From assembly GCA_030390025.1 (NCBI GenBank), contig CM059432.1, forward strand, positions 16,680,001-16,744,000: a stretch of DNA of 64,000 nt, read 5' to 3'. The translations under genes and the position numbers were made by a program. Shown in pieces: positions 1-64,000 of this stretch. Under the pieces are notes generated by a model. That model ran no database searches. It saw only the letters and a list, made by a program, of their open reading frames with translations, and was not told where the DNA came from. The stretch comes from Squalus acanthias (Eukaryota). Numbering within the stretch: the first letter of the stretch is position 1; every line of letters begins with the position of its first letter.

Positions 1-290
1 AGTGTGAAGACGGGACTTCGTCTCCACCATGACTGTGCGGTGGTCACTGCTACCAATACTGTCATGGACAGATGCATCTGCGACAGGTAGATTGGCGAGG
101 ACGAGGTCAAGTAGGTTTTTCCCTCATGTTGGTTCTCTCATCACCTGTCGCAGGCCCAAGACTGGCAGCTATGTCCTTCAGGACTCGGCCAGCTGTGGTG
201 CTACCGAGCCACTTTTGGTGATGGACTTTGAAGTCCCCCACCCAGAGTACATTTTGTGCTCTATCGACTCTCAGTGCTTCTTCCAAGTGT

Positions 291-831
291 GAGAAGTCGC
301 ACAACACCAGGTTATAGTCCAACAGTTTTATTTGAAATCACAAGCTTTCGGAGCGCTGCTCCTTCGTCAGGTGAAGTGAAGAGATGCATATAGGCACAGC
401 ATATATAGTCAGAGAACACTGCCAGATGATTACAGTTAATCTTTCTAACTGCCCTTTATCACACCTCGGCAGAGAGATAATCACGGCAATCAAAGGTGTG
501 GATGGTGTTCAAACAGGTCAGTCAGGAAAACATTACATCAATGACAATGAGGTGGGGTCACAAGGGGTCAAATGTGGCAGATGCTGGGGTCTGTTTGGAA
601 AACAAAAAACTTTTTTTGCTGGAAATCACAGCAGGTCCGGCCGCATCTGTGTAGAGAGAACAAGCCAACGACGACTCGAGTCTGGATGACTCTACGTCAG
701 GTGGGGTTACATGCAGCGTGACATGAACCCAAGATCCCAGTTGAGGCCGTCCTCATGGGTGCGGAACTTGGCTATCAGTTTCTGCTCGACAATTTTGCGT
801 TGTTGTGTGTCTCGAAGGCCGCCTTGGAGAG
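291..831 (-). mobile_element. 5'-truncated Penelope-like element with hammerhead motif
   Basis: Reverse complement matches the 3' end of ORF 52030-54285 (QGGLRDT...KFRTHEDGLN) and its pLTR; flanked by a 12-bp direct repeat TCTTCCAAGTGT (279-290, 832-843). Confidence 0.88.
338..374 (-). ncRNA. Minimal type-I hammerhead ribozyme motif
   Basis: UCAC-CUGACGA-A-GGAGC(agc)GCUCC-GAAA-GC-UU-GUGA: intact core, perfect stem II, palindromic AGCU stem III. Confidence 0.75.
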
Positions 832-2047
832 TCTTCCAAGTGTTCAACATGGAGGAGTACTGATTCATCAGCTGAGGGAGGGCGGTAGGTGGTAATCAGC
901 AGGAGGTTTCCTTGCCCATGCTTGACCTGAAGCCATGAGACTTCATGGGGTCCGGAGTCAATGTTGAGGTCTCCCAGGGCCACTCCTTCCTGACTGTTTA
1001 CCACTGTGCCGCCACCCCTGGTGTGTCTGTCCTGCCGGTGAGACAGGACGTACCCAGGGATGGTGATGGAGGAGTTTGGGACATTGGCTGAAAGGTATGA
1101 TTCTTTAAGTGTGACAATGTCAGGCTGTTGCTTGACTAGTCTGTGGGACAGCTCTCCCAATTCTGGCACAAGTCTCCAGATGTTGGTGAGGAAGACTTTG
1201 CAGGGTCGACTGGGCTGAGTGTGCAGTTGTCGTGTCCGTAGCCGGTGCAGAGGTCGATGCCGGGTGGTTCATCCGGTTTTATTATTATTATTGTGTTTCG
1301 TAGCGCTTTGTTACAACTGAGTGGCTTGCTAGGCCATTTCAGAGGGCAGTTAAGAGTCAACCACATTGCATGCATACTATTTTAATGCATCACTCTAGGT
1401 TATCTTTTTTCAGTGCTACTGTTTCTAGTATATATCTGGGACATGTATACATTTTTAAAGGAAAGATCATTCTTTAAAAAAAAAAAAAAATTATTAGCAA
1501 AGAGAATAGTCTTCACGAACATTTGCTTTTCGAGTTTCCTTTTGATTTTAGTGATGCCAATCAAATTCCTCACTGGGCATGTCTTAACATAGCAGTCAAG
1601 ATGCTAAACAAAACCTTGTGCAGTATGATTCATCTTAATTCGATGAGGAAGAGAAAAAAATCTTGTTGGACCAGTATCAGTTCGCAGAAACACATCTATG
1701 AACTGATAAACCATTAACAGTGAGTACAGAAAAATAACACAGTTATACTGATAAAGCTCAGTGGGTAATGGTCCATACGGTGACACTGAACCCTACAGAT
1801 CAGGTTCAAACTCTTATCTCTGCTGAAGCAGAAACAGAAAATACTGAAGATATACAGTAGTTCTATCAGCTTTTGTACAGATAATAGATGGAATTAATAT
1901 CTCAGGTAAAACATTTTGCCTACGCTCAAATAAACCTACCTTTTCACTTTATAAACGCTAACAGACTTGCTGCTTTTTCAATCAGGTTTCAACATTTACA
2001 ATTTTTTTCTTTTAAATCCCTCACCTCTGCTGATTTGGCTGATCTCA

Positions 2048-3060
2048 TAGGATCATAGACTTATACAGCTCGGAAGGCGACCATTTGGCTCATCTACCTC
2101 TGCAGTAAAAAAAAAATCCCTTTTCTCCCCTGTGGCTCTTTCGCAAATTATCTTAATTCTGTGTCCTCCGCCAGTAGAAACAGTTTCTTCTTATTTACTC
2201 AATCAAAACCCCTCATAATTTTGAACACCTATTATGTCTCCCTTTAACCTTCTCTGCTTCAAGGAGAAAAATCCCAGCTCCTCCAGTCTCTCCACATAAC
2301 TGAAGTCCCTCATCCCTGGTATCATTCTGGTAAATCTCATCTGCACCTTTTCCAAGGCCTTGACATCCTTCCTAAAGTTTGGTGCCCAGGATTTTATCAA
2401 CTTACCCTGCCACCTGCAAAGTCTTACGTATGTGAATCTCCAGGTCTCTCTGTTCCTGCACCCCTTTGAAATTATACCATTTAGTTTATATTGCATCTCC
2501 TCATTCCTTCTCCCAAAATGCCTCACTTCACACTTCTCCGCATTAAATGTCATCTGCCACGTTTCTGTCCATTTCACCAGTCTGTCTATGTCCTCTTGAA
2601 ATCTATTACAATCCTCCTTACTGTTTTACTACATTTGCAAGTTTTTGTGTCAACTGCAAACTTTGGAATTAGGTCCCCTATACCCAAGTCCAGGTCATTA
2701 ATATACATCAAAAAGAGGAGTGGAACTAATACCAACCCCTGGGGTACACCACTGCACACTTTCCTCCAGTCTGAAAAACAACTATTCACCAGTACTCTCT
2801 GCTTTCTGTCTCTTAGCCAATTTCGTATCCATGCTGCCACTGCCACGTTAATTCCTTGGGCTTCAATTTTGCTGACAAGTCTATTATGTGGCACGTTATC
2901 AAACGCCTTTTGAAAGTCCTTATACACATCAGTTGCAGTACTTTCTTCAAACCTCGCCGTTAATTCATCGAAGAATTCAATTCAGTTTGTCAGACATGAT
3001 TTTCCTTTAAAAAAAAATCTGTGTTGGCTGCCATTTATTAACCCTTGTTTTTCCAAGTAA
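2048..3060 (-). mobile_element. CR1 LINE fragment (RT C-terminal half and 3' end)
   Basis: DFQKAFDNVPH, GVPQG, WQMTFNAEKCEV, RRLKGD motifs in ORFs 2586-2927 and 2203-2577. Confidence 0.85.
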
Positions 3061-3157
3061 ATATTAACTTTGAATTACTATAATTTCATTTTGGTGGGAG
3101 GGGAAAGAAAAAATACATAGATTATTTTGGTGGAACGAACATTATGAAGATATGTAC

Positions 3158-3235
3158 CATAGAGCCTTTGTCTGTAAGATAGCTGATGCCTTCTTCAGGT
3201 CCAATTGCTAATTCCACCGAAATTATCCAGCTTGA
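3158..3235 (-). CDS. PTK2: PTK2/FAK coding exon, FERM domain (SSWIISVELAIGPEEGISYLTDKGSM)
   Basis: Minus strand: ctttaacag|TCAAGCTGG...GGCTCTATG|gtacat; 78 nt, phase 0/0; matches recalled human FAK SSWIISVELAIGPEEGISYLTDKGCN. Confidence 0.96.
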
Positions 3236-3447
3236 CTGTTAAAGAGTGGAAAAAAAACACCAAAGTGAATTCTAGGAACTGCAGTGTTCAATAGATTCTG
3301 CTTTATATTATGCATATTACAGAATTAGGCTCTTCAAATACCAAAAGAAACTATACAAGCACAAAATAATTACACATATTTAGTATTCTGCATCCATGGC
3401 TGCAGCACAGGCCTACTCATTGTGATATTACTTTTAAATTCCAAGTA

Positions 3448-3872
3448 CAGGAAACTTTCGTTTATCCGGCATCGACGGGACCGGCGTGGTGCCGGTTTAT
3501 CGAAAGTACCGGATAACGGAGAGTTATATCTACCGAGGCTATTTTTAACAAAGAGACTCCAGGCAGCGCGGGAGAATCAACTCCTGCTACTGCAATGTTT
3601 CGGACTTCCGACAGCGCCAGGAGGCCGAGTAGTGGCACTTTTGAAAAGTACCCCTACTGACTAAATCGGCGTTCGCGGACTCGGACTCGGACTCGGGATC
3701 GGCAACATTGCCGGTTATTTGAGAGGAGTTTTCGGAGCACTCGGCGTTCGCGGAGACTCGACTGCGACTCGGCAACATTGCCGGTTATTTGAGAGGAGTT
3801 TTCGGAGGATGATTTTTGCCGGTTAAGCGAGAATTCCGGATATTTGGGTGCCGGATAAACGAAAGTTTCCTG
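3448..3872 (-). mobile_element. Tigger-derived MITE (425 bp)
   Basis: 24-bp TIRs CAGGAAACTTTCGTTTATCCGGCA and TA on both sides; internal-deletion derivative of 29884-32525. Confidence 0.96.
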
Positions 3873-5436
3873 TAAAATTAAAGTTGTAGTATCAATTTTC
3901 AAAATACACAATTTATTTTACCAACCCACACATCACTTGCTGACCCTTCTGTATTCACAGCTATTTTGTCTTTTTAAGAGCAAGTCTTAAAAATAAATAG
4001 CTGGCTACATCAACATTTGGTGAAATGTGCATTTGAAAAAAGGTACTGCAGCTCTAAACTTTTTTTTTAATGAAGTGCATGATGAAAGATATTCACAGAA
4101 ACTGAACACCATCATCTACTGCTTACATCACTCACGCTAATCATTTATTGCAGATTCAGTTCACAATAAACTCGTCCTAAATGGTCTACGGTTCCTGCAC
4201 CATAATTTTGTACAAAGAAGCGAATAGTTACTTATAAAAGAGAAATATTAAGCAGACAATAAATTTGGCCACGAGCCAAACACTTTAATGCCTTATCATT
4301 AATATTCATGACAATGAACCAAAGAAGTAGTCTTTCTTCTACACTATGAATCTCAGTCAGTTGTCCTCACCGTGTTCAGTGCACAATTTTGTCAAATAAT
4401 CACATTTATACATACAAATGTTTTAACAGCTCTGAAACATGACATATGCCTTTAGACGTGGCATCTATACGAGGGAATACTTTGTGATTTAACACAATCA
4501 AAATTTCCAACATTGTGCAAATAAATTGCAACACCTGGATTCCCATCCATTATTGAAATATTTTACTAGATCCGTAAAAGGATGATGGTAAATTCCTGTT
4601 TTAGCAGTTCATATATAATTAATGTCTTACTACTGCATCCCCAGATAAAATGCACAATGTTGCCCCATTGAAAAAGATGTGAAGTAACTGTAAATTAATA
4701 GCACAGTGAGGTATGCACAAGTCTGAAGACTAGAGTTTCCACCCAGCCAAAAATGTATCTGCTCTGTCACCAAGAATCATGATACGGAGGGCAGGGCACT
4801 GGGACAAAGGTACAAATGAGTAGAAATATTCATAAAACCTCGTGAATTAACAAAACGCACCAAGAAAAGGTTTAAGAACGACGACTAATACATTGAAGAA
4901 ATGGCAGTTTTCAGTTAAACCTTGGATGAAAAAATTAAATAATGTAATAAAGGCTGATAAGTAATAAATGCCCAATGGTTCTAATAATGTGCTCATTTTT
5001 TTCATTTCAACATAACTCAAACTGCCCTTCCTGAAGTCAGCTGCTTATCTGTGGCTTACCAACTAATCAAAATAACCTGAAAGTTTTAGTGAGCAACCAA
5101 ATTAAACCCCGAACTCAACACAGAACTCAGGTTCTGTCCCTTCTGGGGACATACGTATTTTTGTTTACATTGGAACTCCTCTACTGATCGTTAAAATATG
5201 AGGACTCAATTGGCGATGAAGAAGTATGCAGGGAGCAAAGTTTGTTTGTAAATGATGGTGGAAAGATGTTGAAGTTAAGTTCATTAGCAAGCTTGTGTTT
5301 TTTGTGTGTTTTTATTTGCTATTTTTTTTGTAGAATATTATTGGGTGGAGTTTTGACAGACAAACGGTTGGTGTAGCATAATTGATGAATGATAATTGAA
5401 GAAAAAATAACCAATTAAAAATAAGAAACAGATTTA

Positions 5437-5932
5437 AACAGAGTACAACAAAGGTTCACCAGACTGATTCCTGGATTGGCGGGGGGGGATTGTCCTGTGA
5501 GGAGAGATTGAGTAGGCTAGGCCTATATTCCCTAGAATTTAGAAGCATGAGAGGTGATCTCATTGAAATATAGAAAATTCTTAAGGGGTTTGACAGGGTA
5601 GATGTGGGAAGGATGTTTCCCCTGGCTGGGGCGTCTAGAACCAGGGGTCACAGTTTCAGAATAAGGGGTCGGCCATTTAGTACGGAGAGGAGGAGAAATT
5701 TCTTCACTCAAAGGGTTATGAATCTTTGGGATTCTCTACCCCAGAGGGCTGTGGATGCTCAGTTGTTGAGTATCTTAAAGACAGAAATCGATAGAGTTTT
5801 GGATATTAAGGGAATCAAAGGATAGTGCAGGAAGCTGGAGTTGAGGTAGAAGATCAGCTATGATCTTATTGAATGATGGAGCAGGCTCGAAGGGCCAAAT
5901 GGCCTACTCCTGCTCCTATTTCTTATGTTCTT
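5437..5932 (+). mobile_element. CR1 LINE 3' fragment
   Basis: SRTRGHSFRIRG...FFTQRVMNLWDSLP; ends in a tcttatgttctt tail. Confidence 0.85.
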
Positions 5933-6511
5933 GTACAGGCAATGAGAAAGAAAAAAATTGATGGATGGATCGCCACTGCTGAAGGTTTGATGGTCACAAT
6001 GTAGACAACAGACTCGACATATATGACCGACACAAGAATTTTTCATTACAAGATTATAGATTCACGAGTTGAACTTTTATTTAAGAATTATTCTCTCATT
6101 GTTTAAGGGATTTAGCTTGTGCATTTTGTAATTTGAAATTTATTAAAAGCATTCAATAATCTATAGTGTGGACAAAACTAACTTGTATGCACGGAGCTGT
6201 AACTCATATTAGAACTCCCTTTCTCATGGGAAAGTTATGGCAGAAGAGAAAGCATCAGAATAGCATACCAATCCCAAGCTGTAGCAGCAAAAATATCGCA
6301 CATGTATAAGGAATGAAAAACACACATAAATCTGAGTATGCATTCAACCGCTTGGCGGTTTGTTATGTGGTTACCACTACACTGCCAAATCAGTCTTTCA
6401 CTACATTGAAAATAATCATCCAGACCAGCGTGCAGATCAAAGGAAACATGAGCAACTTTAAGAGTATTGTCTTTTTTGGTAAATTATCAAAACATCAGTG
6501 CAAAAGCTTAC

Positions 6512-6652
6512 CCCAAGGGCACATTTGAAGCATTCCTTGTCAAATCTGTAAACTGGAGACAGAATCTCAAAGAACTTCAGAACACTTTGCTCTTCATTCA
6601 AATTGGCAAACTGACGAAAAGATTGCTGTATCAACTTCCTTAGCGTTTTGGC
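6512..6652 (-). CDS. PTK2: PTK2/FAK coding exon ([47 protein letters not shown])
   Basis: Minus strand: tgttttag|GCCAAAACG...CTTGGG|gtaagc; 141 nt, phase 0/0; near-identical to the FAK FERM sequence including the KAKTLRK basic patch. Confidence 0.98.
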
Positions 6653-7459
6653 CTAAAACAGAAATTGGAATTAGTCAGACTTATCCGGGAAACCTAGATT
6701 TTATTTGTCCAACTCAAAAATGTAGCTGTCTATAAAGTTTGTTTCTCCTTTAAAAATATTATCATGCTTTAGACTATGGCATCTAAAGAGTAAGGAATGG
6801 GGGCTCATGATTAAATTATAGCTACCATTACCTCTTGCTATTCCAGTTCATTAACGGTATTGGTACTTGACCTGCACCTTCAATCACATCTTTATGTTTT
6901 GATAAAAGATAATTACCAAGGTATCACTGGTTTTGTCGACTGATTTTCAGTGAGAAATGTATCGGCTTCCAGTTACAATCTTATACAAACTAGAGAAAGT
7001 TGAAACCCACCACAGGTCAATGGAATTGAAAGGTATTTCACGTAAGAAGTAGACAAACCAATTACAGTTCTCAAAGCACGAATCGCAATTTAAGAATTGT
7101 ACAAATACAAAGTCTTTTTAAAGACTACTCTTCAGGATCATCTTTCAGCATTGTGATAAAATTAAGGCGAGTAATACAGAAGAAAAGCAGCTGAAACATC
7201 AAAAGTATAGAAGTACACATAAGGGAGATTAGAAGGCCCGCGAGAGAATATGGTAAGACTGGCAAATGTTACCACCCTTACATAAAAACAGACAACGTTG
7301 ATAAAACTATTAGCATCAGAAAACAGGAAAAAAAAGGTAACTTTTGAGGTGCAGACTTTATCATCAGAACTGGAAAGTGGAGGAAAAGGGACCCCTTAAT
7401 CGGACAGAGCAAAACAAAAAGGAAGAGAATAGGTGACGTCAAAAGTCAGGAATAGCGAT

Positions 7460-7930
7460 GAAAGAAAGACTTACATTCATATAGCGCCTTTCACGACCAC
7501 CAGACGTCACAAAGCGGTTTGCAGCCAATGAAGTACTTTTTTTTTTGGAGTGTAGTCACTGTTGTAATGTGGGAAACGCGGCAGCCAATTTGCACACAGC
7601 AAGCTCCCACAAACAGCAATGTGATAATGACCAGATAATCTGTTTTTGTTATGCAAGTTGAGGGATAAATATTGGTCAGGACACCGGGGATAACTCCCTG
7701 CTCTTCTTCGAAATAGTGCCATGGGATCTTTTACGTCCACCTGACAGAGCAGACGGGGCCTCGGTATAACGTCTCATCCGAAAGACGGCACCTCCGACAG
7801 GGCAGCACTCCCTCAGCACTGCACTGGCGTGTCAGCCTAGCTTTATTTGCTCAAGTCCCTGGCGTGGGACTTGAACCCACAACCTTCTGACTCAGAGGCG
7901 AGTGTGCTACCCACTGAGCCACAGCTGATG
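7460..7930 (-). mobile_element. tRNA-derived DeuSINE (SacSINE1-like), near full length
   Basis: Minus strand has A box TGGCTCAGTGG, B box GGTTCAAGTCC, Deu-like core gtctttcggatgagacg, and an L2-type tail ggcgctatatgaatgtaagtctttctttc; family recognised from memory. Confidence 0.8.
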
Positions 7931-8053
7931 CATAATGCCAGATAGAGGCAGCTAATGGTTTAATGGCCAGCCTGCATGTTTGCTGAAGAGCCGATAAGCA
8001 GGGCTAGCTGGTGGATGATATACGAAGATCATCCCAGTGAGGCAATGAAGCAT

Positions 8054-9535
8054 CAACAACAACTTGCTTTTATACAGCGCCTTTAATGAAGTAAATCGTC
8101 CCAAGGTGTTTCAAGGGAGCATAATCAGACAAGAATTGACACCAAGCCAAAGAAGGAAACATTAGGACAGGTAACCAAAAGCTTGGTCAAAGAGGTAGGT
8201 TTTAAGCAGCGTCTTAAGGAGAGAGAGGTAGACAGGCTTCGGGAGGGTATTCCAGAGTTTAGAACCTAGACGGCTCAAGGCATGGCCGCCAATGGTGGAG
8301 TGAAGGAAAGGAGGGATGCACAAGAGGCCAGAATTGGAGGAACGCAGAGTTCTTGGAGGGCTGTAGGAGGCTACAGAGTTAGGGAGGGGCGAGGTCATAA
8401 AGGGATTTGAACATGAGGATGAAAATTTTAAAAATTGAGCCGTTGCTCGACTGGCAACCAATGCAGGTCAGCAAGCACAGGGGTGATGGGTGAATGGGAC
8501 TTGGTGTGAGTTTGGAAACAGGCAGCAGAGCTTTCGATGCGCTCAAGTTTCTGGAGGGTGGAAGATGGGAGGTTTGCCAGGAGAGCACTGGAGTAGTAGA
8601 GTCTGGAGGTAACAGAAGCATAGATGAGGGCATCAGCAGCAGACGGGCTGAGGCAAGGGCAGAGACTGGCAACATTATCGAGATGGAAGCTGGCGGTCTT
8701 GGCGATGGAGCAGATATTGGGTAGGAAGCTTCAGTTCAGGGTTTAATAGGACGCCAAGATTGTGAACAGTCTGGTTCAGCCTGAGCCAGTGGCCAGGGAA
8801 GGGGATTGAATCAGTTGCTATCGAATGGAGTTTGTGACAGGGGCTGAAGACAATGAATTTGGTCTTCTCAATGTTTAATTGGAGGAAATTTTGGCTCATC
8901 CAGGACTTGATGTCAGACAAGCAGTCTGACAATACAGATGCAGTGACAGGGCTGAAAGTTGTGGTGGTGAAGTACAGCTGGGTATAGTCAGCGTACATGT
9001 GAAATCTGATCATGTATTGTTCGTAAGATGTCGCCAAGAGGAAGCATGTAGGTGAGAAAAAGGATGGGGTCAAGGATGAATCCTTGGGGAACTTCAGAGG
9101 AAATGGTGTGGGAGCAGGAACAAAAGATTCTCTGGCAATGACTGGATAGGTAAGAGTGGAACCAGGCAAGGGCAGTCCCACTCAGCTGGATAATGGAGGG
9201 GAGGCATTGGAGGAGGATGGTGTTGTCAACCGTCGAAAAGGCTGCAATCAGGTCAAGAAGGATGAGGCGGGATAGTGCACCACAGTCATTGTCACATAGG
9301 ATGTTATTTGTGACTTTGATTAGGGCTGTTTCAGCAAAGTTGCAGGGTGGAAAACTGATTGGAGTGGCTCAACCATGGAGTTGTGGGAAAGATAGGCACT
9401 GATTTGGGAGGCAACCACACGTTCAAGGACTTTGGAGAGGAAAGAAAGGTTGGAGATGGGGTGGTAGTTTACAAGGACAGTGGGGTGAAGGATGGGTGTT
9501 TTGAGGAAGAGGTGATGACGGCAGATTTGAAAGGG
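8054..9535 (-). mobile_element. L2 LINE fragment
   Basis: YHPISNLSFLSKVLERVVASQ, FHMYADYTQLY, WMSQNFLQLNIEKT motifs; L2-type 3' tail at 8054-8100. Confidence 0.85.
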
Positions 9536-9943
9536 CTTCACCAGGCCACCATTCCCATTGATCTGTGGACTTGCAGTACCCATGTCAACAATGACATTAT
9601 TGAAGCCTCTATCAATGGCTCTCTCCATTTCATTAGATGTACTGTCCAAGGAGGAGGTGAGATTGCAGCCCAAGGCCTGTGTGGCACTCCTCTGAGCATT
9701 CAGGAGAGACGCAAAGACTGGCATAATGGCCTCGGTTATGAGAGGCTACACTGCTGATGTCCCTGGAGCTGCCACCTATTCGAAGGATGACTGCTTGCTT
9801 TCAACACAGTGACTAGAACTCCACACATATGGTTGTGGAGGTCTCCACATTAACCGCCATTGATTACCTGGACTTTAGGAAATCTTTAGATAAAGTGCCT
9901 CATAAGAGACTTCTCTACAGAGAGAATTGTGGAATTAGTGGTA

Positions 9944-10307
9944 CAGGAAACTCTTTATTAACCGGCACCGACGGGACCGGCGTGGTGCCGGTTAATCAAA
10001 AAGTCTGGATAACGGAGAGTTATATCTCCCAACGTACGAGAGCCCCGTACACACTGACATGCGCCTGCATTCGGAGCTCCGTCTCCCCGGGGACTGCCAG
10101 CTGACCATCTGTCGTGTCCGCTGCCTACCCGGGCTGCATATTCCCCTCCCAATCTACACGCTCCGATACAAGGCAAACGCCTCGGGGTTTTTTTTAAAGT
10201 TATTTTTAAAGGAGAGATGAAGGAAAACCCCGGTTACCTACTCAAGAATTTTGCCGGTTAAGAGAGATTTCCGGTTATTTGGGTGCCGGTTAAAAGAGAG
10301 TTTCCTG
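9944..10307 (-). mobile_element. Second Tigger-type MITE (364 bp) inserted in an old CR1 fragment (~9855-10380)
   Basis: TIRs CAGGAAACTCTYTWTTAACCGGCAC with TA duplication; removing it restores the CR1 frame GISG|NMLQWIENWL. Confidence 0.9.
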
Positions 10308-10427
10308 TAATATGCTGCAGTGGATTGAGAATTGGCTGAATGTCCGTAAATTGAAAGTGTTTGTCAATGGATGTGATTTGTAACAATTGTTACAGTACCT
10401 AAAGATTCCAATTTGGTTGTCTTCCAC

Positions 10428-11723
10428 CATTGGGCAGAGTCAACATGGATTTATGAAAGGGAAATCGTGTTTGACAAACCTGTTAAGAGTTTTTTGAGGT
10501 TGTAACTAGCAGAATAGATTAGGGGGAACCAGTGGATCTGGTGTATTTAGATTTTCAGAAGACATTCAATAAGGTGCCACACAAGGAGTTATTAAACAAA
10601 ATTAGGGCTCATGGGATTGGGGCAATATACTAGCATGGATTGAGGATTGGCTAACAGACAGAAACCAGAGAGTAGGAATAAACGGGTAATTTTCAGCTTG
10701 GCAGGCTGTAACCAGTGGGGTACCGCAAGGATCAGTGCTTGGGCCTCAGCTATTCACAATCTACATCAATGATTTGGATGAGGGAACCAACTGTAACATA
10801 TCCAAGTTGGCTGATTATACAAAGCTGGTTGGGAATGTAAGTTGTGAGGAGGATACAAAGATTCTTCAAGACGATATAGACAGACTAAGTGAGTGGGCAA
10901 GAACATGGCAAATGGAATATAATGTGGAGAAATGTGAAGTTATCCACTTTGGTAGGAAAAATAGAAAAGCAGAGTATTTTTTAAATGGAGAGAGATTGAG
11001 AAATGTTGGTGTTCAGAGGTGTCCTTGTACACGAATCACTGGAAGTTAACATGCAGGTACAGCAAGCAATTAGGAAAGCAAATGGTATGTTGGCCTTTAT
11101 TACAAGAGGGTTTGAGTATAAGAGTAAAGATGTCTTACTGCAATTATATAGGGCCCTGGTGAGACCACACCTGGAGTATTGTGCACAGTTTTGGTCCCCT
11201 TACCCAAGGAAGGATAGACTTGCCATTGAGGGAGTGAAACGAAGATTCACCAGACTGATTCCTGGGATGGGGGGATTGTCCTATGAGGAGAGATTGAGTA
11301 GACTAGGCCTATATTCTCTAGAGTTTAGAAGAATGAGAGGTGATCTCATTGAAACAGACAAAATTCTTACAGGGCTTGACAGGGTAGATGCAGGGAGGAT
11401 GTTTCCCCTGTCTGGGGAGTCAAGAACCAGTGGTCACAGTCTCAGAATAAGGGGTCGGCCATTTAGGACTGAGATGAGGAGAAATTTCTTCACTCAAGAG
11501 GGTGGCGAATCTTTGGAATTCACTACCCCAAAGAGGGCTGTGGAGGCTCAGTCATTGCGTATGTTCAAGACAGAGACCGATAGATTTTTGAATATTAAGG
11601 GAATCAAGGGATATAGGGATAGTGCAGGAAAGTGGAGATAAGGTAGAAGATCAGCCATGATCTTTATTGAATGGCAGGCTCGAAGGGCTGAATGGCCTAC
11701 TCCAGCTCCTATTTCTTATGTTC
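10428..11723 (+). mobile_element. CR1 LINE, 5'-truncated
   Basis: SQHGFMKGKSC, GVPQGSVLGP, LVRPHLEYC, RTSGHSLRI motifs; CR1 tail. Confidence 0.92.
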
Positions 11724-12345
11724 CACAATACAGTAGTGCAGATTAACTTATTCCACATAAGTCTAGTACAAGAGTAACTCAGCTCATTTTCACAGCTTGT
11801 TTTGATGCCATTTAACAACCCGATTTATTTTCAAGTGTTACTCTTTCTGCCGACAACTGTCCATTACTGATGATAATGTATGTGTTAATCATCTGTTGCA
11901 AATGACCGAATTGGCATTGGGCAACCTTACAATTGAACAACTACAATCAATATTACCTATGCAGGCTTTCCAAAGCACAACATATAATTTACAGCACATC
12001 AGATATTTTTAATTAAAAGTGGGATCTTTGACACACTGCATCTCATTTCAGCAAATGTATCTTAATCACTTACCACGATTAGCACTTTACTAATTCATAT
12101 CTTTTTTTGATGATCTATCAGATAATCACGGCTGATGCATATCAGTTTGGGAGACTGGGATTTACTTGGATGTTCATACCAATAAAATGGTAATAAACTA
12201 TTTCCTTACTCATCTGTTCTGTCTGGATTTATACCCAAGAAATGTTACTTCCATTTTGGTATAAACTCCACAATTTACATAGTATGGGTACAGTAGCGCC
12301 ATGGTCATGTTACTGGACGAGTAATCCAGGGACACAAGTTCAAAT

Positions 12346-12965
12346 GGGCTTTATAAATAGAGGCATAGAGTACAAAAGCCAGGAAGTTATGCTAAACCGA
12401 CATAAAACAAGAGTTTGACCCCAGTTGGAGTATTGTGTCTAATTCTGGGCACCACACTTTAGAAAGGACGTGAAGACTTTAGAGAGAGTACAGAAGAGGT
12501 TTACTAGAATGGTTCCAGGGATGAGGGATTACGGTTATGTGGATAGACTGGAGAAGCTGGGGTTGTTCTCCTTAGTGCAGAGAAGGCTAAGAGGAGATTT
12601 GATCGAGGTGTTTAAAATCATGAAGGATTTAGATAGAGTAAATAAAGAGAAACTATTTTTAATGGCTGATGGGTCGATAACCAGAGGGCACCGACTTAAG
12701 GTAATTGGAAAAGAACCAAGGCGACATGAGGAAAAACTTTATTACGCAACGAATGGTTAGGATTTGGAATGCACTGCCTGATACGGTGGTGGAAACAGAT
12801 TCAATTGTAACCTTCAAAAGGGAATTGGATAAATACTTGAACTAGGAAAAATTGCAGGGATATGGGGAAAGAGCAGGGAAGTGGGACTAACTGGATTGCT
12901 CTTTGAAAGAGCTGGTACAGACTCGATGGGCCTAATGGCCTCTTTCTGTGCTGTTCTATTCGATG
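12346..12965 (+). mobile_element. CR1 3' fragment inserted into the tRNA-like head of the host LINE
   Basis: LERVQKRFTRMVPG ORF; AAAT repeated at 12342-12345 and 12966-12969. Confidence 0.85.
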
Positions 12966-14144
12966 AAATCCCACCATGGAAGTTTGTGAATTTGAATTCA
13001 GTTTAAAACACAATTAAATAAATCTGGAATAAAAAGCTGGTGATGGTGACCATGAAGCTATTGGATTGTCGTAAAACCCAACTGGTTCACTAATGTCCTT
13101 TACGGAAGGAAACCTGCCGTCCTTACTCGGTCTGGCGATGTGGTTGACTCTCAACTGCCCTCTGAAATCACCTAGTAAGCCACTCGCTAGTATTAAGCTG
13201 CTACAAAGAATAAACCGGACAGACCACTAAGCTGTGACATAGGCATCGGTTTCAGATACGACAAAGGCACACCCAGCACAGTCGACCCTGATAATTCCTC
13301 CTCACTAAATCTGGGGACTTGTGTCAAAGCTGGGGGAGCTGCCCCACAGACGAGTGAAGCAACAGCCTAGTCATACAGAATCATACCCATCAGCCAATGT
13401 CCCAGACTCCTCCATCACCAGCAGGACTGATCCACAAGAAGTGGCGGCACAGTCGGGAGGGCATTGCCCTGGGAGTCCTCAACATTGACTCTGGAACCCA
13501 TGAAGACTCATGGCATCAGGCCATTCAGCCCACTGTGTCTGTGCCGGCTCTTTGAAAGAGCTATCCAATTAGTATCACTCCACTGCTCATTTCCCAAGGA
13601 AACCTCCTGCCCTCCTACCACCCTCCAGTACTCCTCCAAGTTGAACGCCACTTGGAAGAGGCACTGAGTGTAACAAAGGCACAGAATGTATTCTGGGTGG
13701 AGGACATCAATGTGCATCACCAAGAGTGGTTCGGTAGTACCGCCATTGTCCAAGCCCAATCTGTGGCCTTGTCACAGATGCATCTGTCATGACAGAATTC
13801 GTCAGAGTGACAAAGTCCCATCTTCACACCGAGGACACCCTCCATTGTGGTGTGCGGCATTACCACCGTGCTAAATTAAGAACAGATCTGGCAGCTCAAA
13901 ACTGGGCACCCATGAGGCAGTTTGGGCCATCAGCAGCTGCAGAATTGTATTCCACCACAATTTGTAACCTCGTGGCCCAGCCTATCCCTCACTCTACCAT
14001 TACCATCAAGCCAGGGGACCAACCCTGGTTCAATGAGGAGTGTAGAAGAGCATGCCAGGAGTAGCACCAGGCGTACCTGAAAACGAGGTGCCAACCTGGG
14101 GAAGCTGCAACACAGGACTACATACATGCTAAACAGCGGAAGAC

Positions 14145-14816
14145 CAGTAGCGGGCAAAACACGGCCCAAGTGATGTCAGGTGACGAGTCATTGTCTTCGA
14201 GGCAGCAGGGTGTCTAGCAATGGGCCTTAAAGACGGGAGGCGAAGATACGGACAACGGAGGCTGAAGTGGACAGAAGGCAGCCAGGAGTCGCAGATTGGG
14301 CACGGTCCCCCCCAGGGGAGGGCCTTTTACTACGGTAGCGCGGCCCCATAACCAGTGGAGAGCGTGAATGCAGCAGCGAGGAGGGCACAGGCCCGTCCCC
14401 CCCAGCCCAGGCCCAACCCCCAGTAATGGGGTGATTGATGGATGATATCGGTTAACCTGTTATTAACTATCACCTAACTAATTAATGCAAAACTGATGCG
14501 TTTACTAATTAGCATTTTAATTATCTCAAATTTATTTATTTAACACCGATTTATACTAACTGATAATTAGTAAATTAGTAAACAGATTTATTCACTAACT
14601 TAACACCCTCTGCTCGTTAGGCAATTGGTGAGCAATTTAATTGTGCTCATTATTGTATTAATTACACAGCTATTAATTTAAAAGCTGCTGAGCGGCCTGT
14701 GCGGGACCTCCAGACCACTGCGCGTCCGCGCAGCTTAACGGGAACATTGGTGCGCGGCCCTCAACAGCTCACCAAAACTTAAGTGGCCCTCCAGCCCAAA
14801 TAATTGGCCACCCCTG
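14145..14816. mobile_element. Probable hAT/Charlie-type non-autonomous element nested in the LINE
   Basis: Ends CAGTAGCGGGCAAAACACGGCCC and (reverse complement) CAGGGGTGGCCAA resemble Charlie-type TIRs; LINE sequence resumes on both sides; no clear 8-bp TSD. Confidence 0.55.
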
Positions 14817-15570
14817 CTGCACACAGACGTAAGCAAGCCCACAACCAACAGATCAGATGTAAGCTCTGCAGTCCTGCCACATTCCGTCATGAATGGTGGT
14901 AGACAGCTAAACAACTACCTGGAGGAGGAGGCTCCATGAATATCTCCATCCTCAATGATGGCGGAGCCGACCACGCGAGTGCAAAAGACAAGGCTGAAGC
15001 ATTCGCAACCATCTTCAGCCAGAAGTGGCGAGCGGATGATGCACCTTGGCCTCTTCCTGAGGCCTCCACCATCGCAGATGCCAGTCTTCAGCCAATTCGA
15101 TTCACTCCATGTGCTATCAAGAAACGGTTGAGCGCACAGGATAGAGCAAAGGCTATGGGCCCCAAGCCAAGCTGTTCCAGTACAGCTACAACACTGACAT
15201 CTACCGACAAAGTGGAAAATTGTCCAGGTCTGTCCGATCGACAAAAAGCAGGACAAATCCAATCTAGCCAATTACCGCCCCATCAGCCTACTCTCAATCA
15301 TCAGCAATGTGATGGAAGGGGTCATCGACAGTGCTATTAAGCGGCACTTACTCACCAATAACCTGCTCACCGATGCTCAGTTTAGGTTCCACCAGGACCA
15401 CTTGGCTCCAGACCTCATTATAGCCTTTGGTCCAAACATGGACAAAAAAGAGTTGATTTCCAGAGGTGAGGTGAGAGTGACTGCCCTTGACATCAAGGCA
15501 GCATTTGAACAAGGGGCCCGAGCAAAACTGAAGTCAATGGGGATCAGGGCAAAATTTTCCACTGGCTGGA

Positions 15571-17275
15571 ATAAGAACATAAGAAATAGGAGCAGGAGTC
15601 GGCCATTTGGCCCCTCGAGCCTGCTCTGCCATTCAATAAGATCATGGCTGATCTTCTACCGCAACTCCATTTTCCTGCACTATCCCCATATCCCTTGATT
15701 CTCTTAATATCCAAAAATCTATCGATCTCTGTCTTGAATATACTCAATGACTGATCCTCCACAGCCCTCTGGGGTAGAGAATTCCAAAGATTCGCCACCC
15801 TCTGAGTGAAGAAATTTCTCCTCATCTTAGTCCTAAATGGCCGACCCCTTATTCTGAGACTGTGGCCCCTGGTTCTAAACTCCCCAGCCAGGGGAAACAT
15901 CCTCCCCGCATCTACCCTGTCAAGCCCTGTAAGAATTTTGTATGTTTCAATGAGATCACCTCTCATTCTTCTAAACACTAGAGAGTATAGGCCTAGTCTA
16001 CTCAATCTCTCCTCATAGGACAATCCCCCCATCCCAGGAATCAGTCTGGTGAACCTTGGTTGCACTCCCTCGATGGCAATTCTATCCTTCCTTAGGTAAG
16101 GAGACCAAAACTGTACACAATACTCCAGGTGTGGTCTCACCAGGGCCCTATATAATTGCAGTAAGACGTCTTTACTCTTATACTCAAATCCTCTTGTAAT
16201 AAAGGCCAACATACCATTTGCTTTCCTAATTGCTTGCTGTACCTGCATGTTAACTTTCAGTGATTCGTGTACAAGGACACCCAGGTCCCTCTGAACACCA
16301 ACATTTCCCAATCTCTCACTATTTAAAAAATACTCTTGATTTTCTATTTTTCCTACCAAAGTGGATAACTTCTGATGAAAGGTCATCGACCTGAAACGTT
16401 AACTCTCTTTCTCTCTCCACGGATGCTGCCTGGCCTGCTGAGTTTTTCCAGCGTTTTCTGTTGTTATTTTGGATAACTTCACATTTCTCCACATTATATT
16501 CCATTTGCCATGTTCTTGCCCACTCACTTAGTCTGTCTATATCGTCTTGAAGAATCTTTGTATCCTCCTCACAACTTACATTCCCAACCAGCTTTGTATA
16601 ATCAGCCAACTTGGATATATTACAGTTGGTTCCCTTATCCAAATCATTGATGTAGATTGTGAATAGCTAAGGCCCAAGCACTGATCCTTGCGGTACCCCA
16701 CTGGTTACAGCCTGCCAACCTGAAAATGACCCATTTATTCCTGCTCTGTTTTCTGTCTGTTAACCAATCCTCAATACATGCTAATATATTACCCCAATCC
16801 CATGAGCCCTAATTTTGTTTAATAACCTCGTGTGGCACCTTATCGAATGCCTTCTGAAAATCCAAATACACCACATCCACTGGTTCCCCCTTATCTATTC
16901 TGATAGTTACAACCTCAAAAAATTCTAACAGATTCGTTAAACATGATTTCCCTTTCATAAATCCGTGTTGACTCTGCCCAATCCTATTATTATTTTCCAA
17001 GTGCCCTGTTACCACGTACTTAATAACAGATTCTAGCATTTTCCCTACTACTGATGTTAGGCTAACTGGTCTGTAGTTCCCCGTTTTCTCTCTCCCTCCT
17101 TTCTTAAATAGTGGGGTTAGATTTGCTACCTTCCAATCCGCGGGAACCGTTCTAGAATCAATGGAATTTTGGAAGATGACAACCAATACATCCACTATCT
17201 CTATAGCCACCTCTTTCAAAACCCTAGGATGTAGGCCATCAGGTCCAGGGCATTTATCGGCTTTCAGTCTCATTA
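15571..17275 (-). mobile_element. CR1 LINE, 5'-truncated, nested in the host LINE
   Basis: ORFs 16809-17273 (PGPDGLHPRVLKE, YRPVSLTS), 16319-16642 and 15544-16386; CR1 tail at 15571-15590. Confidence 0.93.
16373..16469 (+). mobile_element. 97-bp Penelope-type hammerhead-bearing insert
   Basis: (C)TGATGA-A-AGGTC(atc)GACCT-GAAA-CG-TT; 11-bp TSD TGGATAACTTC (16362-16372, 16470-16480). Confidence 0.85.
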
Positions 17276-19333
17276 ATCGTACCTAGCACAAAGGAAGATG
17301 GTTGTGGTTGTTGGAGGCCAATCATCTCAGCCCCAGGACACCACTGGAGGAGTTCCTCAGGGCAGTGTCTTCGGTCCAACCATCTTCAGCTGCTTCATCA
17401 ACGACCTTCCCCCCCATCATGATCAGTTCCATTCGCAATTCCTCAGATAATGAGGCAGTCCATGCCCGCATGCAACAAGACTTGGACAACATCCAGGCTT
17501 GGGCTGGTAAGTGGCAAATAACATTCGCGCCACACAAGTGTCAGGCAATGCCATCTCCAACAAGAGAGAGTCTAACTACCTCCCCATGACATTCAATGGC
17601 ATTACCATTGTCAAATCCCCCACCATCACATCCTGGGTGTCACCGTCGATCAAAAACTTAACAGGACCAGCCACATAAATACTGTGGCTACAAGGTCAGA
17701 GGCTGAGTATTCTGCAGCATGTGACTCACCAAAACCTTTCCACCATTGACAAGGCACAAATCAGGAGTGTGATGGAATACTCTTCACTTGCCTGGATGAG
17801 TGCAACTCTAACAACACTCAAGAAGCTCGATATCATTCAAGATAAAGCAGTCTGCTTGATCAGCACCCCGTCCACCACCTTATACATTCACTCCCTCCAC
17901 CACCAGCGCACCATGGCTGCAGTGTGTACCATCTACAAGATGCACTGCAGTAACTTACCAAGGCTTCCTCGACAGCACCTCCCAAACCCGCGATCTCTAC
18001 CACATAGAAGGACAAGGGCAGCCAGCAGGCGCATGGGAACACCACCGCCACTAAGTTCCTCTCCAAGTCACACACCATCCTGACTTGGAAATATATTGCC
18101 ATTCCTTCATCGTCGCTGGGTCAAAATCCTGGAACTCCCTACTTAACTGCACTGTGGGAGTACCTTCACCACACGGACTGCAACGGTTCAAGATGGTGGC
18201 TCACCACCACTTTCTCAAGGGCATGTAGGGATGGGCAATAAATGCTGGCCTTGCCAGTGATGCCCACATCCCATGAATGAATAAATATTTTTTTTTTCAT
18301 AAAAGTTCATGGCCTCTTGATCTCTTCTATTCCCTCCATTCAGTCATCCATTCACATGATACTTTTCAGTTCACACTTTTTAAAGTCACAAATTCCTATT
18401 CAGTACATCACATTCAGAAGTGCAGCAAAACAGTCAATAGCTGAAGTCAAAACTAAGTATCCATATGCAGTGTCTAGATTACATTAATTTTGGCGCACAG
18501 TTTAGTCAACTTCATATTTTACCTACAGGTCTACAGCAACATAACTTTTTGACTTCTGGTACAAGTTATGAGATAAAAGCTGCCCTGTTAGTGAACCTAC
18601 TTAAGATCACTCACTAAATAATTGAAATGATTTTATTTTGGCAGAATTTTGGTATTAACCTTAGGAAAGGTACCACTTTTCAAACAACTGAAAGGGCTCT
18701 GCAAATATGTTATCCTTCAAATAAACCTATCCCTACAACGAGCAGTTACTGTAGTCCTGTTGTATCGCCTTTCACAACCTCAGGACGTCCCATAGCGCTT
18801 CATAATGAATGAAGTACTTTAGAAGTGTAGTCTCTGTACATGACTCGTAGACTTTTCTTTTTTTTTTAAGTATTTCACTCCAAAAGAAACACACAGGTCA
18901 TATCTTATCTTGACTAGACTGTTGCATAACATTGCTAATAAAGAGCATCCCAAAACAACTCTATTGAATGCAATAGTTCAAGACTAGCCAGAGATCCAGT
19001 CTAGAACTGCATGACCTTGGGAAACCATGCAAGTGAATGGGTGTTTTGCATTCCCAGCCAGTAGTGTGGTTTCTGTGGTTGGCTGGCTCCAGGTTGGCTC
19101 TCAGATCATGCCAAAGTTCAGGCTGCTATTACTTTCAATGGAGCTGCTACAGTACAATCCTTCTGACCTCAATGAGCAACTCAAAGGGGATTTCCGTGGA
19201 GGTAAACCATTGATGATTTAAAAACTCAACAAAATATTTTATAGCAATATCATACCTATAATCTATATCAGCACACCTAGTCAACTTTTGCTATTATAAA
19301 TTCGTATTTCCACATTTATAATAGAAACTGCTT

Positions 19334-19418
19334 ACTTGTCATACTGTAATTACACTCTCCTCGTAGAAGTGGTGCATCACCACCACTGGTGGGAGGTTGT
19401 CATTACAGTACGACAAGT
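19334..19418 (-). other. Long RNA hairpin overlapping a candidate cassette exon (19336-19433)
   Basis: 17-bp outer stem (one G-U), further ACA/UGU and CUCC/GGAG pairs, and a 7-bp inner stem AGUGGUG/CACCACU. Confidence 0.7.
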
Positions 19419-20461
19419 TGCCATAGCCAATTTCTAGTAGAAATGTGGATAAATAAATTTAGAATACAAATATAAAATTAAGGTCAGAATGAATGACTTT
19501 AAATGGGAACTTAATTATGTGCACTCATGGATATATGATTACTTTGAATAAAAAGTACTGGCTCTATATTTTTCTTCCCCTTTCAGATTTTAAAAGCTGA
19601 AATCTGCCTAAAAATTTATCATTTTAATTTCCTAATTAAAGCATCATGCCTCATAAAAACAAAAGCTTGCTTTTAGTTAGCCAAGATGATAGTAAAACAA
19701 ATAATGACACCATAACCAAAGTATCATCTATAATTTGGATTTTGGATTGCACATTATAGGTTTAATATGCTGTACAGAATATCTATGCAAAGTCTCTCAC
19801 TGAATTACCAATGTCAGGCATGCCATTGTGGGCAAGTACAAGAAGCCATGTGCTTCCCAGGAGGGACTGAGGAGAAACTGGAAGGGCATGTCTCCTGAGC
19901 TCAATCTTGCACTTTGATGCCACTAGCTGTACAGCAATATTAGCAGAGGCATGGAAGTAAATTGCAAGTCTGCCTTTTCAGTTGCAAACAGTATGATGAA
20001 TGAAAACCACGAAAGCTTATGAAGCACACTCCTTTGCCTATTTGTTTAAATGCTTCCAATCCCTTTAAAATACTATATCTCCTTGCTCCAGATCTCTCAG
20101 TGCAATGTCATCAATAAATCTTCTAATTTTACAGACAGTATCTTTTTTCACATCATTGAACTATGAATAAGAGCAGAGAATCCATAAAGTCCACCGAAAA
20201 TGCCACAAACCACCATCTCTCAGTCGGAATGCATTCCCAAAGCATCTACTTCATAGAAGCAGCTCATTTGATAATAAATATCTTGCACATCTTGGCCAAT
20301 AGTTGAATTCTAAATCTCCATTGGGACATTTTATTTATCCTGAATTTTCATTTTGCTTGCTTGCGTAAACATTAGCACATGTATAAGCACCAGATGATGA
20401 TGATGCACAGACCCTACCAAGGAGGGAAACTGTACTGAAGTTTTCATCCAAATAGGCTTAC

Positions 20462-20516
20462 CTTTACTGAATCCAACAGGCTCTTGGGAAAAAATCTCTT
20501 CAAACCCACATCCTTT
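20462..20516 (-). CDS. PTK2: PTK2/FAK coding exon ((E)KDVGLKRFFPKSLLDSVK)
   Basis: Minus strand: tttttaacag|AAAGGAT...GTAAAG|gtaagc; 55 nt, phase 2/0; peptide same as recalled human FAK. Confidence 0.97.
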
Positions 20517-20849
20517 CTGTTAAAAATAAATGAAATGTGTATATAATTTTTAGTACAATTTTACAGTCCTTGTTTATTGACCTACAATTACAAAAACAGG
20601 CGTTAAAATCATTATTCCACGAGCTACAAAGTTAAAGTTTATATTTTTCTGTAAATCATGGCAATAACATTACATCATTCAATCAAACATGCCTTTTTGT
20701 ACATAAAAGTGCATGCCTTCCTTTGTACGTATTGCATAGAATAACTAACAGCATCACTCATGGTACTACAGTGAACAGGAAGGGTCCTCATTATTCCTAC
20801 TCAACTGTAAAGCATTTATAACAGAATATCACTGCTCACAAGACTGCTC

Positions 20850-21735
20850 ACTGCTTGTTAAGAAGACGGAAGCCCGTGGAATTAATTATGGTGGTATGGA
20901 GACGGAATTGGCTCAGTAACAAGAAGCAGAGGGTAGTGGTGGTGGATGGATGTTTTTCAGACTGGGTGGTGGTTTGCAGTAGTGTTCCCCAAGGGTCAGT
21001 TTTGGGTCCATTACTCTTTTCAATCGTTCAGAAAACAACCTAGACTTGGGTATAGGAAACTTGGCATCGTGGTAGATAGTGATGAGGATAGTTGTAGACT
21101 GCAGGATGACAGCCAGGATAGTGAAATGGGCAGAAGCATGGCAGATGGCGTACAATGCAAAGAAATGTGAAGTGATGCACTTTGGGAGGACTAATATGGA
21201 AAGACAGCACACTATAAATGGCAGGATTTTGAAAAGTGTAGATGAGCAGAGATACCTTGTGTCCACATACACAAATCCTTAAAGGTGGCAGGGCAAGTTG
21301 ATAAGGTGGTTAAAAAAGCATATGGATTACTTGGATTTATAAATAGAGGCATTGAATATAAAAGCAGAGAGATCATGCTAGAACTTTAGAGAGCTGGGGG
21401 GAGGGGGGCGGAGTGGGGTAGCCAGAGATATTAATGAGGTTAGGCCTCAGTTGGAGTATTGTGCACAATTCTGGGCACCACGCTTCAGGAATGACGTAAA
21501 GGCCTTAGAAAGGGTACAGAGGTTTACCAGGATGTTACCAGAGATGAGGGACTTCAATGAAGAGGGTTGGAAAATCTAGGACTGTGCTCCTTGGAAGAGA
21601 AAGTTAAGAGGTGATATAATAGAGGTTTTCAAGATGATGCGAGGTTTTGATAAAGTAGGTAAACACTATTCCCTCTAGTGAATGGGTCAATAACCAGAGG
21701 TCATAGATTGAAAATCATTAGCAAAAGATCTAGGC
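20850..21735 (+). mobile_element. Degenerate CR1 fragment
   Basis: VPQGSVLGPLLF and WQMAYNAKKCEVMHFG. Confidence 0.85.
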
Positions 21736-23077
21736 CAGGCAGGGAGTGGGGAAGCCAGAGATATTAATGATAGTCAAAAAATAGGGAAATGTAGGTTCTG
21801 TTCGGGGCCAAAGAAGATGGCTTCAGCTTTGCTGATACTAAACTGAAGGAAGGAAAATTTGGCTTAGGCAGTTGGAGGCCAGCACCTTTGGACTGATACT
21901 AAGGCTGATGATTAATATATTTCTTCCTGAGCTACACATTTTAATACCCGTTTCTGAGGAGGAATACAAATTATTATTCGCAGTTCAATGACAGCTTGTG
22001 AAGTCTTTACTGGGTTTCCTTTGTGTTGAGATATAAACTGCCTGCCAAAAGGCAATAGGGAAATATTACTCCAAATACTATAATCTATTTGCATTACATG
22101 CAGCTATTCTATCATTCTCTGAATGGAGGTAAGATAGAGCCTTCCATATCTTGACAAAATAGGACATAAACATAATACTACACAATTTTGCATTATCCAT
22201 TTCATAAAGCAGCAAAAGTTGTGGAATCAAAAATGTAACCTTCTTCATGCTGAACGTCCTTAGCCTTTTTTGGTGACGGTATGCATGCACCTCTGAATCT
22301 TTAAGCTTATTTTTACCTTCCTTTTGCTTAAGATTTGCCAGGAAATGCATCAACTCTAGCGAGCCTGAACCAATGCCACACTTCGATTATTCATCAGGAG
22401 ATGCCTGCCCGCCCACTTAGCACCTGCCTATTCAGTCTAACTTAGATCAGAAACTCATGGGAGTGGGGAAGTGAATCCATGTCTCTGTACTCCGCAGTGC
22501 TTCAAAAGTTGAGGGCCATCCAGTCTCGTATTTAAAATAAATCCATTTTCTCCTCTACAACGCAAGTTAAAAAAAAATCCACCTATTGCTAATAAAAGGT
22601 AAATTTGTGAAAGCCAGATTATCAGAACAGTTAGTTCACAGTGTAACTGGAATTTCTGTGATCTGTACTGTGTATTTATTATTGGCAATGTTAGTCAACT
22701 GTAAATATTCTACAAGGATGAAAGGATACTTTATATTCAATGAAACAAAAATACACAAGACTTTTTGGAAACTACACTGGATACTTTACCTAATGAAAGG
22801 ACCTATGCTAGCCTGAAAACATGTACAATTCACAATTAATGTTACCTCAATAAAAAGGATCCCACTGGGAATGCAGATTTGATCCTTCACTACTCTTGGG
22901 TTACGTATCTTAGCTGCACCATGTATGGGAGAAAGGTGCAGGAAAAAGAAGGTATGCACCAAGAAGAGATTTCCCAACTGCTCATCACCTGACAGCCAGC
23001 CACAGCAGTATTGACAGTGGTCTAGGCGAGGTCATATATCTCATCCTCTGATATGCAGAAAGTGTGCATCCTCATTG

Positions 23078-24662
23078 GATGGAACACAACCTAAAAAATA
23101 CATTTGGTTTGGTTACATCTGGATTTCAGAAAGGAAGATCATACTTGACAAACCTGATCAAGTTCTTTGAAGAGTTGACAGATATAGTGGATGGAGGAAA
23201 TGCAGTGGATGTGGTGTACATGGACCTTCATGACAAGGTACCACACAGGAGATGATTAGAGAAGATTAAGTGGAATGGAATTAGAGGGAGGGTAGCAAAT
23301 TGGATTAAAAACTGGTTAGAAGGGAAGAAACAGTTAAAGGCTGTTTCTCAGAGTGATTGGAAGTGGGTAGCTGTGTCCCACAGAGTTCTGCTCTGGGACT
23401 ACTTCTGTTTACTATGTACCTCAATGATTTGGATATAGGACTTAAAGGATTGCTATTCAAATTTGCTATTGTTACTAAAATTTGAGACATAATAAATAAA
23501 GCTGTATAATGTGGAAGAGCAGAGAGATTTGGGGGTTCAGGTTCACAAGACATTAAATCAGCACCTCATGCTAACGGAATACTAGGTTTTATTACAAGAG
23601 ATATAGAATATAAAAGTCGAGATGCAATGTTGAATCTATATAAAACCGTAGCACATTGGAGTACTATGTGCAGTTTTGGGCTCCACACTATCGGAATGAT
23701 GCTGAGGAAACAGAAAGGGCACACAATGCAGATTCAATAGGATGCTATAAAAACAGAAAATGCTGGAAGTACTCAGCAGGTTAAGGCAGCATCTGTGGAG
23801 AGGGAAACAGAGTTAACATTTCAGGTCGATGACCTTTCGTCAGAACTGAAAAAAGTTAGAGATGTAAAAGATTTTAAGCAAGTGACTAGGCAGGGAAAGG
23901 GGATGGGGAGGAAAGAACAAAAGGGAAGGTCTGTGATGGGGTGGAAGGCAGGAGAGATTAAATGACAAATGGTATGATTGTACAAAGCAAAAGGACAGTG
24001 GAGCCATTACCATCTCCATCCCATCGCAGACCTTCCCTTTTGTTCTTTCCTCCCCTCCCCACTTTCCCTGCCCTTGCTTAAAATCTGTTACATCTCTAAG
24101 TTTTTCCAGTTCTGCTGAAGGGTCATCAATCTGAAACGTTAACTCTGTTTCTCTCTCCACAGATGCTGCCTGACCTGCTGAGTATTTCCAGCATTTTCTG
24201 TTTTTATTTCAGATTTCCAGCTTCCGCAGTATTTTGTTTCTTTAGAATGCTGATTGGTACGAGGAAATACAAGTACGAAAAAAAGTCTTGAAAATTGGGG
24301 TTGTTTTCATTGGAACAAAGAGATTTTGGGGTTATTTGATCGAGGTATTTCAAATTTTGAACAGATTGGACAGAGTAGATACAAAATAAACTGTTTCCAG
24401 TGATTGAGGAGTCTAGAACAAGGGGACATAGATAAGATTAAATGCAAGAGCTTTAGGACTGAAAGCAGGAGAACCTTGCTTTACACAGAGGAAATAGAGT
24501 TAAGTGATTGAAGTAGAGACCATGTCAACATTTAAGAATAGGTTAGATAGGTGGTTGAAGGAACAGCATATAAGGTGATGAGGACTGCTGCTTGCATGGA
24601 GGATATACACCAACACAAACTGGTCAGGCCGAGCAGCCTGTTTTCATGTTGTAATTCTATTT
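23078..24662 (+). mobile_element. Old CR1 fragment interrupted by a Penelope-type insert
   Basis: GFQKGRSYLTNLIKFFEE...DKVPHRR; CR1-like tail near 24600-24660. Confidence 0.8.
23747..24242. mobile_element. Inverted pair of Penelope-type hammerhead pLTR fragments
   Basis: ~23750-23945 and ~24012-24210 are imperfect reverse complements, each with a CUGNNGA...GAAA motif; flanked by TAGGATGCT/TAGAATGCT. Confidence 0.8.
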
Positions 24663-24835
24663 AATTCTGGTTTGATAGCAAAATGATTATTACACAAGCA
24701 TGAAAGTTTATGCAGTGAACCAACAATTACATGGAAAGGATACTCTTTCCTCTATTTCCAAAATAACTGTAAAATTGTAATTTTCCATGTGTAAAGCCTT
24801 TTTTTGGGTTGAAAAAGCTTATTTCAATCACTACA

Positions 24836-25040
24836 GTCATAGAATAGTACAGCACAGAAGGAATCCATTCGAAGAGCAATCCAGTCAGTCCCACTCCCCG
24901 CTCTTGCCACATTTCCCTGCAATTTTTTCTCCTTCAAGTATTTATCCAATTCCCTTTTGAAAGCTACTGCTGAATCTGTTCCCACCACCCTATCAGGCAC
25001 AGCGCATTCAAAATCCTAACCACTCACTGCGTAAAAAAAC
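24836..25040 (-). mobile_element. CR1 3' end fragment
   Basis: Reverse complement resembles the CR1 3' UTR at 12760-12965. Confidence 0.7.
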
Positions 25041-25251
25041 AAGCCCTTTAACTTTGCAGTTTTGCTGGATTGCTCCAGCTGAGCATGTTGCTGAATTGGT
25101 TTATGTTACATATTATTGTTTAGAGATAATACAAGTGAGTATTAGTCATTAATAAAGTGAAGTATTTAACATTTTTAGCTCTCCTCTACTTCATTTTCTA
25201 GCTTATACTTACATATCAACAACCCTCTGTTACATCGCAACTCTTCATCTG

Positions 25252-25650
25252 GTGTCAGCTGGGCTCTTTTGCCTCCAAGACAGAAATTCACTCCAGGACT
25301 TGAGCACCAGTGCTAAGAGTGCTGCGATGTTGGAGGTGTTGTCTTTATGAGACATCAAACTGAGGTTCTGTTGGTCTGTTCAAATGTTCTGAGTGTACTT
25401 TTCATATGGTTCCTAAACATATGCCCAAATTTCTTCTGGCTACAAAATGTACATTGCCCATTCCATAACTCCTCTCCCCTTGCTCCCCATGACCCCCACA
25501 TCTGGTTTAACCATGGCAGCATTCAAAAAAAGAGGACAGAGTTCTCCGGCTGTCATGACAAACACTCCTTCCTCAACCATTGCTATTTGTAGGGAAATGC
25601 TGTGCACAAATTGGCTGCTGCGTTTGCCTGTGTAATAGTGACTTCAGAAC
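25252..25650 (+). mobile_element. Degenerate DeuSINE fragments
   Basis: Patches similar to 7460-7930 (ggacttgagcac, ggaggtgttgtctttatgagac, gcacaaattggctgctgcgtt). Confidence 0.55.
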
Positions 25651-25659
25651 TAACTTAGG

Positions 25660-26110
25660 TTAGGGAGGACCAGGGGGCACAAATTTCAGTTGTATAAGGC
25701 TAGGTGTCAGGAGGTGGTTCTTTTCCCCAGAGAATAGTGGACCTCTGGAACAGGCTGCTGTCTCGTGCGGAGGATGCTGATTCGCTGAATTCCTTCAAGT
25801 GAGAGCTGGACCTGTTTCTGGCTGGGGTGGAGATCACCTCTTACAGAAGGTAGGTACTGCAGGGAATTCAGGACCAGAGTGATCTGCTGGACTTGTTTCG
25901 AATGCCTAGATGGGTTGGAGAGGAATTTCCCAGAATTTTTCCCCCTCCAAATTGGCCTTGGTTTTTTAAACTGTTTTTTGCCTCTCCCAGGAGATCATAT
26001 GATTTCGGGTGGGGTGGAGTGTATATATTGGCATACACAAGGATTCGCAAGTGTGTGTGACAGGCTCGATGGACCAGATGGTCTTTACCTGTCCGTCATT
26101 GTTCGTAATT
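25660..26110 (+). mobile_element. CR1-clade LINE 3' end (distinct subfamily)
   Basis: RTRGHKF...FFSQRIVDLWNRL-type coding tail; UTR shared with ~50830-51000. Confidence 0.65.
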
Positions 26111-26745
26111 TACTGTATATGAAGCACCTTGGGATGTTTCTGAAAGGTTTGACAAAGCACTAAATAAAGGCAAAGTCTTTATTATAAATGTATGCCTTAA
26201 GAACAAGCATCAGCAGGCTGCTAGACTACATGGGCATCAGAGCTGAGCTTCATCCTGATCCTGTACTTATCCTCATTCACACACTTTCTAGAGGAGCATC
26301 ACTGGATAATATTTTCCTGATTTAATTTCCCCCCTTACCAATTTTGCATTCATGCATTTTTCACATGTTTCCTAAACATGTGTCCACATTCCTTTGTTAC
26401 AAAACTTAGTTGTTTCCTCTATAAATTTTCATTAATTGCTGGTTTAACCAATACCTCGCAAAGTATTTTGTGCTGATAAAAGTGATGACATGGCTGGTAT
26501 TTAGCTGCTACACTTACTTAATTATCCCTCAGTAAAGTGAGCAGTTCTCTTTATGATGTTTCAATCAGTGGACATCATTCTTTCTAGTATCTCATGTGAC
26601 AATAAGAAACATTCATTATCCAACTGCTGACACCAATACTGCTTGAAATGCTATGTCAATGTTGCAAAGCAATATTCGGACTTGTTTCACACCCAGCATG
26701 TAGTACTGACACACAGCTTCAAATTTGTACTAAATATTTACATTT

Positions 26746-29323
26746 TTCATGTCTGACTAACTTGATTGAATTTTTTGAGGAGGTAGCAAGGAGGGCCGAT
26801 GAGGGTAGCGCGTTTGATGTCGTCTGCATGGATTTTAGCAAGGCTTTTGAAAAGGTCCCACATGGCAGATTGGTCAGAAAAGTAAATGCCCATGGGATCC
26901 AAGGGAAGTGGCAAGTTGGATCCAAAATTGGCTTAGTTGCAGGAAGCAAAGGATAATGATAGACGGGTGTTTTTGTGGCTGGAAGGCTGTTTCCAGTGGG
27001 GTTTCGCAGGGCTCAGTACTAGGTCCCTTGCTTCTTGTGGTATATGTCAATGATTTAGACTTCAATGTCGGGGGCATGATTAAGTAGTTTGCAGATGATA
27101 CAAAAATTGGTTGTGTGGTTTTGATAGTGAGCAAGAAAGCTGTAGACTACAGGAAGATAATCAAGAAAAAAATTAACGGGCACTTGAAGAGGTTTAAGCT
27201 AATTAAGGAGAGCCAACACGGATTTGTAAAAAACAGATTGTGTTTGACTAATCTAATTGAATTTTTTGACGAAGTAACAGGCAGGATTGATGAAGGGAAT
27301 GCAATGGATGTTGTCTACATGGATTTTAGGAAGGCGTTTGACAAAGTACCACACAGAAGGCTGGTTAACAAAATTGAGGCTCATGCAATAGGTGGGTCAG
27401 TGGCAGCTTGGATAAGGAATTGGCTTAAGGATAGAAAACAGCAAGTTGTGGTAAATGGCTGTTTTTCAGACTGGAGGATGGTAGACAGTGGTGTTCCCCA
27501 AGGGTCAGTGCTGGGGCCATTGCTTTTTTTGAAAATGACCTGGATATTGGAATACAGAGTAGAATTTCTAAATTTGCCAATGACCCCAAACTTGGGGGTG
27601 TGGCAAACAGTGAGGATGATACCAATCGACTGCAACAGGACATAGAAAGGCTAGCAGAATGGGCAGATGGAATTTAATACAGAGAAGTGTGAGGTGATGC
27701 ATTTTGGCAGAAGGAACAGGGAGAGGCAATATACACTTAATGGCACAGTTTTAAAGAGTGTGCAGGGACAGAGGGACCTGGGAGTTAATGTGCATAGGTT
27801 CCTGAAGGTGGCAGAACATATTGAGAGAGTGGATGGCAAAGCATATGGGATCTTGGGCTTCATAAATAGAGGTATTGAGTACAAAAGTAGAGAAGTTATA
27901 CTGAACCTTTATAAAGCGCTGGTTAGGCCACAACTGGAGTATTGCGTTCAGTTCTGGTCACCACACTTCAGGAAGGATGTGAAGGCACTTGAGAGGGTGC
28001 AGAGGAGATTTACCAGAATGGTTCTAGGGATGGGGGATCTTAGCTACAAGGACAGGTTGGAGAAGCTGTATTTGTTTTCATTAGAGCAAAGGAGGTTGAG
28101 GGGTGATTTGATAGAGGTGTACAAGATTATGACGGGTTTGGATAGGCTAGACGGGGAAAGGCTGTTCCCACTAGTTGATGGTACAAGGACTAGGGGACAC
28201 AGATTTAAGGTTTTGGGCAAGAGATACAGGGGGGATGTGAGGAAAAACTTTTTTACGCAGCGAGTGGTGAGGACCTGGAACTCGCTGCCGACGGAAGTGG
28301 TGGAAACGGAGACACTCAATGTTTTCAAGGGGAGACTGGATAGGCACTTGAGGGAAATAAACTTGCAGGGCTACGAGGATAGAGCGGGGGAATGGGACTG
28401 ACTGGATTGCTCCACAGAGAGCCGGCACGGACTCGATGGGCCGAATGCCCTCCTTCTGTGCTGTTATGACTCTATATCAATGTACTGGTCAGGTGAGCAG
28501 AAAAGTGGCAAACGGAATTCAATCCGGAGAAGTGTGAGGTGATGCATTTGGGGAGGATTAACAAGGCACGGGAATACACAATAAATGGTAGGATATCGAG
28601 AAGTGTAGAGGAGCAGAGGGACCTTGGAGTGCATGTCCACAGATCCCTGAAGGTAGGACAGGTAGATAAGGTGGTTCAAGAAGGCATATGGGATACCTGC
28701 CTTTATTAGCCGAGGCATAGAATATCGGGAGGCAGGGAGGTTATGCTTGAACTGTATAAAACACTAGTTAGGCCGCAGCTAGAGTACTGCGTATAGTTCT
28801 GGCCACCACATGACAGGAAAGATGTGACTGCATTAGTGAAGGTACAGAGAATATTTACGAGGATGTTGCCAGGACTGGAGAATTTTAGTTGTGAGGTAAG
28901 ATTGGATAGGCTGGGGTTGTTTTCCTTGGAACTGAGGCGGCTGAGGGGAGACTTAATTGAGGTGCATAAAATTATGAGGGGCCTAGATAGAGTGGATAGC
29001 AAAGACCTATTTCCCTTAACAGAGGGGTCAATAACTAGGGGGTATAGATTTAAAGTAATTGGTGGAAGGATTAGAGGGGAGTTGAGGAGAACTTTGTTCA
29101 CCCAGAGAGTGGAGGGGTCTGGAACTCACTGCCTGAAAGGGTGCTCGAGGCAGAAAACCTCATCGCATTTATAAACTACTTGGATATGCACTTGAAGTGC
29201 AATAACCTACAAGGCTACGGACAAAGAGCTGGAAAGTGGGATTAAGCTGGATAGATCTTTTCGGCCGGCACAGACACAATGGGCCGAATGGCCTCCTTCT
29301 GTGCTGTAAATTATGATTCTATG
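26746..29323 (+). mobile_element. CR1 fragment containing a younger CR1 (~27160-28474)
   Basis: RT motifs restart at ~27160 (ESQHGF...DFRKAFDKVPH); the inner element ends with a CR1 tail at ~28474 and the outer element resumes. Confidence 0.88.
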
Positions 29324-30212
29324 AAAATCTGTCACTCCCTTCTCCTAAATTCCTTTTATAGTTAAAATTTTTGTTTTAAAGAAAAAAAATGATTTTGCAA
29401 ATGATCATCCTTTGAAATAAATTAGTAATGCATAGTATTGGTTAAAGTTTTCATTTCTTGAAGCACTAAAATCTCAGTCTTTGTCCAGTTTCTTATGAAA
29501 ACCTTGAGGAAATGCACTCGCGCACAATTTATGATTAAATACCATGATATTCACCAAATGTTAGAACATATGCATTTTCAACAGCCACAGGGACAGATCC
29601 ACTTAAAATGAAAGAAAGCTTTGACATCTGACATCCTAGGAACAGCGGGTCAGCTTAAGGCGAACATTTATCCACAAGCTACAAAGCACGTTTCAGAACC
29701 ATCTGCTGATGTAGTGTGAAAGTGAGTGGAACAAAAAAAATTGACAACTGGCAACGTTCCAGATCAAACTGGTACAAATTACAGTAACCTGTTCCATAAT
29801 GAATCCAGTCACAATTATGCTAACTCTTAGAATGTTCAACATTCATGCAGTGTTGTTTCTCAAAAAGCCTTGCAGACATTGTACAGGAAACTTTCGTTTA
29901 TCCGGCACCCAAATAACCGGAATTCTCGCTTAACCGGCAAAAATCATCCTCCGAAAACTCCTCTCAAATAACCGGCAATGTTGCCGAGTCGCAGTCGAAT
30001 CTCCGCGAACGCCGAGTGCTCCGAAAACTCCTCTCAAATAACCGGCAATGTTGCCGATCCCGAGTCCGAGTCAGAGTCCGCGAACGCCGATTTAGTCAGT
30101 AGGGGTACTTTTCAAAAGTGCCACTACTCGGCCTCCTGGCGCTGTCGCAAGTCCGAAACATTGCAGTAGCATGAGTAGATTCTCCCGCGCTGCCTGGAGT
30201 CTCTTCGGATCG

Positions 30213-30425
30213 GCCATTTTGCTGGGTGTCTCCCACGATGCTGGTAGTCTCTTCTGATCCACCATTTTGCTGTGTGTCTCCCACGCTGCTGGTACTGTAG
30301 TCTCTTCTGATACACCATTTTACTGTGTGTCTGCCACGCTGCTGGTACTGTAGTCTCTTCTGATCCACCATTTTGCTGTGTGTCTGCCACGCTGCTGGTA
30401 GTCTCTTCCTAGCCACCATTGTTCT
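30213..30425 (+). repeat. Tandem ~46-51 bp repeats in the Tigger 5' region
   Basis: Four-plus copies of ccattttgctgtgtgtct(c/g)ccacgctgctggta(ctgta)gtctcttctgat. Confidence 0.85.
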
Positions 30426-30472
30426 GTGTGTCTTTCCATCTTCATCGGCAATTATCTCCTCCATCTTGCATT

Positions 30473-32230
30473 ATGGAATTCCCAAAAGCTGGACCAAGCA
30501 AAAGGAAGAGAGTGGTCTTAACTTTAAAACAGAAAATCGAGATATGCCAACGACTAGAAAGGGGAGAGAAGCGTATCAACATTATGAATGAATTCAAAAT
30601 CGGTTCGTCAACAATCTACGACATCAAATCGCAGAAGGATAAGCTGCTCAAGTTTTATTCAAGCTCGGAGACATGCAAGAGTGTAGAGAAACGGCGTACG
30701 CTTCGTAAGCCTAAGCTTGAAGAGCTGGATACCGTGCTTTATGAATGGTTTTCTCTTAAGCGTTCAGAGGGTGTTCCAATTTCCGGACCCATGCTCATCG
30801 AGAAAGCGAAGGAATTCTACGATAGGATGGAGCTCACTGACAAGTGTGCTTTCTCCGATGGATGGCTAACGTGCTTCAAGTTACGGCACGGGATACGACG
30901 ACTCGATATTTCCGGGGAGAAGAAATCAGCTGATCACGAAGCCGCAGAAGAATACTGCGATTATTTCAATCGGATTGTGCAGCAACATGATTTGTCGCCA
31001 GCACAGATCTACAATGCCGATGAAACTGGCTTGTTTTGGAGGTTTTTGCCAGAATCAACGCTTGCTGGGGCTAGTGAGGCTAATGCTTTAGGTTACAAGA
31101 AAAATAAAGATTGTGTAACCGTGCTAACATGTGCGAACGCCGCTGGATCACACCGGGTTAAACTTCTTGTTATCGGGAAGTATAAAAATCCCCGTGCATT
31201 TAAAAATGTGAGGCACTTACCTGTTGAGTACAAAGCTCAAAAAAATGCTTGGATGGATAAGGAAATCTTCTCCGATTGGTTCCATCATATTTTTGTTCCA
31301 TCTGTGAAGGAACATTTCCGCAGAATAGGGAAACCTGAAGATAGCAAATGCATTTTATTGCTTGATAATTGCAGAGCCCATCCGCATGAATCCCAGTTGG
31401 TTTCGGGAAATATTTTCACCATTTATTTGCCACCAAATGTAACTTCTCTCATCCAACCCATGGACCAGGGCGTTATCCAAAATCTGAAGTGTCATTACAA
31501 GAAAGACTTCCTATGTAAACTGCTAAGCCAAGATGAGAATATTCAAGATTTGCAGAAGGAATACAATATTAAAGATGCCATCTATAATGTTGCATGTTCC
31601 TGGAAATTGGTGAAAGGTCACACTCTGAGGCAAGCCTGGCGCAAATTGTGGCCTTCTGTAATGTTTGCTGAAGGTTCTTCTTCAGAGGAGGAATTTCATG
31701 GGTTCAGTGTTCGTCCCAAGAAGAGTACAATAATGGAAATGGCTGGAATGGTGAAAAATGCAGGCCCAGCAAACCCTCTACGTCACCTCAGTGAAAGTGA
31801 TATCGAGCAGTGGGTTGATGCAGATAGAGAAGTTGGTGTTGTGCATATGCTAAGTGATGATGAAATAATTCAGAATGTTTTGAATCCAAAGAAAGAAAAG
31901 GAAAGCGAGATGGAAAGTGAAGAGGATGAGATTTCTGAAGAAGAGAAGATTTCTTGGGCTAAAGCTGCAGAAGGATTTTCTACAATCCTCAAATTTGCTG
32001 AAAGGCAGAATTGCTACTCTGCACAAGAAGTTATGCAACTCCATATTCTGCATTCCACCTTTCTACAGAAAAGGCAAGAGTCCACTAAGCAAACCGACAT
32101 CCGCAACATGTTTAAGAAAGCTTCCAAAAGAGTCGCAGCAGCGGAAGTGCCTGAAGAATCGGTGGAACTGCGTGATCCTGATGACCCAGCTGGCACGGAT
32201 ATTTCTGATGAACCAGATGACTCGGAATAA
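30473..32230 (+). CDS. Tigger/pogo transposase (CENP-B-type HTH + DDE_1, DD32D), 585 aa
   Basis: ATG at 30473; [36 protein letters not shown]-x32-QPMDQG, acidic C-terminus; no stops or frameshifts. Confidence 0.95.
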
Positions 32231-34799
32231 GTGTACAGTCAACTACAGTACTGTATACAGTCGTTTATAAGTTTTGTTTTACTGTTAAGTAATTAAAGAG
32301 TTATGGATTACCCTCAACTGGCAGTACTGTACTTAATCAAGCATCGTCCACTATCCATTTAACACAACATTCTGTAGGTGAGTACCCAAATACTGTATAC
32401 TGCACATTTCTTGATTTTTTTAGGTTAAAAATAGCCTCGGTAGATATAACTCTCCGTTATCCGGTACTTTCGATAAACCGGCACCACGCCGGTCCCGTCG
32501 ATGCCGGATAAACGAAAGTTTCCTGTACAAGACAAATGTTAAGTTGGAAATAGTTTGTACGTCTACACACATCCTTGAAACTCCAACTCAGGAATACTCG
32601 TAGAGACTTCGAACTTCATTATGCAATAAATGTAGCACAAAACAGCACCTGTATATCCTTATTTATATCACAGTATCATGCAATATTAGGTACTTGACAC
32701 CGAGGCACTATTCTAGACTGCCAAATGCTTAAAAAATTACACTACCAGTTGTAGAATAATTTTATTTAGCGTGGGAAAATATCTTTGAACCTTCAGTTAA
32801 ACGATAGAAATTGAGGGTAGAGAGGACCAGCTCAGTCATAAGAAGAATGAGTAGAAACCAGAAAGAATAAGAATTGAGAATGGTTATGGAAGGCACGGTG
32901 AAAGCAGCTGGAATCATAAATAGTCTGGGGAAGTAATGCATATGGAACTGTGCTGCACCGAATAGATTCACAAAAGATTGTGTCAGCAATGAATACATAA
33001 AAAGTTCTATGACAAAGAAACTACCACTGAAATAAACAAGACTTCAGGAAATCAAAACAGCAAGTGGAGCATAACTATACTCTGTCTGCACACACCCCTG
33101 CAGGGACACTGTAAGTTGGTCCTTTGCAAAAAGAGTGGTCACAGCATCTGTGATACTTAATACAATTTTACACTCTTGAGCTACCCAAGAAAAATCTATT
33201 CTTTTGTTTACAAAAACAGAAAAAGCTGGAAATGCTCAGCCGGTCAGGCAGCATCTGTGGAGAAACAGAAGTCTTCCAGTCAACCTTCAGGTCTGCAATT
33301 TGGAATTGTTGATGTAGCACCCAGGGTGCAGGAACTGGAGGTGTTCATTCCCACCCACACTTCAGAAACAGACATGACTGGATGCATTTCTTTGTCTGCC
33401 ATTATGTTTGAAAGAGTACAGATTGAAGGAATCAACTGGACTGAAGTGGCTCTATTATGTTTTTGTTAAGTCAAATTTTTAATATTATAAATACTCCTGG
33501 AGACGAAGACAACAAGACAAGAAAATAAAAAATATCTAGCACTGATAACATACTGTTCTTTCAACATCAACTAAATTAACACACATGTAACAAAATTCCA
33601 GTTTGTCTACCACATAGTCAATATTTGTACAGTCATTAAGTTTACTCTAAGGCAGCTTGTCTGTTCAAATCTATTAAGCACAACAGGATTTCATACTGAA
33701 CGTGTTATCCATACCACCGAGGGACTGTGCAGATTCTAATTAGTGAGCATATAGAATAGATGGTAATCTGATCCGCCTTCTAATTGACCAACTTGACCAT
33801 TATTAATTAGTGAACATCCTCCTGCTGCTGACTATTTAGTTCCTAAAAGTTACTCTAGGGAAGGCAGAAGGTAGCTCATTGACCATCTGGAGAATAAAAT
33901 GCAAAGCTGGACCTTATATCAGTGCAAGTCTTTCTATCTATTAAAAGGAATAAATTTAATTTGGTTCAGAAAATGAAAACTATACACGAAAGTTACTGCA
34001 CTGGTGAAAATATCTAGTCATCCGGAAATAAAGATTAATAGGAACTTCTTCATAAAGAACTGAAGTAGTACTCAAATTTTATGAACAGGGAGGAATTGTT
34101 GCATTCTCTGGCAATTCATTTGTATAAGGTGGAATGGGCTCGTTCGTCAATTTATAAACTTAGTTTTCCAGAGAATATCACTATTGCAGTCTATTGCAGG
34201 TTTAAGGCCTGATTGTAATGCAACACAATGTCCCACTGTCCCAAAATGCGTACTGCCCACAGCTTACAAATGTCTTACACTAGTTGATAGGACTGTGTAA
34301 TTGTAATTACTGAACAATTTTCTTTTTAACACAATTGCATCTGTATTGGACATTTGTTGGCTCATACAAAAAAAAAATGCAATACATCAAAACAATCTAG
34401 ATTCTTCCAGCAAGACCTGAGGTGGCAGGGAAGGTAGAATAATGCAGAACTGAGGGAAGACCATATATAAAAGGGAAGATAAGACCATTTGCTTCAAAAA
34501 GCAATGCTAATGACAAGTAAACGATGCTGAGTGGCAAGAATACAGCACCCACAGATTAAAACTTCATCTTCAACCAGTTAGTGACAAGTACATATTATTT
34601 CAGACTCTTGTATTATAGATGCATCCACATTTGCTTTTGTACATCTCAAATGTTGCTTTCATGGTGCATCTCAGATTCACAAAGCATGTGGGCAGGTTTC
34701 CTGTTGAGATGCAGTCAAATCTCTACTGTGTAAACAGTACTTACATCTGAACAGGAAATACACATCCACATATGCATCCTCTATCCCAAGTTGCTCCTT

Positions 34800-35755
34800 T
34801 ATATATGTATTGGACTCGGGAATCGGAAGTCCAATTTCAAAATTTGCAGTCAACACCAAATTGGAGAGGATTGCGACAAGATACAGGAAGACATTAATAA
34901 ACTTGCAGAATGGACATGGAATTGGCAAATGAACTTCAATATAGATAATTATGAGGTGGCTCATTTTGGTAGGAAGAATAAGGAGGCGACATACTCCTTG
35001 GAACACAAGTGTCTAAATGGGGTACACAAATGTGAGAAGTCGCACAACACCAGGTTATAGTCCAACAGTTTTATTTGAAATCACAAGCTTTCGGAGCGCT
35101 GCTCCTTCGTCAGGTGAACTTCATAAATGGGGTACAGCAGAGGGATTCTGGGGGTACAGGTACACAAATCACTAAAAGTAGCAAAACAGGATTATAAGGC
35201 CATAAAAAAAACAAGGCACAGGGGTTCATTTCTAGAGGGATAGAACTGAGAAGCAGAGAAGTTATATTAAACCTGTATCGAACCTTCATTAGACCACACT
35301 TGGAGAACTGTGAACAGTTCTGGTCTCCATATTATAAAAAAAGGATATGGAGGCATTGGCGAAGATGCAAAAAAGATTTACTAGACTGATACCAAAATTG
35401 AGAAGTTATACCGATCAGGAAAGATTGAACAGGCTGAGGCTCTTTTCTCTAGAAAAGACAAGACTGAGGGGTGACCTGATAGAGGTCATAAAAATTATGA
35501 AAGAATTTGATAGGGTAGGCATAGACAAGACGTTTCCACTTGCGGGGGAGACCAGAACTAGAGCCCGTAAATATTAAATAGTCACTAACAATTCCAATAG
35601 GCAATTCATGAGGGAGAAAGGAACAGAAGAAGATGATGATGGGGTTAGATGAAGAATGGTGGGAAGAGGCTCGAGTGGAGCATAAACACCAGCATGGACC
35701 TGTTGGGCCAAATGGCCTGTTCCTGTGCTATAAATACAATGTAATAATATGTAAT
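34800..35755 (+). mobile_element. CR1 fragment with hammerhead insert
   Basis: WQMNFNID...HFGRKN and RFTRLIP...LRGDLIEV. Confidence 0.85.
35027..35123 (-). mobile_element. 97-bp Penelope pLTR fragment consisting of hammerhead (35081-35117) plus tail
   Basis: Matches 288-375; 13-bp TSD TAAATGGGGTACA (35014-35026, 35124-35136). Confidence 0.88.
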
Positions 35756-36115
35756 ATAGTGCAATCATCCTTCTGAAGCTACACAAAAACCAAGTTTTTT
35801 TTTTAAAGTTTCAAGAACACTGGGTCTTAAAGTCTAAAGTTTAATAGCTTGCAATCATTGCTTTAATTTTTATACCTACTAACTAAATGAGTTTTTTTTA
35901 AATTAGGCTGACAGAAATTGAATTTATTTAGCTCCAATTTTTCCAATTAAGATTTCCATATAAAAATAAGGAAACAATTATCTTCCTTTATCCTTGAAAT
36001 ATTTTGAGACAAGTCGCAAACCAGTTACTTACACATTGAAATAAATACTAACACATTGAAATGCAACACAAAATAAAGTTAGCCCTCAGTACAGAAACAT
36101 ATAAAAGCTACTCAC

Positions 36116-36178
36116 TCCAACAATTCATAATTGGACTTCTTTTCCAGGGCATTTCCCCGCATTTCCCGATAGAATCTC
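36116..36178 (-). CDS. PTK2: PTK2/FAK coding exon ((R)RFYREMRGNALEKKSNYELL(E))
   Basis: Minus strand: ttttttatag|GAGATTC...GTTGGA|gtgagt; 63 nt, phase 2/2; matches FAK RSYWEMRGNALEKKSNYEVLE. Confidence 0.97.
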
Positions 36179-36363
36179 CTATAAAAAAACAGCAATGAAT
36201 TGTCAAATCAAACCGCCCTTGAAAGTAATGTAATAATTAAACCATTGTATATTTGAATCCCTATTTTACTGACAAATCTCTCAGAACGACAGAAAAATCT
36301 GAGCTTTAGAAGAAAGTTATTTATGTGGACTGCATTACACAAATTCGGACAGAATGAACACAC

Positions 36364-36525
36364 CGATTCAAGACCGAGATCGACAGATTTTTATTAGGTA
36401 AGGGTATCAAGGGATATGGAGCAAAGACGAGTAAATGGAGTTGAGGTACAGATCAGCCATGATCTAATGAAATGGTGTAATAGGCTCAAGGGGCTGAATG
36501 GCCTACTCCTGTTACTATGTTCCTT
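36364..36525 (+). mobile_element. Short CR1 3' end
   Basis: Matches the tails at 5780-5932 and 11560-11723. Confidence 0.75.
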
Positions 36526-36640
36526 AAGGAACCACAGAAAAGCAAAACAATAAAAAGCTAAACTCTGAAATGCTTTGTAGTGCAGTGTGTGAGTGTACTA
36601 AATGCCTTAGAGAGGAATTCTTTCTCCAAGTCTCCATATA

Positions 36641-37059
36641 CAGGAAACTTTCGTTTATCCGGCACCCAAATATCCGGAATTCTCGCTTAACCGGCAAAAA
36701 TCATCCTCCGAAAACTCCTCTCAAATAACCGGCAATGTTGCCGAGTCGCAGTCGAGTCTCCGCGAACGCCGAGTGCTCCGAAAACTCCTCTCAAATAACC
36801 GGCAATGTTGCCGATCCCGAGTCCGAGTCCGAGAACGCCGATTTAGTCAGTCGGGGTACTTTTCAAAAGTGCCACTACTCGGCCTCCTGGCGCTGTCGGA
36901 AGTCCGAAACACTGCAGTAGCAGGAGTTGATTCTCCCGCGCTGCCTGGAGTCTCTTTGTTAAAAATAGCCTCGGTAGATATAACTCTCCGTTATCCGGTA
37001 CTTTCGATAAACCGGCACCACGCCGGTCCCGTCGATGCCGGATAAACAAAAGTTTCCTG
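36641..37059 (+). mobile_element. Tigger-derived MITE (419 bp)
   Basis: Same TIRs (one mismatch), TA TSD, and same internal junction as 3448-3872. Confidence 0.96.
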
Positions 37060-37604
37060 TACTAAGTTCCAAACTCTTGACCATCAGAAGCCAGGATAAT
37101 CCATGTCATTTTCAAGTACCTCCTAAGAACTTGTTTGGAGAGAAATCAGGAAACTGATTGCCTGCTGCCCACTCAGCTAAGTAAAACAGCAAGGGAACTT
37201 GAGAAGGCAGAGAAAAATAAATTACAATGACGATGTTTAGGATAAAATTATTTTATTAAATGATACTTCATTGTGCATTCTCCTTTTCAAGTTTAAATAA
37301 TAAAATGACAGCATTTGGGATCTGTGACAGGTCTCCTGAACAATTGTTTTTTCAAAACAAACTTCAATGCTATGAACACCTCCATGGTATACGGTGCACA
37401 ATTCTACTTAACTTTGTAGCTCAATTCAAGGTCAAAATGAGGTTAACAAGCTACAGGTCAATACTAATCAGTATCCAGATGTCTTATTAAACTGTTTGCG
37501 CAGATTGAAATAAGCAGCTGAAGAGAGTCGGGCGATGATCAGAATCAAGATCCTGGTCTATTGCTAGAATGAAGTGGGGCCTGTGTTTTTGCTAAGGCAG
37601 TGAT

Positions 37605-38183
37605 GGCCCAGAAATTCCGTTCGCAGGCCTCCCGCGGGCGGAAGGCTGCGATCTGGAAAAATCTGCGCCTGGACCGGAGGGCTCCCGGGAGGCGCAGAGT
37701 TCGTTGCTGGGCCTCTCCAAACTGCCGGTGTGCAGGGCCCACCTATCCCAGAGGCGCAGGCGGTTCGCAGCATTTTAAACAAAAAATTTATTTTTTGAAA
37801 AAAATAATTAAAGTTTTTAACGGGGCTAAAAATAAACTTACCTTTCTTTAAAGTATTTTTAAATGATAAATCAGTGGAAATTTTTTTTTTTTTAAACTTT
37901 TTTCAAACTCTTATCCTGGTAAAAGCAGGCCTTACACCTGCTTTTATCAGGTGCAAGAATTGTAAGTGTTTTCTGAGGGCGGAGGGTCTCCAAAAAACAG
38001 AACTCTCCACCCGCAGAGGCCCTTCTCCCGGGCAGGCGGAGGATCTGTCAAGAGCTTTCTTGACAGATCAGAAATACTGGTTTCCAGCGCATGCGCAGTG
38101 CATGCCTAAAACCGGCATTTCTGTTGGCCCTACAGGTGAGTACACAGCGCGTACACACCCGTAGGGAACGGAATTTCTGCCCC
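37605..38183. mobile_element. Non-autonomous TIR element with internal palindromes (family unassigned)
   Basis: Termini GGCCCAGAAATTCCGTTC / GAACGGAATTTCTGCCCC (16/18 inverted match), GC-rich arms, AT-rich centre. Confidence 0.75.
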
Positions 38184-39385
38184 ATTAACTTTGTTTTGTT
38201 CCCATTTGACATCGATAAGCATACCTATATCATCCAAGCAACATTACAGCCTATAATTAATGCTTGCAACTGCCCACAAGCCAGAGCTGCAAGAGTCGGG
38301 TGTTTCACCCACTTCAACGAAAACTTCCAAGCGTACTTTGGTTCAGGTCAAGACCTGTCTTGCGCTGGGCCATACAAAATAAACCTGCAATATTAATTAT
38401 CTGCCAGGTCCAGTTCCCTGCATCATGGAAGGCAACTGAGGCTCGACTATATGTCGCAACTAATTTCAACATCACAAAAGAAAAAGAAAAGTGTAAAAAG
38501 CAACAGAGTTTCCATGTCAAGGAGTAAAGGCTTTACTTTCCTGTTATTTACTTTATATTTTTACTTACTTTCTTGCTAAAATTAGTGAATGAGGAAAAAT
38601 AGCACCAAGATACTCCCTTTACTGGCACCAAATATGAATGAGACATCAAGCTGGAGTAAAATTCTGTTAAGTATCAGATAACATTTAAAACAGAGTACTT
38701 TGGGAGAAAAAATAACATTTTGGAAGCTTCTGACATATCCCAAAAAGGTATGCTGTGAAAAAGCTTTTGTTACTACATCAGTGTGCAAATAATGGATCAT
38801 GAGAAGCTTCAAAAAATGCTTGGTAAAAGAATGATTTTCATGTATGCTGGTCCAATCTCATTATTTCTACTCAGAACAGCAATTTTAGGTCTTCCATTGT
38901 TGGTTTAAGAGAAAAGAGTACTTTTATAGGAAATAAAATGATAACATTATTAAAGTGTTTGGAACATTGGGCATATTGAGAAAGCACTTCCCTGTATTTC
39001 ATCCTTAAAACCCACAATTTGCCCTCAAGTAACAAAATGTTGAACAATGCCATATTCTATCTGTCTTAAAATGGAAGGAGAGGAGGGGACAGAAAAAAAC
39101 TAATTGGCATGTCCCAAATTAAGCTGTGTAGATTCTAACAGCCAAATCAAGAAATGTTAGAATTACCCATTTTTAACCACTTACAGACTACTTTCCAGTC
39201 CAGAGTTGCAACTGAGGGACAAAACATTTAGTTTCAATTGGTTCACGTGCTGATTTTGCTTTAGCTTATTTCAGTATTTTTGAATTAACATTTCTGCAAT
39301 ACCTAATTAAGTAACATGCCAGAATCTACCAAGTCGAAAACCTCAAGTTTACCTGTATAGACAAGTTTACACAAGATAGGCTTAC

Positions 39386-39465
39386 CTGATCTCAAGGCAT
39401 CCCAGCTTCAGTGCAATATCCTGGTCCACTTGATCTGCTATGTCCATCATATAATCATTCTTGAC
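39386..39465 (-). CDS. PTK2: PTK2/FAK coding exon ([26 protein letters not shown](R))
   Basis: Minus strand: catgtttag|GTCAAG...GATCAG|gtaagc; 80 nt, phase 0/2; matches FAK [27 protein letters not shown]. Confidence 0.97.
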
Positions 39466-39923
39466 CTAAACATGAAAATACATTCACTAAGACCAAGCTG
39501 AGCAGAAACTGTGATAGAATAAGGGTATTTATTCGAGCTCCAACTAAGTTTTTTGAGCTACTCTGCAGATCAACCTTATGACATCTAATAGTACAATCTA
39601 TTTTGTATTCCTGGAGATCTGAAACTTAAACTTATATATGGTATGAATAATATAAACAAACCAATGTGTATAATCTCACTTAAGCAATTTCAAATGGCAA
39701 AGAATTACTCCTATAAATTTCCATATGGCATGGCATTCTCATAAATCCCATACCTTTTCCATTACATCTTCTTAGGAACAAGGGTAGATTTAAATAGCAA
39801 AGTAGTCATTAAGTTGTCTCATTCCTAAAATGATTAATAAAAGCTTGACATGATTTTCAATTTATTTTCGAATAAACTGCTCCAGAACTTTTTTCAGTAA
39901 TCAACAAAACTACAAAAAACAAT

Positions 39924-40400
39924 GGGCGGATTTTCCGACCCCCACGGGCCCGTGCGCCCATAGGGACCGCACGAGTGCCGGTTTCAGGCATGCGAAGCGC
40001 ATGAGCTGAAAACCGGCACTTGCGATGTCAAGAATATCTTGACAGATCATCTGCCTGGCCGGAAAAGTGCCTTTTGCACAACTTCCGCCTGCTGAAAGCC
40101 TGTCAAATTCTTACGCCTGGTAAAAGCAGGCGTAAGGCCTGCCTTTACCAGCATAAGAGTTTTAAAAAATAGAAAAATAAAATTTGATTAATTTATAAAT
40201 TAAAAATACTCTTTTTTAAAAAAAGTTTATTTTTTAGTCCCGTAAAACCATTTAATTATTTGTTTCAAAAAATTTAATTGTTTAAAATATTTAATTAAAT
40301 GGCATTTTAATTAATTTTAAATATGTAATAAAAAAATATTTAACGTTTTAGTGTGTTTTTAAATGTGATCCCCATTCACACTTTTGACAGTTCTGTCCGT
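39924..40400. mobile_element. Related TIR element, inverted relative to 37605-38183
   Basis: 39970-40260 resembles the reverse complement of 37800-38120 (ctggtaaaagcagg and tgtcaaga..tcttgacagatc blocks). Confidence 0.7.
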
Positions 40401-40959
40401 ACGGAAGGAAGGAAGCAAGGAAGAGCACCCAATTTGCACGGGCTGAAGGGCACATTTGTGGAGCCTGCTAGCCACATTCAACTGGAAAAATCCAGCAGGG
40501 GCTTGCCCAGGCCCATTCAGTGTAGTTTTGCCCCCTGTGTTTGGGGACTAATCCAGATGTCTTCAAAAATATTTAGCAGTCTTTGGGGGTTCAGGCCACT
40601 TCTCGGCCTGAACACCTCCCCACCCTCCCCCTCATCCCACTCCAGGGTGGGCCCTACTTGCACACATCTGCAGGCTGGTAAGCTTCATTTCTCGGTGTAC
40701 TGACCTCTAGTTCAATGTTGGGTCCTAAGTGCTCTACCAGTTAGACAACGGCTTCCAGTATTATCTGGATCCAGTGGGGGAAAACCCCAATGACAGGTTA
40801 GAAATGGAAGACTGGAATTGGGGCATAGGGTTGGAGCTAGGAGCTAGGATGGACTTTAGGATGATCACAAGATTTTGAAGTCGATGAGTTGAGAAACTTG
40901 GAGCCAATGTCGATTGATGATGAATGTGTTGGAGGTGGTGGTGGAGAGGAGCTGGGTAG

Positions 40960-42142
40960 TGTTAGACATTAGGGGTACCTAAAATGTATATGGTTATGCG
41001 AATGAAATAGCGACACAAATAATACTGTGCTTAAATGATTGTATTAGAGCTCGAGACAAGTAAAGGGGTTAATGTATATGTTGTGTTTTACTGGAACTGC
41101 TTAAGTTTCGTTTTCCTGGAAAACTTGCGAAGAAGCTATAAAATTTCACACAGTGGAAGTCACATATGACCTTGCTTCGCAGGTTAGTTGTCTGCTGTTT
41201 GTGCGCTAGGAAGGTTGCTGACTGTATCTTTAGTTTGGCCAACCAAGGCCCAATGCTCATGTTTCTTCCATTACCGCTAATGACCATATTATAATGCTAA
41301 GTTAGGATTTGTTTAACAAAGCTGCTTGCTAAGACGCGTAAGTTAACCAGTGTGTGAGAATAGAATAGAGGATAGCTTTGGGAATTTAATGATTCATTTC
41401 ATGGTACAATAGTCTGATAATGAAATGAAATAGTTAGTTTGCACGGCCAGCTGCATGAACATAAATAACTGATAACAAGCAGTTCCAACAATGGGGCCTC
41501 TGACTGGAAGAGTCTGAAGGCCAAGCCTGGTATGTCTGAGTTGCTGACTCTAGCTTGGGGAAGACAGGGCCGGATGAGATAAGGGGAAAACAGTCATCAA
41601 CATGCTGTAAGGCCATGATTGGCTAGGTACAGAAACCATGTGTAATGGCTAAAAGGACCCCTGACAGGTGGAAGATAACAGGAGGGTTGACCCTTTTTCT
41701 ATGGTTTAAACAAAGAACTCGACATACCATTGGGCACCTTGTTTTAAGGGGAATCTCTACAGATTAAATGGTCTTATCAATATTCTACCTCAGGTCCACC
41801 CCTAAAAAAGGGTATAAAAGAAAGACCTGAGGGTAGATCAATGTGGACTTCAATCTAACACTCTTGGGCAGTTCAGAAAGGGTTCCTGAGAGTGGATCTA
41901 TGCGGACTTTGGTCGAACACTCTTGGGTAGTTCAGGAAGAGAGAGGAAGAAGAGCTGTTCATGCACGCCAGCTGTATGTCCGATCGGGGTCGTACTCGCT
42001 ACTTGTCACGGTCGTATGTTTTTGCTGTATAACTAGTGTGTTATATTCCATCTTAAATGCCGATTAAACACAATATACCCACCATATTGGTTTGCACTCG
42101 ATCCTGATTATTTGAAAGACCAGAGATAAGTTAATCTCAACA
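40960..42142 (+). mobile_element. Solo LTR (1183 bp)
   Basis: TGTT...AACA termini, 4-bp TSD GTAG, TATAAAA at ~41813, ATTAAA at ~42064; both ends homologous to 46679-47737. Confidence 0.9.
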
Positions 42143-43006
42143 GTAGGCTAGCGAGGAGAGCATTGGAGAAATTGAGCTTTGAAGTGAGAAAGTTATAGAT
42201 GGTGATTTCAGTGGTGATGGATACGGTAGAGAAAAAGACAGGAAAGGTTCGGGAGATCAAAATAAGCAGTCCATCTGCGGTGCATCAGATGTAGGGTCAT
42301 ACAGGACAGAGATATTGCACACCTTCCCAAATGCAGTAGTACAAAAACATTCTTGCTTTATATTTGGGAGCACATTAAAATATTTATATTGGTCAGATTC
42401 TTAAAGTTTGTGAAGTTGAAGTATTAAACTGGCTTTTTAAGATCAGCAATGAACAGGTTAGCATTTGTAAAGATGAGCTTTATATTGTGTGCAAAACAGT
42501 ATAGCTGTTGCTTGAATGAGATTGCCTATTGTACACTTAATGAGTTTTCACAGGAGCAAATAATGGGACTAAAAAGTGTAACTGACAGCACTTGGCTCAA
42601 ACCATATTTCCCACAAACTGAATTACTAATTATGGTTGGATTGTCAGAGAGCACAGAGGCCAGAAGGCAAGATGTTCAGCCACAAGGATAAAGGAATCAG
42701 AAAAAGAGAACAAAAAAGCAAAGCAACTGAAGCCACTTTCATATTTCCTAGCCACCAAATATCGAACAATGGAAACGTGGGAATGTTTTTGTTGCAGGAT
42801 CTAAAAGGGGGCATTGTAAAATATATTGTTATATAAATAACATGATTAACATTGAAGCACAAGGTAAATAGTTCAATACCTGAAACCTTTGTACAAAAAT
42901 ATTGTCTGAAAACTATATACAGTATTTGATCTGGATTACAAATGTTAAGCTAAAGTTGCATTTATGGTCCACAGAGCAGGGTTTCAAATTAACTTTGAAG
43001 TCCATT

Positions 43007-43216
43007 GGGAGATTTTCCTTGGTCTGCGCCCAGGCATATTAGATTTCCTGTGTACAGTGAATATGAGAAATCAGGCACATCTTGAAGGGTTCTGCCCAAT
43101 TTAAATTAAAGAAAAATTGGGTGGGTTTCTTTACAGGTATGCCCTCGGATTCACCCGATTTTCTCTGCGCCGAAGCAATCCAGTGCGTCTGGGTGCAGAC
43201 CCTGGAAAATGTCTCC
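43007..43216. mobile_element. Small degenerate MITE
   Basis: ggagattttccttggtctgcgcccag and ctgggtgcagaccctggaaaatgtctcc form imperfect inverted termini. Confidence 0.6.
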
Positions 43217-45864
43217 TTATATGTCTTTTAGGCAAAGTAAACAAGTTTTATCAACAGTACTTTTTATTATTCATGTGTTAATTTTGGTTTAGTTACTAGA
43301 TTGCTATTAATATAATTATTTTTTTTATCTAGAATTATTATCCTATATGTTTAGAGTATCTCTCACAAAAGGATAATGCTCTGTTCAAAGTGGAAGAGTG
43401 CTCTTCTAGTCTTAAGCTGGCAGTTTTAAGTGAGGTACTTGAAGTGCACTTTTAAAGCACAGCTGCATGGCACAGTTTACACCAGCGCAGTAAAACACCC
43501 AGTCTCTCAAAAAAAATGGACACACCCATTTGAGACTAAGTATTCTTAAATCACCACAGGTAAGGAATAAACACTGCAACATTTTTGGTCATCCTTTTAA
43601 CAACATTAAGATCACAAGACCAGCAGAGGAAGCACAAGACAAATCAGGAAAAAAATCTGTGGTCAATAGCAATGTCAGCCGTTTCTGGCATATGCGTGAC
43701 CTTACGGGCATCTAAAGAGGAAACCATTCTTCTCCCACTTCATTGAATAAAAATATGCTCATTAATGGTTATATCAACAAGTTTTTGTACTTTTAATGCA
43801 TTCATTCGGCCTGCATTTGAGTTTTGTGAGCCCATTATTTATTTATAGAACATAAATATTACAGGTTACCAAAGTTAGCACGTGTTATTTCTGTTAATAT
43901 TTAAGCACTGAGTGTTTATTTCTTTTCCCCTAACCCCTTGTAAATAAGAGGGATTTCATGTTCAAAATTCCTGCGATCAGAAGGAAATGTTAAATAAGCT
44001 AATGTTTTAAAAGCTTTGGTGCACTATGCAACTTATATTAAGTAAAATTAAAAATGGTCTCCTTAAAATCAATTGAAAACCAAAACATTTTAAAAATCCC
44101 TACAGGCAATTAATTACCAAGCAAATCAATTTAGCAAACTTCACTCTGACAAACAAGAAAAGAAAATATATCACAAATAAATACACTGAATACTGTCATA
44201 ACACTATTTTTCAAAACCTATATAACTAACAAAAAGTGTGGATGGAACAGGAGAAAATGAACGAGATGTTGTTATAACTATTGATTTCTCCTCCCCACAA
44301 CTAAAATGCAATAAATCTTCCACTTTCCATAACTTCTCAAATACTGCTGTGTTTTTCTCTTAACTCCATTGACCTCAACATGGAAGGCCAATTTTCTTTT
44401 ATCTGGGCTAGTTTAATCCCAATATTGTGTATTTGCACAAAGATTATAATGAGGAATCTAATCAGTTAATTTAAAAAATAAATGTTACAATTAAGTGATT
44501 TAAAAATTGACTGCCATCAAATCAGTAGTGAGTACAGAAATCCAAAAGCAAAATTTGGCATGTTTACATGTAAACCATCACATTTTAACGGCAAATTTCA
44601 AAATTGGGATCAAACCCAATAAAATTGTCCATTCTGGTAAACTGCACTTCTGGTAGGATACATACTGCCACTTCTCCCTGTTTCGTGCAGGAACCACTGC
44701 AGCATCTCTCTATACCAACGAGCAGCGTTATGGTAGAGTTTCTCTGCAGTGCCTAAATAAAGGTTGCATGGGGTAAAAGATGCCAAGGACGCAGCTAATC
44801 AAAAGTGTCAACTCCTTTTTGCATTATACTTTGTGAAAGCAGCTGCAAGCATTTGTTTATTTCAAATTGTTTTGCTAATTAAATACAAAGCTCTATTGAT
44901 TAGATCAATATTACATTTGGTTTTTGACTCCAAAAAGTACTTAACTGCTCCCAGCTGATTTCTCCCCTCTCTAACCAAAGGACAATGAGAGCAGTTTTAG
45001 GCATCATTACCCCAGCTGAGAAAGTTAATTCAGCACAGATGAGGGATTGAACCTTGGCCCTTCCTCGTCTGTGTGGTTCAGAATCAATGTGAAGAGGGTT
45101 GACGGTGGAGAGAGAGTTTTATACGCATGTTCAAATTGTTGTACAAATGTTTTCAGCAATTATTTATTTTATCCAAGACATTTGTAAGAGGATTTTGAAT
45201 ATTTGATTTATGAAATTAGAAGTCGACAGTTAAAGATTGACCAACTGGGACTCTCATTCACGTGAACACTGCACACTAAGTAAAACAGTATACTCTGTGC
45301 TAATTCTGTGTTTGAATGGATCTTTCTAACAGGATGACTACAGTGACAAAGGTCAATTTCCTTTTTATTAAAAAGGACTACACGGGCAACTATTCAAACA
45401 TGATACGGTGGGTTTGCCTGATGGTAAACATTCAGGGTGGCTGGAGTTGGGAGTTCCTTAAGAACTTATCTTACGCTCTTATAGGCTTGAAATACACTCT
45501 CCTTGCACTTCTACCTGACCTACATTACAACAATGACTGCCGTTCAAAAGTACTTCATTGCTGTGAAGTGCTTTGGGATATCCTGAGGACTTGAAAGGAG
45601 CTTTATAAATGCATGTTCTTTCTTGTTTTTCTTCTTACTTTCCTATAATCCCTTGATTAAGAATGACTTGACACATTCTGTGGCAGCCCCCTCATGGCAG
45701 GATCTTCATTTTATCATGCACAGATCAATAATTATCCACAATTGGGTGGTCAATAGTCAACTGTGTGAGGAATGTATATGAAGTAGGGTTTATTAAATCA
45801 TCCTAACAGGTAAGTCAGCATTCAAGCTGCTTCAAAAGTAATTTTATATGTTCTTATTTCTTAG

Positions 45865-46560
45865 AGGGGACATTAAAGAACCACTTTCAGGATGCTTGGC
45901 AGCCTTTGGATCCCTTGGACCTCGAGAACTTTATCCAGCAAGAAACCAACCTTTGTGGCCAAATCTTCAAAGGTATTCAACAACCTGAAGACAGTATAAT
46001 TTACACAAGCCAGAAGCACAGGCAAGTAGCTTACACATTTCAACTGGTCAACAATTTTGTCCAATGCATTCTTAACATCTAGCAATATATGGATGAGGCT
46101 GATTCAGTTAAAGGTTTTCCACAAATTCCATTATACACCCCAAAAAATGGCTAACTGGCTACTTGTTGGAGAGAAGGTAATGTTGCTGTGATTGAGAAGA
46201 GGGTACACTTAGTCACTTATTGTGGCACTATCCTAAAATCTTCCCCTTCTGGAGGCTGTGATGGATGCCGTGGACAGGGCAGGGATATAGCTGTTGATAA
46301 TGCTCCTAAACTGTGTTAGTCGAGACTTATGTCAAAGATGAAAGCTCCAGTGTTCACATAGAATGATTCTATCAGCACGATTTACAGCAAAGAGGTTTTG
46401 GAGAAGTTGCAAAGATTACGACTTGCAAAGATCAGAAGTTCCAATCCTCCAAATCCAAGTTCAGCCTAATATTATCTCTAATTTTTCTTCTTGTAGCTTA
46501 AATTTGAGCATGTATTCCACCAAATCATCTAAGCATCAAATCTTGTGTTGTATTCAATTT
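45865..46560 (+). pseudogene. Ancient L1-clade ORF2 C-terminal fossil
   Basis: Manual translation gives SNIWMRLIQLKVFHKFHYTPQKM then (frameshifted) TCWR...GTLSHLLWHYPKIFPFW, a decayed L1/Tx1 zf-RVT CCHC region. Confidence 0.65.
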
Positions 46561-46678
46561 TAAACAATAAAAGCAGATTGACTAAAAAAACTAATTTTTA
46601 TTACAATCAGTTAACATTCATTTGTGGACTACCTGAGCTAAATTATGAGATACTAAATATGACATAGTTTAGCTGTTT

Positions 46679-49080
46679 TGTTAGAAACTAGGGGTGCCTA
46701 AAAATATACATGGCTACGCAAATAATACTGTGTTTAAATGATTGCATGTTTCTGCTCGAAACAAGTAAGGGGCTAACGTACAAGTTTTAATTTTCCTGGA
46801 GGCTTGTATTAGACTTTGAGACAAAATGTTTTCAGTTAGTTAGATTGTTTGTAAGTTAGGGTTTTGACTGTGTTAATGTATCTTTAATTTGGCCAATGAA
46901 GGCCCAACCTAAGTTTCTTCCATTATTACTAATAACCATATTATAATGCTACGGTAGAATTTGGAGTTTGTTTAACAGAACTAATTGTGAAAATAATTAA
47001 AAGTTAATTAGTATTGAAAGACATAGAATAAAAGGAATTTAGGGGAGTTAAGGTATGCATCTCAGGATGGAGCAGTTTGCTAGATGAAAGCGAGATAACG
47101 ACCGGCTGAAGTGGGACAGCTCTGGCTTGGGCCTCATGATTGAAAGGGGACAAGGTCAATTGTACCAATTGTACCAGGGAGGATAGGGACCAGGGAGATA
47201 GGATGAATTCCAATGGAGGAACCTTCAAAATGTAAAAATAAGAAAGATAAATTGGCTGAGATCATGAGACCCCTTTGAGGGAGGGCTTTCATCTAAGAAT
47301 TGAGACAAAGAACTCGACGTTCCATTGGGTACTGAGGTTTTGGGGGAATCTCTATAGGTTAACTGGTCTTGTCAATAATTTGGCCTCAGGCCCACCCCTA
47401 AAAAGTGAATAAAAGTAACACCCAGAGTGCTTGTCCATGCAGACGGTGGAGGGAAGAGCTAAACAAAAGTTGGACTGGTCGAGCGCTCTTTTGAGAGTGA
47501 TCCCATGCTCACCAACTCGGAGGTTCGAGACGAGAAGAGAGGCCGCAAGCCAGAGAACTGTTCACGCAGGCCAGCCGTCTGTCCGATCAGGTCCGGTATC
47601 AGCTACTTGTCACGGTCGTATGTTTTTGCTGTATAACTAGTGTGTTATATTCCGTCCTAAACGCCGATTAAACACAATATATCCACCATATTGGTTTACA
47701 CTCGACCCTGTTTACCAGAGATACGCGAATCTCTACAAAGTGGCGAGCCGAGCCAGGAGTGCAAAAGGGTTGTTGTGGTCGAAACGAGTTGAGGATGGGT
47801 TCGGTCTATAAGGGTACTGGGGGCTGTTATCGGGTTGTAAAGCACAAACGAAAAGGCGGATGCGCATTTTAGAGAAAAGGTTGCGAACAGTCTCTCGGAT
47901 AAGTTAGGGGCCCCAAGCGATAATCGAAATAGTGCAGGGTGATGAGAAGAGTTACTCTGAGATTTGGGGCGAGATAGCATCCCAGGTGGGTGCGAAGAAA
48001 TGTAAAGTTAAATAAGCCAGAAATAGGCTGGCTTACGTGGCGAAGTTGTACTCCTGAAAGAGAAAAATGCACAACTTGAAAGAGACTTACAAGACTGGCA
48101 AGGTCGACACATCACAGCCTGTGCCCTTCTCCGCCAAGAGCAAGCCTTGGCAGATGAAGCACGACTTGCCTCAAGACGCCAACATCAGGTGTATGAGGAT
48201 AACAAAGGTTTAAAAATAAAAAAATGAATCCCTAATTTCACAACTTGAGGACACCAGGGGGGACTTGAGAGAATTACTGGAAAAAACCCCTCTGGTGAGC
48301 ACTGACCATACTCACTGCGAATTAGAAATTATGGAATTGAAGGGAAAACTGGGGAGACAAACGGCTGCTGTTGCGGCCGTCAGTCGCCTTAAACCAGGGG
48401 ATCCCGGTATTAACTGGGACGATCCAACAAGAAAAGCCCAGTGCAATAATAACCCCATCTGCCAAAATAGTCCCTCACCCTCTGCCTCCCTATCCAGGAC
48501 AAATGCCCCAATAGAAACCAAGCAGGTTAATATAGTCACTACTACCACCCGATTTGGTGACCCTACACCCTCGGATGATGAATTCGATAATGATACCTCC
48601 TCTGTAGCCGACAACCTGCCCCCAAACGAGGAAGTAACTACTACTACCAGTAGAAGTTTGACCCCGGTGGAGTGCAAAGCACTAGCCGAATAATTGGGGC
48701 CAATAAACTGGGGGACGAACCCAGTCGCCCGAACAAGTGATTGGGGTCGTTTCGTCGCTGTCACCCTGAGTTAGAGTGAACAGACTTAAAACAAGTTCTG
48801 TTATCATGCATCTCAAAGGAACTCAAGTTATCACTCTCACGGGAAATCTATGATAAAAACAAGGGGTGGTGGGATGTCATGGATTCAGTTTGTTCCCGTT
48901 TGGGCATGGACTCAGTTAATTTCACGCGCACGGCTGGGGATGCCCGGCAAGAGGCTAATGAACATCCCGTGGCCTTTGCAAATCGACTATGATTTGTATG
49001 ACCAGTCCTTGAAAAACCATAATGGTCAAGGGTTTTGGGACACTGAGGGATTTAAGCTGACAGTGCATCCCCTTTCAATT
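46679..49080 (+). mobile_element. 3'-truncated LTR retroelement/ERV: 5' LTR (46679-47737), PBS, degenerate gag
   Basis: TG...CA LTR related to the solo LTR; PBS at 47741; coiled-coil/Pro-rich gag-like ORF 48265-48693; MHR-like RQEANEHPVAFANRL at ~48945-48990; no pol or 3' LTR seen. Confidence 0.8.
47741..47760 (+). promoter_or_regulatory. Primer-binding site complementary to tRNA-Arg(ACG)
   Basis: TGGCGAGCCgAGCCAGGAGT versus expected TGGCGAGCCAGCCAGGAG (one inserted G), 3 nt after the LTR CA. Confidence 0.8.
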
Positions 49081-50319
49081 TGAAACCTGCCTTGCATCTT
49101 GGAACTACATAAGAGTATATCTTACAAAATCTCATTTGTAGCCATATCTATCCACAAAACTGGCCTTTATGTTCATCTGTTGATACACAGCATGGCAAAA
49201 TGATGGAAACCACAGAACAGAACTAAACAACCGTGTATTTTGAAGGAGGAGAATATCCAAATAAAAACTGCATTTAAAATTTGGATACGACTTTCCTGAA
49301 ACGTTTGAAAATCATTGCACTCGATGGTCTGGCAGCTTTGCTATCAAGGGTAACTGAGTGCAAATGTCAGTTTAGACTGTATTTCCACTCTCCTAGCTGA
49401 GAGGTCAATGGTACAGTCACCAGGGAAACAATTTGGATGCCAAACTAGTTTTCAAACATAAATTGACAGCGATGCAACAAATCTTCCTAATCATTCAGGT
49501 GCATGAACATGCAGGTAGGGATAAAGAATTTAGATTTCTTTAAACTGTTGAAGTTGACTGTAAAAACACATTGCTCAAGATATTTCTGAATAACAACTGC
49601 ACAAGAGCTGAAGAGGATGATGCACTCATCAGTAGCAACATCGGTGACTACATTTCATTTTAATATTTATAGCTAAAGCAAGTGATTTCTTTCAGCAAAT
49701 TACATTACTGCTCAAAAACTGTCATATTCACTGCTCTCAGAACTGGTTATGTAAAACCGTAGTACTTGGACAACAAATTGCACGACATATGTGAAGTGCA
49801 GATATTCTCAGGATTTGTCCCGTCGCAACAATTCAATTGTCTTATTTATAGCTGTTACATTTTGAGTTGTAAAATTAAAAGAATGAAGTGGTATGTTACA
49901 TTGGAGAGACTTAGCAATATTTTAACATCTTATATATTTTGATGTACGCCTGTCAACTGCCAAGAAAATAATTCTTATACAAAAATTCTGTTTTTACAAC
50001 AATGAAAGCAACTGTAGATAAATTACAACAGCATCAAATACAAGAGGTTTGTGCAATGACACATCTGTGAACTGCCACCAATGCTCAATGTACAAAAATT
50101 ACATTTTCCATAAAAACCTAAATAATAATTCCTTTCCCTCAAGGTGCCATTTAGCAAGCTTTCAAGTGATAGTCAGACTGATGAAAAGTAAATGCCTTGA
50201 TGCTGGTTTTATCTGGTGATTTGTTGCAGAAGTGACAGGGTCATAGTGACAGTCAAATTTAACAATTTTGCTAAGTAAACAGACTAGCACAATTAGCACT
50301 ATGATAAAGCCACTCATGC

Positions 50320-51000
50320 TTTATTTAGTTTCCTAGAAGTAAAGGGAATTAGGGGTTACGGGGAGCGGGCAGGAAATTGGACATGAGGCTGAGTTCGGAT
50401 CGGTCGAGGTCCCTGTGGGTGGCGTAGCGGGCCCAGGGGCTGAGTGGCCAGGTCCTGCTCCTACTTCTTGTGTTCTTTAGATTTGAGGTGAGGATCAGAT
50501 CAGCCATGATCTTATTGAATAGCGGAGCAGGCTCGAAGGGCCGACTGGCCTACTCCTGCTCCTATTTCTTATGTTCTTCTGCTGCCAGAGCTGAAGAAAG
50601 CTCCAAGTAAATTTATTAATATACATAAATAAAGCCAGTATCAAAGATATTGAGGCTCTGGAAAAGGTGCAGCGGAGGGCTGCAAGATTAATACTTAGTT
50701 TGAAACATCTTAGTTACCAGATAGACTGAAAGAGTCTGTATAATTTAGAAAAGCATAGACTCAAGGGCGATTTGATGAAAATTCATAAAAACATGAAGGG
50801 ATTAGATTATATTGATGCTCAAACGCCTAAAGGGGTCGGAGAAGATTTTCCCGACCTGATTGGCCTGGGTTTTTATCTGGCTCTTTACCTCTCTCAGAAG
50901 ATTACATGGCTCCGGGCAGGTGGGAATTGTCTGAATTGTGATGCACCAAGCATCACAACTATATGAGACAGGCTGGATGGACCAGTATGTTCGTAAAGCA
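50320..51000 (+). mobile_element. Two CR1-clade 3' fragments
   Basis: CR1 tail ending at 50578; KDIEALEKVQRRA-type coding plus UTR at 50640-51000. Confidence 0.7.
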
Positions 51001-51304
51001 GGGTCAAGATAATGAAATACGAGGACAGAACAATCAAGTTATACATACAGTAGTTATTGCACATACACAAGCACAATAAACTCAAGAATAATATCTCAGA
51101 AACCACTAGAATAAAAGAACTTGCATTTATATACAAAATTATGTTCACTTCATTTCAGGAGTGAGAAAAGTTATGCAATTCCCAATCCCACAGCTCTCCT
51201 CACATATCACTGAAGCAAACCTAATGTCCAATACAAATCCTCAAATTATTGTTCCTGTTGAATCTGCAACGTTAATAAATGCCTACGCGGTTTTCTTTAC
51301 TCAT

Positions 51305-51700
51305 AACAGTAACAACTTGCATTTATATAATACCTTAAACGTAGGAAAATGTCCCAAGGTGCTTCACAGGAGCGCAATCAGATAAAAAGTGACATGGAGC
51401 CAAAGGAGGAGACATTAGGACAGGTGACTAAAAGCTTGGTCGAAGAGGTAGGTTTTAATTGGTGTCTTGAAGGAGAGTGAGGTGGAGAGAAAATGAGATG
51501 TTTATGAATGGAATTCCAGAGCTTAGGGCCAAGACTGAAGGCACGGCCGCCAATGGTGGGACGAAGAGAGTCAGGAATGCACAAAAGGTCACAGTTGGAG
51601 GAATGCAGAGACCTTAGAGGGTTGTAGGAGGTAATGGAGATAAGGAAGGGTGAAGCCGTAGGAGGAATCTGAGCATGAGGAGGAGAATTTTAAAATCACG
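51305..51700 (-). mobile_element. L2 3' fragment
   Basis: Similar to 8054-8440 (TIGGRAFSLGPKLWNS). Confidence 0.75.
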
Positions 51701-52029
51701 ACTTCTGCCAACAACCAAAATCTAAGATAATCTGGTCAATTTATTTCATTGCTGTTTGTGGGAGCTTGCTATGCGCAAATTAGCTGCCATGTTTCCGAGT
51801 GGCCATGATGTGGAGATGCCGGTGTTGGACTGGGGTGGACAAAAGTGAGAAGTCGCACAACACCAGGTAAAAGTCCAACAGTTTTATTTGAAATCACAAG
51901 CTTTTGGAGCTGCTGCCCCTTCGTCAGGTGAAGTGAAGGAATACGAATCAGCAAAGCATATATAGACAGAGAACAATGCATGTGTAGCTCTACAGCAAAC
52001 GCCGCAACCTCGAAACCAAGATAGAGTCC

Positions 52030-54285
52030 ATGCTCTCAGCCTGTGCTCAGGACACAGCAGACCAGCTACGAGACACCGCCAAACAGACGAGGCAACGGAA
52101 CTACGCTGCCTACATGCGCATCAAGAACAGGAAGCTTGAGAAACTCGGCATCACCACCAGCAGCAACCAAGCCTCCCCCGGTACCACGGTTGCAACCACA
52201 GGGAAGTCCATCGTCAACTTGTCCGACCACACCCTTCAACCAGATGAAATCGAAATTCTTGCCCTAGGGCTCAAGTTCTGCCCCACCACCAAAATGGACC
52301 CCATCGGTCTCGCGGCAGACACAGAGGAATTCATCAGGAGAATGAGGATCCGGGAATTCTTCCACGAATCCCAAGATGTCAGCAACGAACCCAATGAGAC
52401 AATCAATGATCCGGAACAGCAGACAGAGGGACTCGCAGTGCAGCAACCGAAGAAGAAAGAGTCAAATTGGACCCCTCCGGAGGGTCGCTGCCCTAAGCTT
52501 GACATGTATGCTCAAGCTGTCAGGAGATGCATCAACGCCAGATTCATCAGCTGCACTCACAAGACAGTACAGAATGTCACCCGAGCACAACGCAACGCCA
52601 TCCACGCTCTCAAGACCAACCGCAACATCGTCATCAAACCAGCAGACAAAGGAGGAGCCATCGTCATACAGAACAGAATGGACTATTGCAAAGAAGCATA
52701 CCGACAACTGGACAACCTGGAACACTACAGACAGTTACCCGCAGATCCGACCAAAGAACACACCCGCCAACTCAATAGACTGATCAAGACCTTCGATCCA
52801 GACCTTCAAAGCATCCTACACGCTCTCATCCCACGTACTCCCCGCGTGGGAGACTTCTACTGCCTCCCAAAGATACACAAAGCCAACACACCCGGACGTC
52901 CTATCGTATCAGGCAACGGAACCCTGTGTCAGAACCTCTCTGGATACGTTGAGGGCATCCTGAAACCCATCGTACAGGGAACCCCTAGCTTCTGCCGCGA
53001 CACCACAGACTTCTTACAGAAACTCAGCACCCACGGACCAGTTGAACCAGGAACACTCCTCGCCACGATGGACATATCGGCACTCTACACCAGTATTCCC
53101 CACGATGACGGCATCGCTGCGACAGCCTCAGCACTCAACACCAACAACAGCCAATCTCCAGACGCCATCCTACAACTCATCCGCTTCATCCTTGACCACA
53201 ATGTCTTCACCTTCGACAACCATTTTTTTACCCAAACACACGGAACAGCCATGGGGACCAAATTCGCACCCCAATACGCCAACATCTTCATGCACAAGTT
53301 CGAGCAAGACTTCTTCGCTGCACAGGACCTCCAGCCAACGCTGTACACCAGATACATCGACGACATTTTCTTCCTTTGGACCCATGGCGAAGGATCACTG
53401 AAAAGACTACACGATAACATCAACAAGTTCCATCCCACCATCAAACTCACCATGGACTGCTCCTCAGAATCGGTTTCATTCCTGGACACACGAATCTCTA
53501 TCAAAGACGAACACCTCAGCACTTCACTCTACCGCAAGCCCACGGACAACCTCACTATGCTCCACTTCTCCAGCTTCCACCCTAACCACGTTAAAGAAGC
53601 CCTGCGAATACACAGGATCTGCTCAGACGAGGAGGAACGCGATGGACACCTACGGACGCTGAAAGACGCCCTCGTAAGAACGGGATATGACGCTCAACTC
53701 ATCGATCGACAGTTCCGACGGGCCACAGCGAAAAATCGCATAGACCTCCTCAGAAGGCGAACATGGGACACAACCAACAGAGTACCCTACGTCGTCCAGT
53801 ACTTCCCCGGAGCGGAGAAACTACGCCATGTTCTTCGCAGCCTTCAACATGTCATCGATGACGACGAACACCTCGCTAAGGCCATCCCCACGCCTCCACT
53901 ACTCGCCTTCAAACAGCCGCCTAACCTCAGAAGTACCATCGTTCGCAGCAAATTACCCAGCTTTCAGGATAACAGCGACCACGACACCACACAACCCTGC
54001 CACGGCAACCTCTGCAAGACATGCCAGATCATCAACACAGATACCATCATCACACGTGACGGACACTGCGCAACAATCGCCAGGCAGGATTGTTACCTCC
54101 CAGTCAGGGAACACTTCAGCAGTCAAGGACATTCAGCCTCGGATCTGCGGGTAAGCGTTCTCCAAGGCGGCCTTCGAGACACACGACAACGCAAAATCAT
54201 CGAGCAGAAACTGATAGCCAAGTTCCGCACTCATGAGGACGGCCTCAACCGGGATCTTGGGTTCATGTCACGCTACATGACGTAG
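52030..54285 (+). CDS. Penelope-type reverse transcriptase with partially deleted GIY-YIG endonuclease (751 aa open frame)
   Basis: KPADKGG, LPKIHK, GRPIVS, DISALYTSIP, GTAMG, RYIDD, FLD, YRKPT; C-terminal CxxxxCxxC, EHF and GLNRD present; GIY/YIG motifs absent. Confidence 0.92.
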   Translation: MLSACAQDTADQLRDTAKQTRQRNYAAYMRIKNRKLEKLGITTSSNQASPGTTVATTGKSIVNLSDHTLQPDEIEILALGLKFCPTTKMDPIGLAADTEEFIRRMRIREFFHESQDVSNEPNETINDPEQQTEGLAVQQPKKKESNWTPPEGRCPKLDMYAQAVRRCINARFISCTHKTVQNVTRAQRNAIHALKTNRNIVIKPADKGGAIVIQNRMDYCKEAYRQLDNLEHYRQLPADPTKEHTRQLNRLIKTFDPDLQSILHALIPRTPRVGDFYCLPKIHKANTPGRPIVSGNGTLCQNLSGYVEGILKPIVQGTPSFCRDTTDFLQKLSTHGPVEPGTLLATMDISALYTSIPHDDGIAATASALNTNNSQSPDAILQLIRFILDHNVFTFDNHFFTQTHGTAMGTKFAPQYANIFMHKFEQDFFAAQDLQPTLYTRYIDDIFFLWTHGEGSLKRLHDNINKFHPTIKLTMDCSSESVSFLDTRISIKDEHLSTSLYRKPTDNLTMLHFSSFHPNHVKEALRIHRICSDEEERDGHLRTLKDALVRTGYDAQLIDRQFRRATAKNRIDLLRRRTWDTTNRVPYVVQYFPGAEKLRHVLRSLQHVIDDDEHLAKAIPTPPLLAFKQPPNLRSTIVRSKLPSFQDNSDHDTTQPCHGNLCKTCQIINTDTIITRDGHCATIARQDCYLPVREHFSSQGHSASDLRVSVLQGGLRDTRQRKIIEQKLIAKFRTHEDGLNRDLGFMSRYMT

Positions 54286-54595
54286 ATGACTCCAGTCGTC
54301 ATTGGCTTGTTCACAGATGTGATTTCCAGTAAAAAAAAGTAAAAAAATTTAAGTTTATGGTTTTCCATACAGACTGCAGCATTTGACACATTAGACCCCC
54401 TGTGACCCCACCTCATTGTCTCAGTTGTATCTTGCTATGTCTTTGATGTGGTGCCTTCCTGGCTGACCTGATTGTTTCTCTGCCAAGGTGTGACGAAAGG
54501 CAGTCAGGAGGATTAAATGTAGTCGTCTGACATTGTACGCTACACATGCATTGTTCTCTGTCTATATATGCTTTGCTGATTCGTATTCCTTCACT

Positions 54596-54633
54596 TCACC
54601 TGACGAAGGGGCAGCAGCTCCGAAAGCTTGTGA
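54596..54633 (+). ncRNA. Minimal type-I hammerhead motif in the Penelope pLTR
   Basis: UCAC-CUGACGA-A-GGGGC(agca)GCUCC-GAAA-GC-UU-GUGA; the inverted copy at 51894-51931 has GAAA>AAAA. Confidence 0.75.
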
Positions 54634-56804
54634 TTTCAAATAAAACTGTTGGACTATAACCTGGTGTTGTGCGACTTCTCACTTATGTTTCCTAGTGACT
54701 GCACTCCAAAAGTAATTCATTGTCTGTGAAGTGCTTTGGGACATTGAGGTTGCGAAAGGCACTACATAAATGCAAGTCTTTCTTTCTACATGATGTCAAT
54801 GCATTGTCAACCCAGGAAATGATCTGAGAAACAGTACTCGACTTTTAAACATATTCCAACAGACAGTCCAGATCACAAAGGGATGCTATTGTTATATCCA
54901 TCAGTCACACTATTGTGCATTTAGATATAGGGAAGTGCAAGGCAACTCGCATAAAACTAAGAAAATTCAACTACTTATGAGAGCAACTGGCATCATTGGA
55001 ACCAAGAACATATCTATGGCAGACCCAAATTTGTAACAGCAAGGATTGAGCATAATTCTGTCGCTCAATTTTTCAACTTCATGGTTAATGGTTTTGATTG
55101 TTGATATAAAATATTTAGTTGACCATATGACAGCGTGGCAGAGAAATTTTGCATATATGATAGACAAAGTGTACTTAAACATACTGCTTTTATATTACTA
55201 GCAGATAACCAGTTACGTTTCCTTAGTGAATCAGATAATGCTATTTTATACAGTCCATGTTATACCATGCAATGCTTCTTTGGTGAAGCTGTGTCCTTTT
55301 AAAACCAGTCAAATTACTATTATGTAACACTGGGTGCATTGATCAGTTGAATTGTTTTTGAAACTGAATGACACAAACCTGGCTTTCTTGGCCTTTTTCT
55401 AAAAGGTGTTTATTGTAAAGTCATTCATAAGTTAGATGTTCTAGCTCCTGCGTCTATGACTGTCTTTGTTGTGAAGTGTGAATTGCTAAGTTCACTGAGA
55501 GGTTAGAAATTCTAGCTCCTGTGTCAAATGAATGCTTTTTAATGAGGCACTTTGTGTGTGATGGAGAAATGTGGCAGACAGGAACTAACCTGTTAGACTT
55601 CGCTTTTTTAATAACTGATGTGACATAGAAGGTAGAGGAACGTGATCTCCTGTGATGTTGCTCATGGCAAATTATATGATACACTGTTTGCTAAGGCCAG
55701 GAGAGTTACAGCATTCAATGCAAAATGTATTATTCCACTGTTAAGGTGCAGCTACATCTCTTAAGGCCATAAAGTCTAATTGTTAGGTAAACAAAGCCTC
55801 ACATCAATCAGAGTTTAATTACTTGGCAAGTGAAATGTGCAAGGCGAGATAAGTCTTAGTTTAATTGCTCTTCAAGCTGCAAGTCAGAAGTCAGGATGAA
55901 ATGTCTTGCTTGCTCTTTTTTTAAAAAAGGTGTCATTGTTAAGGTTATTTTTAAGTCATATGCTACCGACACTGTGTCTCCTGTGTGAATATTAAGGTAT
56001 CTTCTGCTGATGGGAGCTTCTCTGTACATTACAAATGACTAGCTTTCATTATTTTTGAAAACAAAGTTTGTTCGAAGAAACATACCTATGAGCAAGAAAT
56101 TTGTAATTAAGTGACAAAAGATATTATAGGAAATGTCATGTGACAGGCAGGACCTGCAGACACGAATATATTTATTTTTGATTGAATGCATCATTACAGT
56201 TCCACAGCAGGCTAGTAAGTTTCACTTAGCTAGCTCAGCAACCATTCAGTGATTTTTTTATTTGTTCAATTCGGAAGGAGTTACTGATTTTAAAAATGAT
56301 TTTTATTCAATTCTATACCAACAGAGGGGGGTTTCTGATTGAATAATCTGATTGAATGGCCGTACAGGCTCGAGGGATTGAATGGTCTGCTCATGTTCCT
56401 ACATTGCTACTTATGAAAATTAAGGGGCCGGAATTGGCTGCAGCGGGGTGTGCCCGGTTACTTAGACTTTCCTGCACCCTGCAGCTCACTCATTTTTTGC
56501 CCTGTAAGTAGCTGGAAGTGTGAGCTGAGAATGGGCGAGGGCGAGTACAACAAGGCATCTGTGACCTTGGTGAACGAAGGGTCCAACAGGGTGTCTCCTT
56601 AAAAAAGGCGGCCGCCTCCACCGACCTCACCCCATCTGCCACAAAAATGCTCATACATGCTTTTGGCATCTCCTACCACAATTATTCCAATGCTCTTCTG
56701 CCCAGCCTCCCATCTTGCAACCTCCATCAACTTCAGCTCATCCAAAACTGTGCTGCACATATGCTATCTTGCTTGGCCATCACCCCTCTCCTCGCTGACC
56801 ATGT

Positions 56805-57885
56805 TACATAGAATATACAGCACAGAAACAGGCCATTCGGCCGAACCAGTCTGTGCAGGTGTTTATACTCCACACGCGTCTACTCCCATTCCATCCACCT
56901 CAGCTCAGCCTTTCAGCATATCTCTCTGTTCCCTTTTCTCTCACGTACTTGTCTGGTTCCTTTTGAAAGTATCTTGAGCTATTTGCCTCAATCACTTCCT
57001 GTGGTAGTGAGTTCCACATTCTAACATATCTGAGTAAAGAAATGTCTCCTTATTTCCCTATTGGATTTATTAGTATTTAACTTGTATTTATGGCCCCTAG
57101 TTTTGGATTCTCCAACAAGTGGAAACATTCTTTCCAGATCTACCTTGTCCAACCCATTCATAATTTTAAAGACCTCCATCAGGTCAAATCTAAGCCTTCA
57201 CTTTTCGAAAGAAAACAGCCCCAGCTTATTCAATCTTTCCCGATAGCTGTAATCTGTCAGTTCTGGTACCATCCCTGTAAATCTTTTTTGCACTTTCTCC
57301 AGTGCTTCTATGTCCTTGTTATAGTACCGTGTACAGTACTCCAAGTGCGGCCTGACCAGGGTCCGATACAGGTTTAGGATAACTTCACTATTTCTGAATT
57401 CTATACACCAAGAAATAAATCCCAGTGCTTTGCTTGCATTTTTAATTGCTTTGCTGACCACCAATGTTGCTTTTAATGATTTGTTCACCTGTATCCCTAG
57501 ATTCCTTTGCTCTTCTATCCCATTCAGTTTCTTATTTTCTAAGATGTAGGTGATGCTTCTGTTTTTCCACCAAAGTGCATCACCTCACATTTATCTCTGT
57601 TAAAGTTCATTTGCCACTTAACTGCTCACTCTGCAAGTTTTCCAATGTCGTCTTGTGTTATGTTGCATTCTTCCTCTGTTAGCTATACCCCCCAGTTTGA
57701 TATCATCTGCAAATTTTGCTATTAAGTTACTTATGCCTAAATCCAAATCATGAATGTAAATTATGACCAACAGTGGTCCCAGCACTGATCCTTGTGGAAC
57801 ACCGCTTTCTACCTTCCTCCAATTTCAATAACTATCCTTTACCCCTACTCTCTGCTTTCTATTTTTTTAAGCCAATTGCAATAGA
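56805..57885 (-). mobile_element. CR1 fragment
   Basis: LYRTLVRPHLEYC, EKVQKRFT, and a VPQGSVLGP-type sequence at ~57775-57805. Confidence 0.85.
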
Positions 57886-60005
57886 TTCAGAACAGATCTA
57901 GCAGCTCTAAACTGGGCATCCATGAGGCGCTGTGGGCGATCAGCAGCAGCAGAATTGTACTCCACCACAATCTGTAACCTCATGGCCCGGCATATCCCTC
58001 CCTCTACCATTACCATCAAGCCAGGGGACCAACTTTGGTTCAATAAGGAGTGTAGAAGAGCATGCCAGGAGCAGCACCAAGCGTACCTAAATATGAGGTG
58101 CCAGCCTGGGGAAGCTTCAACACAGGACTACATGCATGCAAAAAAGGAGAAGCAGCATGCTATAGACAGAGCTAAACAATCCCACAATCAACGGATCAGA
58201 TCAAAGCTCTGCAGTCCTGCCACATCCAGTCCTGAATGGTGGTGGACCATTAAACAACTGACGGGAGGAGGAGGAGGCTCCATGAATATCCCCATCCTCA
58301 ATGATGGTGGAGCCCAGCACGTGAGTGTAAAAGACAAAGCTGAAGAGTTTGCAACCATCTTCAGCCAGAACTGCCGAATGGATGATCCATATCGGTCTAC
58401 TCCTGAGGTCCCCACAGCACAGAAGCCAGTCTTCAACCAATTCGATTCACTCCATGTGATCTCAAGAGACGGTTGAACGCACTGGATACAGCAAAGGCTG
58501 TGGGCCCCGACAAAATCCCGGCTGTCGTGCTGAAGACTCGTGCTCCAGAACTAGCCACGCCTCTAGTTAATGTTGTTCCAGTACAGCTATAACACTGGCA
58601 TCTATCCGACAATGTGCAAAACTGCCCAAGTTATGTCCTGTCCATAAAAAGCAGGACAATTCCAATCCAGCCAATTACCGTCCAGTCAGTCTACCCTCAC
58701 TCATCGGCAAAGTGATGGAAGGTGTCGTCAACAGTGCTATCAAGCAGCACTTACTCACCAATAACCTGCTCACTGATGCCCAGTCTGGGTTCCGTCAGGA
58801 CCACTCGGCTCCAGACCTCATTACAGCCTTGGTCTAAACATGGACAAAAGAGCTGATTTCCAGAGGTGAGGTGAGGTGAGACTGACTGCCCTTGACATCA
58901 AGGCAGCATTTGACCGAGTGTAGCATCAAGAGCCCTAGTAAAACTGAAGTCAATGGGAATCGGGGGGGGAAAACTCTCCACTGGTTGAGGTCATACCTAG
59001 CACAAAAGAAGATGGCTGTGGTGGTTGAAGGTCAATCATCACAGCCCCAGGACATCGCTGCAGGAGTTCCTCAGGGCAGTGTCCTAGGCCCAACTATCTT
59101 CAGCTGCTTCAGCAATGACCTTCCCTCCATCATAAGGTCAGAAGTAGGGATGTTCGCTGATGACTGCACAGTGTTCAGTGCCGCATGCAGCAAGACCTGG
59201 ACAAAATTCAGGCTTGGGCTGATAAGTAGCAGGTAACATTCGCACCACACAAGTGCCAGGCAATGACTATCTCCAACAAGTGAGCGTCTAACCACTACCC
59301 CTTGACATTCAACAGCATTACCATCGCCGAATCCCCATCAATATCCTGGGGGTCACCATTGACCAGAAACTGAACTGGACCAGCCACATAAATACTCTGG
59401 CAACAAGAGCAGATCAGAGGCTGGGTATTCTGCCCTGAGTGTCTTACCTCCTGACTCCCCAAAGCCTTTCCACCATCTACAAGGCACAAGTAAGGAATGT
59501 GATGGAATACTCTCCACTTGCCTGGATGAGTGCAGCTCCAACAACACTCAAGAAGCTCAACACCATCCAAGACAAAGCAGCCCGCTTGATTGGCACCCCA
59601 TCCACCACCTTAAACATTCACTCCCTCCACCACCGGCGTACCGTGGTTGCAGTGTGTACCATCTACAAGATGCACTGCAGCAACTCGCCAAAGCTTCTTC
59701 GGCAGCACCTCCCAAACCCACAACCTCTACTACCTAGAAGGACAAGGGCAGCAGGCGCATGGGAACAACTTCACCTCCAAGTCACACACCATCCTGACTT
59801 GGAAGTATATCGCCGTTCCTTCATCGTCACTGGGTCAAAATCCTGGAATCCCTACCTAACAGCACTGTGGGAGTACCTTCATCACATGGACTGCAGCGGT
59901 TCAAGAAGGCGGCTCACCACCACCTTCTCAAGGGCAATTAGGGATGGGCAATAAATGCAGGCCTTGCCAGCGATGCCCCCATCCCATGAACGAATAAAAA
60001 GAAAA
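57886..60005 (+). mobile_element. 5'-truncated copy of the APE-RT LINE family of 12289-18290
   Basis: GVPQGSVLGP, MFADD, YKAQVRNVMEYSPLAW; 3' end ccttgccagcgatgcccccatcccatgaacgaataaaaagaaaa. Confidence 0.9.
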
Positions 60006-60659
60006 ATATTTAGTATCTCATAATTTAGCTCAGGTAGTCCACAAATGAATGTTAACTGATTGTAATAAAAATTAGTTTTTTTAGTCAATCTGCTTTTATT
60101 GTTTAAAATTGAATACAACACAAGATTTGATGCTTAGATGATTTGGTGGAATACATGCTCAAATTTAAGCTACAAGAAGAAAAATTAGAGATAATATTAG
60201 GCTGAACTTGGATTTGGAGGATTGGAACTTCTAATCTTTGCAAGTCGTATTCTTTGCAACTTCTCCAAAACCTCTTTGCTGTAAATAGTGCTGATAGAAT
60301 CATTCTATGTGAACACTGGAGCTTTCATCTTTGACATAAGTCTCGACTAACACAGTTTAGGAGCATTATCAACAGCTATATCCCTGCCCTGTCCACGGCA
60401 TCCATCACAGCCTCCAGAAGGGGAAGATTTTAGGATAGTGCCACAATAAGTGACTAAGTGTACCCTCTTCTCAATCACAGCAACATTACCTTCTCTCCAA
60501 CAAGTAGCCAGTTAGCCATTTTTTGGGGTGTATAATGGAATTTGTGGAAAACTTTAACTGAATCAGCCTCATCCATATATTGCTAGATGTTAAGAATGCA
60601 TTGGACAAAATTGTTGACCAGTTGAAATGTATAAGCTACTTGCCTGTGCTTCTGGCTTG
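60006..60659 (-). repeat. Near-identical inverted duplicate of 46006-46660
   Basis: Reverse complement aligns end to end; I saw only ~4 substitutions and one 1-nt indel; ORFs 46363-46563(+) and 60103-60303(-) encode almost the same peptide. Confidence 0.97.
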
Positions 60660-60699
60660 CCAGCGATGCCCACATCCAATGAAAGAATTTTCAAAAAAT

Positions 60700-61115
60700 T
60701 GCTATCCGTTCAGCTATTTGTCCTCTGACTCCACATGCCCCCTAACCTTTGTCATGAGATCCTGGTACCCTCAGCACCTCAAATTTACAATTCTCAACCT
60801 TGTATATAAATCCATCCATGGCCTCCCCATCTCTGCAACCTCCTCCAGTCCAACAGACCCGCCCCACCCCTACACCAAAATGTTTGACTTCTCAGACATC
60901 AATGTCTTGTGCATTCCTCCCTTCCTTCACTACACATTGGTGGCCATGCCTTCTGCCACCTAGGTCCCACTCTTTGTAATTCCCTCACCTCCCTCTCTCC
61001 TTTAAAACACAGCTCTTTGGCCAAGTTTTTGGTCACCACTCCTGATCTTCCTTTCTTCAGCTTGGTGAAATTTATTTCCTTCACGTCTCTGTAACGCACA
61101 TTTGAACACTTCTCT
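60700..61115 (+). mobile_element. Degenerate L2 3' fragment
   Basis: FTILNLVYKSIHG...IGGHAFCHLGPTLCNSL. Confidence 0.65.
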
Positions 61116-61551
61116 ATTTGAATGATGCCCATTACTTCTGTTGTCAGGCTCAAGTTACATAACTGGTTATGTGGTGGTTTATGTATTTTTTGCCAGTTGA
61201 CTGCTAATTTAATTTTACCAAGTGTTTTTGTACTCAATCCATCATTGTTGCCCTGTGACAATGACCCTACCTCACCTCATCTCACTCTGTGCAGGAAACG
61301 TGATGGAGGAATTGATGTACCTGTATTATATTTCAAGTTTTTGTGGTCTCCGACCCCACCTAATTATTTTTTCGTAAACAAAATGAATTTTTCCTGTCCG
61401 TCCACAACTTTGGATGATCATTTAAAACATCTAAGCACCCATTTCAGTGCACCTATTCAGATCATTTCTACCTGCAAATTCATAGAGATCCCAAAATGTC
61501 ATTCAAACATCCTCACCCTACAGAGAATGAGTATTTCAGACATGAACTCAC

Positions 61552-61639
61552 CTGTTGATAAAAGAAATTTAAAGAAGGCTTGTCTTCACTGAACTCGTTC
61601 AGGAAACCTTTTGGTAGATATCTGACTCGTAACTCATAT
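61552..61639 (-). CDS. PTK2: PTK2/FAK coding exon ([29 protein letters not shown])
   Basis: Minus strand: atcctcccag|ATATGAG...CAACAG|gtgagt; 88 nt, phase 2/0; matches [32 protein letters not shown]. The six exons are collinear and phase-compatible. Confidence 0.97.
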
Positions 61640-61851
61640 CTGGGAGGATAAAAGAAAATATTAGATTAGCTGTTGCTCTCAAAGCTGACCAACATTGTTG
61701 AATACTTTTTGATTCATTTTTAAGAAACCAATGTCAAACCTGATGATATGCAAAATCTTTGAGTTGAAATGAATCAGCATTTAAAAATGTTACAGGCTAT
61801 TATTGTGTATTTTCATGCAGTGAGGATAAACACATGATTTATGGTGATCTA

Positions 61852-62170
61852 CAACAACAACTATCTGCATTTATATAGCGCCGTTAACATAGGAAAGTAG
61901 CCCACAGCGCTTCACAAGGGCATAAATCAGACAAAAATTGACACCAAGCCAAAGGAGGAGATATTAGATAGGACGACTATAAGCTTGGTTGAAGAGGTAG
62001 GTTTTAATAATCAGAAGCTTAACTCAACGTCAAATAGGACGCCGAGGCTGTGAACAGTCTGGTTCAGCCTGCGATAGTGGCCAGGGAGGGGAATGGAATC
62101 GATGGCAAAGGAATGGGGTTTGTGGCGGGGTCCGAAGACAATGGCTTCGGTCTTCCCAATGTTCAATAAC
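61852..62170 (-). mobile_element. L2 fragments
   Basis: Similar to 8054-8205 and 8745-8880. Confidence 0.7.
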
Positions 62171-62509
62171 AGAAGTGGTGGAGCTCCAGCCTCCCAAACA
62201 GAATGTACTGCTTACGTTCCAGGCCTGCCCATCTCAGCTAGGTGAGGTCAGTAGTGTCTCAGCCAGGCTGATGCCAGATGGGGCAATCCTATAGATGTTG
62301 AGTACAATTTTTTTTTTGGTGGGGGAGGACAGGGGGCTGGTAGAGAAGAAAAGAGTAATTAATGCTGCTGTCCCGAATGGAATGTAACCTATGCTGTTGA
62401 AGGAGATGAAAAAGAAAATAGAAGAGACCTGACCACACATTTCAGTTCTTCTTCACTATGTAAATTGCGCTAGAGGACTGGAGGGTTACCAGTGTAACGC
62501 CTCTGTTCA

Positions 62510-63031
62510 TTGGCAGGATAGGCACACCAATGTCAGTGTTCGCGCTCAGGCCAACATCCCAAACATCGAAGCTTTGACCACGCTCGATCAGCTCCGATGG
62601 ACGGGCCACATCGTCCGCATGCCCGATACGAGACTCCCAAAACAAGCACTCTACTCGAAGCTCCAACACGGCAAGAGAGCCCCAGATGGGCAGAGGAAAT
62701 GCTTCAAGGACACCCTCAAAGCCTCCTTGAAAAAGTGTAACATCCCCACCGACACCTGGGAATCCCTGGCCCAAGACCGCACAAAGTGGAGGAAAAGCAT
62801 CCGGGATGGCGCCAAACAACTCGAGTCTCTTGGCCGGGAGCAAGCGCAAACAGCGGAAGGAGCACACGTCAACCCAAGCACCCCACCACCCACCCACCCC
62901 TTCAACCACCGTCTGCCCCACCTGTGACAGAGACTGTAGGTCCCGCATTGGACTCATCAGTCACCTGCGAACTCATTTTTAGTGTGGAAGCAAGTCATCC
63001 TCGGTTCCGCCTAAGAGAAGAACAACAACCA
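62510..63031 (+). mobile_element. RTE-clade LINE 3' fragment nested in an old CR1 (~62330-64000)
   Basis: QLRWTGHIVRMPDTRLPKQALY...WESLAQDRTKWR; short gaa/caa tail; 10-bp TSD CCTCTGTTCA (62500-62509, 63032-63041). Confidence 0.88.
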
Positions 63032-64000
63032 CCTCTGTTCAAGACAGATCTTGGGGCAGGGAAGGATAAACCAGGTGCCTATAGATCAGCGAGTCTAAAG
63101 TCAGTTGTGGGCAAATTCTTAGAATTCATAATTTGAAATCAGATTAATAACCATTTGGAGATGCACGGGATAATCAAGAGCAACCAGTATCAATTTTTAA
63201 AAAGGCAAGTCTTGTTTGACAAATATAAGACTTTTTGGAAGAAGTGACAGATTGCATGCGTGCAGATATACACACACACACACACATATAGATTTTGAGA
63301 GTACGTTCAATGAGGTTTCTTAGAAAAACTGCAAGTGTGTTATAAAAGGAAACAGGAACAGGAGTAGGCCATTCAGCCCCTCGAACCTGTTCCACCATTC
63401 AATGATATCATTGCTCATCTGTATCTTAACTTCATCCACCTGCCTTGGCTCCATATCCTTTTATACCTTTGTCTAGCAAAAATATGTAGTAGCATGGACA
63501 GAAAGATGGCAGATTAACAGATACGAAATGGTTAATGGGCATTGTCAAATTGAAGGAGGGTTGGAAGTGGTGTACCCCAGGAGTCGGTGCTCAATAATAT
63601 ATAGACGAATGATCTGAACTTGTACATAGAGAGCAGGGTGTAGAAGAAGCCATATAAAAAAGGCCATTAGCATTTTGGATTTTATAAATAGGGTCATAGA
63701 GTACAAGAGCAAACGGATTATGACATTTGGACAAGGCAATGATTTGGCCACAGTTGTACTGTGTGCATTTTTGAGCACTCTGTTATAGAAGGGGCATTAA
63801 AGCCATAAATTCACCAGGATGATACCAGGGAGAAAATATAGTTAGTAGAAAAGCATTGAGATATGAGGACAAGTTTTCTGGAGCAGAGAAGGCTAAGCAA
63901 CTAAGCGAGCAATTGTGCTTAGACAGAAGAGGTACGTAGCGTCAACTGTTCACGACCATTCCAAGTGTCAGAGTTCCATGAGATCATTACTGATCTGATG

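Follow-up and report, generated by a model that had tools for sequence, protein, structure and literature searches.

Chimeric retroinsertions and inverted repeats homogenized by gene conversion are both already known kinds of locus, the second including the FLNA-EMD repeats of mammals. Old inverted repeats are also homogenized by gene conversion in the flip/flop region of Saccharomyces (PMC9731477). Among chimeric retroinsertions, tripartite retroelements with double template switches within one target duplication have been described (Gogvadze et al. 2007, PMC2104539), the fungal switch sites having no microhomology and target duplications of 14-16 bp. Experiments on L1 have shown insertions built from several templates as well as genomic pieces copied locally (PMC11702581; 10.1101/2024.08.27.596794), and the templated insertions of human L1 are copied from genomic DNA, typically under 250 bp in length and from within 15 bp of the site (10.1101/2024.08.27.596794). 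Repair-mediated duplications comprise 824 proximal cases in human and 80 in zebrafish; in that class the target duplication spans 4-21 nt, the donor lies no more than 5 kb away, the copied piece reaches 619 bp at most, the breakpoints show microhomology, filler or deletion, and a poly-A tract was absent in 39/39 (Pace et al. 2009, PMC2671141). Here, we report a composite insertion of ~2.8 kb in an intron of PTK2 (FAK), in which a truncated LINE is followed by an inverted copy of a piece of the same intron and then by a second copy of the LINE's 3' end. No description of the order LINE tail, local intron piece, LINE tail was found in the literature covered, which was incomplete.

All positions refer to the window, the whole stretch of 64,000 nt of Squalus acanthias DNA that was analyzed, and the features are collected in Table 1. 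PTK2 runs on the minus strand of the window; for its exon at 61639-61552 the matches are to focal adhesion kinase 1 chains (E about 4e-13), and further stretches, one around 39456-39402 and three at 36178-36116, 20516-20462 and 6652-6512, are presumably PTK2 exons as well, by their resemblance to FAK. Because the flanking exons are those at 61639-61552 and ~39456-39402, donor and copy lie in a single PTK2 intron. Rfam returned 0 matches within the window.

Table 1. Features of the composite insertion, its host repeat and its donor (window positions; strand as read in the window).
Feature	Position	Strand	Evidence or remark
Older CR1-like LINE fossil (presumed type), left part, host of the insertion	57046..57879	-	63-74% matches to repeats elsewhere in the window, several of which stop at 57876-57877
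Left AATTGC, target-duplication-like word	57874..57879	+	
Non-LTR retrotransposon antisense to PTK2, 5'-truncated and decayed, with RT region and 3' end	57880..59995	+	RVT_1 match, frameshifts, stops
Predicted 3' stem-loop of the LINE; inner loop CTT is the start of tail 2	59941..59985	+	
Tail 1, LINE 3' end with A-rich tail	59963..60005	+	
Captured copy of 46006-46660, chromosomally inverted	60006..60659	-	
Tail 2, 3' arm of the same LINE end	60656..60698	+	
Right AATTGC; AA shared with the tail	60697..60702	+	
Older CR1-like fossil (presumed type), right part, co-oriented and continuous with 57879	60703..60760	-	RT-like reading crosses the site; aligns with paralogues
Donor segment, same PTK2 intron	46006..46660	+	
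PTK2 (FAK) FERM exon, opens the intron	61552..61639	-	

A first-pass annotation, made from the letters of the window, had described an inverted copy of local intron sequence, and the alignment confirmed it: the copy matches the reverse complement of the donor at 99.24% over 655 columns, with 4 substitutions (copy/donor, 60233 A/G, 60250 T/A, 60287 A/C, 60631 A/G) and one 1-nt indel, a gap near 60552. The two arms are spaced 13,345 nt apart, and no third copy of the 655-nt segment was present within the 64-kb window. Read in the direction of the LINE, the copy is PTK2-sense, as had been proposed, given the minus-strand gene and its exon matches. From target to donor the distance is 11,219 nt (8,369 nt without a Penelope-like element), and an LTR-like repeat starts about 10-20 nt from the donor's end, so that donor and target may at one time have been closer together. 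The description of the donor as a decayed L1 fossil fared less well, with no real match in Pfam (3 frames), PDB or protein searches; the sole protein-search match (P0005) was rejected as a spurious repeat match. The donor may resemble an L1-type C-terminus.

For the LINE, the annotated end at 60005 held, and the annotated start (57886) moves a few bases further left, to about 57880. An RVT_1 match lies at 58886-59233 (E=2.6e-10), and among named proteins its two closest relatives come from sharks. As the annotation had it, the element is frameshifted (a count by eye over a three-frame translation gave some ten frame changes, with stops in addition), and 254 of 1968 columns (12.9%) distinguish it from a sister copy at 13872-18282. 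The second LINE 3' terminus beyond the copy was likewise recovered, joined to it at junction 2 through the 4-nt microhomology CTTG, and junction 1, between tail 1 and the copy, has an overlap of 0-1 nt with the donor. Comparison of the two tails gave 3 differences in 33 bases and then, after GAAT, 5 in the next 10, the latter with P of 0.001-0.005 if the tails were once identical. Junction 2 falls in the loop of the predicted 3' hairpin of the LINE, and tail 2 is exactly its 3' arm; the fold is weak (z only -0.8 to -1.5), the sister copy has the same predicted fold, and a DNA hairpin is likewise predicted at this end. The LINE-end motif had 0 matches in metagenome, viral and prokaryote collections.

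The entire composite is bracketed by the word AATTGC, which the first-pass annotation overlooked. TTGC of this target duplication is unambiguous and AA is common to the tail, giving an effective length of 4-6 nt and a chance of an enclosing word of 2e-4 (6 nt) or 4e-3 (4 nt). What the composite interrupts is an older minus-strand repeat, which we take to be CR1-like: an RT-like reading resumes beyond the site, paralogues in the window align with it, and its two halves are co-oriented in the window haplotype. An inversion with staggered breaks was rejected as the origin of the locus, the halves of the host fossil being co-oriented and continuous. In paralogous contigs of multi-copy depth the site is unbroken and appears as a joint of 57867 to 60709. 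This joint, seen in two related species (G and H, below), was considered as an orthologous empty site and rejected, since its depth of 63-93 is several times single copy and other letters lie between, as in paralogues.

Short-read contigs of four of 24 listed runs were compared with the window over 57300-61800. One, X1, is of the same species and is the best-matching run (organism A, which may be the sample behind the assembly or another), and the others are of three relatives, G (X21), H (X20) and I (X23). In X1, the single-copy flank had a depth of 14-15 and the segment a depth of 31.6 over 60006-60223 and 35.3 over 60226-60630; the first segment contig begins exactly at 60006 and the second stops just short of the difference at 60631. 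The species carries two near-identical copies of the segment. Two ways in which the first-pass description could have failed, a misassembly and a high-copy repeat, thus find no footing in X1, where the segment has ~2x single-copy depth, only about 2x, and a contig starts at 60006. The same depth led us to reject a mobile family of LINE plus segment, and an origin by 3' transduction out of the donor locus was discarded as well, no match to the LINE standing beside 46660. Among the listed contigs, junction 1 was unbridged in X1 and junction 2 in all 4 runs (463,703 pieces and 1,330 joints lay outside those listed). The letters of the window copy at 60233 and 60287 and its gap were absent from X1, and at 60225, where both window copies have G, T accounted for 24 of 38 of the X1 depth and was also the letter in G and H.

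In relative H, a 98-nt contig runs over junction 1 (59958-60054, 48 and 49 letters per side, depth 20.5) with 1 difference (P=0.12 at H's divergence), and tail 1 has hardly changed. Relative to the window, H has 36 differences in ~960 positions of the flank (3.75%) and 15 in 345 of the segment (4.3%), and G has 23 in ~535. Both relatives have two versions of 60026-60154, each near single-copy depth, one of 138 nt (1 substitution, 9 gap letters) and one of 130 nt (6 substitutions, 1 gap). A double-depth piece was present in H (60125-60245, depth 35.3), and the depth of donor-side contigs came close to that expected of collapsed copies (18.8 versus 19.0-19.7 in H, 11.7 versus 11.8 in G), with leftover depth in G compatible with two paths into the segment. 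Contigs of G, H and I exit the copy exactly at 60659 and continue for 486-873 letters, as expected of donor contigs. Direct cover of junction 1 in relatives consists of the one 98-nt contig in one run (H), and in G the junction is read from depth alone; relative I, with a depth of 0-4 at 60018-60319, is uninformative, a gap in cover being no evidence. G and H appear to hold two mutually matching copies unlike the pair of this species, the collapse of the copies being deduced from depth. Since H has junction 1 and both G and H have two versions, the duplication predates the split of species that are ~4% diverged. This reverses the first-pass impression of a copy younger than the LINE: the copy is older than the ~4% split and has very probably been homogenized since. 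A copy much younger than the LINE, for which the 3/33 difference of the tails had P of about 0.001-0.002 at the arms' own divergence, was overturned by the relatives' contigs. Relatives with the LINE and without the duplicate, which the annotation had named as favoring later DNA repair, were not seen in the three relatives' runs, H having the tail-to-copy junction, and neither an orthologous empty site nor a LINE-only site was seen in the runs of G, H and I.

The locus is thus in all probability an old duplication whose arms have since been homogenized by gene conversion. Between the window copies, about 25-28 differences would be expected without conversion and 4 were observed (P<3e-7); divergence within the species (4/654, 0.6%) was far below that between species (23/535, 4.3%; Fisher P=2e-5). 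At 16 of the 20 variant rows listed in the segment (40 of 298 rows overall), G and H are both unlike both copies of this species, and relative I shares all 4 of those 16 rows at which it has any depth. Position 60287, with the C of the donor in a double-depth contig of X1, no C in either G or H, and A in the window copy, reads as donor-to-copy conversion of a derived base that is still segregating among haplotypes; rare variants are dropped from contigs, but since the balanced forks of 60225 and 60631 survived, loss of a fork at 60287 is improbable. With a rate taken from another species (7e-10, PMC10587355), conversion of order 1e-7 per site and generation is estimated to be enough. Conversion has probably kept the arms alike, and their 99% identity is no clock. 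The divergences that remain (3/33 in the tails, 6/~69 in an unconverted patch of one G/H version, itself a chosen stretch, 12.9% in the LINE pair) would be compatible, over few sites, with one age. Two marks of concerted evolution are found together here, a duplication older than the split and arms more alike within than between species.

The likeness of the arms could also be laid to selection, whatever their origin, if a long RNA stem looping out 13 kb of the PTK2 intron were of use; the arms are opposite in one pre-mRNA and could pair over 655 nt, and their match persists in two lineages. We consider this reading very improbable, because the interspecies divergence of the segment (4.3%) equals or exceeds that of the flank (3.75%), because an unmatched patch is retained in G and H, and because conversion of the above order would be enough. 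A segment that is not conserved relative to its flank argues against function, and function is unnecessary to explain the locus. At the other extreme, the 99.2% identity, the three window-copy letters (60233, 60287 and the gap) missing from X1 and a junction 2 unbridged among the listed pieces are what a recent duplication, or an artefact of assembly or polishing, would leave behind; this is the least credible of the readings, against which stand the double depth and the contig start at 60006 in X1, junction 1 in H and the two versions in both G and H.

As to how the copy arose, a single retrotransposition with two template switches is the likeliest origin, though we favor it tentatively. Such an event would be expected to leave one target duplication around the whole, such as AATTGC here, tails that formed independently, a jump free of homology to a 3' end and a switch point at a hairpin. 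Two separate retrotranspositions would need one switch rather than two: the LINE with tail 1 would have come first, and later, before the split from G and H, a short LINE 3' end with the local 655-nt piece at its 5' side would have entered the A-rich tail, conversion following. Retroposons commonly nest in A-rich tails, the unlike tails would be accounted for, and the run of 4-5 A on either side could be the second insertion's own short target duplication. That insertion, however, must be of the same family in the same orientation and must strike the ~10 nt that separate the tail from the old target duplication, while an age gap is not visible and the LINE-only state appears in none of the three relatives' runs, so that we rate this course of events as unlikely. 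To the same degree unlikely, in our estimate, is a switch during DNA repair or replication inside an existing LINE tail (SDSA/MMBIR type), which would copy 655 nt of the donor and re-anneal at CTTG ~43 nt back, duplicating the tail. It requires the fewest templates, all in cis, and it draws on the 4-nt microhomology (imperfectly extendable against the sister copy) and on the DNA hairpin predicted at the tail; such duplications in transposons are common in vertebrates (PMC2671141), and given the old age of the copy the 3/33 tail differences are no obstacle. Yet it predicts tails identical at origin, whereas 5 of 10 bases after GAAT differ (P 0.001-0.005) and tail 1 is stable in H, and a 43-nt repeat, a distance of 8-11 kb and a length of 655 bp exceed the published proximal class (PMC2671141).

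Under the single retrotransposition with two switches, the reverse transcriptase would prime at the target AATTGC on the 3' end of a LINE RNA and copy ~43 nt to the hairpin loop. The end of the cDNA would next anneal, by means of CTTG, to a template of PTK2 sense lying 8-11 kb off, 655 nt of which would be copied, and the enzyme would jump without homology to a LINE RNA 3' end and copy 2.1 kb. Ectopic recombination between the inverted arms would afterwards overwrite one arm by the other, repeatedly and in each lineage. The joint reading, a single double-switch insertion with later conversion keeping the copy near its donor, is held a shade more guardedly than the insertion taken by itself. 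For the template of the middle piece, we lean slightly toward nascent intron RNA over DNA: the sense orientation, which has a 50% chance under DNA templating, doubles the odds of RNA, yet the local templates described for L1 are adjacent genomic DNA, and RNA is thus left only a little ahead. The middle piece is intronic and carries no splice or editing mark. The first-pass annotation had read the locus as a reverse transcriptase switching from a LINE 3' end to the nascent host transcript and then to the 3' end of another LINE RNA. The part of that reading with support is retrotransposition, which the one target duplication and the two unlike tail ends fit; an RNA template is slightly favored and a single event tentatively so, and in its exact nascent-RNA form the proposal is doubtful. 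We regard as marginally more doubtful still a general route in which the reverse transcriptase of a LINE in a transcribed gene would stall at its own 3' hairpin, copy tethered nascent intron RNA and restart on a LINE 3' end, so acting in cis as a maker of inverted repeats.

Compared with the tripartite chimeric retroelements (PMC2104539), the composite shares three co-oriented parts, a LINE 3' end at the target, enclosing direct repeats and a switch near a predicted hairpin. It departs from them in its parts, which there are abundant small or mobile RNAs and here are a unique local intron piece in the middle and the same LINE's 3' end on the outside, and in its target duplication of 4-6 nt against 14-16 there, with microhomology at one junction here (PMC2104539). 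The composite works like such an element, but with RNA origin and co-arrival putative it is assigned to no single family. It is also like the chimeric and complex insertions of LINE-1, in carrying non-LINE sequence on a truncated LINE 3' end (Law and Burns, 10.1101/2025.02.02.635956; PMC11702581; 10.1101/2024.08.27.596794); co-arrival was compared there across many species (10.1101/2025.02.02.635956) and here in three relatives. Unlike the locally templated insertions of L1, the piece measures 655 bp and comes from 8-11 kb away, beyond that class in both size and distance (10.1101/2024.08.27.596794). With repair-mediated duplications (PMC2671141) it has in common a unique same-chromosome donor (~2x depth in X1) copied into a transposon, and microhomology; unlike the proximal class of that study, it has a donor 8-11 kb away, a length of 655 bp and a 43-nt LINE-end repeat with unlike A-rich tails.

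Close agreement of a local duplicate with its source is, as the locus illustrates, no measure of its age: a non-coding inverted pair of 655 bp, 13 kb apart, has very probably undergone parallel homogenization in lineages that are ~4% diverged. Were the template nascent RNA, a retrotransposon could copy, from kilobases away, the gene in which it lands, whereas the described local templates are site-adjacent DNA. If the in-cis RNA route is true, a genome-wide class of tail-X-tail insertions would be expected, in which X derives from the same gene and is biased toward its sense strand, and gene conversion would keep intragenic inverted repeats competent to pair across speciation. The weight of all this is moderate: one locus, probably functionless, with a tentative origin. 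As in the flip/flop region of Saccharomyces, an old inverted pair is near-identical within and divergent between species, and the spacer could flip (PMC9731477); unlike there, the arms are only 655 bp, non-coding and confined to one intron, and a flip would move no exon.

A direct repeat (46671-47985 and 40950-42330; 80% identity between the pair), which we take to be LTR-like, begins 10 to 20 nt off the end of the donor, the segment of the PTK2 intron at 46006-46660 that recurs inverted beside the LINE. If this repeat drove antisense transcripts, it could give an RNA 5′ end near 46660.

The sense strand of the LINE (57880-60005; 2,126 nt) held 0 runs of four T's versus 2.8 expected (P=0.06), unlike the ends of tail 2 (the second 3′ end of the same LINE, right of the copy) and of the sister LINE copy, both of which carry T-runs. 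The end of tail 2 also contains a self-complementary stretch (60680-60693), with 5-bp arms flanking GAAT, possibly representing snap-back filler at the 3′ junction.

The CR1-like element inside the sister LINE copy was 92 to 94% identical to 10429-11723. Pieces of the LINE open reading frame were also present in three NCBI shark protein models (P0001 to P0003, annotated as aldo-keto reductase, storkhead-box, and JmjC), where they are probably mis-annotated repeat exons.

Mobile-element features of the window, with coordinates
Feature	Position	Location	Details
Sister LINE copy	13872-18285		Interruption 1 at ~14142-14815
Sister LINE copy	13872-18285		Interruption 2 at ~15570-17280; CR1-like element, inverted
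Tigger/pogo-type transposase ORF	30413-32230	PTK2 intron	605 aa, uninterrupted; DDE_1, CENP-B_N, HTH_Tnp_Tc5
Element with open RT frame	51839-54688	Between donor and copy	Frame of 765 aa

The element carrying the open RT frame, presumably Penelope-like, was bounded by inverted ends (150 nt, 97% complementary), and the transposase frame was preceded by a 48- to 53-nt tandem repeat. Three copies of another repeat (3444-3897, 29878-30205, and 36616-37063; 96 to 98% identity), two of them inverted relative to the first, likely represent a young dispersed element.
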